A stretch of 64,000 nucleotides of DNA, from assembly GCA_010093605.1 (NCBI GenBank), contig MU004197.1:1364001-1428000 (forward strand), written 5' to 3'. A program made the translations under genes and the position numbers. This document shows positions 1 to 64,000 of the stretch, in pieces (within the stretch, counting starts at the first letter, position 1; each line of letters opens with the position of its first letter). This DNA is from Lophium mytilinum. Lineage: Eukaryota. The notes under the pieces were generated by a model, which saw only the letters and a list, made by a program, of their open reading frames with translations, had not been told where the DNA came from and did no database searches.

Positions 1-587
1 CTCAGCCAGCTAGCGACGGGTTTGGCCGTTGGACTATTTAGATCATCATACTCCATAATGGTACTCTCAACTCTACACTTTACATCGCATCTGCATTTTT
101 GAAAGACTATGGGTGCATCCTAAGAGGTGGTGAACAAATAAATGAACACCCTCGTTGTGAAGCAGTACACGAGGCGGTACTTCTTATGTTACCCGTAGGG
201 CTCTTCACATCATCTACGGTCATCTCAAAAGCTCGACAGCGACGACGAGGCTTCACAAAATTGCAACGATTATCTATGATCATGACGCCAGTCAATGTGC
301 TATACTGCTGTGACGGGAATCGGGCACACCAGGTACACTTCCAATCTGTGTAGGCCGTGTTGACACTGTCTGGAGTAGCCTCGCGAGTCTACTAGTAGTT
401 CAAAATATCGTGCCTTTCCCTCATTCGGCACGCTGAAAGTACCACAAGGCTCCTCAAACCGTGGTAAATGAGTGTACGGATTTCTATAAAAAGTTATTGC
501 ACTAACACCTGGTCTATCTAATCCGATTCAAACAACACCGACTCCCGGGCCCCTCCTGCAAACCCATTATTACGGGTCAACCTTTAT

Positions 588-1060
588 TAGAGGCACTTTG
601 GGAATGAGACTGCCTCTTGACTAGCTGGCTACCTGACAACTGGGCTACTCCTGACAGTGATGCCTGGCTTCCAAAGTCGCTCTCAAGCCTTGCTGGTATC
701 CATGTGGGTAGGTGCGTAGCTACTCTAATGCGCCATTGAGGTCTACGCAGTAGCTTTTAGACTTCCCTTTGGCTGGCTAGCTTGCCGATAACGGTGCCAC
801 TCCTCACAGCGGCATCTAGCTTCCAAAGCAGTCTTCGAGCAGCCAGCCTAAATTGGAGAACGGCATCGCACATAACCTAGAGACTCTTCTCGGCGATTCC
901 CCCCGGACGATGATTAGGAACCGGAAGTGCCCGTGGACTGGTACAGCTATGCGGTCTTCGATTGCCAACACGATGCAGAGGTCTACGCAGTGAAAAATAG
1001 ACCCTCCTTTGACTACTTCAGCTCATGCTGAACGAGCTCCTCCTCACGGTAGCCTCGAGC
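588..1060. repeat. Diverged direct repeat family, 3 partial copies
   Basis: GAGGTCTACGCAGT is exact at 738 and 978. The blocks GAC(T/C)nCCnnTTG(A/G)CT and CTCCT(C/G)AC recur near 609, 760 and 1000, and GCTTCCAAAG occurs in the first two copies. Confidence 0.6.
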
Positions 1061-1204
1061 GGCCAAGAGCAGGACATTTGGAGTCCCATTTCCGGGTGCC
1101 CGGCTCAAGAATATTACAGTATTTTGTGCAGTACTCCGACCTTCTATGAATCACTTACGGCAATGTCAAGAGCCCGACTGCGAAGACTGGACTGTACGAA
1201 ATTG

Positions 1205-1970
1205 TAGGTGTTTTTAACAATTTCGAGATCCTTCAACGTGCTACAGATGGTGTAAGAGCACGAGGTCTAAACTGGTGTGTCTAGAACGTTACATTCACAA
1301 AAAATGATCTTGAAAGGTTCTGAGGCAGTCTGCTAGGTCATTTACGAGTGGAAACCTCTTGTCCGCAATATCTTTTAAGGCCAGTCCAAGTACTATCCAT
1401 GCTGTAACAGTACGAGGTCTCATTTACGGTGTGTAGAGCATTACTTTCAATGTGAACCGTCTTGACAGGGTCTAAGGTAGTCTAGTAGGTTGACTACGGT
1501 TGTAAAACTCTTGTTCTCAATGACTCTGAGGTTAGCCAGCATGCTACACATGCTGTAAGAGTACTGGATTTGATATAGGGTGTCTAGAGTGTTACATTCA
1601 GCGACTTCGATCTCAAAAGGGCCTGAGGTAGTCTGCAGGGCCTACTAAGGGTGAAACGATCTTCTTCCCAATAGCTTTGAGGGTATTCAACTTGCCATAC
1701 GTGCCGTGGGAACACCGAGTCTAGTTTGGGGCGTGTAGAACCTTACACTCATCAAAACTAATCTTCAAAGGGACTGAGGTAGTCTGCCAGGCCTACTACG
1801 TGTGCAAATCTCTTATTCTCAATATTTCTGAGGCCAGTCCACCTGCTATAAATGCCGTATGACCATCAGCTCTAATCTAGGGTGTGTAGAGCGGTACATT
1901 CACTGAGAATGGTCTTAAAAGGGTCTGAAGGAGTTTGCTGGGTCTATCACGTGTTCAAATCTCTTACATG
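1205..1970. repeat. Tandem array of about 151-bp units, 5 copies
   Basis: The anchor TGAGGTAGTCTG (with variants) occurs at 1321, 1473, 1624, 1775 and 1926. A TAGA-n4-TACATTCA-like motif shows the same spacing. Confidence 0.85.
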
Positions 1971-2378
1971 AGCTGCTGAACTTGAAGCTTCCAGCAACGT
2001 AGTGGATAGGGCTAGAATTAGCAACCGTGAGCTTCAAATAGCAGCGTCTGAGGTGCTCAAATATACTGTCAAAACTTCAAGTGCGATGTCAAAACCTCAA
2101 CTGTTTAGACTGAACTTGAGGAAAATGCAGCCATTCTCGACATTCCTGAAGCTATCCAACGTGCTATTAGGGCTGCCGTTCGCTCACCTCGTTGATCCGG
2201 TGATTGAAGTGATTAACGTTAACGTTAATTACTTTAACCGGACGGTCTACTAAAATAAGGTTCACTTACTTAATCTAGAGAGGCCCATTAATTAAACTAT
2301 TAAAGTGCTGTTAAAGCTATTATAAAATTATAGATTTTAGCTACTAGAAGTTAGTAATTCTAGGTTTTTATTATAGCT

Positions 2379-2380
<2 letters not shown>

Positions 2381-2410
<30 letters not shown>
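2381..2410. repeat. (CTA)10 microsatellite
   Basis: Directly visible. Confidence 0.9.
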
Positions 2411-2949
2411 AATATTAAGAATAACCCTATATTAACGCGCCTTACCTTTATAGTACCTAAGGGATTAGTATAGATAAAGAAGTTAAGTAGATTAGGTAAG
2501 TTAAAATCTTAGCTATATCTATATAATATTGCTAAGAATATCTATATTAATTAATTAATTACTTTAACTATTAATATTAATTAATTACTTAATAAAGAGC
2601 TTTACTAACTAAGGCTTTTAATTACTTAACGGGGAGGGGCCGTTAATAGTAAGTAATTAAACGGTAGCCCTATATATTATATATACTATAAGAGCTTATA
2701 GTCTAATATAGAGTATATAGAGCTTTATATATACTAAATATTAGTTTAAAATAGTCTAGAGCAGTCTACTAGATTTACTATAAATATAAATATTCTATAT
2801 AGCTCTTCTAATTTAGAAATATATTTATTAAAGCTAAAATATTTAAAAAATACTTTTATATGCTAGTGTTTAAGGTTCCCTACTATATTATTAGAATTAT
2901 AAACACAATATTAAAAGCCTAGAAGCGTAAACTAGTTAGTATAAGTATC

Positions 2950-4275
2950 TAGCTATTCTTAGTAAGTTTAAAGCTATTTAACGCGCCGTATTTCCCGTAA
3001 AACTACTAGCTCTAATTAGGAGTGCGTTTATTATTATATTTACTATTATTATTCTTAAAATAGTATAGGGTAGTATACTATATTTACTATATACGCAGAA
3101 CTTATATACTACCTATCTAGTCTTAAATGTAAAGCTTTTTATTCTATTTACACTAATTTCCTAATAATAGTAAAGCTATTTAACGCGCTATATATACTAT
3201 AAGCCTATAGGTTCTAATCTAGGGCTTATAGATATATATCTTTACTATAAATATTTTTAGAGCAGTATAGAGTAGTACGCTATATTTACTATTTATATAG
3301 AACTTATATTTAAGCTTTCTACTTTAGAGTTTAAAGCTTTTTAGCCTATTTATACCTATTTCTAATAATTTTAAAGCCCTTTAATGCTAGAAATAGTATA
3401 GAAGTATAGGTTCTAATTTAAGATATATAGATACTTATATTTACTATAACTATTTTTAGAATAGGGTAGAGTAGTCTACTATACTTACTATTTATATAAA
3501 GCTTCTATATAAGCTATTAAATCTAGAATATAAAGCTTTTTAATCTATATATACCTGCCGTTAATACTTCTAAAGCTATTTAACTTAGTATATATAGTTT
3601 AGAAGTATAGTATTTAATCTAGGGCGCGTATATATTTATATTAAATATAATTATTCTAAGAATAGGGTAAGGTAGTCTACTATACTTACTATATCTATAA
3701 AACTCCCTTTTAAGCCCTATACTTTAGAATATAAAGCTATTTAATTTTTACTACGCTACTTTTAATAATTTTAAAGTTATATAATATACTATTAGTATTT
3801 AGAAAAACTAGAGTCTAATATCTAGCCTAGAGATTATTACGTTTACTAAATTTAATTTTAGAATAGCGCGGGGAGGTATACTATATTTACTACGTCCGTA
3901 AAACTCTTATAAGAGCCCTCTACTTTAAAAGGCAAGGTAATTTAATAAGTTCCCGGCTACTTCTAGTAATTCTAAAGCCCGTTAATACGCTATTTATACT
4001 TAAGAAATAGAGTATCTAATTTAGGCTATATAGATCTTTATATCTATTAGATTTATTTTTAAAATAATATAGAGCGGCACGCTATATTTACCGCGTATAT
4101 AAAACGCGACTATAAATTATCTAATATAGGCTATAAAGCTAGTTAGTATAGTATTATAATAGTAGAGAACTAGAGGCTAATATAGAATATAAACGCCTTT
4201 ATATTATATTCTCTCTTTTTAAGAATAGTATAGAGAGGTATACTATACTTACTATATATATAGAACTTTATTATA
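2950..4275. repeat. RIP-mutated tandem array of about 201-bp units (last spacing 161 bp)
   Basis: The anchor GTAGT-n3-CTATA(T/C)TTAC (with variants) occurs at 3070, 3272, 3471, 3672, 3873, 4074 and 4235. Confidence 0.8.
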
Positions 4276-4279
4276 ATAT

Positions 4280-6232
4280 AAAATCTTAAGACTTTAACAT
4301 CCTATGCTCTAGATTTATTCTAAGAAGAGCTACCTCTAACGCCGCTGTACGGCTATTAAAGCCTCTATTTCTATTCTTTATAATATAAGGTCTTAGGAAT
4401 TTAATATTATACGCACGGTATTATACCCTTATAAGCTACCTTAAATAGTACTAGATAGCTATTAAAGTCTACTAATTATACTATATCTAATATAAGGCCT
4501 TTATACTTTAATATTATATATACCCCTTTTAACTTTCTTATAAGCTACTCTAAATGCTATTAAAAATCTCTAAAAATAATATAATTCTACCTTATTTAAT
4601 ATAAAGTCTTAAAACCTTAATATTCTATTTAAATTACACTTATAGTTATAGGCTACCTTAAACGCTATTAAATACCCCTTAAAACCCTATAGATCTATCT
4701 AATTTAATATAAAGCCCTAAAACCTTTATATTCTATTATATTATACTTATAGTTATAGGGTACTCTAAACGCTATTAAATACCCCCTAAAATGCTGTAAT
4801 TCTACTCTATTTAATATAAAGCCTTAAAACCTTTATATCCTCTTTAATTATACTTATAGTTACGGGCTACCTTAAATGCCGCCATACACCTATTAAGATC
4901 CCCGGATACTATCCCTTATAATATAAGCTTGTTGGAATTTTATATTATATGCACGGTATTTACGCCCTTATAAGCTACCTTAGATAGTACTAAACTACTA
5001 TTAAAATACTATAATTCTACCTTATTTAATATAAAGCCTTAAAACCTTTATATTCTATTTAACTTATATTTATAGTTACGGGTTACCTTAAACGCCGTTA
5101 TATACCTATTAAAAGCCCCTAATTCTATCTCTTATAATCTAAGGTTTTAGGAATATAATATTATATACACGGTATTTACGCCCTTATAAGCCACCTTAAA
5201 CGGTACTAAATAGCTATTAAACTACTATAGTCTTGCCTCTTCTAATATAAAGCCTTAAAACCTTAACATTAGAAGCCTAATATCTATACCCCTTAAGCTA
5301 CCTTAAACGACCTTAAAGACCCCTTAAAACGATGCAGGCTTATAGAGAACTAGGGGAGCTAAAGTAGGGTGCATTTACTTTAACATTACGCACCCAGCAT
5401 CCCATCTATCATGAGCCACCTTAAACGCTGCTAACTACCTATTAAGAACCCTTTTTACACAAGACTTCTACCTCGAGGAGCCACCTTAAACGCCAACAAC
5501 TAGCTATTAAAAGCTCGAAATCAAGCAGCTTCCAATATAAATCCATGAGACTCTAACATCGCGTGCAACACATTTACGCCTCGAGGAGCCACCTCAAACA
5601 CCACCAACCAGCTATTAAAGCCCTAAATCAGGCAGCTTCCAATATGAATCCATGCAACTTTGACATCGTATGCACCCCTTTTTAACCTCGATGTGCCACC
5701 TCAGACGCCGCTATTCATAGGGTAAAAGCCCCCAATCCGGCCCCTTCCAATATACGCTCTTCAGGCTTTGACATCGTGAGCACCAGATTCACACCTCGAT
5801 GAGCCACCTCGAATGCCGCTATTCACATGTCAAGAGTCCCCAACCAGCCCCCTTCTAACCTCAATGAGCCACCTCAAACACCGCTGTCACATGTCACAAG
5901 CCCCCAATCAGCCCACTTCCAATGTATACTCTTCAGACTTTGACATCGTGAGCACCAGATTTGCACCTCGATAAGCCGCCTCAGACAGTGCCAACTAGCT
6001 GTCAAAAGCTCGTATGCACCACATTTTGACCTCGATAGACCACCTCAAACACCGCTATTCACATGTCAAAAGCGCCCAAACAGCCCCATTCCAATATATG
6101 CTTTTCAGACTTTGACAACGTGTGCACTAGATTCACACCTCGATGAGCCACCTCAAACACCGCCAACTCGCTGTCAAAAGCCCCGAATCAGGGTGCTTGC
6201 AATATGAAGCCTTGAGACTTTGACATCGCGTT
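4280..6232. repeat. Tandem array of about 108-bp units, roughly 18 copies including partial ones; left half RIP-mutated
   Basis: AATATAA anchors (one variant) near 4382, 4489, 4598, 4706, 4814, 4920, 5028, 5136 and 5244. In unmutated copies TTCCAATAT lies at 5530, 5637 and 5745, and CTTTGACATCG at 5658, 5766, 5938 and 6217. Confidence 0.85.
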
Positions 6233-6234
6233 TA

Positions 6235-6900
6235 TCCTTTCTTGGAATGGTGTGGGGAGTATTCTACGTTTATCATGTACACAAACCTCTATTACAGAAC
6301 GTCTAATATAGGACGTGAAGCTATTCGGACTATATCTGGGCATGTGAAGACCTGGATGCTAATATAGGGCGTGTTTCCCTTTACATTCACTTGTAACATT
6401 TACAAAATGGCTTGGGGGGGTATGCTATGCCTACCACGTGCGCAGAACTTTACACTATACCGTTCAACATAGGCTGTGAAGCGCTTCCGACGGCATCTAG
6501 GCATGTAGACCACCGGAGACTGATATAGGATGTACTCACCTTTACATTCACTAATAAAACTCTTAGAATGGCGTGGGGGGCCATGCTACATCTATCACGT
6601 GTGCACATCACCAACACAACCCCTCTGATTTAGGACGTGAAGCAATCCCTAATACTATCAAGCATGTAGATAGCGAAGGGCTGATATAGGCTATGTTCAC
6701 CTTTACATTCACTAATAATATTTTCAGAATGGTATGGGCGGTTTATTGTATCTACCACGTGTGCAGCACTCCATCCCAACCCCTCCATTTTAAGACGTGA
6801 AGCTATTTGATCTACTATCAAGCATGTAAATAACGAAGGGCTAAGATAGGGTGTATTCACCTTGACATCACGGTCATCCGTTTTCAGCACAGCATGAGGC
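6235..6900. repeat. Tandem array of about 161-bp units, 4-5 copies, related to the 151 and 201 bp arrays
   Basis: The (G/A)AATGG anchor occurs at 6245, 6405, 6566 and 6727. TTACATTCACT, GTGAAGC, GCATGT and CACGTG recur. Confidence 0.85.
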
Positions 6901-7336
6901 GCAACAGATCCATAACCACGATGTCGAAGTCACACATGAAGAGATTCAGTTTGATCAGTGCATGATTCCATTAACTGCATATCTGATCCCCAGTAGTGCC
7001 CATTCCTACGACGTACAGTGGAATCCCTCCCCTCATTATCATCCACCTAGTCAAGAGCAAACTACAAAACCTCCAGAAAACAGTGCCCAATTGACCAATC
7101 CTGCCAGACCACAGTGCAACTTGAAGTCCCCCCAACAACACAGACAGTTAGTGTTCCGGTCCAGGAGGTTGTCGAAGACGGGAGCCAACCGCCAAAGTCG
7201 AGTGCCACGCCATCCGGATCCAGGAGCATTGGTCACGCAGTCACAAGAATCAAAGCAGAATCATAGTCAAAGCAAGGTCCTCCCAACTCAAAGCCCAAGA
7301 CAAGAGCAAGACAGAAGGGAAGATGATACCGTACCT

Positions 7337-9128
7337 TTAGAAGTCGACAGGATCCTCGTTGACCATCAGACTTGCACCAGAAAGATTGAACCGGCGTTCA
7401 ATTCGCCGGTGGAGCGTCCCAAGGTAGTACCTGCCAAGAGCGGACGCATGAATATAGACGTAGCGCTCTTCCCAAGGGTTGGCTGCCCACAATATTGCAA
7501 GTCGCTCCAGCTGGAAGGCGAACCGGAACGGCAAGTCTTCCAGATCATTCTCGGCCGAATAGCCCGTCAAGTCGACAGTCTTGACACACATAGGTATGTC
7601 CTCAGCGAGCAGGAACATTGGCTGAGTCACGGGTCCCCACGCGATGGCCATCGGCGGAAGATGCAGTGTGCCCAATTGTGGAAAGGTGTTGAGATCGCCA
7701 AGATCCTGGAGTGAGTTGGGAGTCGGGGAGTAGAAGTCCAGACCGAGCAGGCGTAGAGACTTCTTGTGATGGCTCCCGATGCGACACAGACGGTGGACAT
7801 TAATATCTTCCGCCGTATAGGGAACATGGATATCGAGTTCCTCTAGGTGTTTGCATCCCTGAACCAAGGCCTCATAGTTGTCCATGCCGGCATAGAAGCC
7901 CTTTAAGCTGAGGGTGATGATTCCGGAGGACGACTGCGGAACATGACAGGCTGTGTTGTCATATTCTTTCAGACAGAACAAGCCGAAGCCGGCAAAGTGG
8001 CGAATCGACGGAAGCGCAAAGATGGCAGTGAGGTTGGCGATAGGTATTCCGTCCATACAGATGCTGACGTTCTTCAGAGCCCGGAAAGAGTGTTGAACCG
8101 TCAGATTAGACCGAGTGAACACAGCTCGGCCTAGGGATATATCCTTCAAGATGATAGCGTGAGGGGACTGGACCTGGTCATGTTCCAAAGTCCTCAGGTC
8201 GTTGCGACGAATCATTGGGTCCATGAACGCAGAGCCGTTCAGAAGGAGTGTCTGCAGATTTGGGGTGAGCATCAAGATGATGCCCAGCTGCGCCGATGGG
8301 TTGGCAGTCTGAAGGAGATTCGTGAGGTTGATGTTCGTGCCTTGAAGTTGAACAGAGTTGAGGAGCGCTGCGGAGCTCAGGCCTAGGTGGTCAATGAAAT
8401 GACCCAAGGCGTGAGACGGTATCAGCGGAATTTCGTTGGTCATGAACTCCAGACGCCGCACATAGTGACCGATGCTCGGATCCTTGAGCAGCTTGGCCAG
8501 GAAAGATTTGCAAGCTATGTCATGGTTCAGAGCAACGTCGCTGTACACGAAGCGCTCAAGAAGGTCGTAGTAGCGCGTCGACGTAACGTGAAGGTTGTAA
8601 AGCGCGCTTGAGCACGATGGATCACGTGGATTGGCCGGCAAGGAAGCAGTTCCGGCATTGCCATCATCAAGCGAGTGCGGAGTAGCAAGACGACCGACAA
8701 TGTTGAAGAGTATCTCTTGTGGGATAGTGTCCAACGAGGGTGGAACACGGTCCGGGTCCTGCCAAAGCAGCAGGAAGGCTGCCATCTTAGCCTTGGCGAT
8801 GGCCTCAGCCTCCTTGGCCTTGGCCTTAGCCTCAGCGTCGGTGTTGACATCGGCGGTGGTCTGGGTAGCGACCTGGGCAGCGAGATGGGTAACGATCTTG
8901 GCGATAACCTGCTCAACACCTTCGGCTACGTCATGTTCAGATTAGCTTGCTCATAGACTTGTGGTTACATGCGATCAGATTCTGGCCGTGGATACGATCA
9001 CCTTCATCAGCAGGAGTTTGATCTGCAGTCGAGCCGGTAGACACAGCGGACGTGTCGGACGCGTCGGACGAGTCGCAACCTTCGGCAATGAAACGCTCGA
9101 TGGCGAAGGTGAGGTGGCCGGCAGACAT
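7337..9128 (-). CDS. F-box domain protein with probable LRR-like C-terminal region (2 exons)
   Basis: The 482-aa ORF contains the F-box-like LDTIPQEILFNIVGRL and LxxLxL-type segments (TPNLQTLLL, CKHLEELDI). A 43-nt intron at 8926-8968 (GTAACC..GCTAAT..GTAG) joins it in frame to an upstream exon starting MSAGHLTF. Confidence 0.7.
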
Positions 9129-9659
9129 GATGAATGGCTGCAGGTTCTGTGAATGACTGGATGTCGTTGAGAGGGACTGATGAAGCGTGACGCGCGAAGT
9201 GTGAAACGAAGGAAGCTCACGTCGAGAGTGGTGGAAGGAAGGAGGAGAGCAGACAGGCGACGAGAATTTAAACGAAAATGTGGGCGCCAAGGCGCGCTAA
9301 GCACGCGCACAGGAGTCTTCGACGCGTCTGCCTGGCTTCCGAGGGGTCGGCCCGGCCACAGTGAGCCCGGCCCGGCAGGCAAGGCAGCCTCACGTGCGTG
9401 GAGCAGCTTGAGCAAGGCCTGATACGCTATCAGAGGCCTCCTAGACACAGGAAGCCGTGGCGCATAGTGTGTTGAGAGCATGATGAAGACCTGACGGGCA
9501 GGGCTCATGGCCTCCTCTCTGCCGATGTACAGCCCCCGACGACTGAAGGTAGAAGGCTGTTTCGCCATCGGCGGATACTGACAGAGATCGCATAGGTAGC
9601 CATTCGAAATATCGTCTCCTCGTTCAGCACCGAGAGTTGACGTGTGCGAATAGACAGAC

Positions 9660-11090
9660 GGTGATCAACCTGGAGGAAGACTTCGCTACGCTGCCAGGCG
9701 GCAGCTATGCAGCCAGACCGCCTGGCCACCATAAGCCTTTGGCGTTGGAGTGGAATAGGAAACACAGTGGAGTGTAGGAACGATGGAGGAGGAGGGCCGG
9801 GTTCCACGTCCTTGATGATCAACTTGGAGGAAGACGCCGCTACGCTGCCAGGCGGCCGCTATGCAGTCAAACCGCCTGGCCACCATAGGCTTTTGGTGTT
9901 GGAATAGAATAGGAACACAGTCGAGTGTAGGAGCAATGGAGAGGACCACCAGGCGGCGAGCGTTTCAATGCAACAGGCCCAGCACATACGGGGCAGGCAC
10001 CTAGCTAGCCTGCCCCGTATGAAGAACAGAGTTGAAGAGACGAGGAGAGCAGAGTAGGAGGAATAGTTGGATGTAGGAGGGAGGGAGGACTGCCCAGCGA
10101 TGGAAGCTTGTCGATGACAAAACTAGTATATACGGGGCAGACAACTGACTGATCTACCCCGTATGAAGAATAGAAGCTTAAGGGTCGAGAGTGGACGGAG
10201 CGCAATGGGGGAGGGAAAGTGGAATGTAGGAGGGAGAGAGGAGGAGGGCCGGGTGAGGGCTTATAAGGACGGCGGGATTAGCGTATACGGGGCAGGCACC
10301 TAGCCAACCTCCTCGTCAACGGCCAGTGCACACCCTAGTACACACCGCCCTCCGACCACCGGAGCCCTAGCCAGCACTCGGACCGGTCGATTCAATGCCA
10401 TTGGAGCAGATGGGCGGGTGCTGGGACGTCCCCGACACCCGCCACGATTGTTTGGGACCCATGGACCCTGCCTCGTAAGAAGAATGGAGTAGAAGAGAGG
10501 AGATTGAACGGAGTGCAGGAGGAAGAGTGGAATGTAGGAGGGAGGGAGGAGGGGGGCCGGTCGAGGGCTTACGAAGACAGCAGGATCAGCGTATACGGGG
10601 CGGGCACCTAGCTAGCCTACCCCGCATGAAGAATAGAGCAGAAGAAAGGAGCTCAAAAAGAGTGAAGGGGAAAAGTTGGTGTGTAAGAGGGAGAGGAGAG
10701 GAGAGCCGGGCGAGAGACTTATGAAGACATCATGATCAACGTGTACGAGCCAGGCACCTAGCAACCCCCTAAAAAGAATAAAGCTGAAGAAATAAGAGTG
10801 AACGGAGTGCAGGAAGAAAAGTGGAGTGCAGGAGGGAAAGAGGAAGATGGCCGGGCGAAAGACTTATAAAGACGCCAGGATCAGCATCTACGGGGCAGGC
10901 AAGTACTCAACGTGCCTCTCATAAAGGGAAGAAGCCGAAGAATCGGGGGTAAGCGGAGCGTAGCGTAGGAGGAAAAGCGGGATTTACGAGAAAGAGAGAA
11001 GGGCTGAGCCACTAGATCTCATCAGCGACAAGATCAGCACATACAGGACAGACACCTAATAGCCTATCTCGCATGAAGAAGAGCAGGTTA
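9660..11090. repeat. Tandem array of about 150-bp purine-rich units carrying GC-rich hairpins
   Basis: A 154-bp duplicate lies at 9662 and 9816. TACGGGGCAGGCACCTAG-like motifs lie near 9987, 10131, 10286, 10594, 10744, 10889 and 11042. The units share a GTGGA(G/A)TGTAGGA..GGAGG..GGCCGG block. Confidence 0.85.
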
Positions 11091-12107
11091 GCCGAGACTT
11101 TTGCACCGAATAGGTCCAACGAGATTGATCCCAAGTCCAGGGCCAAAATAAGGTACCCTATAGGGACTACATGACGCCGACAAGGAGAGAGATTTATTGA
11201 GAAATCTGGAGCTCAACGTGCAGACAGAGCCTACAGGTCTTCGGGATGGATGCCATCGAGAAGAGATATCCGTGGCGGCGAATGCTGGTAAGCTCCCTAC
11301 CTAGTCTTTCAGCGACGTACTAAGACCAACCGGCTACTTTCTCAATCAAGACGCAACGCCAACAGCACGCCAAAAGACCCGGAGAGGCTTCCCGCAGTAT
11401 CCGACTAGAATACCTCAATGCTCTGGTGTGCTCTGCTCTCCAGAATGAAGGAGACACCAGACTAAAGAAAGGTTATAGGCAACCTTAGTCCACCACTTTC
11501 ACATCAGTGCATCCTAGACACCATACCGAGCATTGACTATGGGAATGGCTTGGAGATATCCGAACGAGAAACGGTATCTGCCACGCTGTCATTTAGCGAA
11601 AGCTGATAGAAGAACGGAAAACGCCAACACCCGCCAAACCATATTCAATGACAGCACCGTTGTGAAGACTGATCTTCTAGAAAAGCTGCAGACAGGCCAA
11701 ATTGACATGTCGGGTCTGGCACAAACTGGAACGAAAGGATGATGGTGAACGCAGGTCCGATGCCTGGACGATGACGTTCTCCGGACATGAGAAACGCCAA
11801 GAACACGACGCCTGAGCGACACGAGGACAAAAGATGGTGAAGGACCAGCAGAGCACTCTTCAAGATGTCTCCATGTACATCCCGAGCTTTTGGACGATAT
11901 GAAGAAGTGGGCAAGGTGTAGTGGTGGAGAGACGCAGTAGGCATTCTAGTGGTGAGGTTGGGAAAAGCTTTGTTGCGGCATTCCCACCAAATGGAAAGGG
12001 TGGGGGAGGCCAACCCACATCCGCTTAGCTCAAGCGCGCGACTTCTCCTCATCCGCGGACCTTTTGCCATTACAATCGTGCATACCCTCCGTCGACCCAT
12101 CGCGACC

Positions 12108-13517
12108 ATGGCAATCGGCCCCAATCTCCTGCTGGAACTTCCCGGGGAACTGTTGGAGCATGTGCTTTCATTCCTCCCCCCCAGTGACATTGTCCACTTC
12201 GGCCGTACTTGCCGCACCGCCTACGACTTCACACGCCCGTCGAACAAGCTGCTCTGGCGCTCGGCCTTCTTGCACGCTTTCGACGATCCCCGGGACGTCT
12301 GGGCCGAGTTGCTGCCCTCAGCTCGCGCCCTGACGAAGACCCGGGAAGCCGGATGGGACTGGCACGACGAGTTAGGCCGGAGAATGCGCGTTCTGAGAGT
12401 GTTCCAGGACGATGATGTCGATGCCATCCAAGGGAACCACGATGAAATCACCGGCATCATCCTCGACACTTTCGACACGACTTACATTGCCACGTCTCGG
12501 AATCTGACCTATCTGAACCAGGTCTTCCAGGCTTCCTCCAATGCCGAAAGACTCGTTCACGATTTCCACAAGGGTATTGAGAACTATCACGCATCTAATG
12601 ATTTGCGCGTTGACCGTTCCATGGTCACGAGATCTATGATCCCTAGACAGCCGGTGTCGCCTGATTCCTCGAAATTGCACGTTTTGTACGGACCAACCCG
12701 CCGAGAGTTCGCCTCGAAGCGATCTCGAGTAGGAGCGAGGGCCGTCGTCTACGACTGGTCTATTACGGGCCCCGATGCGGACCATGGGCCATTTATCAAG
12801 GATCTAAGCGGTCAAGTCAATTGGACATCTCTGGAAGCGATCGCTAGCCTCATGTCTCGCAACTTTGACTCTGCAAAGGACGTGCATCTAGAAACTCCGA
12901 CTGGTTTTCGGAACAATCTCCGCCATCTATCGCCCCAAAATCCCGAATTCCCCGGCGACTGGGCTGGTGTATCTGGAAAATGGATTGGTACTTACGCTTT
13001 CCTTGACTATAGGGACTTGGTGCATTACAATTTCGCTCCTGGCCCAGAGCATGGCGCAGGTTTGGAGTCTTACGAAGAGGCGACCGGAGATCTTATGCTC
13101 TTGGACCTCAGACTCGACGAGTCTGAGGAAGCCAAAACGGATCCCAGATTCCGCACGCCGCTACCAGTATGCGAGGATCTTCCTGTGTTGTATTTCTCCG
13201 GCATCTCACGAAGCCACCGTGCGCACACGCCACGTATCAGCATCCGGGGAAGTGTGTCTCTAGTCCCGGGAGCCAGAGAGGTTCGATGGCGCTTCCTTAT
13301 CAAGTGAGTCCTTTCTTCATGTCACGGCCGTCATTACTGACCGAAAACTAGTTACGCGGGCGCCGACCAATGGCAACTTGAAGGAGTCCAGCCCGGAGGC
13401 GTTCGCTCAGGGGGTATCTTTGGCATATGGACGCATTGCGATCACGATGAGAATGGTCCGATTGGTCCATTCTGCTACTACCCTTATTCGCTTTGTGAAA
13501 ACCAGGAAGACTTTTGA
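12108..13517 (+). CDS. F-box domain protein (2 exons)
   Basis: N-terminal LLELPGELLEHVLSFLPPSDI F-box. An intron at 13304-13351 keeps the frame into YAGADQWQLEGVQPGG..GPIGPFCYYP. Confidence 0.9.
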
Positions 13518-14158
13518 TTACAGTGAGACTTAGGTAGCTATGCACACTTATCAGGTTTGATTTCTTCGTTGTTCTCGACATTCTTCTCAGCTTCACGTAA
13601 TTTCACAGCACTGGTACTGTAAAAGCCTATCTCATCTGGGTGCGATTAAATCTGGAGATTGACGTCACATTTGTCACGTGATCAACGCGGCCTTGGCGGA
13701 GTCACTGGTCCGTTTGTTGAGTACTGGAAGCTCGAACTCACTTTTCCTCTGCGAATCCTGCCCGTGATGCGAAGAAACAGGCATGCTGCAAAATGGTTGT
13801 GACATCGTTTCCTGGACCCTCGCGTTGTCCATATATTGTTTCCAGACCAGATTCACAAAATGCCACTTCGAAACTTATCCAGTCCGGCCACTTTGAAGGA
13901 CAACCATGGAGTCCTTTGTTAGCTGTTCACTGGGATCAAAGAAACATCAATGCTTTTGTTCGATATCCGCTACTTTCACGCCACATTTCTTTGTTGTCGA
14001 AGCAATCCTGTAGTCGGGCTGTCAAAGACGGGAAGCATCTATTTAATTGACAATGGCTTCATCGTTTCGAGGACTTCACAATCCGCTTTCGAATTCTCGA
14101 GAAATATCGTGTTATCACTTGCTAAAACATCACACAATTCTAGTTCCTCAACTCAAAC

Positions 14159-14575
14159 ATGGCACCACGACGTAAGGCTGCCACCGAAGCTGCAAAGGCG
14201 TCGGCTGCGCTAAAAGCTGGAAGATTCAGGTCCACATATGGAGTACCCACCCCGCGCCAACCTTCTCCTAGTCCCCCACTCGCGCCAAAAACTCCTACGC
14301 CTATCAAGAAGGCCAGGAAGGCGCGGGCGGCGGAGACTCGTCGCCAGAAAAACGCACGGATGGTCAAAACGTGGGCCACGAGACGTGCAAACGCGGCGGA
14401 AGCGGCTCGGCAGAAGCAAGAAGAGGAAGAGAGCGACGCGGCAGAGAGGGAGTCGCAGATAGACGAGAGGGATAACCGTGCCGCGTTTAGAGAGTACTAT
14501 CGTTCGAGGAACGCGCTGATTCTCAGGATAAGAGCGGATATGCGGACTGCGAGGAGGCTTGAGAGGAACAGCTGA
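14159..14575 (+). CDS. Small basic hypothetical protein (138 aa)
   Basis: Clean ATG ORF, K/R/A-rich, with a charged helical C-terminal half. No recognised domain. Confidence 0.55.
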   Translation: MAPRRKAATEAAKASAALKAGRFRSTYGVPTPRQPSPSPPLAPKTPTPIKKARKARAAETRRQKNARMVKTWATRRANAAEAARQKQEEEESDAAERESQIDERDNRAAFREYYRSRNALILRIRADMRTARRLERNS

Positions 14576-14677
14576 AATGCTAGAAAGGGGGTTGAAGGCA
14601 AGGCAAGTGCCCGTGGTTAGGATACCTTCATGTGTAGCTCTTATAAAGCTGTCTATTAGCGCTAACACCGAGTTTAG

Positions 14678-15560
14678 TTGGTCGAGAATTCAGATCCTTC
14701 TATTAAAGTATCTCCTGTTAGCTCTTCAAGCACCTCTAACCCGCCAAAGTCTCCCGTGAAAGATTCTGCTATCACTGCTCCAAGTGTGGAAGCCTTACAC
14801 GATGGATACAGCAAGATCGACAATCTCGCAGACAGAGGTATAATCGCCGTTCCCAATGTCTTTGCCATAGAGAAATTCTTTCGATGGGTCAAAGACTCTG
14901 TCATTTTCAAAGACAGATGCAACGACTGAGTCGTCTCTGCCTGTACCTACGTCGCCCCGGTACTCCACAATGGCAGCCCCAATCCATTTGTAGCCAGAGA
15001 GCTGGATTTCAAGTAGGACGCTGATGTCGAAAATATCGCTATGCTAATTCACGCCATGGTCGATGAGAAGAGTTTCCTACTTGATGATGCCCGGCTGGAA
15101 AAGACACTCGTGATATCGACGACGTTGAAGAAGATGAGGACCATTACGCCAGCATCGCTACCCTCGCGAAGCTTGCCAACTACCCTGAATACGTCGCCAC
15201 AACAGCTAAGCGGCTCATCAAGTACCTGAAGGATAGGGATGATATGGAGCCTTTCGACACCCTCCGCCTTCATCTCGTCTTGACATTTCAGATCGCAAGA
15301 CGTTACTGTAGCACGCCGGAGAGCATCAAGGAAGCTTCCAAACTTACTGACGTAGCTGACGAGACGTGCGACATGCCGTATGCTTTTGTGTTCTTAGACC
15401 TCAAGGACTCACTTCCCCAATCCGCTCGTACCCTAAGCTGCGCACCGAAGAAGCCATGACTTCCCACGCGTTCCAGCACCACCCATGGCCACTGAACCCG
15501 TACTGTGGGGATCCCCGCCTGATGGGTTTCTCCGCTCGAGCTCCTTGGTAGCTTTGGAGC
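14678..15560 (+). pseudogene. Decayed gene of unknown family
   Basis: One protein-like frame continues through in-frame stops at 14927 (TGA) and 15014 (TAG). It then shifts frame near 15097 into DIDDVEEDEDHYASIATLAKLANYPEYV.. Confidence 0.5.
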
Positions 15561-15913
15561 ACCTATTATGTAACGTTTGTTCCACCGCAATGTCTAATAT
15601 CGCAACAATGCTAGCTACCGAAAACACGAAACATTAATCCTTGTCTCTAGTCGTATGGAAAAGATAGAATATGAACGACGAGGTTCCACGGTTATCTATG
15701 GGCATAGACAATGCTAACATTCACATTGTGCATAACATAGGTTTAGACGCAAATGATAAATATGTTGCGACCACGTCACCCCAATACTCCCCAACTTCAC
15801 CCAACTTCTGAATTCTAGGTCCTCACCGCCTGTCGAACCTTCCTAGCTTCTAGCGATCTTCGACATCAACGATTCATTCGAACATACGTCCAACCTCTAT
15901 AACGACGACTAGA

Positions 15914-16330
15914 ATGGCGTCGAAGATTACCAGCTCCAGCGCGCTTGAGGCCGCGTTCCCATCGAGCACCACTACCCCCACCCAGACGCTGTTGTCGGCG
16001 CCGAATTCAAGTGCCATCGCGCTCATCACAGCCGCTATCATTGTTGTAGTGCTGGCGACCGTTGTTATCGTTGCCTTGGTCTGTGTTCTTCGCAGGCGCA
16101 AACGCAAGGCACGCGCCAACATGGAGCGCGGTTTCGAGCGCGAGTCGGGATTCAAGACAGTCCCGCTCCAGAACCTGGTCGGGACCAAGATGGCCCATGT
16201 ACTGATCAAAGATATCCCATCCAAGCATCCATCTTCGCCGAAGCATGATCCTCGGTTCGTGATCGGCGACGATGGCGATTCCGATGATGAGAGCAAGGTC
16301 CATCACGACCCCAAGAATGGGGACCGATAG
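15914..16330 (+). CDS. Small single-pass membrane protein, tandem paralog 1
   Basis: S/T-rich N-terminus, hydrophobic helix, CVLRRRKRK, then ERGFERESGFKTVPL. The motif is shared with the three neighbours. Confidence 0.75.
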   Translation: MASKITSSSALEAAFPSSTTTPTQTLLSAPNSSAIALITAAIIVVVLATVVIVALVCVLRRRKRKARANMERGFERESGFKTVPLQNLVGTKMAHVLIKDIPSKHPSSPKHDPRFVIGDDGDSDDESKVHHDPKNGDR

Positions 16331-16678
16331 GTGGCCGATGAGAGCAGCTAATACGGCTTGGTTAAAAACTCAAATACGTATCGACAACGACCACTTAGTA
16401 CCGTGTTTGTATTAGGTGGCTAAAATCTAAAGAGACCTTCGCACTACCTATGAGCCGCGCGAGGGCGAAGAATGAAATCCCTTTCTCCTGATTTGTTTAT
16501 GCACAATACTTTCGTGACATTGAAACTTTCAGTGTAAGTTACGTTTCCATCTAGAGGTATACACAATGCTAAAATCCCCAATGTTTAGATATGTATCCAG
16601 GAAGCAAACAATATATAAGTTTCAACTAAACCTCTGGAAATACTCCCAAACCGGACTATTCTATCGAAATTCAAAGCA

Positions 16679-17056
16679 ATGGGACCAATTCCGAACCCGC
16701 CAACCGGCTTCAAGCTTCCGCGGCCGCTCAATCTCACATCACCAGAGTCTGACACCCTGCTCCCACCCAGCAACTTTACCGAGCTTTCGCCTGATTTTCT
16801 GGGACCATTCTTAGATCCTTCTTCGATTGAATACGTGTACAGTGAGCAGTTTCTCGACATAGTGATTATCCTCGGTGTCGTAATGTTCGTGTTCGTGGCT
16901 GCGACCTTGTGCGTGCTCTCGATCTGTGCTTACTGTAGACGTAGGAAGTACGCTGAGGTGGACGCTGAAAGTGGTCTCGAGCAAGACTTGGGCTTCAGGA
17001 CCGTCCCACCGAGATGGTTGAGAGGCGCTCATACAAACCCGTGCTTTTATAGATAA
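16679..17056 (+). CDS. Small single-pass membrane protein, tandem paralog 2
   Basis: TM helix, CAYCRRRK, then ESGLEQDLGFRTVPPRWLRG. Confidence 0.7.
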   Translation: MGPIPNPPTGFKLPRPLNLTSPESDTLLPPSNFTELSPDFLGPFLDPSSIEYVYSEQFLDIVIILGVVMFVFVAATLCVLSICAYCRRRKYAEVDAESGLEQDLGFRTVPPRWLRGAHTNPCFYR

Positions 17057-17796
17057 AAGGTGATCTCCGATTGGTCTTCGGCGATGAAGAAGACTCGCAT
17101 GCCGATGATTCCCGATCCCAGCGCCAACAGGTTGGCTATTGAGAGAGCGGAGACGCGTCCTCGAAGAAAAATGGCATCTTTCCAGCGCCAACACGGACCG
17201 ATTTCTGTTGCTAGGTGAGTGAGCCCTAGAAGGGTCTATGCGCTGGCGCGTGCAAATGAAACTTGATTTCAATTTCCCCGCAACCGGAACAACCACAATT
17301 CATGCTTCATCATCATCGATATCTCGATCGTTCCATTTAACTCCACCTAAATCACTAGATATGTATCATATTGTTTCCATTACCATCATCGTCACCGCTC
17401 GCTCTTCTTTGTCTGCCAATGTTCTCTGAAATTTCTGACTTTTTTTTCCGGATCCTTCACATTGCCTTCGGACTTCGTTCATCTCTCGTGTCTCATTTGC
17501 CCCGTCCTCTATGCGATCCCACATTGTAAGTGTCTTTCTCACAGCGAACATTCCATGCTTGTCTATAATTGTACAATGTTTACGTCTTTTCCGCATTGTT
17601 CAAATACGTATCTTGGAACGAAATAGTATATAGCTTGCACCTGTCACTACAAACGCTCATCAACTCAGTCTTGTCTTTCCAGTTTAGGATCCATAGAACC
17701 AAAGTTTCTCTGTTCCTAGCTATCAGTCAAGCAATTGAAACGTTCCTGTTTCATATCTCAAACCTGGAACACTTCCACTCAACCACGCCAACAAGC

Positions 17797-18147
17797 ATGG
17801 AAACCCACTTCCACCGCCCAGGCGAGCTCCAATCCACCGAGGCCCCGTCTCCCACTCCTACCATTAATCCCGGACAGCGATTCCTACATGATGCTCAATA
17901 CCGGACTGTGGTGCTGGTAGCTGCCGCCGCTATTGCGGTGCTCCTAGTAACCATAGGCATCGTAGTTTGGGTCTGCGTCTGCCGCAGGCGTAAGCGAAAA
18001 GCGCGCGCTGTCGCTGATGTAGAGCGCGGCTACAAGAACCGAACAGGCTTCAATTCCATCCCACTCCACTGGCTCAAAGGCCCTGGAGGAAAGCCGGCCT
18101 CTAACCAAATAGGACCACACCATGGCTCCAAACCTGGTGGCCGATAG
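17797..18147 (+). CDS. Small single-pass membrane protein, tandem paralog 3
   Basis: First ATG at 17797. TM helix, CVCRRRKRK, then ERGYKNRTGFNSIPLHWLKG. Confidence 0.75.
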   Translation: METHFHRPGELQSTEAPSPTPTINPGQRFLHDAQYRTVVLVAAAAIAVLLVTIGIVVWVCVCRRRKRKARAVADVERGYKNRTGFNSIPLHWLKGPGGKPASNQIGPHHGSKPGGR

Positions 18148-18726
18148 GTGAAGAGCTAAGGGGTTAGAGCCCCCTTCGACTGACAGGGTGCGATATTCGC
18201 ACCCGATCACTATGTGTTAGCCTATCGGGACCCTAACATGTGTCGCGCTGCCTATGAGACGCGCTAAGGTAAACAACGAACCACTTTCCCTCCGAACTTA
18301 AGTTCCATGCAGTCCTGATGTGAAGTCTTTCCAGTGTCATAAAACATACCTTTCTAAACTTTCATACCCACTTTGTTCTTCCGCCATGTCTAGAACTCAA
18401 CACCGTTTACTGTGCCGGGACACTTCTTTTCTCGTGTCTAGCCTTTCATTGCCTGTACCAGCATTGGGTGAGTATATGAACATTGGGTACCCATTCTTGC
18501 CTAGATTCAGAACACTAATAGTCACATTGTGCAGATACAATATAATCTGAATTATAGGTATATATATCTTATCCACACCTCTACAAGCGCTTCGTACTTC
18601 ATTGACTGTTTTCGAAACTGGGAACCACATGTCAAATTGTTCCACCTCCAGCTTTTCAAAAGTCACAAGATTTACCCCACAATCGTGAACGCCTTGGAGG
18701 CCTCCACGCCGTCCAAGCTGGTCACA

Positions 18727-19029
18727 ATGACCACGGACTTCCTTCGACCTCGTTCCACCGAGGTCGCTTCAGCCACACCCACCTCCACGCCAGGTGCCTC
18801 GCCAGGCAAGTCTGGATTGAACCGCAACATCGCCATCGTTGTCTTCGCAGTCCTCCTTACGACCGTCATCGTTGTGGTTCTCTGCATACACCGCAGGCGC
18901 CTGAAGAAGGCGGAGGCCGACATTGAGCGCGGATACGAAGACGAATCCGGGTTCCACTCCATCCCGCTGCATTGGCTTCAAGGGCCTGGAGTGAACCGCA
19001 CTCCTTCTTCACCGACGCCGAATGCATAG
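18727..19029 (+). CDS. Small single-pass membrane protein, tandem paralog 4
   Basis: First ATG at 18727. TM helix, CIHRRRLKK, then ERGYEDESGFHSIPLHWLQG. Confidence 0.75.
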   Translation: MTTDFLRPRSTEVASATPTSTPGASPGKSGLNRNIAIVVFAVLLTTVIVVVLCIHRRRLKKAEADIERGYEDESGFHSIPLHWLQGPGVNRTPSSPTPNA

Positions 19030-19405
19030 AGGTAGGAAACCTTATTCGTAGTTCCAACTCATCTGCGAGAAAGTGGGTGCGAAATACCCACCCTGGACCT
19101 GCCACCGCCGCTGTGAGGCAATTAGTATCTGAACAAGCCTTTGAGCTGCCCCTACGACGCGCTAAGGTAGACAATAAACCACATTCCCCCAAACTTCCTG
19201 TACCATGCTCACGTGATATTGCCAGTGCTTCATGCTATACAGAAGACCCCAGTCTGTCAGAAATAAAATGAAAGATACCAAAACCCACTCTATTTCCGAC
19301 CCATGCCACGTGGAATGCTAACAAGACATCCTCTAGATATATAATTACCTCGCTGCCCCAACTCCTCTTCTGCTTGCCCAACACCACTGCCATGAGCGCC
19401 CCTAG

Positions 19406-20131
19406 CTAACTGCCACCAGCCGCCCCAAAAGATAGTTCACCAACTCCCACCCCAACCGGCCCAACCAACCTACCCGCAACCCCCCTCTCCATCCCCCACA
19501 CCTCCCCCAGATACTCCAACAATCTCCTCCTCGCCACCCCAACCGCACAAATCCTATCCACCTTCTCCCTCACCGACTTGGCCATTAGACTCTCCCACAA
19601 CATTACCCCATTATCATTGGGCGGGTGGGTCCCCTGCTTAACCTCAGCTTTCGCCTCCAACACCCCATCCCTCCTCCCCTTCGCCTCCCCCACCTCCCTC
19701 ACAATCTCCGCAATGTACGACGCAACAAACTTCTCCGGTCCGAATCCATGGCGCGCGAGCAAGTCGTCCCACCGCTGCCACGTCGCGGGCAAGTTATAGC
19801 GATCCAGCACCGGGAATGTCAGACACAGGGCCCAGAGATGGCGGAAGAGGGTGATGCGGTCGAGTGCGCGGGCGTGCGCGGAGTCGAGGGATGAGCTGTG
19901 CGAAAGGTCGCCCACCCGGCGCTGGCGGGAGGTGTTGAGGGTGTGGAAGCCGGGGAGGGTAGGTGGGGTAGAGGAGTAAGGGGAGCGCTTCAACGGTGGG
20001 AGAACCCTCCCACCCGGGAAGTCGAGACGGCGTTTCTTGTGCGGCGGCTGGGGAATTGATGGGTCTGGAGATGCTGGGTCGGGTTTGAGGAGGCGGGGGT
20101 CGATGGGCTGTGGCGGGTTAGTAGGTGACAT
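19406..20131 (-). CDS. Hypothetical protein (about 241 aa)
   Basis: Long ORF with a Pro-rich N-terminus, an NLS-like KKRR and a helical C-terminal half. The ATG at 20131 was taken as the start. Confidence 0.65.
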   Translation of the reverse strand: MSPTNPPQPIDPRLLKPDPASPDPSIPQPPHKKRRLDFPGGRVLPPLKRSPYSSTPPTLPGFHTLNTSRQRRVGDLSHSSSLDSAHARALDRITLFRHLWALCLTFPVLDRYNLPATWQRWDDLLARHGFGPEKFVASYIAEIVREVGEAKGRRDGVLEAKAEVKQGTHPPNDNGVMLWESLMAKSVREKVDRICAVGVARRRLLEYLGEVWGMERGVAGRLVGPVGVGVGELSFGAAGGS

Positions 20132-21177
20132 TTTGAGAGCGTTCTCAAAGATCTTACAGGTAGTGGCGGCGGTATCATGTATTGTTCTTCGGCGGACATA
20201 TTGACATAGCAGAGATGACCGGCACCTCGATGTAGTAATAATCAAATATCTCTATGAGTGCGACAAGATATTCGTAGAAGCACTTCCCAGAAAATTCGTT
20301 ATATCAATATGAGTGAGTACTAAGAATCATGTATAGTAGACGTACGCAACACCGAATCGAACTCTTGAACAGTTAATTCCATCACTCGTGACTCACGGTT
20401 GAATCGAAACACACACTCACTCGGTCACTGGTCAGGGGCGCCTCAAAGCGTTGAACCACCCACGTGACCCACCCTCGAAAATAGTCAGTCTTCTACTTCG
20501 CGTTGCGTGAGAAATACTTGAATTGAATCTTTGTTAGCTCGTTTGCAAGTTATCTCCTTGGTTTAATGTTCTCATAATATGGGAGAGGCAGGGGCAAATT
20601 CCGTGATGAAATCATTAAAGATGCGATATTGACTCGTCGGAGAACAATGAATTAGGCGCTAACAACTGGGAACGCGTCAGCTTTTTGATACGATGTGTCG
20701 TTCTAGATGCGCGTACACCACATACCGCTGTATAAAGTCCGTCAACATAAAACCGGTTTGCACAACCCGAGAACTTGCTGAGCTACCTCAGAGGGCGGTA
20801 ACAGCACCCAATAATGTTATGTTAAAGGCGGACGTTGATAGAACAACGATACCTTTATCGCTATCTGTAGAACTTAAAAAGCGCTGAACTCATTTTATCC
20901 CTGAATCTTAACCGATACTGTGGTGGCGGAGGATCACGTTAACCAAGGGGGATAGAGAGTGGGAGAGGATAACATCAATTGTATCGTATCAAAGGAGAGG
21001 TCTTAGCCGTCGTGCTACCTAAGGCAGACTTAACAAGAAGGAGAGATGGTAGATGATGGTGCGCTGACATCCGCAATCGAGAAGAGATCTGATCGCTCAT
21101 CAAGTGTCGCTCTTATACCTGCACCGATCTACCCTGCACCGATCTACCTTGCACCGGTCTACCTCACCACAACACCA

Positions 21178-22976
21178 TCAATGAGCTTCTTCCTTCTCAA
21201 GCCCACGTTCACCGTCATACCTCCTCCTCACCCTGAACGGAATCGTCTTGTTCGGCCGCAAGACACCGAGCCCTAACTTCCCCATGTCCATATCCACTGA
21301 CTTGTTCATGATCTCCAAGTCAAAGCGATCCGCCATCAGCGCAATTCCGAGGATGATGATGTTCTTTGCCAGGAAGCGTCCAGGACAGATCGCATTTCCG
21401 CCTATCAGTGTTAATAGTGTGTCCACTGAGTCAGAAAACAGGTACTAACTACTAACCTCCATAGGGTAACCAGCTTCCGTCCAGTCCCTCCAGCGAGAAC
21501 TCTCCCTTCGCATTCAGGAACCGATCTGGCCAGAACGTCTGTGCTGGGTACGAGGGATGCGTCTTATTCCACACGCCGGGGTCCATATGAGAGACACGCG
21601 AGTTGACCATCGCGATCCCGCCTTTCGGGAGCATCCACTGGCCGAGCGGAGTAGCAGAGTGAGGCGAGTTGGTGGCGAAGTAGGAGTTGGTGTAGACACG
21701 GAGGGTCTCGGCGTAGATGGAGGAGAGAAGGGGGATCTGCACCAGAGCTTTGAGGTCGAATCCTGAACCATCGATGCGGCAAGTACCATCCGCGAGAACA
21801 GCGCGGATGCGCTCCAGGAGTCCCGATTCCGTGAAGAGGTGGTATGTCGCCATTACAGTCGAAGGGACAACGTTTGCGACGGACCTGTAGCCATTAGTCA
21901 ATGCCCATACTGCGAAAGGGAAGGCAGAAAATGAAGGGATAAAGAGCCCAACTTACGCCCACACAAGCCCCAGATCGACTGCCGCCATCGCATCCTCGTC
22001 CAGGCCATCCACAATTCCCAGTGTCTCCTGCCTGTCTCTCATAAGGCTCGAGCCCCACGCCAGATCCCCGTTCACTTCAGTCCCCTCCTCACACCGCTCC
22101 CTAGCATACCTATGCCACTTGATCATCATCGCCTTCAATCTCTCCCTCCGCCTCGTCGCCCTCGGCATCAGAAACGCGGGAATTCCGTGTCCGAACCACG
22201 GTATAGTCTTGTCAAATTCCCAGAACTCATCGACGAAACTTGGATTGAGTTCCAAGAATGCTGGCCCCGCTAAAGCTTCCATAACCGATCTCCCAATCAC
22301 CTCCACCATCAGCGTGAAGAGATCAGGCTTCTCCACCCATCCGCCCACTACCCCTGTTTCAAGCCCTTTCACCCGGCCCAACATCCCTCCAACCGTTCGC
22401 GTCGTGAACGGTCCCAGCCCCACTCCCGTCAGCCCGGTCAGTAAGACCGAATGCGTGATGTAGCCCACCCGATCCTTCTCCAGCACCGTACTGCCCGAAT
22501 GTGGCTTCCGAAACGGGCCAGAGTCGTCGGCTCGATAGACCTTGAGCGCGGCGGAACGCATGCCGAAGAAGTGATCCAAGACGTAGACATACAAGGCCAT
22601 AGGGCTAGCGAGGGCGGGAGATTTCCAGAGGGCACGAATGATAGAGGGGTCTTGCAAGATGTAGACAGGGGTGACGACGAGGGTGAGGCGGGAGCAAGTT
22701 AGGTGCCCGGCATAGGTGCTGCGGAAAAGTAATGAGTGCGGGGACTTTGGAAAAGGGATTGAAGATTGGAGAAGTGGGATGTACTTACCTAGCTCGTCCG
22801 AGAAAGCTTGGGCCAATAATGAGGAGGGAGAGGAGGTGGCCCAAGAACGGGATGAAGGTTGGATAGGTTGGGGGGAGTTGGTTTGGGGAGACGTGGCGGC
22901 GTTGGTAGAGGTATTTCAGCCATTCTATTGCGTAGTTGACGAGGAGGGCAAGGATGAGAGTGATGGCGATGTTCAT
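21178..22976 (-). CDS. Cytochrome P450, CYP7/prostacyclin-synthase-like (4 exons)
   Basis: N-terminal anchor followed by a Pro-rich hinge, ExxR (AETLR), PDRF, and the heme motif PYGG|GNAICPG split by an intron. The I-helix region reads ANVVP. Confidence 0.9.
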
Positions 22977-23973
22977 GGTAGCTGCACTCTTCGTGTCGCC
23001 GAAAGCCTGGCTTAGAAACGACCGCTTGAGTGGCTGGTAATGGCCTTCTGTCTCGTTCAAGCTAGTGAGAGACATGCTTTGGGAAGAATGAAGAAAGTGG
23101 CTTGAAGTAGAGGTTGGTGACGAGGAAGAGACTCGATATCACACGAATCTTGACTTGATAGAAGTGCTAAGCAGCAAGGCGTTGATGAACCTTACAGCAA
23201 TTACCTTGGCCGCGGTGCTGAGAACACTTCAGCAGCGGCTCGGTGGTGGCGAAGTATTGTTGAGGTTGAGGTTGAGGCTGAGGAGTGTGTGAGTGAGTGT
23301 GGAAACTGATAATAAAGAAAGGAGCAGATATATGCCTCGTGGCTACGAGATTGCGTAGGGTCCCATCGAGGTAGCTGGATACGGAGTTGATGCCGCTGCT
23401 GGCCACTTCCAGGATTCACCATATGCGCCCCATCGGCAAAGACCGACTTACTGTGGCCCATGCCCAGTTGTTGCTATCTGCACACGTACTCTGTAGTGAA
23501 TGTTGAGAAATGCACATGTCTATGCAAGGACTTGATGAGTTATTTGTTGATGGGCAATACTATACCTCTTGTGCTCGTGCTAGCATCTATATGTAGCACT
23601 CTTCCGGCTTCGATGTCTTCGCCACACTCTAATCAATACCTGGAATCCCTCGAATGGCATGTACCACCTGAGTCTCCTTCTTAGGCTAATGATGGATTCC
23701 TGCACGTGGCGGCCTTTTGCACCTTCGCAGGACAAAGTTTTATATCCTGGGATAATGGTATGTAGCTTCCGTAAGACAACCTCGCAACAAAGAAATTGAG
23801 GAAACACTTATCCAACTCCCTTTATTGAGCACCAGGCCGTGACCACAGGTACCGGGTAACACCCAGCGGGTATGTACTCCTTGAAGTGACGTCGGCAGCC
23901 CGCATCAAGCATCAGCCGACGTTCCTCATAAGACTGCGCCGCGAGAACCACTCTCGTAACACCCCTCGACATT

Positions 23974-25137
23974 CTATCCCGTCGTCTCGTCCCTCATCTG
24001 CTTCAAAAACCCAATCACCGGCGCCCCACCCGTCCCCTTCACCTCCCCAACCCCCTCCTCTTTCCCATCTTTCTTCGCCGGCAAAACAACATACCGCGTA
24101 ACCACAATAATATGCCCATTCCTAAACACCTTCAACGCCTCAAGGCAACCCCGATACGCAGCAGCCAACCCGCCCTCCATTCCCCTTTCCTCCACAAACC
24201 GCCTCACATCCGCCACAGCACCAACATCCTCCAAAAACCTCCGATGCGCTCCAGGCATCAGCGCCCTCATCTCGCTAACAACACACGCCGCCTCCTCACC
24301 ATGCTGAATCCCAAGCACAACATCGCAAAGCTGGAACAGGGAGCTCTGCGCCGCGCTCCCGCCGCCATACCGCCCTACCCTCTCCTCTGTCCCCGTGGTA
24401 GCGCCAACGTCGTAGACTAACCCGTTGGGGAGACTCCGGCTACCTGCGAGGAAGGGGCGGATATCGCAATAGAAGCGGCGCGGGTTGAGCCGCTCGTGCA
24501 TGCGCTGCAGCAGCGGCGCCAGCTCCGTCAAAACATCTGTTACCGCTTGCAGATTCGTAGTCAAAGCTTCAACATCGGTGCGACGAACCGCTTCGATGGC
24601 GCTGAGAAGGTTGGGGATTATCGGCGCGCCGCGGGATTCGATCGCGACGGAGACCATGTAGAACCAGCTCTCGTCTTCTGTGGCTGTGAAGGTATGCAAC
24701 GCTTTTAGATTGGCTGGGTCGTTTAGCGGCTGGCCTTGAAGGGGACGGAAGTTCCAGAGGCATAGTGCCGCGTATGTGATGGTTGGGGGTATGTCGAGCT
24801 TGTCGCATACCTCTAGCAATGGGATTGAGAGGCTGGCGGGAAGCTTTTCGGCTGGGGGTTGCTCGCCCCAGATGTAGGCATGGGCGAGGAAGGTAAGAAG
24901 AGTGTAGGCGCGCTGGTACTCGGGTACTGTGTTCAGGTTGGTTGTAGAAAGAGTTGGCAGGGCATGGATGGAGGAGCGGATGATTTTCGAGGAGATGTGG
25001 CGGGGGAGGTTGGCGATGGTGGATTCCCACGGGGTGTAGTGAGGATCAGAGAGATGGGCTAGAGGCGGGTTTGGAGGAAGGAAGCCAGTGGTAGCGCTCA
25101 TGCCGTAGTCTTCCAGTTTGGGGATTTGGGGATGCAT
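23974..25137 (-). CDS. Indoleamine 2,3-dioxygenase family protein (intronless)
   Basis: Motifs TGFLP, LAHAYIWG, DESWFY, GGSAAQSSL, MPGAHRRFL, the proximal His segment NGHIIVVTRYV, and KGTGG..FLKQMRDET. Confidence 0.95.
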   Translation of the reverse strand: MHPQIPKLEDYGMSATTGFLPPNPPLAHLSDPHYTPWESTIANLPRHISSKIIRSSIHALPTLSTTNLNTVPEYQRAYTLLTFLAHAYIWGEQPPAEKLPASLSIPLLEVCDKLDIPPTITYAALCLWNFRPLQGQPLNDPANLKALHTFTATEDESWFYMVSVAIESRGAPIIPNLLSAIEAVRRTDVEALTTNLQAVTDVLTELAPLLQRMHERLNPRRFYCDIRPFLAGSRSLPNGLVYDVGATTGTEERVGRYGGGSAAQSSLFQLCDVVLGIQHGEEAACVVSEMRALMPGAHRRFLEDVGAVADVRRFVEERGMEGGLAAAYRGCLEALKVFRNGHIIVVTRYVVLPAKKDGKEEGVGEVKGTGGAPVIGFLKQMRDETTG

Positions 25138-25858
25138 GTTGGTAGTCGGCTTGACGATGCGATACGCGAAGGTTATCTCTAAAATTTCGAAGGCAGGGCA
25201 ACAAAGTTTTTCTGATTCAGAGGACTTTCTGATGACTTAAGTATTTATTTCCATGGATTAGACTTGAAGTTAGCGCTAAATTCGGCTCAAACATGAATGT
25301 AGTCCATAGGGCGTGACGTCTTGGCGAAACACGTAGTGGACCTTTATACGAAGTGGCGCGGCTGGACTTCGCAGTAAAGTCAACGCACTAGATGACGTCG
25401 ACAATGCTAAGCTAATTAGCCGTTTTGATTTGAGAAATGAGGCTGAGGGTTATACTAGGAAAATGCGATAGTCGGGCAAACACTACGCTTGTAGAAGACA
25501 GTCATACTCGGAAAAAACAACGCTGGTTGGTGATTCGCATGATGGGTGGGATGCGTGGGCAGAGGTGTACTGGTTTGAAACCGCTTGAGTGCGGCATCGA
25601 GCTTAGCAGTCGGGCAAGAGGAGAAGGGACGAAAAAGAAATTAACCCGCCATGCTAAAACATGCTCGGAGCGGCAGTACGCATCCTTTAAGCGGTAAAGT
25701 AGAAAACTATGATAGATTGAATAGCCTGGCCAAGACGTACCTGTACCAAAGAGCGTCATTCCTATACGCCGCCGCTAAGTCGCCGCCCATCAAACCGTTC
25801 CGATTTTCCATCATATCCTTAGTAATACATAAGTTTTCCATTCCATTCCTAGCCCAGT

Positions 25859-28800
25859 TCAGTACGGTCGATCCCGTCCACCCTCCTTCTCTTGTTTATC
25901 CGGCACCAAAGTCTCCGAGCTCTCTCCTGCGCCATCGAGATCTCTCGCAATCGGTTTCCTCAAACTCTCCCCTTTGGCGACGACTCGCTTGATCAGCGCG
26001 ACTAGTTCGTCGACTTTGAATGGTTTGGAAATGACTTCGTCCATCCCCGAACCTAGCATCTCCGACCTTTGTTCCTCGCGGACATTGGCAGATACCCCGA
26101 CGATCGGACCCCAGCCTACCTCTTCCGCTTCCATGAGCTCGCGGATCACGAGTGTGGCGGAGTTGCCATCCATGACGGGCATTTCTTGGTCCATCAAGAT
26201 ACAAGAGAAAGAAGGAAGCTTGGTGGACGTGAGGTAATCATGAGCGGGCGGAGAAGGTGACGGTGTAGGTAGAGCTTGAGCCAAGGAATGGTGAGAGCTA
26301 ACAGCATGTGGAGCTGAGGATTTAGCAAGGGCTTTAACAGCATCAATAGCCTCCTGGCCATTGTTTGCCGTTGTAACCACGAAGCCTTTAGACTGTAGCT
26401 GGCGCTTGAGGACCTTTTGGTTGATGAGGTTGTCCTCGGCAAGGAGGAGGGTGGGTTTCGGCTCTGCCTCTTTTTCTGGGAGCTGGGTTGATGCATCTAT
26501 GCCATCGGCGACGCCATTAGCTTTCACACTGCTCATTTGCTTTGCCGTAGCGGGCTCTTCTTTCTCCTCCCTCTTCTGTTGTCGTTTGCTCTGCCCAGTC
26601 TTCCGATCTATCCCTCCAGGCAGCTTCTGCCTTCGACGTTCCGGGTCATCCTCGATCTTTTTGTCGACTATTCTTGACACCTTTGCTGTTTCCTCGTGAC
26701 GATCACTGCTATATTCGCCTGGGTGGGCCTCAGGCCTGTATTCGACAGGCGGTTCATTTAGAGTCTTCGGTATCTCTTCCCCCGTAACTCCAGGCTGCGA
26801 GCTTATGCTGACAATCTTAGGCCTTTGACTCCCTGCGCTGGCTGGGCTGAGACTACTCCCCGCGCTGCTTGGGCTTAAACTTTCGTTTGATTCATCAACC
26901 TCCCAGGGCTTAGGTCCCCTCTCCATGACCGTATCGATGCTCATGGTGGAGATGTTTCTATTGTAGGCTGGTCTGTTGCTGAAGGCAGATGGGCTGACGG
27001 CGGATTTACTTCTGCTGTATGACGGACGGGGAGAAAGCTGTGATGGGCGTGGAGAGACTTGTGGGATAGTGCTGCTGGAGGCCGTTCGGGACGACCTAAC
27101 GGAAACGCCGCGGGAGAGAGGAGGGCGACCGGACTCAGAGGACCCGTCTGAGCGGCGGACTTTGAAGAAAAACCCAAACGTGCTGCCTTCGCCTTCTTTG
27201 CTGCTGACGCCAATGTCACCGCCGTGGAGCTGGCAGACTAGGAAGTTTCAGCCAAGAGCTTAGTTAGAAAGAGCCAAGAGATCTAACTTACGTTTCCGAG
27301 AGATGAACAAGCCTAGTCCAGAGCCGCCATACTTCTCCTGCGTCTTTGGTGTGGCCTGCCTGAACCGCTCGAATAGTTTAACCTGGTTTTCTAAGTTGAT
27401 GCCAATCCCAGTATCCTTGATTGCAACCATAAGGTAAAGTGACTGTCCGCTTCCCCAATCGCTACTCATCGTGGAGTCCATATGAAATGCGTCCGTTTCC
27501 GAGTCGAAGAATACTACATTCGGCGGATAACTTGTCGGGCGTTCCAAACTAGCGCCCATTGCCACTGTGATCTTCCTCTCACCATGCTTTTTGGCCGTGA
27601 ATTTGATCGCGTTGGTGACCAGATTCACAAGCACTTGTTTAATGCGATTGATGTCGGCAACTACATAGTCGATTTCTTGATTCTGGTAGGACACGTCCAT
27701 GGCGTACTCAAATTCGATCTTCTTCGCCTTGAACTCGGAGCTAAAGACTTTGAGCGATTTAGACAAATCCCATTTTGGCTGAACAACACGAGGAATTAGG
27801 GAGAGCATCATTGAGTCGAGTTTGGAGAATGATAAAATGTCGTCGACGAGCACGGATTGGTGTGAGACACATAGGAGTATAGTGTCGGCTGCGTCTTTGA
27901 TATCTTCGAGCTGTTGCTCTTGCCCTTTGACTACCTTTGAGATCTCGGTAGACACATCCTTGATTTCTTCTGCTAAATGAAGAACAGCGCTGAGCGGGTT
28001 CCGGATCTGCCATGCATCAGTCTGCAAGTGCTCTTCGACTACGATTAAATGGACATACCTCGTGAGATACCATATCAATAAATCCTACAAGTGATTTTAG
28101 TTGTCGTTTCGATATTCTAACTATGACGGCTGGACACTTACTCTCTTGCTGTTCCTTCCTCTCCTGCGCATTATTCGCGACCTTCTCCTGTGCAATCTCG
28201 GCGCACTTAATCTCTGTAATGTCCACGAGTGCACAGATAAACCCGGCTTCGGCTTCGTCGCTCAACGGCCTCAGTAGAAATAACCTCCACTGCTCACTAT
28301 CATCCTGAGACAGACATCTGAATTCCACCCGTAACTCATCCCGGGCTGAGAAGGCTCTCCGATATGCAGTCATGACACGTTCGTAGTCCCTGGGATCGAT
28401 GCTCTCTGGCCAAGCGCGAAAATCTTTGCTCGTCTTATTTGTTGTCAGCTTGAAAAAGCCGTCATTAACGAACACCGCTTCGGCTTCTGAGTCCAGAATG
28501 GCGAGGCCGTTGGGCAGCAGCTCCGCAAAACGCCGGAAGAGCTGTGTCTGCTTCTCATCGACTTGGTGGTCCTCTTTTCGCGTTTGTTGGCTCCCTGAGC
28601 CCTTTGTCCGCGTAGCATCGTGTTGCTGCATCGAAAGTCCAGCCCAAGATATAGAGCGCTCGACGGTCGAATTCTGTAGTAGCTGAGCGAGCACGCCGGT
28701 GCGATGACCGTTAGCTTCGAGGAGGGTACTCATGATAATTGTAGAGTCGGGTTCGTAGTCTGGGGTATTTGGTAGGAAGAACCTGCTCGCTATTCCGAAT

Positions 28801-29249
28801 TCTGCGTTAGTTCTTCAACTGGCCGCAGTAGAGGAGCTCGCGGTGTGCTTACCGACCTTGACCGTATGGCCCCGTACGCTCGTCTTGATGCACCCCAATG
28901 CCTCCCCTTCAAAGCCATCGTGTGCCCTTATGCCCTGTCCATCTAGATTACCCGTCGCCTTTCCCCAGGCTAGATTGTGTACGAGGGCGAGGTTGTCGCC
29001 CCAGAAGACGCATGCGGGATGCGGAAAAGTGGTAATGAGGTTGACATAGCAAGTGAGAGTCTGAGACCAGTCTTCACGAAGGCCGAGTGGGGTTTGGGAC
29101 CTGCAGCGCACGAATCAGTATGTCTTACTTCTGCAACGAGGACAAAGAATTCAAAGTGGTGTTGGCTACCAATCGGTCTGGTCGAGGTACTCGGAATTGA
29201 GGTCGTAGAGCGAGCAGCCCGCGACCGTAAGCCGGTCCAGATTCTCCAT
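25859..29249 (-). CDS. Hybrid sensor histidine kinase (PAS-like, HisKA, HATPase, receiver), multi-exon
   Basis: N-terminal DW|SQTPLG, H-box VSHE|IRNPL, N-box NLVTNAIKFT, DTGIGI, GGSGLGL, and receiver AEDNLIN..LMDQEMPVMDG..SKPF. Confidence 0.93.
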
Positions 29250-30115
29250 GAATTATATCTTCTGCTCGGGTGCTGCATTCATGGCGTTTGGAGGATGTTT
29301 GTGTGGGCGGCGCAGGTCGTTGCACCCTTCGTTGGCGAAGGTGCGATGAGCGCATCGAAGCGCTACGTCACTGGACCCTGGATTCTCAAAGTCTTGGCGC
29401 GGAAGTCCCAAAGTGGGCTGATTCCGGCCCCTCTCCCGCCTCCGACGTACGAAACGATTAGTAGGCTACAAAGGTATGAGAGGTGAGGCTATTGTACTCA
29501 GGGCTCATCAAACAGAATGGCAGGCTGTTCTAACAGTTTGTAAGGCGGCCCGAAAAGCTATCAGGCTTTCCAAAACCGGTGTCTTCATAACAAGTCAAAG
29601 TCCTCCAACAGGCTCCACAAAGGTATACCAGCACAGAGAGACCGTGTATCTCAGAGAACTCAGCTTCGAAATCAGAACCGTAGAGTCGTGGACTGCCACT
29701 TTTGGTGGAAGGAAGCCCAAAACCCGGCATGGTGAATCAAAAAGAAAACCCAAATGCAAAGATTTTGACCTGAAGCATGCATGTAGAGAGTGGCGAGATA
29801 CGCAAGGAGGTGACGGTGGCTGGTGATGAGTATCTCACGACTTTCGAGCAGTGCTATAGCCTCCTTTCACCACAGTCACGTGCCATCGAGGACTGATGTA
29901 TGAGCGCACAAAAGTACTCTTGACTGCTACCCTCTAACTTACTCCAACAGCTTATCAAGACTCAGAAAACACTCAAATCAAGGCAGCGCAATCAGACCTG
30001 AGGGTTTCAACATGCTAAATGGCTTCGTACTTAGCACGCTCACGTGACATCCGCTATATCTCCATCTTCCCCCACTTTCGACAATCATTCCTTCAACACC
30101 GCAAACATCTATACC

Positions 30116-31496
30116 ATGTCTGGAAAATTTGCAGGAAAGGTCGTTCTCATCACAGGAGCTGGAAGCGGCATTGGGTAAAACATCAATCCCACCATCCTAC
30201 TTGAACGCGATGCTAACGAATCCTCTCAGCCGGGCAACCGCCATCTTGCTCTCAAAACACGGTGCAACCCTAGAATTGACCGATATTAATGAAGCTGGCC
30301 TCAAGGAAACTGCCACTTTACTCTCCCAATCCCAAGACTTCGCGCTCAAACCCCTCGATATCGGCTCCTCGGAAGCTGTCACTGCGTGGATTAAAGATCT
30401 CGCTTCCAAGCACCCGAATGGGATCAACCACATTTTCAACTGCGCAGGCGTCAATCCAACTTCAATCCCTACGGAAGAGCTCACAGATGCCTACTACGAC
30501 AAGCTCATGAACGCGAATCTTCGCGGCCTCTTCAATGTCACGAGGGCTGTGATACCCCACCGTAAGTTAGGACAATTTTCGTTGAGCAAATTCTAGTCCA
30601 GTGCCATGCGGTCAGCCCTTTTACACTGTCAAATCACTATCGGGGATTCTTCGATGCTTTCTCAGAGAACTGAAAACGTTGGCCGTTTTCGTCAGCCCCA
30701 TCTCGTGCCCAGATAGCTCATCTCAAGGCCCTGTACTCTCACACATATATCCGAAGAGGCATTTTGCGGTTCCAGAATGGTTTAAGCGCGTCTAAACGAT
30801 CCTTTATCATACAACTACAAGCCATAAGTCTGGGCACACTCCTCCGCCACTGCTAGAGGTATCTCTAGAGTACATCAAAGACTCAAGAGCGATGTCGAGT
30901 TTCAAGCAGGTGTAGACTAGAAACCCTCTTGACCAAATGTCTACTCAACAGCCACTCCACCCCCAGCAGTGGCGCTGAGTGAGCAACATTTGAGCAACAC
31001 TAGCGTCAAGCGCTGTAAGACTAGTGTGCCCAGATCCGTAGTCTAGTACCATACACCCACATCCCCAACCCTTCTCCATCCACTTCACACAGCACCGCAA
31101 CCCCTCAACCCCTCAACCCCCACTAATACATCCCCAGTCTCCCCCAGCGCCTCCTTCGTCAACGTCTCCTCCATCTCCGGCCTCCGCCCCACCGCCACGC
31201 ACGCCATCTACTGCGCCACCAAATACGGCATCATCGGCTTCTCCAAATCCATGGCACTCGAACTCGGTCCACGCGGCATCCGCACCAACATCATCGCCCC
31301 CGGCTACATTGACACACCTACGAACGCCGGGGTCGTGAAAGGCGGCGAGTTCATCACGAAGATGGAGAACGGGAACGCGTTGGGAAGGATGGGCACGCCG
31401 GAGGAGATCGCGGAGGTGGTCATGTTTCTTTTTAGTGAGGAGAGTCGGTATATGAATGGGAGTGTGGTGGAGATTGATGGGGGGTTGAAGGGGTAG
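30116..31496 (+). CDS. Short-chain dehydrogenase/reductase (3 exons, long second intron)
   Basis: Motifs TGAGSGIG, NCAG, NVSS, YCATK, APGYIDTP and IDGG. Intron at 30562-31137. Confidence 0.92.
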
Positions 31497-31599
31497 GGGG
31501 GTTTGGGCTTGGGATGGTGAGGCAGGGGGGCGGGGGAGGGGGGGAGGGGATATTTACCGTATGCGAGGAAATCCACTAGAAATTTTCTGATGTAGGCTG

Positions 31600-32200
31600 T
31601 GAAGGTGTTAGGTCTATCACTAAGCTTCCACAGAACTAGGAGCTAAAACCGGGTCTGTTAACCTTAGGGGACGCTAATAGCACACTCCCCCTACTTACTC
31701 TACGTACACGCCTCTTTCACTTAAGTACAACCGACCTCCCGTCTAATCTCATAACTCACTAGAGTGTCCGATTAAGCTCCTCCGAACCTCTTCTCGAGCG
31801 CATAGGTGAGCGAGTGCTATCAGCAATGCTGGCGGCGATGCTGGCGGGCTAAGTTGATGGAAAAGACCCGCCTCTATAAGGTAAGAATTAGATAGTTTTA
31901 GCACCGTCCTAGATAGTTGGGCGTGGCAGGTAGCAATGTAACAATGTAGAGAGGCTCCGCGTACGGCTTAAAGTACTGCTGTATAGACGGCCTTACGTAC
32001 GGCCTCTCTTATAGTTATAAATATAGCTAGATAAGATGGAGGGGTTGCAAAAGCGGATAGATGTAGAGGGAAATGCCCTAAGGACCCATCTAAGCTAATG
32101 AGAAGGTGGTAAAGTGATAAGAGATAAAGACGTGTGTATGTAGAGTGAGAGAGGGTTATTCTAGAGGTGATAGAAACCTATCTAGTATATTCAATAGTAC
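31600..32200. mobile_element. Probable RIP-mutated repeat or transposon relic
   Basis: TpA-rich and without ORFs. Segments resemble 57300-57560 (TATAAGGTA..TTTTAGCA, AGGTAGCAAT, ACGGCCT.ACGTAC). Confidence 0.45.
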
Positions 32201-32631
32201 CAATCTAGTTAGTAGAAGGACGAAGAGGAAGAAGTAAAAGCAAGAAAGAGCCTCCTGCAAACCAGGGTATATATCTGCATTTATTTACTTCATCGTCAGA
32301 AATGAACCACTCAACACCCTGCACCTTGTCAGTATTGGCGCGATGCGGGGAGGGGAATGAATCACCAAGTGACGGCCTCGCCAGAACTAAGTCTACCTCG
32401 TCAGTTCGAGGGTTCATTCTTGCAGTTTGAAACTTGAGTTCGAGCCGCGGGGCAGCATTTTTTTTGAAATTGCTAGTATATGCATATTCACCTCATAAGG
32501 TGGTATTGACAAGAAGAAAGGAAATAGGGATCATGGGATTCATAAAAGATAATCCTGTCAATCAGTACGTAGAATATATTCAAACACAATCCTACAACAC
32601 CCCAACCATCTTCCTCCCCGCACTCACCCCC

Positions 32632-34364
32632 CTATATCACATACCTAAACCGCTTATTCTCCCTATCCGTCAAATCCCTAAACTCCACATTCCCCACCCC
32701 CTTCTCCTCCACCACCTCCTCTCCCACCAACCTCTCCCGCCGCCTATTCTCCCACAAATTCAGCGCCAAAAACGCCACCAGAACCAGGATACTCACCACC
32801 CACAGCACAATCAGCGAAATCTTGGCATGCGCATAAAACGGCGGATCGCGGAACGTCTGAGGGCCAATAAAATACGCGGCGCCAAGCGTCACGAAGACGA
32901 CCGAGTTCAGCGTCGTCTTCTTCGTCGTGCCGAGCACGTTGGAGCTGATCATGGAGATGACCATGTACCAGGCTGTGCTGCCGGAGCCGGACATGAAGAA
33001 GTAGGCGACGAGTTGGCCGTACTGGGTGTTGTTGTTAGTAGACGATAAGCAAAGCCAGGAGAAAAATAGATTATAGGGCTGTTCAAGGGAACAGAGAAGT
33101 GGGAGGAACCTGTGTATTTACCTTTGCGTAAAAATGGCCATGGTTTCCGAGGCCAACGTACAGCGCTGCCCAGAACAGGCTGAATATCGCGGCGCCGATG
33201 GCGGCGCCGGAGCGGTGCTTTGTCCACTGGGAGAGCACGCCGAAGCCGGCGTTACAGAGGATGGAGATGAAGCCCTGGGGGATGTTGAGGAGGAGCGTTT
33301 CTTTGGTGGAGAAGCCGAGGCTTTTGATGAGGATGGATTGGAGGAGAACGAGGCCGCCGCTGGGGATGGTGTTGGAGAGGACGAAGATGACATACAACCA
33401 GGTCTGCAATGGTGGCGTTAGTAGGAGAGGTTTGAATAGAATAGAGAGGGGAAAGTGGTACCCGGACGTCCGTGAGCGCTTCGACGGCCTGGTAGCGTTT
33501 GTATTGCTGCGATCCGCCGCCCTGATGATTTTCACGGAGTCTCTCGACGGCGAGCGTTCGTTCTTCTTCTGTAAAGAACTTGGCCTGGACGACAGATGGG
33601 GCCATCCACCGCCACATCCCTGCCCCGTACACGATAGATATCAGACCCGTCACTAGCGCTAGGATCTTTCAGCTCGAGTACTGGCCCGGGTTCTTTTGCT
33701 GCCCAGTAACACAGCCAAAGGCAATCAGTCCGCCAATCATTGTTGCAATCCCCGTGCAGGCCGACCATACACCCACCCTCGACCCGTGCTCGTGTTTTTT
33801 ATACCACGCCGCCGTGATAAGCGCGAAGCCGCAATTGATACTCGCCTCCAGCGCACCGAGAAAGGTGCGCTGGATCATGAGCCCAGTCCAGTTATGGCAG
33901 GCAGTCATACAGCACAATACGACCCCCCACGTGACCACGCAGCCGGCGATCCATTTCGAGGGCGGGAATTGCTGAAAGGCGCGGTTGTGGATGGGCGCCG
34001 CCACGATGTAGCCAGCGTAGTAGATAGAGCCGAGCCAGGTGTATTCGGAGGAGGTCATGTTGGTTTCTTTCTGGATGCCCATGACGCCGGCGTAGGAGAG
34101 GACGCCCTTGTCTAGGTACTGTAGAACGTACAATCCACATAGCCACGGCAGCACGTTCATGTCAATCTTTCGACATAGCCTTTTGTTTGTTTCTTCGTCG
34201 ATGATGGTAGAGTTTGTGTTCGCGTATGCGAGGTACTTGTCTCCGTTTAGTTCTTCTACTGCGTGCGCGGTGGTATCGGCTTTGCGTTTTTCGATCCTAT
34301 CATCATCGAAGATGGTGGTTGGTGATTTCGGGTTCACGATGGTAGGCTCGGCCTGCTTCTCCAT
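32632..34364 (-). pseudogene. MFS transporter, allantoate permease (Dal5)-like, with an in-frame TGA
   Basis: Family motifs RKIDMNVLP, LQYLDKG, WLGSIYY, RTFLGALEA, AVERLREN and GPQTF. The TGA at 33669-33671 lies in the same frame as both flanking ORFs. Confidence 0.7.
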
Positions 34365-34828
34365 GGCGGCCGACGATCGACGAAAATAACACACTTGAGG
34401 AGGTCTGGAACGAATGGGATGGTAGGTTCAGAAGCCATGGTCAGGCCGTTATGTATGGCCATTCTAAAGGTGGGATGTCATTGCAATGATGGAATTTGAT
34501 GCTCAACGCTCAACTGCCGAACCAGTAGGACTTTTCGGCGAACGGAAAGATGCCGATGGGAGCGTATAGGGTAGGACACATGTATCCGAAGTTTTCAGTG
34601 TTATATGTAAGCCTTTGGTTGCTCGAAATGCGGGGGGAGTCATGGTCATGATAAGCAATGCCTGTAGCTTGTGTCGATAACTTCCGGATGAGGCAAAAGT
34701 GGACGGTTAGCTATTCTGTCGACTTTAGTCCCACTATTTGCGCAACGGTCTTTAGGCGCAGACGGTTATACCCTGGCATCGGTAATGGGTCATTTGTTGC
34801 TAAAGCATATTTCGTCGCGCTGGGACGT

Positions 34829-36042
34829 CTACGCAGTAATTGCCTGCGCGGTCGGCATATCCTGCACTAAAGGCGCCGGTTTCCCATTATTCGAAGGATG
34901 CTGCCACCTGGCCGCCTTCAATCTCTCCATGAAATAGTCGCCAGCATTGATATCTTCATAGATCTGGCCCTTGTCGCGGCAGTTAGGCACGACTGACAGC
35001 ATTGCCTCGCGGTTCGGGGAAAAGAAAAACGGCATCGAGTACCGCTCCTCTCCACTCTTGTTCAGCACCCTATGCACGGTTGACTTGAACTTGTTGTTCG
35101 TGATTCGACTCAGAAAGTCGCCAACATTGACAACGTAAGTTCGTGGTTGCGGAGGCGCATCGATCCAAATACCGTTGGCATTCAGCACTTGCAGCGCTGC
35201 GACGTTCTCTTGCTGCACGAGTGTGAAGAAGTCGTAGTCTGTATGTGCACCTAGGCCGATATCGTCTGCGTTCGGCTTTTCTTGTGGTGGGTAGTGCAGC
35301 GCTCTGATTCCGAGCATTAGGAAGGATATGGCCGCATCGAAGAAGTTCTCTGGAAGATCCAAAGCTAGAGCGAAGATCCGCATCAAAGCCTGAGAGAATG
35401 CCTTTACGCGGTTGAAGTAATCGTACATTGCTGGGCGGAATCCCGGGTATGCACTAGGCCAAGCGTTGGCACGCTTTGGAGCATCCGGACCTGGTTTGAA
35501 CGGCGCATTTTGCTCCGGCTCGTGGGGATCGTCGCCAAAAGAGAAGGCTTCTTTCATGTCTGAAAACCGTTAATATTTAGGGCTTATATGCTGGCACTAA
35601 GGCGCCAATACCTCCTTTGCCGGCCCCTTCCATCTTCGTTTCGTATAAAGGCTCATAGCCTCTTATCGACGGGTTTTTATGGATGTGGATTTCCATCTTG
35701 TCTTCATGGGACATGGCAAAGAAGTTCTTTACCACTTCGAACGTGTTTCCCACGACTTCTTCAGGCACGTTGTGGTTCTTAGCGTAGAAGAACCCAACTT
35801 CACGACATGCTTTGCCAACCTCTGCTGCAACTTTCTTGCGATTCTCTATGTCCTTTGAGAACATTCCCGAAACGTCAACGACAGGAATGGACGAGAATGT
35901 TTCCTTTGCGGCGGCGCCTAGAAGGACTGGACGAGCGCCCCGCTTGCCTCCGGCATGGTAGTACACGTACTGAAGCAGTCAGCATGACTTCGTGATAGGT
36001 GATTGGAGAGGAGTAAGAGACCTCTGGCTCTTTGATAGTCAT
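34829..36042 (-). CDS. 2-oxoglutarate/Fe(II)-dependent oxygenase (IPNS/DIOX family)
   Basis: DIOX_N segment IPVVDVS..ACREVGFFY, HxD (AHTDY), distal His (STVHRV) and RYS. The first small exon is less certain. Confidence 0.92.
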
Positions 36043-36382
36043 ATTGGTTGGAATGGTATTGGAGGAAAGAAATTTGTGTTTAGTGAAAATGAGGTCTTGC
36101 AAAATGTACCGCTAGTGAAGACTGGGCATAATAAGTGGCCATAAATAGGCGGCAGATGTATTGAGCTTCTAATGTGCTCACTTTCCCCACTCCTAGATGC
36201 GAGGACCCTAGTAGCGCATCGTGTCACGTCGGATGTGCCGATATTCCCGTACGCACTGATAAGGCGATAGGAACAACTCCGAACGCTACCTACCTCTACG
36301 CTAGCCAATTTGAATATAGATGCATCCTCCCGAGTTAATAAAGTCAATATGGACGTGAGCGAAGTAGTTTCTGTCAGGCCTT

Positions 36383-37161
36383 TTACAGAGGTTCAGTGCC
36401 ATCTGAATTGTTGGTCGGGTCTTTGCCATCAAGGAAAGGCACCAACAAAGTCGGCCCAAAGTCCTGAGGCTCATCGCTGTCGCAATTCAACCCAAGCCTA
36501 TCCTTCTCAAGCTCATCGTCCCGAGCAAATCTGTATGTGCGAGATTCTCTAAAAGTTAGTAGTGGGAAGGTGCGGTTTTATTCCGTTGGACGCACCACAG
36601 TTTGGAAACCTCGTTCCTTTGACTAGATATGAAATGAAGCATCTATGAGTGACCACAGCAATGCTCAAGTACTCAGTCGAGAGATCTTTGAGCCGCTTCC
36701 GCACCACTTCAGCTCTCTCTAGAGCGCTTTCCAACGTATGAGGCGGGTGGTCCCATTCTTCAGGACAACCCGCGAAGTCGAAGTCGGGGAACTTCCGCAT
36801 GATCTCTCCGCGACTGAGCCCTTTGTTGCAAGGGGCATCATGAGTTTCACGAAGCTCAGGCCAAATATGGACGTCTACTGGGAAAGGAGCTTGACCGAAA
36901 AGAGCTGGGAAGGCATTGATTGCAGTCTGAATGGTTCGAGTCATTGGCGAGATAATGATCAAATCCGGCACAACGGGTGTCTTGATTTCTTTGGTAGTGC
37001 TGTGGCCCAATTCCGTCAATGGCGGATCGTGGTACGGATACTCCCGATCGACACTAAACCTAAAATTAGCAAACTGTAGGACTAACATGGAAGTTGCATG
37101 TGTACTTGTGGATAGCTTGTCCGTGACGGATGATGTGGATCAAAGGGACTTGCGAGCTCAT
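36383..37161 (-). CDS. Histidine phosphatase / phosphoglycerate mutase-like protein (3 exons)
   Basis: IIRHGQ in exon 1, then DPPLTELG, SPMTRTIQTA, PELRE and VVTH. The last exon reads SRTYRFA..QDFGPTLL. Confidence 0.85.
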
Positions 37162-38238
37162 GTCTGGCGGCCCTGTATGTGACTTGGAAGCGTTGTTGTG
37201 GTGGGAAATAGATTGTGTGAGTACCTAGATCTTGAAAGCTTTACTCTGTACGCTTAATAATAAGACGGTGAGAAAATCAAGTAGGGAGGCAGCCGCTGGT
37301 TCTAGTGAATTAACAACCCTTGTATGTCGCGTTTCGTTAGTTCCTTGAACGACAGCAAGTCCATGCACTGAGACCACAGTCTACTTTAAATCATTTCCAA
37401 GAGCAGCTACGTGTTTGCTCGAAGCAATGGTTACAGATATGTGTTGGACGTATGAACAGCTGGGTCTTTGAGCAGATGAGTCTTTAGGACAAGTGTATGA
37501 TGGATGTCCTCGAACCGGAATGCCACGGCGCCTTGCTGTCCCTTGGTCTGTCAGACGACTGAGACAGATGTTGGAAGCAATTGATATCGATGAAGTGGAG
37601 AGTACAGAACTCAGGGCCGATGCCTCGGAAAACCCCTGTCGCTCCTGTTCCCAAAGCGGGAAGGAGCAATTCTGAAACAGCACGTGACATATAATAACAC
37701 ATCTCTCAGATGGAACAAGGAGGACACAGCGCCGAGAAACACTACGTCTGTGGCAGATATTAATGATCATAGAGCACAAAGCCGGCTCATAATCAACAGT
37801 CGTAGTCGTTTCTGTGGCTAGTTGTACGTCATTTCGTGAAGGGCCGGATCGGCGGATCTTCACCACTATCTCCAATTATCACCGCCCCATTTCAGCCGTC
37901 TCGCCTTGGGGCCGCACCACGCGAAGCACAGCCAACAACACGTCGCAATGCTGGCCAATTGCGCGCAATTATCTACAAGCGGTCAAGGGGCCCTCTCCGC
38001 CAAGGCTTCACCGGGCTTGGTTTGTCCCAATTCTGTGAGGCTTGGTCAAAGCTCATTAGCAGACTTCCGCCAGCGTTTGCTTCATCTCGAAACCTTCATA
38101 TGGGGCCCGGGGTCTCTTCCACCTGCCTTATGCCTCGGTTAACCACTCCTTGAACTATCTTCTTCCTTACACCCAAACTTGAGAGCCTGAAGCATCACTC
38201 CAGAGCCGGGCGCATAGATCGCGTCGACGATCTTGATC

Positions 38239-39928
38239 ATGTCGTCCCTGGAACAATACTTCTTCAAGAGGCCCCGTGCACTCCAATATGTCTATGCTGG
38301 ACGTGAATATCGCGCCGGCGACTCCCATGAAGCTGGAAACGACCATGCGCTTCTTCCGAGCAACACGGACGCCTCAGCGGAGACGACGAGAAGTAAATCC
38401 AACGAAAAATCAGAAGCTGATCCCATTTTACATCGGACACATCTCGACCTCTTCATTGATTTGATCTTCGTTGGCATTATCGGCAACATCGCTGAACATA
38501 CCAGCGAGCGCCTCTTCGTTGCCCCCAGCGGCCATGAAGGCACCTCTACCGATGCATTCAAGGCAATCCTGGAGTTTGCACTCGAATTTTTGCTCACCTG
38601 GCGGATCTGGAACTATCTACGAAACTTTACGAATATGTTCTTCCAAGACGACCTGACACAACGGTTATTCATTATCTGGATTCTTGCTCTGGCTCTCATC
38701 TTCGGTAACAATGTGACATCTACCTTCGTCAACTACAAGGGCGCAAGCTTCACGTTCTCGGTATATCTCATCATTCGCGCTTCCTTCTTTTATATCGAGG
38801 GGATTTACTGCATCTTCATACGCTGGATGTGGAAAGAATGGCTCCTCTCTGTGGTCACCTCGCTCCCTGCGTCTGGGCTCTGGATCGGCGCCATCTTTAC
38901 TTCAGGATGGGCACAGCTTGGCCTCGTGATGGGTGCACTCGCAATCGACTATTCTGGCGCCATTTTCCGGAATTCTCCACTATTCGATCGTCTTCTATCT
39001 AAGAACCACCGCAAGACACCAGATTTAGATCACTACGTTGAACGTATCAGTTCCTTCTACGTGATCATCCTCGGAGAGGGAGTCCTGAACCTCATCAAAG
39101 GCAGTCCTCTTGGAGAAGGACTAACCGCAGAGGTTGGATCTGGTATTGCGACTTTAGCTATGTATTTCCTATTGCATATGCTATACTTCAAGTCGCAGGC
39201 GAGCGGCGAAGGGTTTCGCGCGGTACGAATGTCACACTTTCAAGGGGCGCTCTGGCAACTGTAAGTCGTTTTTCGCCTCACTCTTCTACCAATACTGATC
39301 TCCTAATAGCGCTCATGTGTTGATCTTTGGCGCTCTCCTGCTCCTGGACGTCTCGAACATCTTTTTGGTTGCCCATCAAGGTGTCTCGGCCCTAGATCCT
39401 CCCGAAACAGAACCCGCATTGCCAGAAAAGCGACGCCCCCTTGCGCTGTTCTCTCGACCCTCGACGGAAGAACCAACCGAAGAAGAGCTCCCGCATTTCG
39501 TCCGAGTCGCCCTCTATACAAGCTCTGGAGCCCTCGCCGTCGTACTATTCGGAATCACCGTCGTGACCCTCCTACACCACTCGCAGTTCTACAAGTCGAT
39601 GAAGGACAAGACTCTCCTCGATCATCCATTCATCCGAGCAATCCCCCGCGTCATCTTGATAATCATCTACCCGTGTCTTCCGCTCATGGGAGTTCAAATT
39701 GGCCGGAGTTGGCTGGGCATCGCGGTCGGCTCGCTGTCCGGGCTCACGATGCTGGAGCTTTTCATGGCGTATCGGAGGCGCGGGAGCGGTGTCGTGGAGC
39801 CCGCACCAAAAGTGAACGAGAAGCACAACACAGGGACTAGATTGAACACTTTTTCGACCGATTCGCCGCAGTCACCTGTGGATGTGCCAGAGTCACCGAA
39901 GAGTTTGCGGCACCCTTTTACTGCATGA
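38239..39928 (+). CDS. LtrA (low temperature requirement A)-like multi-pass membrane protein (2 exons)
   Basis: DLFIDLIFVG and ERISSFYVIILGEGV motifs, many hydrophobic helices, and an intron near 39261-39309. Confidence 0.85.
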
Positions 39929-40443
39929 ACGACCTGTGGTAAGGCATTCCAATTGCTGGACATTTTTAATCAAACGGGACTGACGGGGAACTTCACTGCA
40001 GATCTTCAAGTACTATTAGCGAGCCTTATGACATGATGATACCCCGTTATTTAGACAGACAACCGCAGACTATTAGACAGTTTTGAGATGCTGTTTGACG
40101 CCGGCAAGATTCCCAACGGATGCGAAAACTATCTACCGTTTATATCCGAATATCGCTTAGCGCGCAACCCGACATCCACACGATTCTTGCGACCAAGGAG
40201 GTACTCAAGAACAGTCGCCGGGCGGCTAGTACCGTCCTTGGTCGTAAGCCGTGGCAGAGAAGATTCGCTCGTTCTAGACATCTACTACTTGTGAGTGACG
40301 TGGGCGGTTAGGCCGTATCCACGAAAGGAGGATATACGACGTCGAGGCTCTTTAGTATTTCCATGTATCTACAGATGAAGTACTCAACATACCCCTTTAT
40401 AATTCCTTCGGTGCCCTTCCCACCAACGTTTTCTTAAACCACC

Positions 40444-42324
40444 TCACAACTTCGCCCTATCCCCCCTCTCCGCCAACGCCCTCAGATCCTTCCTCAGAAT
40501 CTTCCCCACCGCACTCCTGGGTATCTGATCCAAAAACACCACCCCACCCCTCAACTGCTTATACGACGCCGCCTTACTCTTCACAAACTCCTTCACATGC
40601 TCCTCCGCCACCTTCTTCCGATCCGCTACCACATACGCCCTCGGCGCCTCCGTCCCCTCCCACGGCACCCCAATAACCGCCGCATCCTCAATCAACGGAT
40701 GACTGAGCAACAAGCCCTCCAACTCCGCCGGCGCCACCTGCAGTCCCTTGTACTTAATCAGCTCCTTCTTCCGATCCGTCACATACCACAGCCCGTTCCT
40801 CAGCTGCAGCACATCGCCCGTGCGAAACCACCCATCGCTCGTAAACGCCTCCCGCGTCGCCTCCGCATTCCCGTAATACCCGCGCGTCACGATCGGCCCT
40901 TTGACCAGCGCCTCCCCCGGCTCGCCCTCGGGCACGTCGTTCTCGTCGTCGTCTACTAGCCGCATCATCGTGTTCGGGTGCAGCACACCCACGCTGCCCG
41001 AGTCGTCGTACACGCCCCGCGGCAGGCTCGTCACCGACCCCGTCGTCTCGCTCAGCCCCCACGTGCCGCCGACGACGATGTTCCCGGCGGCGCCGAGCCG
41101 CGCGCCTGCGGTGCGCTGCAGCTCGGCGTCCATGGGGGCGGCGCCGGAGAGCGCGCCTTGGAGGGTGGCGAAGTGGTCGGCGACGTCGGGGGATTTGGCG
41201 ATGCGCGCGTAGATGGCGGGGACGGTGAAGAAGGTGGTGATTTTGTAGGCTTTGTTGTAGCGCAGGAAGTCGCGCCAGTTGTACTTCTGCATCCAGTAGA
41301 TGGAGGCGCCGTTGTAGGTGGGGCCGATGAAGTAGCCGCTGACGCCGGCGATGTGGGCGGCGGGGAGGTGGGCGAGGGTGCGTTGGGGGGTGGGTTTGAT
41401 TTCGCCGGAGAGGATGCGGGGAGCGGACCATTCGCGCGCGATTTGGGCGGTGTTGGTTACTTGGGAGACGAAGGTGAGGTGGGTCATCATTACGCCTGGG
41501 GAGCTGTTAGCAGATCTACTCTCACTGTCCTCCCTATCCCTCTCTCTCTCCGTCATAAAAAATTTATAGGGAACTCACCCTTCGGCACACCCGTCGTCCC
41601 GCTCGAATACAACAAACACACCACCCGCTCCGCCAAGACGCTCGGCTCTTCAATCCGCTCCCAATCCAACCTCTCCGGCCGCCCAAACAACTCCCTCCCC
41701 CCTTCCGCTTTTACACTCCACGCCCCCGCCTCACTCTTCAACACCAGCACCCGCCCCGCATCTAACCCACACAACCGCGCCGCCTCCAGCGCCGTCGCCT
41801 TTAAGTCTTCGCTGCATATCAACAACCGCGCCCCGCCCTGCGTCACCTGCCGCGCGAGCTCCGGCGCTGTGAAGGAGTGGCTCGCCATGGAGAAGACGCC
41901 GCCGGCCGCGATGGTGCCGTAGAAGGCGATTGGCAAGAGGATTTGCAGGGAGGAGAAACAGACGACGACATCGGGGCTGTTGGGCAGGTTGGGGGAGGTT
42001 GCGGGGTGGGTGGGGTGCGGGCCGATGGAGTAGTCGGCGCGCAGGGAGGCGGCGAGGGCGCGGGTGAGGTCGCGCGCCGTGTCTTTGGTGATGTGGTTGG
42101 AGGGGTTGGCGGCGTCGATGTGAAGTTGGGTCGTTTCGGTCGCGAGGCCGTGCGGGGAGTCTTGGGGAGCTGTTAGCTTTTTGCCCGTAGAAGGAAAAGA
42201 AGTCTTGGGTTTGGAGGTTTGCGTGCTGTGGATTGGGATACAACGTACCGAATAGCAGAGTCAGTAAATCTAAACTCGGGAACTTGTAATGCCGTTGCGC
42301 GTAGTAGATCTTTTGTTGTGGCAT
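40444..42324 (-). CDS. 4-coumarate-CoA ligase-like acyl-CoA synthetase with PTS1
   Basis: Motifs YSSGTTGVPKG, WGLSET, GWFRTGD, DRKKELIKYKG and GKILRK. The protein ends in AKL. Confidence 0.93.
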
Positions 42325-43203
42325 CTTCGTTTTCTTTACACCGAGCTCGAACAGCTCAAGCTTCCTAGTAGCTGGTATGCGGTATCCCTCCTACAGCTGG
42401 CGAAAACGAGTCTCCTCTAAGGTATAAAGCAACACGCTCCCTCGACAGCAGGAAGCCGGAAAACAAAGAAACGGAAAAGCGACGGTAAGACAAGACTCTC
42501 GTAGTTGGCCTATGAATCTACCCGTATTACTCGCCCTCTTATTTACCTTAACTCTCCCGCGTCCGCTCGACGACCTCGCCTTGGGAACGCCGGTAATTCC
42601 TGGGGAGAAAATAAAGCGCCGGGGTGTGGGGATGGGGTGCGGGGAACTTCGGCGATTTGGGCAGGGTTGGCCGAGGCGAGGCTTGAGAATGCTTGAGTTG
42701 CAGGAGATGGAAAGTGTGAGTGGGTAGGATTAAGTATCTAGATACAGGTGTACACACTTGTGGAGAGGATTCCAAGATGTAAGAGCTAGTTCTAATTGTT
42801 GCGAATAATGGTGGTTCTTCGTCTTTGCAGTGCCGAGGCGCGAGCTGCTTGAGCCGCGATGGTCGCGATGGAGCTGCAGGAAGCCGTTGCGCAGGGGAGC
42901 TAGGAGCTAAACAAAGTAGTAATACCGAGGGACGGGGCACAATGAATTGGGTTTGATTGGGTAAGCAGCGCGTAGGCGTAGGATCAAGAGTGGTAATTCG
43001 TGCGAGTGTGGGGTGTCTGCTTATGCACAACGATGCGGTGAGGTGGAATACTGCACGAGAAGAAGACGTGGCGAGGACACATTTCCTTGGAGTGCAAAAG
43101 TGAGTTAGGTTCATGGCGATGTATACGGCCGAGTAATAAATAACCCTTTGTAGATTCTCGGAAAAGGTAAATCCATCACGTGACCAGTATCCGAAGACCC
43201 TCC

Positions 43204-45008
43204 TCAAGCCTTCACAACGTTGAATCCAGTCCAGCCATCTATCATCTCCCGACAAGTCTTCTCATATCTCTCTATCCCACCCACGTAGTTCATATTCTCT
43301 GCCTTCTTGCCGGGAATGTTCCCGCCATCCCACCAGCTCGATGTGAACGGGTACAGTGTTAGCTTATTCATAGCATTGAGCGCAGCCTTCCAATCCTCCT
43401 GTGCTTCCAACTTAGCCTCAATCGACTTGGCGCCCGTTTCCTCGAGACGCGAAATGATTTCTGTCACGACGTCGCATTGGCATTCGATGATTGTGATGCC
43501 GTTCGAGAGAGCAGTAGGTGCTATACACGCTATTAGTTAAGGCGGAACGGAGAAGGGGGGCCAACAATACATTGAGGGCTGTAGACCATGAAGGCGTTTG
43601 GAAAGCCGCCGATTAGCAAGCCGAGGTAGGTGGACATTCCTTTACTCCAGATGTCTTTGATGTCGACACCGTCTTTACTCTTAAGACCCATGTTCGACAT
43701 TCTGAAAAGGATTAGATTAGGGCGCTGTACTAAGGGTTTCATATGGGAAGATACTTACGAGCCAGTGAAGCTGTCGAAGCCTGTTGCGAGCACTACGCAA
43801 TCGAAATCATGCGTGCTGCCATCCTCCAGCTCGAGGCCAGTTTCGGTGAACGACTTGAGCGGAGCTTTTGTCAAGTCTACGATCTCCACATTGGGCTGAT
43901 CTAAAATCTCGTAGTAGTCTTTCTCGAGCGGATTCCTCTTGGTGGCAAAATAGTATGGGGGCTCCTCCGGTGCCATCAACTCTTGCTTCTTCGGATCAGT
44001 CATCCTAGCCCTAATCTTCTTCTTCCAGAAATCATAAACAACCCGGTTCGCCTCCTTGTCAATAAGAAAACTGCCGTAGTTGCCCATCATGTAATTGAAA
44101 GCACCTCGGTCCCAAAGCTCATTAAAGAGTGCTTCTCGCTCCTCTAGCGAATCGTCGAAGAGGTTGCCTTGTTTACGAGTACTGGGGAATCCAGAGAAGG
44201 AAAGCCGGCCTTCTTTGAATAGGCGGTCGTAGTATGGCCTCCAGCCGTTCTGTTCCTGCACGGTAAACTCACGCTGACCCATGGGTAAGCAGTAACTTGG
44301 CCGTCGCATAAACATCGTTAGGTGCTCCGCCTCCTTTCCAAGCTCTTGCACCACTTGCACGCTCGTCGCGCCGGCACCGACCACGGCGACCTTCTTCCCC
44401 TTTACACTCACGCCTTCTGGCCAGGCGCCAGTATGATGGACAACGCCTTTATACTCGCTCAGACCGGGAAAGTCTGGAATGTACGTATGATGCAGCAAGC
44501 CGCTGCATAGCATCAGATACTTCGCACTCGCCACGTCTCCTGAAGCTGTCTTGATCGTCCATCGCCCTGCGCCGTCGTCCCAGGCCGCGTCTACTACTTT
44601 AGAATTGAAGCTGGTGTCTTTTCGTACGTTGAGCGTCTTATCGATGTGCGCAAAGTACTTCCGAAGCTCAACGTGGTCGGGGAAGCGAACGCTAAAGTTC
44701 CACGTACGGTACACCTCAGGGATGTTGAGCTGGTAAAAAGGAGTTTCGGAATCAACCCTGGCTCCTGGATAACGATTCCAGTACCACACGCCACCAAAGT
44801 CAGTGCCGGCCTCGAAGATATGCGCCGAGAGGCCCAATTTGCGGAATCGGTGGAGGGCGGAGATGCCGCTGAAGCCGGCGCCGACGATGATACAGTCGTA
44901 GGACGCAGGCGATGCAGAGACGCCGTTTCCATTCGATGAAGTCTTGTGATGAAGTCCGTCTCCATTGACGGAATCGGCGGGAGTGCCGTTGGTCTGGGAA
45001 GTTGCCAT
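43204..45008 (-). CDS. Baeyer-Villiger monooxygenase (type I, FAD/NADPH)
   Basis: GAGFSG, GGVWYWNRYPGARVDSE, BVMO fingerprint YKGVVHHTGAWP, GAGATS and ATGFD. An alternative start lies at 45074. Confidence 0.93.
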
Positions 45009-46849
45009 TATGTCACCTCGTGTTCGCGTTTTGCGTTTCTTCGACGGTTGGGAGGTCCTGTGGACTTCGGTCATAGCAATAAGAAAAGGTGGATTTGTAA
45101 GGGACGGTAGTTAGTTTTAATCGCAAAGGATTCTACGCGATCTTGGTGGATCATTCAACTATCCAAAATTGGACTCTGACGCGAAGGAGTCTGACGGAAC
45201 AAGGTACTAAGAGGCCTAGAGAGCTTTAAGGGCCCCATATAGTCCATCAAGTGACCATACGGATCGGACGGCCACCACGAAGCCGTCGTTGCCCCTCCTT
45301 AATCTAAGGCGAAGCTCAGCCGATTTAGAAGACATCAGATCATAACCCTCCTATCAAGGCATAGGAAGAAGGGCCGTTGGGCGTATTGGCGTATAATGCG
45401 GGGAAGCCGAGGCTTAAATGATTTCCGGATTGGTTATGGTGTTACTCCTGGATGACATTGTCGGGATGTTGAATCGATTCCGCTGTGTCGCACATCGTCA
45501 TCGGCCGGGTTGCGAGATGCCGGTTGCCGTCTCGGTACAGTTCCCGTTTCTGGTGGGCTTAACGATTGATTATTATTGCCACACACCAGTGGACCAGGCG
45601 AGGTATCCGCTGTGCCACTATTCTTCAAGCCAACATTCTGTCGTCAGACCTTTAGATCCTTCTACGACTTCACTGCTGAGATATCTGCCGAGGCGTTCCA
45701 TTGCGAGGGTACACACCTTCTCAAACATCAGAATGTTTGTGAAAAAAAGACTATATTGTACAGGATTGACGAGGAAGATGATTTAAGCTATGATACAGAG
45801 ACAGGGCGGTTGAGATTAGAGATAGGAGATTAACGACGGGAGGCTTGAGGCCTCCAGCTCTGGCGTCGCGCTAAGACTAAATGGGATGAACGTCTTCCCC
45901 CTCAACACCAATGAAGTATCAGTTTCAAATTAGACAGAGAGCAAGAGGATCAAGTACGTTCGAGGAGATGAAACTGAACCAAAGTACATACGATAGGTAT
46001 CGTGATCACGTGAGCTTCGTGTTTCCTGGTCCCGGCTTCACTTTCCCCACTTACAACGCCATATCTCAAGCTCCCTTTCGGTCTATGTCGTTCAGTCAGA
46101 TTCTTCTCGTCGGCCGCTACCCGCTTCAATAAATCTCAATGAAAGCATCTTCGGGGTCTGTTATATACTCTCCCAACGTCCCTTTCTTCGCCCAGAAGAC
46201 AGCCGGAAGAAGAGACTTCGCATCCCGGAACGGCCTTTTGGTTCTCGAACGCCTCTCGCTTCCTAGGTGCTTAGGTCGGGGGCCAATATGCAGAGTTCTT
46301 ATCTCGAATGCAGAAAGCTGTCTGGGCGCCAAGAATTTCTGCAAGGCTGAGAATACTGGCCATCAATTGGAGCCTCAGGCCGGGCGTAAAGGGCACGGGT
46401 CCTGTACGGGCTTGCAGATACGAGACCTCGTCCTATGCCACGTAAGGCGCTATCGGATGTCTACTCGGATTCCTTGAAGGGCACACCATCGACAACGAAG
46501 AACGTGGCGCACGGGCAGTCCAAAATGCATGTTGGGTAGGCTGTGCTCTGTGTCGGCTGCAATTGAGTCAATCTTCTACCGCTTAGGCATAGTCATATGA
46601 ATACCATGTGGATTGAAAGAGACTTGGGACGACTTTAATGCTGGCACTTGCATGAGGCAGCATGTCGAGACGCAGAAGAGCGATCTAGGTTCACGGGAGC
46701 CTCTTCTTCGGTGACTTGGGCGTTTAAAGCGGTTAAGGTATTAAGACAGCCTTCCTCCTCTCTTGCCGGCTCTTTTCTTGTTCAGCCTCGTCGAAAGAAT
46801 CTCTGCATTGTAGTTTTCTCAGCGTCCAATCCATCTTCAAAGTACCGCC

Positions 46850-48076
46850 ATGATGCGGGGATTTGCTGTGATTTGCTTTCTCGCCCCACTGCTGCACGCT
46901 GGCGCAGCCGCATTTGATGAATTTGAAGGCTCAGTCCCAATGAAATTTGGCAATCTCGATGGCCCAGTTCAATCGCCAAACAACCTTACCTCAGATCTTG
47001 AAAAGAGAGATGACGTGGGCTGCTACTTCCACGGATTGAGTGGTCATTATTGCTTTGTCGGCCAGATTTGTTGCTATGACAATCAGAACAACGAAGGCTG
47101 TTGTCCAAGTGACGGCCGGTGCTGCGGTACTATATGCTGTTTGTCTGGGTACGTTCGCCTTCCACGTCCCCAAAATGACTATTGAGTTGCAATAGGACAC
47201 CGCTGACGACTATATACTTCCAGATACCAGTGTGCATGGTCTGACCAGTAAGTTCAATATTTCCGTTTGATCTCGGAAGACTTCGAGTTGATCAATATAC
47301 TTAGAACCTCACAAGCATGCTGTCCTATCGGCGGAAATTGTGGTGATCCAACAGTGACCGACACAGTAACAGAGACCGATTATATCACCCAGACGGAGGT
47401 CGAGACAACGGTGGACAACGTCTACATCACGGATTTTGAGACCGTCACAAACGTCCAATACGTCACCGACCTCGCGACCGAGACTCGCGATAACACCATT
47501 CGAGAAACTCAGACGAAAGACAACACGGTCCACGAGACCCAGGTCAATACCATCACCAAAGAGGCCTCCACGGTTGTCCTGACCCAAATTTTTATCAGCG
47601 TCAACAGCGCTGGCCAAACCATCGTCCAGACCACGGCCGTCCAGTCCGTTGTATCGGCGGCAGCAGCGACGAACTCCGACGTGTGTATTGGCACCTCAAA
47701 GAAACAAAGCGACGTCGGAGCCATCGTTGGTGGTGCCGTAGGCGGCGTGGCTTTCATCGCTCTTCTCGCCGCCCTGCTCTTCATCGGCAATAAGAAGGGC
47801 TATTTCGAAAAGAAAGAGAAACATCCCACCTATCCACCCGTTTCGCTTCCTGTGCCCCTTGGTGGCGAGCCTAAGGGATTTGGCCAGCCTCAGTCAGTTC
47901 CAATGTCACCAGCGAGCACGACTCGGAACACGATGACACCGGTTCCACCGTACGCTGCGCAACCCTACGCAGCGCAACCGCAATCTGGATATGTGCAAAG
48001 GCCGCATTACGCGAATGAGATGGAAGCAAGTGGGCGCGGGTGGGACAATTCCACCAATAGTCAGCATTATCGTTAG
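46850..48076 (+). CDS. Cys-rich type I membrane protein (signal peptide, CC-rich domain, Thr-rich stalk, TM helix)
   Basis: Signal peptide, LEKR Kex2-like site, repeated CC pairs, a 24-nt microexon at 47224-47247 that keeps frame, a T/V-rich stalk and the GAIVGGAVGG TM helix. Confidence 0.85.
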
Positions 48077-48789
48077 GAGAAGAGAGATCATGTTCTCCCA
48101 AGCTAGCATCTCATCGTCGTTTTATACTACCTGCGCAGCGTTAATTTTCTCTCTGCTACGAGACTTTTTTGACGGTGGTGCTTACCGGAAAGCATCATGT
48201 CGATTCTTACTCTCTCAATGCGAAACTACTATCTCGTTGAGTTTGAAAAATAGCCTTGTGACAAGGGTCTGCTTACACCTTTCTACCACGCCTGAAGGCA
48301 CTCGCGAACACATGGAGTGACAGATTATATGTTTGATCTGCTCACGCCTGTTTCCCGGCACCTGAGGTGGCCAAGCAGAGTATCATGTCTATTAGCAGAT
48401 CCATATGCGATGTCGTGCCAACTAATCCGGAAGCCAAATCTGCGCCCAGGGTCACAATTGAAGATGTCGCTGAAGTCCGGCATTGATAGTTGCATGGCTA
48501 GTCATGGTCACATAAGAAATTCAAAGTTTGAAGTGTTATAGTCTATTTTCTTTTTTTTTTTTTATGATTTATATGATATGACCCACTGACCAATGGGCGA
48601 GTGACCGACTGCTAACATATGCATTTACATGCATACCCACCAAGCATGGTCGCTATTTTTAAAGACACAGAGACAAAATGCCGTAGACCTCAGAGGTTCT
48701 AGTAACTTCATGAGCCTGTCCGAAGATCTGTATGTAGTGCAAGAACTTCATTGCTCCGGCTACCAACAAAACCCATCCCCTGCCTTGAC

Positions 48790-51700
48790 TTACACATCTC
48801 CAATACTGATCGTCGTCGGCTTGTTATCCTGTCCTGGCACAGGCGCTCTCATGCCGAATCCCGTATCGGCACCCATGTTGAATACTTGCCGCTCCAAGAC
48901 AAGTAGATGCGCATCATACAAGGTGAACCTCTCCGGATACCTCTTCACGTAAGGCAGACCCTTCTCATAGATCAACCTAAACGGGCCCCCCATCTTGCGA
49001 ATAATATCGATATCTGCTGGTAGATATCCTTTCCCTTCCTTCCCTTCGTTCGGGTAGACATCGTCCTCGATTTGTATTCCATTCTGTCTAGCAACACGGT
49101 GGATGTTCCTATCCAATGCATCAGGGTACTTGACGTTGTTAGTCTGTTCTATCGGAGCCCATGACGGCTCTCCGCACTTCTCTTGGAGCTCGACGATCTT
49201 TTTGAGGAGGCGATCGTGCTCCGGAACTGCTTCGTGGTAGAACATGTTGCTGTAGAACTCGCGGCCATAATTGGCCTTCGAGATTTCATGATCGCAGTGC
49301 TGTTTGAGAACTGCCTTCTCGGTTTGAAGGGTAGTGACAGCGTTCTCGAGTGGAAGCTGCCTGCCTCGGAGCTCAGAAGTTGTCTTCTCCAAGGCCTGGA
49401 TGCGGATGTATTGCTTAGCAATGATGTCCGTATCGCGGGTAGTATTGATCCGGAGTGACTGGAGCTTCTCGTGTTCAAGTGTCGCAATCTTTGCTGCCTT
49501 GATGCGAAGCTCGTTCTCAATCACAGCGATCTTACGAAGGAGTCCCGGTTGTGCCGCTTGAGCGGTTTCCTCCTTCATGAGCATCTTGCTCTCCTCGTCA
49601 ACGAGGTTGGAGATCTTCTCGTCCTTCTCTTCAAGCTCCATCTTGAGCTTGAGGACCTGTTGTTTCATTTCTGAGATCTGATCACGCGCTTTTATCTCAG
49701 CGTCAACCCGAGCTTCTGATTGTTCAGCCAAGAAATGGACGGCCTCGGATGGAATATCCCTCAGCAACTTCGCCATGTCCTTGACCAAGCTTCGGCTGGA
49801 CATCAAGTCTTCCTGACACTCTTTGAGAGCTTCTGCCAGCTTCTGTATTTCGTGCCGCGCCTCCTGGTATTGGGTATTGACGACGATATACCCATTCTGA
49901 ATGTCGCCGATAGCCGACTTTCGATTCTCCTCCAAATGCAGCATATCCTCGATATCTTTCATCGCATCGTCCACCTTCTTCTCCAGAATCTCGTTCTTCT
50001 TAGTCACTCGGGCATTCTCTTCCTGGAGTGCCTTCACAAAGACTTTGAATCGTTCGTCGTCCCCAAAGCAGTTTCGATATGTTTGCACCTCCTGATGGAG
50101 GAAAGCACGCTCTTCTTCGGCTTTGGTGATTTCGGCCTTCGACTCTTCGCGCAACTGCTTCAACTCCCACTCAAGTCGCTCGATCTCCAGATCGGCTTTC
50201 TTCTCCTGATCTTCGCTCTGCTTGCGGTTGATCTTCGTCGCTTCGACGAACTCTTTAGTTAGCTTCTTGGTTGGCTCCATCTCTTTTTCGAGGATGGCAA
50301 GCTCTTTGTTCTTCTGCTCCAATTCCGACTGGCCCTGAATAGCCAGCTCCTGGAAGTGTGCCTTTTCCTTGCGAGCTTCAAGGACCTTCTTGCGGAGAAG
50401 AAGGTTCTGCTGGTCCTTCTTCTCCACTTCATCTTCCAACTCGGACACGTTCATGGTCGTGCGATAGGCCAGTCGGTTGAGTTTCTTGATTTCTCGCTGT
50501 GCCGTCTCGAGCTGCCGTTGTAAGTCCACGGTTGATGGGAGTTCTGATCCCTCGTCATGCTCTTCGTTTCGATCAGCATGCTCATCGTCATGGCTACTAG
50601 CGTCATCTTCGTCATCTTCAGAACCGTCCTCTTCACTATCAGAGCCCTTGCCGTCACTAGCAAGATCCTCATCGTCGAGGTCATAGTCGTCGCCCTCAAT
50701 ACCAGTGCCCTCGTCGTTTTCCAGCTCCCGGTCGAGAAGTTCGTCCTCATCTTGTACAACCTCCTCAACATCTTTATTGACCGAGGTCTCCTTTTCGTTC
50801 GAGGGGCTACTGCAGCTAGTGTCTGTTTTGTTGAGAGAGCCCGAGCAATAGCTAGCTTTGTTCACAGAAGACGCGTAACTGATGGCTGCATCTTCTGTCG
50901 CCGATTTCGTGAGCTGTTCAGGGCTGAAGATGATATCGAACGCAGCCTGCTCTTTCCGCATGAACGAAGGGTCAGCCTGGGCGATCATCTCCAGCCTGTT
51001 ACGCATAAAAGCGGGCAGTTCGGTTGGCAATCCGAAATCATCAGATGAGCCGAGATTGGAGCTGTCCTCTTCGTTGAAATCTTCGTCGCTCTCATATGAG
51101 AAGCGATTTGCTTCTTCGCTGCAGTCGTTCTCATTCTGGACGTGGTCGAGGATGTGCTTGGCGGCATGAGCGAGTTCCTCGGGGTTCTCCAGGATGTATT
51201 CACGCTCTTTTTGGATGTCCTCGGACTCCTGGCAGATCTCGAGGTTCTCTTCCTCGACATCATCAAGCTGTGGATGTGAAAGGTCCAGGAGGACCACAGA
51301 GATGCTGAAGGGCTTCCAAAGAGTAAGAGCCAGTGATCCGGATTCCGCCTTCCAGATTTCCAACCGAAGAAGCTCGTACTCGTCCTGCTCCCATTCGACG
51401 AAGAGACCAATAGAGAAGTTTGAGAAGTCCAGAATGTTCTCGATGTTCAAAACTGGGAGCGTGGCCTTCTGAATCGTAGTCTTGGGGGATGGTATGAAGG
51501 TCAAGGCAGGAATGCCCATGTACTCGGGCTTTCGTGCAGGGCCGTAGGGGACACGAGAGACAGAATAGGGAATGTAAGGGGCATTGACTGTATGAAGAGC
51601 CAATGCAGCTTCTTGCTCACGTTCGAAGATGGCGAACAGTCGAGCAGAGGCGGTGAAAGCTTCCAACAAACCCTGGAAATGGGAGAGGGAAAGGTAGACC

Positions 51701-52293
51701 TCAACATTCTTCGCCAACGGGATTGATACGATCACCGGACGAGGAGGGCCGAATTGAGGTCGATACACTATCAAAGACTTGCAGGCGACCAGAGCCAGAG
51801 AGGCAGCCGGCACATGGTTTACCGCAGTCTTGAAGAGAGGTGTAGAGTCCGTAGAGGAGGAGGTAGAAGTCGGATCGGTAAGGTGAATGGATTGGTCGTC
51901 GGTCCAGACGAGGTCATCAGAGTTGAGCTCCAGGCAAGAGATGGTCTCAATGGTGGTATTGGATACTGCATCATGTAAGCTACCTTCAGAGTATTGCAGG
52001 TTATAACACTTACCGCTGGAAAAGTAGTGACTACACGATTCCTTGATCATGGAGCCGAACGACTCGCCCTCAAGGTAGTGAAGGTATGGAACTTCTCCAT
52101 TGAGCATCCTAATCGAGGTTGATCGAGAGGACTGCTGGCTGTAGCATCGCTGCAGACGTTCGGTTGTGATCGTGGCACCCTCAATGCGGTTGAGTGTATG
52201 AGGTGATGCTTTTGAAGGCCTTCCTAGCTTTAGGAACTCGTGCACCAGGAAGGCCGATGGTACAGCGAGCAAGAAAATATCTAAAGAATCCAT
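48790..52293 (-). CDS. Large hypothetical protein with acidic tract and long coiled coil (1167 aa)
   Basis: Uninterrupted 3.5-kb ORF with a D/E-rich middle and an E/K/L-rich C-terminal half. Confidence 0.85.
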   Translation of the reverse strand: MDSLDIFLLAVPSAFLVHEFLKLGRPSKASPHTLNRIEGATITTERLQRCYSQQSSRSTSIRMLNGEVPYLHYLEGESFGSMIKESCSHYFSSGKCYNLQYSEGSLHDAVSNTTIETISCLELNSDDLVWTDDQSIHLTDPTSTSSSTDSTPLFKTAVNHVPAASLALVACKSLIVYRPQFGPPRPVIVSIPLAKNVEVYLSLSHFQGLLEAFTASARLFAIFEREQEAALALHTVNAPYIPYSVSRVPYGPARKPEYMGIPALTFIPSPKTTIQKATLPVLNIENILDFSNFSIGLFVEWEQDEYELLRLEIWKAESGSLALTLWKPFSISVVLLDLSHPQLDDVEEENLEICQESEDIQKEREYILENPEELAHAAKHILDHVQNENDCSEEANRFSYESDEDFNEEDSSNLGSSDDFGLPTELPAFMRNRLEMIAQADPSFMRKEQAAFDIIFSPEQLTKSATEDAAISYASSVNKASYCSGSLNKTDTSCSSPSNEKETSVNKDVEEVVQDEDELLDRELENDEGTGIEGDDYDLDDEDLASDGKGSDSEEDGSEDDEDDASSHDDEHADRNEEHDEGSELPSTVDLQRQLETAQREIKKLNRLAYRTTMNVSELEDEVEKKDQQNLLLRKKVLEARKEKAHFQELAIQGQSELEQKNKELAILEKEMEPTKKLTKEFVEATKINRKQSEDQEKKADLEIERLEWELKQLREESKAEITKAEEERAFLHQEVQTYRNCFGDDERFKVFVKALQEENARVTKKNEILEKKVDDAMKDIEDMLHLEENRKSAIGDIQNGYIVVNTQYQEARHEIQKLAEALKECQEDLMSSRSLVKDMAKLLRDIPSEAVHFLAEQSEARVDAEIKARDQISEMKQQVLKLKMELEEKDEKISNLVDEESKMLMKEETAQAAQPGLLRKIAVIENELRIKAAKIATLEHEKLQSLRINTTRDTDIIAKQYIRIQALEKTTSELRGRQLPLENAVTTLQTEKAVLKQHCDHEISKANYGREFYSNMFYHEAVPEHDRLLKKIVELQEKCGEPSWAPIEQTNNVKYPDALDRNIHRVARQNGIQIEDDVYPNEGKEGKGYLPADIDIIRKMGGPFRLIYEKGLPYVKRYPERFTLYDAHLLVLERQVFNMGADTGFGMRAPVPGQDNKPTTISIGDV

Positions 52294-53478
52294 GACAGTA
52301 GGTTGTGGCTGCGCCGTGGAGAAGAGTAGGTATTGGTGTGACGATGCAGTGTGAGGTGGTGGGTTGAGGGAGGGTGTGGAAATGAAGAGGTCGACAGCAA
52401 CGACGGAGGTTTAAATAAGCAGCTCGAAGCAGAACCCGCGCAGGCAGGCCGTTGAGCTCGCCCGCGGCGGGTAAACACTCCAGGTAGTGAATGTTCACAG
52501 GCAGCAGGCGGGGCAGAGAGGCGGATTGTTTGATGGTGAGAATCGCCAAATACTCGCACCACTAGAGAGGAATACGTCATAGAAACGCAACCACTTGGCA
52601 AGCAGATTAGATTTCAGTACGGTGATTAGGAAGTGTTGATCTAAAGGGATAAATAGCGTATGTTTATATGGTGGAAGAGGGAGTCTTTGCTTGAAAGATC
52701 AGCTATAAAGGTGTCCCTGAGATGATGTAGAGCTATAGATTTCTCTAAAAGATATGCATATGAAGTCGGAGGCCTGTACAATATGTATGTGCGCAGCGGT
52801 GTATTGAGCATGATACATGTCCTGCGAACAAAAGGAGGCCTGAAGGCTGTAGGGCGTACACGCAAAGTGGATGTTTGGTAAAGTCTACGTGCAGCCAGAA
52901 CCTCCCTCGTGCTACCGATATTTAGAAGAGAACGTTATTAGGGCTACTTTTCCTATCGGCTCGTGGACAAGAGCCTCATGAACTGCCTTCTGCTGTAGTG
53001 GTTCAGTGGTCGAAGACCCTCAGGCGCAACTTCAAGGTTAGCAGAGCAATCGCAGATAGCTTCTGTTTCGTGGCCGCGACCTAAGGGTACAAATCATTAG
53101 TGTGTAAAGCTGTTCTATTTACTTGCCGGACTGTCTCGCATGTTTGCATGTGCAGAATGACCTCAAGCTGAAAGATAACAATCAAAGACGCAAGCAGGCT
53201 CGTTTGAAATCGATGATAAGATCATGTGCTGGGAATACATTACTCCATATCACGTATAAAGGCGAGAGGTCGGGTTTTTATTTGATTTTTGAATAGGTGT
53301 ATGTATACTACAAGTGCAGCAAAAGCCTCTCACTACCCATATCGACACGCACGCTCATCAGCAAACTCCCACTCTGATCTTCTGCACGAGTTGAGGAACG
53401 CTGGAATATCCCGTTTCGTTTGGCCTAAGTCCTCTAGAGAGCATCACCATAACCCTCTTGGCACTTCTATTCGCATCA

Positions 53479-56372
53479 CTAGAGCTCCTCCTCGTCGTTC
53501 GCCTCCAATTCCTTCTCGTGGTCTTGCCAATTCTCTACCACCAAGCCTCGCCTCACTACTTCACTCAATACGAACGGTGTTGCCCGAGGAACCGCTCGGA
53601 TTGGCCTCTCTAGCTGGAACGAGTCGATCTTATCCTCTGGGTTGAGATAATCTGGGCGTGGGATTCCCGCTTGATCAAGGTGGAACTCTTCGTTGGTGCG
53701 ATCATCTTCAACGAAGTTCTCCATACCCTCAGGAACATGCTTTTGAATCAACTCTTGAGAGATTCCGGGGTCCTGCCCTGCCATTCTACGCACATGCATC
53801 CGCTCCGCTGCCTCGTTTATCTGCCGGAGAGCGGGGTCTCTGATCGGCTCAGGTTCCGGAGGGCCATGTATCTCTGCTTCTTGCGCCTCGTGGGGATCCT
53901 TGGACTCGAGGGTGAATTGCGGCTCATATATCCGAATATGCTCGGCCAGTTTCTCTGTCTCGTTTTTCTTCTCCCTCTCAAGGTCTATGAACTTCTTCGT
54001 GCTCTCGACTTCCTGGCTTTGCATCTGCTGCTTCGTGGCCTTGAGTTGTTCGTACAGAGGCTCTTGCTCTTCGGTCAACTGATCAACTCTGTCTCGCAGA
54101 CCATCGATCTGGGCCTGTGCCTTAGGCCCTATATCGATTATACCGTATTGTAGAGCCCAATGGTGTCTTCGCTCCCTCTCGAGCTCCGCGTTGCGAGTCT
54201 TGTAGTATAGGAACCGCAACCGGAAGTTATGGTAGATTGGGGTCATAGTCTCGATCATCGATTGAGCGGTCTGCTCCTTGAGCTCCCACTGCAAAACGAT
54301 ATCATCCAACTTCGAATTCCGGGCCTCCACTTCGTCGATCCACTTGTCCTTTGTCTCGATTGTTGCCTTTAGCTCACGAATCTGCTCATGAGCGGCTTCA
54401 AGTCGTCGCGATTTCTCTTCCGCATCTTTTTCTTCGGCTATATTCGAGTTGACGAAAGTCTCAATGTCCTTGTACTGAATCATGACAGCCTCTTCAAGCT
54501 GTGCAATACATCGGACAGGGTCGAACGGAAGCCCCTCGGCGTCCTCCAAGATGGTTCCATTGAACCAGTTTGCGGCGGCGACTTCCGAACTGATGTTCGC
54601 GAACACGCGCTCGAGTTGTCTTTTGAGGGATACAAGCGACTTCTTGGTTTCGCTTCGGCGAAGGGTATTTTCGGGCTCCTCAGCATCGCATCGGCTAATC
54701 GTGGCCTCGCGAGCTTCAAGCTCTTTTCGGAGCTTTTGGGTTTCATCCGAAGCCTCGTGGCACTCGGAGATCAATTGCTGGTTTCGCTCTTGCACGTACT
54801 TGATCCGAGAGTCAGACGTCTTAATTGCGAGTTCTGTAGCAATGACTGCGTTGTGATTGAGCTCGGATTGCTCAAGCGCGGCTTTCAGCTCGATCTTGAG
54901 AGCCTCCACTTGGTTCTCAAGATAGCCAAACCTCTCGTCGTTGATTTGTCCCATATCGTGGTTGTCTCGATCGGTAAGGGCATTGATTTGTCGCTGGAGA
55001 ATGGCTTTCATATTCTCAGCTTCCCGGCATCTCGTTTTCCATTTCTCTTTAGAAGCGCCCTTCTTCTTGTACGCATCTTGAGTCTTATCCAATTTCTCTT
55101 TGTAGTGGCGGAGCTCACGAGTATTGGCCGCAAAACCCCGATTGAACTCATACTCTAGATGCTCTTCCTGTTTCTTGATGTACGCATCGTCTTTCGCCTT
55201 CGACACCGCAGCCTTCTCCTGAGCATCGCTGAGTTGCTTATTCAGAGCATCGGTGGATGTATTGATCCTCCGTGAGAGAGCTGCAATCTCGGCGTCCTTT
55301 CCCCTGACAACGGTCTCCCAATCCTGTTTGCTCTTCGCGATTTGTCTTTTTGCCGAAGAGATGAGACGCTTTGCCTGATGCTTGTACCGCCTTGCAACAC
55401 GCACCACGTTCGTCATATCTTGTGCGACGACGGAGGGGGTCTCGGTGTTCAATAAGTCGCTGTCTGTCGACATCTCCTCGTCAGAGCAGTCCGTGGCGGA
55501 ACCAATAACAGCGGTTTCAAACCCCCAGGGCTTAGAATACATCTCAACTACAGTTGCTTCAGTGGGCATGACTGCCTCTGGAACAGTCCCGGTTGACATC
55601 TTTTCTCCGTCCGTGTCAGGCTCCAAGGCCCAGGGCACTGTGTCAGCTTCATCTCTACCGGCCTTCGTGTCGTTCCTCTTGCTCCCAGCAGTCGCGGTCA
55701 AGTACTCCTCGTCGTGCGCATGAGTGAGCGCAAACCGGATGTGACCACGATAGTCAGTGTCGACAGAAGAGATGCTGCCGGTGGATGTCACGATAGTGGG
55801 CAGGGTGGGCCAAGAGGAGGACCGCTTGACAGGGCATGGCGTTCGCGGAGAGGACGGCGGCGTAGTAGAGCTACAAGAACTGGGAGATTCTTGGACCGTG
55901 GAGATGGAGCCTTCGGCGGCAATGCTGCCATCAACCTTCTTCGAGACGGAGAAGTCAAGGCGATGTGCGAATATGATTGCGATGACAACAACGCGAAGCG
56001 ACGGATAGGTAGGGCGAGCTGGAGCCCCATGGGACAATGTTGTAGCATCGTTGATCGATGGCGAGGCTTCGCTGGCGCGAGGAGGCGTAGGGATTGGAAC
56101 TTGGTGGGACGGGGGGGCGTTGACTTGGTCTATTCAGTCAGCCTAGTTGAAACCATAGACCACACGCATAGACGCATACCGTCCTGCCGACTCTCATGAC
56201 GGACGCTCTTGATCATCGCGTCGAACGAGTCAAGCTGCGCCACAGAAAGCGAACCAGAGGTAGACTGCGCATTGCGAGATCGTTTATGCTGAGCAGATGG
56301 TGATGATGTTGACTTCAAGGAAGTAGGCCTCTTCCTCTTGAAGTGCTCTCGCAACTTCGTGCGGAGACCCAT
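53479..56372 (-). CDS. Large hypothetical coiled-coil protein (2 exons, about 950 aa)
   Basis: The 852-codon ORF is joined in frame to an exon starting MGLRTKLREHF by an intron near 56130-56178 (GTATGC..GCTGAC..TAG). Confidence 0.82.
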
Positions 56373-57049
56373 TGTACCGGCGGCTCTTCGCGCACTGGGG
56401 TGGGCCAGTCAGCGCGGCGAAGGGAGGTGTCGAAACGATGGATAGGTAGCAGTGGATTGCGAGTGGAGAAGTTGTTGTATGGAGGAGGGAGTGAGAATTA
56501 CACACGAGGTTAAGGCTGCGTGGATGACGGTGGAAGCTCTTGAGGGATGTAAACAAGGCCAAGTTCAGCGTAGCGGCGCCGCGAATAAGACTTGAAATGC
56601 GGAGACTATCTCAATGTCACGTGGACTCGGCTGCTGGTGGTGAATGATATACGTCGACTTGGGAGCTACCTCGCCATGCCCGGGGAAACTGGGCGATGCA
56701 GGCGAAAGGCTAATAAAGCCTAGAATCTGAGCGGATCTAACCGTAGACGAAAATCGTGGAATATAATGGGACTTGGCTAAATACTTTAAAACACCTCTCT
56801 GTATAATAGAAAGAGCAAAAAAAGATTGAAAGAGCAAAACGCCACATTCCCCGATGGAAGGTGTAGAAAACCCTACGCGGGTTATTCGCTGTAGCCAAGT
56901 TCCATGCTCGCGCCGCAAGCGACGAGTTCTGTTACGAATTTCCTTATTGCATGTTCCATAAGGCTAATTCTCGAGGAACGGTCGGAATCGAACGCAGGTG
57001 TCCTCGAGTTGGCGACGTCGGCCGGGTCGGTTGGTAAGTGGCGGGCTGT

Positions 57050-57760
57050 TGGCTCGCACTTTTATTTAGAGCTCTAGTAGCCGGCCGCCTGGCTCAAAGA
57101 AGGGCATAACAGAAGAAGGCAGCACAGCAGCACCACAAAAGAGAGTATAGCGGCCGAATAGCGCCCAACCTAAGCCTCAGCCTTATCCTCAGCCTCAAGC
57201 AGCGCGGCTTAGCCATGCGGAGCTCCTACGTCAGCTTGCATCCTATAAGGAAGAAAGGGAAGGGGCAGCGGCAATATAGGGGGGCCAGGTTTAATACGAA
57301 GAGGCCGTTATAAGGTAGGGATTTAACTGTTTTAGCATACTTATAGGCATATAGCCACGTAGGTAGCAATACAACGGCCTATATACACTAGAGGAAACAG
57401 GAAGTATACTATAGTAAAACGGGTATACTGCACAGCCTCGCCATAAGTACGGCGTTACGCACGACCTCACATAACAGTCTTATCTACGGCTTCGTCTACG
57501 GCCTCGTCTACGGCCTCATCTACGGCCTCACGTACAGCGCGCGGTTATATATAGGTTGCTGGAAACGGTAAGAATGCACAATAGAATAGTAAGGCTTCAC
57601 AGCCTTCCCATAGAACACGGATGCGCGTGCGAATTAAGCACCGGAGCAGTAATCCGAAGCCTCCGAGCCAACCAGACGATCAGACGGAAGGGGGGTGTAA
57701 TTGGAGTGAAAAAGGGGTGTGATTCGAGCTAAAAGGGGGTGCGGAGTTAGCAACGCCCTA
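57050..57760. mobile_element. Probable repeat or transposon relic with internal minisatellites
   Basis: TpA-enriched. It holds a 12-bp repeat TCTACGGC(C/T)TC(G/A) x4 at about 57483-57530 and AAGGGG(G)TG x3 at 57688-57742, and it resembles 31870-32020. Confidence 0.45.
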
Positions 57761-59513
57761 ATTTTAGTCGTAGTTGTCGCAAATATGCGTTAAGTATCTG
57801 TGCAACATCATAGAAATAAGGAGCCTTACAAATATATGAAATTAGAGCACGGCTCTCGCATATCTAGGCGCGACGGATAGGCGCTGTTTTTAAGGAAGAT
57901 GGAGGGCGTGGACCATTAGTGTTGAGGCAGGTAAAATCACGTGGAGATTATGGGAATAGAAGGAATTAAAGCTAGAGAATCCCGAAGTCCATTTAAAAGT
58001 TTTTTACTACTGTAGAACTATCTCGTGCAAAATTGTAGCGATGAGACTTATATAGCAGCTTCCTGTAGCCACGTAGCTAGGGGCCCCCCCTTGTACCCGG
58101 CTATGAATATACATCGCTAAGCGGCAGTAAAATAGAATAAGACAAGAAGTGGGGCTTAAGAATGTTGTATTCATGATGGTGAGGAAGCTAGCTATTCCTT
58201 GTAAGGAGTAAAGATATACAAGCGGCTGAGTAAGTAATAGCTGGGAAGGGGCTAACATCGCCAATTACCGATTTGTTTTTAGATAGAGCAGTGGATCAAT
58301 TCTAGGGTAGGAAACTATTTGCTGGAGTACGAGTACGTAAGCTAATTTCGCAGAAGCTGCCGACGTCTAGCTCTGAACTCGAACACCGGCACATTCCCAA
58401 TCTTTTCCGATTTCAACACGCAATTCAAAATTCTATGCAGCGAGATTCCAGCTACCTCCTGATAGACTGGCTAGCCAGCAGTCGGTTCTGCGATACGTGT
58501 CTTTCATGCAGCCTTCTTTCTTGGCTCCTGCACCTGCGTCCCCCCCAGTTTCTCCATATCTAATAGAACTTGTCGGATGCGCTCCTCGCGAGATGGTCCC
58601 GGGCTCGCTCCATCTTGCGTGCATGCTAGCAGAGGCATGTCTTCGCGACTTTGGAGGAACCGCGCCATTCCAAATGAGAGATCGGAGTTGGAGTGACTGG
58701 TGCACTGAGTAAGAAATCAGCCAATCACGTGATGTTGTGTCTTATCTTACTTGGCCTCAACACTTCCTGAATCTTTATTCGTAAGACAAGTCATTGCGAT
58801 GATGTTGATTTATTTTTCTATTCTTGTCAGTTGCTGTCTTCGAAGAATCATAATTTGGGTTCATACCTTTAGAATATTTCCTTTCCAACTGTTCGAGATT
58901 CAATCGGCTTGATGGGGCGTTCTTCATCCTCGCGGGACTTGAGTCTCTTATACGCCTTTGTTCTGACATGATGGACAACTTTTCTTTGAATCATATCTTC
59001 GCGATACTCGAAATTGAGGTTTGGGGTGCTTCTTGTGGAGTTGTGCGTATGTTCAAAATGAGCGTCGCACATATGTGCTGCATATCAAGACCCCTGGCTC
59101 AATCGCAGTCTATCATTGGCACTTGGCACCGCCACATTTCCGCTCTTTCCCACCTCAGCCGCATCGCACATATGTGCTATGCAAGGCCCATTGTGGCTTA
59201 GCGTAATGTCTGGGCGGCTAACTTCTTGTTAATCTTCAGCCTGATCACACGAAGATAGACTTTCTTCTCTATCACGACACGAACAAGCGCATCTTGGTAG
59301 CCATTTGCAGCATCACGGGAAACACAGACCAAGTTGCGCATATCGAGTGCAGAGCAAATGGAGCGGTGCCGTTGATACCACTGCCTATGCGGAGCCAACT
59401 TCAAGCCCGAAAAGTCGAAAGCCAGTACCCGCAAAAGAACGAGATAGCTAAGACTTCGCAGGATCATGTTCATCCTCTTTTCGCGTTCTCGCCAGTAGTC
59501 AGTTTCCGTCATC

Positions 59514-62500
59514 ATGGCGGATTCAGCCGAACTTTTGAGCTCCGAGAGTCTTTACGAGAGGTTCAAGGACAAGTTGGCCACCGAGTGGAAACGTGAAGCA
59601 GCTTGCGGAGCTGAGTACGAAGGCAAACAGTTCTTTGTCGCCACTGAGAAACTGGCGGAATGGATGTTACGAAAAGACCCACACAGAAGCTCGCCCAACG
59701 CAGCCAAACTCCTCCTTGAAGCCTATCGTCGCAACCATCGAGAGACTTTCCAGCCTGAATTCTCAGTTCCGATATTCACCGGAGACAAGCGCTGCATTCT
59801 TGTCTTCAGCATACTCCTGACCCTGGATATAGGCGACTTAGTGGATATTTTCCAGAGAGCCAGGATCTATGACAAAAATCTCGCGTTTGCCCACAGATGT
59901 TACAAAGATCTCGAAGAGGAGCTGAAGATGAGGAACATCCAAGATGTGGCGCGAATCATCATCAAATTCGAGGAAGCGAAATGGTCCTACTGTCCTGCTC
60001 GAATCAGTATGGACATGGAGGAGAGATTTCATAGAGGAACGATACTACCATTTTGCAGACGTCAACGCGTCAATACCGAAGGCGGCACTGCAGAAGTTTA
60101 TCGAGTATCTCTACAAGAGGATCTTGTTCCGGATGAAATGAAGAAGATCATACGGCGTTCGAAGCACGTGGATAAAGACTACGGAGTCGTGAGTAAACCT
60201 GCTTGAGCTGAGCAACGCGCGGACAACTTTGCTGACCCCTCTTAGTGCTACAGACTCGCTTTAAAATCATTCAATTCTCGAAATCAAGCCTTTTACACCT
60301 GGGAAAAGAACGCGTTTCTCAGCATCCGGGAAAAAGAGGGAGTGGTTCAATACCTCGGCGATTTCTCCTGCGACGGCGGCCCAGCCTACGATCCAACGCC
60401 AAGGACATACAACATGTTGCTCGAATACGGAGATCAGGATCTCGATGGATACTTCGCCGATCAGGAATCATACCCCCCTGTGCGGACGACCGAAATCCTT
60501 GTCTTCTGGAAATCCTTGTTCAAAGTCGCAGATGCTATAAGCACAATCCAGACCCTTCCATCCCGCTACGAAGATGGCAGCGTCGAGCTTTATCATGGGT
60601 ATCTTCTCTCTGCATTGCATTTCATAAGCTTTTCTAACCATGTTATAGATGCCATGCGGACGCCAAGCCTGGTAATATATGGAGAGTCCATGGTGAATTC
60701 AAGTTAGCGGACTTTGGTTTCGCCAAGTTCAAGCGCAAAGGCAAGACCGTTCCCTCCTACGGTTGTGTTCTATCCATCGCGGCGACGTGGATTGTCCTTG
60801 GCTTTCAAGGCGTGCGCCAATTCGAGGCTGTTAGAATGCTGGCGTTAAAGAAGTTGAAGAGGCAGAACGCGAATGACCGATTAATCAGCACACCCACCGC
60901 GGACGATGCATTCTATGATGGTACGGACCCGCTGCCAGAGGTGCTTGAGTGGCACCAATATCTCCGAGGTCATCTCCGCATCTCAGACACGGTAACGCTA
61001 CGTGTGTTGAACCTCGTAGATGAAGCCATGCTTCTTGCCCTTCCTAATAGGCGCATATCATCTGAGAAGCTCTGTGAGAGACTTGGGAAGATTCTGGCCT
61101 TGTGTGACATCGACCGTGATAAGAGGAACCCCGCAATGGATCCTTCCAAGAACGTCTTAGAAGCGCTTCTGGAGTACGAAAAGAAAGCAGAGCAAACGAC
61201 TAATGCTCGCGGATTGGACTCTACCCGGACGCCGAGTAGCACCGATACGGGCAGTCAAGAATCCTCCCTGCTTATCTCGGGAGACCGGCATTACCGGAAA
61301 TCAAAGCGTGTTGGCAAAATTGAAAAATTGGACAACGTGCGACATGCACAAACAGCTGGCCGCGCGGAAATGCTGGAAGAAGAATTGAAGCCGGACTCTA
61401 AAGTACTAGCTCGCGACGATAGATCTACCCTTCCATCAAACGAAGCTCCCAGGCCGGAGCTAGGCACCGTCTATGAAAACGGTCATGGAGACCTTTCGCC
61501 TGACCAGACGAGGAAGCACGGAAAGAGCCGATACTCTGAACGCAGACGAAGCCCATTTTCACCGACGAGGCACCCTTTAGTGACTTTCGCCGAACCTGAA
61601 GAGAGCCAGCAACGAGCGTTGAAGGGGCCTAGGCCTGATACCCAGAGGGGCGGCTTCTGGGGAGGTCGCGGAGGGTCGGGCTTCGGAAGAGGCCGAAGTG
61701 GTACGGGAGGTAATAGAGGAGGTGGACCGTGGAGAGGCGGCGGTAGGGGTGGTCTTTCGACTGTGCACACTGCTAGTCATCCATTCGAGCAGGGCTTCTT
61801 TTACGATAGTCCACGGGAACACGACGAAGATATGTCTAGGCATACAAAATACCGGGGGCGAGAGCCTCTTCCGCGAAACCCTAACTTACTGCGAAACCTA
61901 TCGCAAAGTTCAAGGGCCGAATCTAGCGAGGATGAGACAGAGGCTCCTAGCGTGTCTGAGACCCATGCCAGACAATCAGAGCCCCATTCTCCAAAGATCT
62001 CGACTGTAAAAGTCAAGGTTTCCTCTCCTTCTACTATTCCAATTGAAGAGCCGAATGCAGCCCCAGGAAGCTCCCAGCGAAAGCTTCGGCAGGATGCCAT
62101 TGGGCTAGCGTTATCTAACGCGACGAGAAGCACTGTTGTAGATCCCGCTTCAATTTACACTAGCCAGCAGAAGTTCTTTCCGCCCACGGTACATCTGGAG
62201 GCAGTTGTTGAGAATCTTGGAGAACGAATTGATCAGAGCGCCAACCAGACGTTTCAGGCACAGACTGGTGCTGCCGAAAGTACTAACGAAGGGCATCTCA
62301 AGGTCAAAACGCTTCGGGAAGAATCTCCTCCGTCGATATCGCATGATGGTATTACTAGTAATCGGCCGCCGTTACTGCCTGACCGGAATGAGGTAGCGAT
62401 GGCCGCAGACATGAGCTATCTAGAATACGGCACATCTGCACCAATCTCTCACCCTGAGCAAGAAAATCTCGCAAACACAGACGAGGCCACTGATGGTACT

Positions 62501-64000
62501 TGTCAGGACACTGCCACTCCTGGGCCAATTCTATTTCCTTCAGCTTTAGCAACTAAGGTTAGCCCATCATTCGATATCTATCAGGTACGGCAAGAATTCG
62601 GCAAAGTCTGGCCAACTGGGATGGGTGCGAAGCTTCTTTCCTTTGCGGGATTGACCCCAACTAAGAAAGACGCCGTTCTCAAGGATTACATGAAAAACCG
62701 AAATATTGTGAGTTCGTCCACTTCAATCATCTTGTGCTAGCTAACAGCTGTGGGTAGAAATTCGTTGTAGACAACGCAACGACGATGCTCCCGTTCTGGG
62801 AAGTGGCAACCTTCGTGGCTGAGACGCTGGCGATGAAACTAGCAGGGTTGGACGATGATGGTCTGGACCTCATGTGCACTCTTGGTGATGTCAATTTGGA
62901 AAACGAGAAGGGCCTCCAGGCCCCGATCAACATCAGACACGCCATGGACCGCGCCCGACCTTCCAGCGACGGTAACGCGAAGACAGACATGCGAGAGACC
63001 CTAGAGGACATTTTTGAGGACTTTCTCGGGAACAGAAAGTTGGCGAAGGACCGGAAAATGACGTTGATCGTACTTACTGATGGTATCTGGAAAGGCCCGG
63101 TACCCCTGGAAAGCGTGGAGGCAAAAATCGAAGAGTTTGTGAAGCAGCTTAATACCTTGAAAGACCGCGCCTTCAGCATCCAGTTCATCCGGTTCGGCGA
63201 CGACGCAGAAGCGATCGAACGACTAAGACGGCTCGATGATGATCTGTCTAAGAAGCCTGACATGCGGTTAGCATTCCATCGACTTCTCTTCTTTCAAGGT
63301 ACTAATACGGAATCAGAGACATCATTGACACCGTCCCGTGGACAGGCAAAGTCCGTAGGATGATCATCGGAAGCTTCAATTCTGCGGAAAGTGCGGATAT
63401 GATGAATTCACAAGGCCAGTTGCATGCAGACCCAAATGAATCACCGGAAAGGACCAGTGCCAATATTGCGAGCCGTAGACCCCCATTGAAACTTTGGAAG
63501 ATGATGGGCATTGGCAAAGGCTCCGATAAGCGACGTAAAACTGCCGCGGGGCATCTGGATAAGACCCAGTCACTGCAAACAGACCCTTCCTCCACTGACG
63601 CCCCCAAGATTCACAACAATGCCAGTAGTCAGCCCTCAAATCCTAGAATGCCCCCCATCTCGCAAGTATCCCACGCGGCGACTTCCGCATTGCTACATGA
63701 ATCCGCGGAGCAAGAACAAAATCCGGTACCACCTCCGCGACCCTCGAGTAACGAAACCGGTAATTTACCGATGCAAGAGCTCGCGAGCAAGCCTCGTATG
63801 GCCGACCACATGATGGAAGACGGCGCGCATCCACAAAATTCAGCTTCTGAATCTTTACAAGATCCAGAAAACTACACTTCATCCACGGAGATCATCGTTG
63901 ATACCCCACAAGATCTAGAATCCTACACTTCATCCACGGAGATCATCGTTGATACCTCACAAGATACAGAAATCTACACTTCATCCACGGAGATCATCAT
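59514..64000 (+). CDS. Protein kinase-like domain + RGG tract + vWA domain protein (3' end outside window)
   Basis: Kinase motifs GGTAEVY, LALK, LLEY, HADAKPGN and LADFG. vWA motifs VDNATTM, LIVLTDG and IQFIRFG. The last exon stays open to the window end. Confidence 0.88.
63855..64000 (+). repeat. 51-bp coding tandem repeat (17 aa, QDxExYTSSTEIIVDTx), at least 3 copies
   Basis: ACAAGAT at 63857, 63908 and 63959. CTACACTTCATCCACGGAGATCATC is identical in all three copies. Confidence 0.9.

Follow-up and report, generated by a model that had tools for sequence, protein, structure and literature searches.

Our analysis supports a family of small one-helix membrane proteins, so far undescribed, in two close relatives, Lophium mytilinum and Mytilinidion resinicola. 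Four members stand in tandem in the 64,000-nt stretch of L. mytilinum DNA analysed here (the window) and, judged from their codons, these are real genes under purifying selection. Beyond the first observation of this array, we report a fifth paralog, a second cluster on contig C23, and ACAAT/CAATG-rich DNA shared upstream of the four genes.

Four tandem ORFs share one architecture

The array consists of the following ORFs:
15914..16330, + strand: ORF1 (P0001), 138 aa; TM at ~38-58, C57, RRRKRK, motif ERGFERESGFKTVPL; acidic, longer tail
16679..17056, + strand: ORF2 (P0002), 125 aa; 60-aa N-terminus with sequons N18 and N32, TM at ~61-82, CxxC (C83/C86), RRRK, motif
17797..18147, + strand: ORF3 (P0003), 116 aa; TM at ~37-59, CVC, RRRKRK, DVE, motif
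18727..19029, + strand: ORF4 (P0004), 100 aa; TM at ~35-54, C53, RRR, DIE, motif

Four co-oriented ORFs of 100-138 aa, each with one TM helix, a juxtamembrane Cys and an RRR cluster, had been described in a sequence-only reading of this DNA, and the description was borne out in every member. Start-to-start distances are 765, 1118 and 930 nt. All four ORFs have a single hydrophobic segment and no second (with starts between residues 35 and 61 and a Kyte-Doolittle mean of 2.9-3.2 over the best 21 residues), preceded by a sequence with 31-49% S/T/P, and a Cys 1-4 residues ahead of the RRR cluster; the juxtamembrane Cys is invariant in the family alignment. An obvious cleavable signal peptide, previously said to be absent, was also judged absent here, on hydropathy. 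The motif E(R/S)G(F/Y/L)x4GFx(S/T)(I/V)P(L/P)x(W/N)LxG is present as originally written in all four ORFs. Upstream open frames of ORF3 and ORF4 were rejected as N-terminal extensions, the homologous DNA there being read in different frames.

As background we used 444 kb, made up of the window and 380 kb sampled from the same genome. Among its 627 ATG-ORFs of 80-260 aa, five combine one TM with a tribasic run; four of these are the array ORFs, and the remaining one looks like a transporter gene's final exon. The pattern GFx[ST][IV]P[LP] was found in the array's four ORFs only. Because four of the five TM plus tribasic ORFs belong to the array and this pattern is exclusive to them, the shared architecture is not due to chance.

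Selection, homologues and distribution

A dN/dS-type check on the paralogs, proposed in the earlier reading, gave pN below pS in 10 of 10 pairs (34 cytoplasmic-core codons; bootstrap share with pN at least equal to pS at most 0.027). Synonymous sites among the paralogs are near saturation; for ORF4 against ORF3 the core gave pS 0.74 and pN 0.22. M. resinicola has counterparts of ORF1-ORF3, 52-63% identical: ORF1 matches the N-terminal half of P0006 (85/134 identical), ORF2 that protein's C-terminal half (77/129, both sequon positions kept) and ORF3 matches P0007 (60/116), the accessions of P0006 and P0007 being adjacent. ORF4 is closest to ORF3, and a separate ORF4 orthologue was not seen. The uniform excess of pS, together with the counterparts of three members, argues that the four ORFs are genes.

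The fifth paralog (P0021) lies on contig C23, where it belongs to a second cluster, made up of five small TM genes, and its orthologue is P0014. Two of its neighbours there show a weak resemblance to the family (HHalign 84% and 48%), and the other two score <5%. Values for the orthologue pairs were 90/95 (ORF1 with the N-terminal half of P0006), 100/100 (ORF2 with its C-terminal half) and 100/100 (the C23 paralog with P0014).

The earlier reading recognised no described fungal family with this motif, and this also stood: no Pfam family reached its cut-off for the four ORFs, which gave weak TM-level matches only. P0006 exceeds the EphA2_TM cut-off by 0.7 bit, through the helix alone, and PDB sequences likewise gave TM-level matches only. 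From 16 homologue matches, the window's own and seven others were inspected; four of the seven were unrelated TM or repeat proteins, and among the inspected matches true homologues came from M. resinicola only. Word-based searches returned 2 of 6052, 2 of 3844 and 1 of 8000 candidates; they overlooked known members and are therefore weak evidence of absence. In metagenome contigs 0 of 192 pattern matches were confirmed. One viral contig match (1 of 53) was rejected, as it spans 18 residues within no open frame of 40 aa, and weak matches in the own genome (L006, L007, L013 and L091) were unrelated. A literature search, with subscription journals and supplements outside its scope, found no paper on this family.

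The RIP indices of the array equal those of the background. Spliced RNA contigs from one run cover the neighbouring genes; across 15703-19438, six of eight bins were without cover and two (17104-18037) had a depth <1, a result that is neutral as to expression.

Upstream DNA and its possible control

A cluster of ACAAT/CAATG elements precedes each ORF:
15588..15729, unstranded: cluster upstream of ORF1; three ACAATG; overlaps a possible intron at 15653-15740
16503..16619, unstranded: cluster upstream of ORF2; followed by TATATAAG at 16612; GTAAGT at 16534
17460..17600, unstranded: cluster upstream of ORF3; three ACAATG; GTAAGT at 17526
18447..18683, unstranded: cluster upstream of ORF4; TATATATA at 18559; intron-like stretch 18468-18534 (GTGAGT..ACTAAT..TGCAG)

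ACAAT is the top 5-mer of the four upstream regions, with 14 occurrences against 2.7 expected from AT-matched tiles, the ACAAT/CAATG motif having been chosen after the fact. At least three copies occur in 4/4 array regions, compared with 5/142 tiles and 4/96 pseudo-promoters, and the array's density was reached by 0 of 5000 Markov shuffles. The regions ahead of ORF1, ORF3 and ORF4 are homologous (z 3.1-5.3), and the four ACAAT-rich regions are therefore not independent; the ORF2 region does not align to the other three (z 0.0-1.1), yet it carries a cluster. Exact TATA boxes are present in two of the four regions (ORF2 and ORF4) versus 16 of 284 tile-strands. The 380 kb background holds 18 equally ACAAT-dense windows, none recognisably ahead of a mating gene.

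The clusters appear to match the HMG-box site type, for which the cores A(A/T)CAA(A/T)G and ATTGTT are given in excerpts of PMC3730723 and PMC4559316. The broader WCAAWG core is only modestly raised upstream of ORF1-4 (3, 3, 3 and 2, against a mean of 1.06), which speaks against HMG control. Among mating genes, STE2 has four upstream ACAAT, as in the array, its sites being mostly ACAATA/C where the array consensus is NCAATG. STE3 has none; TCAATA occurs there four times, and CTCAATAG, the form of one of these copies, reverse-complements to the MAT1-1-1 motif CTATTGAG (PMC10512297, in extract). An HMG gene on contig C20 lies ~3 kb from an AP-endonuclease and a COX6A gene. This pair is the usual MAT neighbourhood. 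A MAT alpha-box search gave no match anywhere and is uninformative. The shared upstream signal hints that the four genes may be switched on jointly, possibly during mating. HMG or sexual-stage control of the array would be our tentative suggestion, held at somewhat less than even confidence.

A rather unlikely alternative is that the genes are real, that their upstream conservation reflects a 5′-UTR intron plus inherited sequence, and that they encode stress- or niche-specific membrane proteins unrelated to sex. Intron-like patterns precede ORF4 (strict) and ORF1 (loose), with donors at homologous places. Sense-strand GTRAGT is found in 3/4 array regions, compared with 43/382 tile-strands, so a conserved 5′-UTR intron would account for part of the conservation. 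The earlier label 'intronless' holds for the coding frames, with an intron in the 5′-UTR being possible. By our own reading, three homologous places, next to donor-, branch- or acceptor-like sequence, account for ~9 of the 22 CAAT cores. A shared 22-nt upstream element has 24 matches genome-wide, against 11 for a control, and 5 of 17 checked are intron branch sites. The promoters of FIG1 (no ACAAT/CAATG cluster, read by eye) and of the C23 paralog (0 ACAAT) also fit this alternative. However, ~13 of 22 cores lie away from splice-like places, 53 intron-like background stretches are not ACAAT-rich (0.49 per 350 nt), and for ORF2 and ORF4 the TATA box is found downstream of where the intron would be.

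The 3′ flanks carry conserved non-coding blocks:
16439..16476, + strand: block after ORF1; repeat D3; 76% to the ORF3 copy
18186..18319, + strand: block after ORF3; repeats D2 and D9
19075..19217, + strand: block after ORF4; 52/73 identical to the ORF3 copy

Mismatches between the ORF3 and ORF4 blocks fall 8/7/6 by codon position, indicating that they are non-coding. Downstream 'LPxRRAK' frames were rejected as a second exon, codon periodicity being absent. RNA structure in the 3′ block is weak, with an unfavourable covariation term and no Rfam match.

Topology and the tail motif

The N-termini of paralogs give poor alignments, with identities from 2/33 to 14/33, whereas those of orthologues align well (21/36 for ORF3, and likewise for ORF2); they are therefore member-specific rather than hypervariable. 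The 'variable outer part' of the sequence-only reading thus stands as regards the paralogs, but not across species. Net charge is higher C-terminal of the helix than N-terminal in 4/4 ORFs, and the two N-glycosylation sequons in the ORF2 N-terminus are both kept in its orthologue. These features support the N-out single-pass topology proposed earlier, and the array very probably comprises real genes with this arrangement.

An AlphaFold2 model has one confident helix and a low-confidence tail (mean pLDDT 62). Conservation between distant paralogs is highest, or nearly so, in the motif region (9-16/23 identities, versus 2-10 of 19-23 for the helix). The GFx[ST][IV]P tail motif is, by a slight balance of probability, a predicted docking site for a cytoplasmic partner. 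SxIP, RVxF and LxVP readings of the motif did not fit by inspection. Complex prediction for an ORF4 dimer scored 0.04.

Proposed explanation and alternatives

Our preferred reading, for which we would give somewhat less than even odds, is an old tandem array of four paralogs encoding co-regulated, stage-specific, putative N-out membrane-tethered adaptors. As a reverse signal anchor, the helix would place the N-terminus outside and the C-terminus inside. A palmitoylated juxtamembrane Cys, together with the basic cluster, would retain the protein at the plasma membrane or in the late secretory pathway, and D-x-E, present in 3/4 ORFs and which we take to be of the ER-exit signal type, may serve in ER exit. 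G[FYL]x4GFx[ST][IV]P would be a short linear motif, the rest of the tail being disordered, and would bind a single cytoplasmic partner common to all members, while the short outer parts, putatively glycosylated, may confer on each member its own contact or location. In the simplest reading, the upstream sites would be bound by an HMG-box factor of the sequence-specific type, whether MAT1-2-1, Ste11-like or Rox1-like, and this would set expression in a sexual or developmental programme; control by the sexual cycle is plausible. An improbable extension makes these proteins lineage-specific, mating-type/HMG-controlled microproteins at mating-cell contact, whose member-specific outer peptides would serve for recognition or to contact membranes while the undescribed tail motif couples to one signalling or fusion partner.

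We consider it unlikely that these proteins are derived Rcr1/Comm-like members, small single-pass adaptors or cargos of Rsp5/Nedd4 ubiquitin ligases, with the GF motif as a sorting signal and PY lost in the four window copies. LPTY forms the C-terminus of both P0021 and its orthologue P0014, PPSY and LPVY/PPVY are found in two C23 neighbours, and the weak HHalign resemblance of two C23 neighbours to the family agrees with such an origin; the PY consensus P/L-P-x-Y and the definition of the class are taken from part of PMC7401822. Against this, a PY motif is found in 0/4 window proteins and 0/3 of their orthologues, the Rcr1 sorting motifs LxYYD and LxxPxxxVV in 0/7 proteins, and RCR is absent from the Pfam families listed; the <5% scores of the remaining two C23 neighbours also speak against it.

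Selective autophagy offers another, improbable, role for the tail: in membrane-anchored receptors, F-x-[ST]-[IV] after acidic residues would be a predicted Atg8-interacting motif. The AIM/LIR core [WFY]xx[LIV], a low-information pattern, is present (as F-x-x-[IV]) in 7/7 aligned proteins, in a tail modelled as disordered and with E/D upstream in most. However, F-x-x-I is common by chance, the extended xLIR pattern occurs in 1/7 proteins, and position +1 is often basic or Pro. An Atg8 site would also leave the invariant G before, the P after and the second block E-x-G unexplained.

We regard as very improbable that the proteins are FAST-like small fusogens or direct cell-cell recognition molecules at fertilisation. 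In size, the single helix, an ectodomain <40 aa (ORF1, 3 and 4), the Cys and the basic cluster, the proteins agree with the FAST outline as far as it is given in an excerpt of PMC7412057, three members have a moderate amphipathic moment past the basic cluster (0.52-0.73), and the possible mating-type promoter sites fit a role in fertilisation. Yet the myristoylation consensus was found in 0/13 sequences tested, the ectodomains are hydrophilic and S/T/P-rich without a cystine loop, no viral homologue was found, and ORF2, with its 60-aa ectodomain, seems to lack the amphipathic helix (0.26). Moreover, a 35-aa ectodomain is too short to span the cell wall.

Finally, the views that the ORFs are relics in decay, or exons of a single larger protein made by splicing, are hardly credible: database models fuse neighbours in P0006 (the ORF1 and ORF2 orthologues) and P0026 (P0021 and P0024), ORF1 and ORF2 are missing from the collection as exact sequences and the post-motif tails vary in length and frame, but purifying selection, intact orthologues, an own ATG for each ORF, the in-frame stop of ORF1 where P0006 continues, the separate annotation of P0014 and the topology conflict of a fused protein with two helices, each trailed by a basic cluster, all argue against it.

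Significance

Gene finders fuse or drop such genes, and families of this kind therefore stay invisible; here two database models join neighbours and two of the four ORFs (ORF1 and ORF2) are missing as such, while ORF3 is annotated publicly. The one invariant tail motif can be used directly as bait, and the promoter signature predicts when transcripts should be sought. If the HMG reading is true, membrane microproteins would be added to the small set of direct mating-type targets. In the host's fungal class the machinery of fertilisation has received little study, and if the mating-contact reading is true, the family is a candidate for the small components, so far unknown, that serve recognition or fusion in ascomycete fertilisation. 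General impact is limited, because the range is narrow, with two close relatives seen, and because a tractable host is lacking.

Comparison with known systems

The likeness to viral FAST proteins and animal transmembrane adaptors (TRAPs), drawn in the sequence-only reading, proved to be one of architecture only, with no myristoylation consensus, conserved tyrosine motifs or sequence homology. The array shares with FAST proteins, as partly set out in PMC7412057, a length of 100-140 aa, a single helix, a short N-terminal ectodomain and a juxtamembrane Cys with basic cluster. All four ORFs lie within the FAST size range of 100-200 aa. Pre-helix lengths of 37 (ORF1), 36 (ORF3) and 34 aa (ORF4) keep to the FAST limit of <40, whereas ORF2 has 60; the polybasic feature is present as RRR in 4/4 ORFs. 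Unlike FAST proteins, the array proteins are cellular genes without a myristoylation consensus, fusion-peptide-like ectodomain or viral homologue; in FAST proteins the amphiphilic ectodomain uses a cystine loop, a myristoylated loop or a polyproline helix, but the array ectodomains contain no Cys pair or myristoyl site. An amphipathic helix is apparently not common to all (moments beside the basic cluster 0.54, 0.26, 0.73 and 0.52 in ORF1-4).

With the TRAPs LAT, NTAL and PAG, in the portion of PMC3342071 that describes them, the array proteins share the lack of an enzyme domain, a single helix, a juxtamembrane Cys and a tail that serves as docking site (putative here). They differ in an ectodomain of 34-60 aa, against a few residues in TRAPs by the same partial account, in having CxxC in ORF2 only, with one Cys or CxC in the other members, and in tail Tyr counts of 0, 2, 1 and 1 in ORF1-4, none invariant, where TRAP tails carry several Tyr-based motifs.

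Yeast Rcr1/Rcr2, Drosophila Comm and human PRRG4, as characterised in sections of PMC7401822, are likewise small one-helix proteins with short linear motifs in the tail; condition-specific expression (proposed for the array) and a conserved LPxY (in the C23 paralog) are further listed likenesses. In contrast, the window proteins are half the size, form a tandem array, and have no PY motif, Rcr1 sorting motifs, or Pfam or sequence match to this class. Neurospora LFD-1, a single-TM plasma-membrane protein needed for cell fusion (PMC6455062, in part), is also an ascomycete single-pass membrane protein without a known domain. The comparison was made on that description, with no link in sequence seen; by it, LFD-1 occurs widely in Pezizomycotina, whereas the array family was seen in two close relatives only.

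The nearest proteins by language-model features are unnamed Ascomycota clusters of 113-131 aa in the ESM Atlas (top scores 0.92 and 0.91). They have no Pfam family and no alignment to the array, and their shared-feature counts of 161 and 146 of 256 are below the one-family level, so that they serve as leads only. Their likeness nevertheless suggests that the general build of these proteins recurs in ascomycetes.

A tandem array of four small membrane-protein genes

The source assembly of Lophium mytilinum (G000; 43.4 Mb, fungal) carries the window on contig C17. Four small genes there belong to a real family of membrane microproteins, undescribed and of narrow distribution, whose tails share a single invariant motif and for whose regulation there is a testable lead:

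ORF1, start 15914, + strand, 138 aa
ORF2, start 16679, + strand, 125 aa
ORF3, start 17797, + strand, 116 aa
ORF4, start 18727, + strand, 100 aa

To the left of the array lie an F-box gene and a small basic ORF; to its right is a convergent ORF that matches no Pfam family. Each protein contains one strong hydrophobic segment and a cysteine directly before an RRR cluster, and all four carry the cytoplasmic motif as written, confirming both descriptions in the sequence-only reading. Among 627 small ORFs in 444 kb (window plus sampled genome) the same build of one helix and a tribasic run occurred five times, four of these being ORF1-4, and no GF motif (GFx[ST][IV]P) was found beyond them in this sample. 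A comparison of pN and pS, of the kind proposed in that reading, gave pN below pS in 10/10 pairs of five paralogs (34 core codons; pN 0.22-0.46; pS 0.59-0.89, near saturation); protein-guided alignment biases distant pairs toward this result, a caveat that does not touch ORF3/ORF4 and ORF1/ORF3, whose cores align unambiguously. Array GC3 equals that of neighbouring genes, and no RIP signature was found in the array. ORF1-4 are real genes.

Family range and a second cluster

The suggested family-profile search covered 1.84 billion representatives and yielded 16 proteins. Apart from ORF4 itself, the whole-family matches among these were P0006, P0007 and P0014, all uncharacterised Mytilinidion resinicola proteins, which are 52-63% identical to ORF1, ORF2, ORF3 and a fifth paralog, P0021, on contig C23; identity between paralogs is mostly lower (24-46%). 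A tree pairs the M. resinicola proteins with their L. mytilinum counterparts, leaving ORF3, ORF4 and P0007 without a firm branching order. Identity above that of most paralogs, together with this pairing, indicates that the array arose before the two species diverged. No members were found outside these species in the profile search (8/16 matches read) or in word-based searches; because the latter overlooked known members and eight matches were unread, the two-species range is a lower bound. No published description of the family was found in the literature searched.

Two database gene models are fusions: the counterparts of ORF1 and ORF2 are merged in P0006, the C23 paralog and its neighbour in P0026. 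ORF1 has an in-frame stop where P0006 continues, and the fusion product would have two helices with a basic cluster after each. We read both models as probable gene-prediction artefacts.

P0021 belongs to a second cluster:

G000:C23:565275-571599 (loci L028, L029), minus strand, five to seven small membrane-protein ORFs

Here, five co-oriented single-helix ORFs (96, 107, 172, 186 and 152 aa) lie within 4.6 kb, adjoining the ORM1 and IEC3 genes, with flanking ORFs of 94 and 133 aa. PY motifs (P/L-P-x-Y) occur in three, including an LPTY retained in P0014, and of the neighbours of P0021 two resemble the family weakly and two hardly. Possibly, a PY-bearing, Rcr1-like ancestor seeded the C17 array, whose copies would have lost PY and retained the GF motif. 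The C23 upstream regions are CACAC-rich (19 against 3.0 expected), which may merely reflect CA-rich 5′ leaders.

Topology and the invariant tail motif

The proposed N-out topology gained support, since in 4/4 array proteins the net charge after the helix exceeds that before it, and two N-glycosylation sequons of ORF2 are retained in its orthologue; together these argue for N out, C in. By hydropathy there is indeed no obvious cleavable signal peptide. AlphaFold2 predicts a confident helix at about residues 40-60 and a tail with pLDDT <55. The outer part, which had been called variable, does differ between paralogs but is as well conserved as the motif between orthologues (ORF3, 21/36 versus 14/23), which points to a stable division of labour among members and not to an arms race. 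Common to all members in the family alignment are C, RR, E-x-G and GFx[ST][IV]P; such a pattern would suit a short linear motif to which a single partner binds. The Atg8 core fits 7/7 aligned proteins, the extended Atg8 pattern 1/7.

Upstream DNA

In an unbiased count over 350 nt upstream of each of the four start codons, ACAAT and CAATG were the top-ranked 5-mers (14 against 2.7 expected and 16 against 3.6), an enrichment reached in 0/5000 shuffles. At least three ACAAT occur in 4/4 array upstream regions, compared with 5/142 AT-matched tiles and 4/96 pseudo-promoters. ACAATG corresponds to the tail of the HMG-box core A(A/T)CAA(A/T)G (available text of PMC3730723), and the measured site of Fusarium MAT1-2-1 is ATTGTT (available text of PMC4559316). 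The STE2 upstream region (L032) has four ACAAT; that of STE3 (L030) has none, with four TCAATA, one being CTCAATAG. Read in reverse complement, this last site is identical to the Penicillium MAT1-1-1 motif given in the accessible part of PMC10512297. Between them the two regions neatly mirror the pair of mating-type motifs, and from this contrast such motifs appear readable in the L. mytilinum genome. The genome also contains:

G000:C20:413000-424000 (L047, L048), HMG-box gene by AP-endonuclease and COX6A genes

Such genes usually flank MAT, and the HMG-box gene is probably MAT1-2-1. Upstream of it, TTCTTTGT is the Podospora PaHMG5 site reversed. No alpha-box gene was seen in a search whose query matched nowhere.

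Several observations speak against HMG control. FIG1 and the C23 genes have no ACAAT/CAATG cluster upstream, three of the four array upstream regions are mutually homologous, and about 9/22 CAAT cores abut sequence resembling a donor, branch or acceptor site. ORF4 is preceded by a textbook intron pattern of 67 nt and ORF1 by a looser one, GTRAGT lies on the sense strand in 3/4 array regions versus 11% of background, and a genome-wide search with the shared element returned branch sites in part. Against these objections, the ORF2 region carries the cluster though unalignable with the other three, splice signals by themselves give no ACAAT enrichment, and the would-be introns are followed downstream by two exact TATA boxes. 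Weighing both sides, we consider that the array sites may be under HMG control, at somewhat short of an even chance. A second, diverged FIG1-like gene lies at G000:C14:72587 (L094).

Downstream, a non-coding block is retained after ORF1, ORF3 and ORF4 (52/73 identical between the ORF3 and ORF4 copies, without codon periodicity), in which no clear RNA structure was found.

Other features of the window

2001-6000, AT-rich (GC 27-34%), RIP-like dinucleotide indices 1.58 and 0.46, probably a mutated repeat
14601-14675, joint in RNA that fits a GC-AG intron after its ends are shifted, which shows the basic ORF at 14159 to run on
17054-17145, other frame after the ORF2 stop, resembling the ORF1 acidic tail (DLRLVFGDEED versus DPRFVIGDDGD)
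21400-25137, minus strand, indoleamine 2,3-dioxygenase gene adjoining a spliced P450-like gene; RNA contigs cover the two
48790-52410 and 53479-56133, minus strand, a neighbouring pair of long ORFs without introns (~1170 and ~880 aa), acidic, coiled-coil-like, no Pfam match

The frame after ORF2 may be left over from a longer tail once shared, though the flanks align no better than chance.

Comparison with known systems

The suggested likenesses to FAST proteins (reovirus small fusogens) and TRAPs (animal transmembrane adaptors) extend to outline alone, as the array proteins lack defining features described in the available parts of PMC7412057 and PMC3342071, respectively. Their Atlas neighbours are unnamed clusters. 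LFD-1, as presented in the accessible text of PMC6455062, offers a functional analogy. Differing from the Rcr1 class, as far as the available part of PMC7401822 describes it, in that the PY motif is absent from the four window proteins, the array proteins would by analogy most plausibly work like small adaptors of that class.
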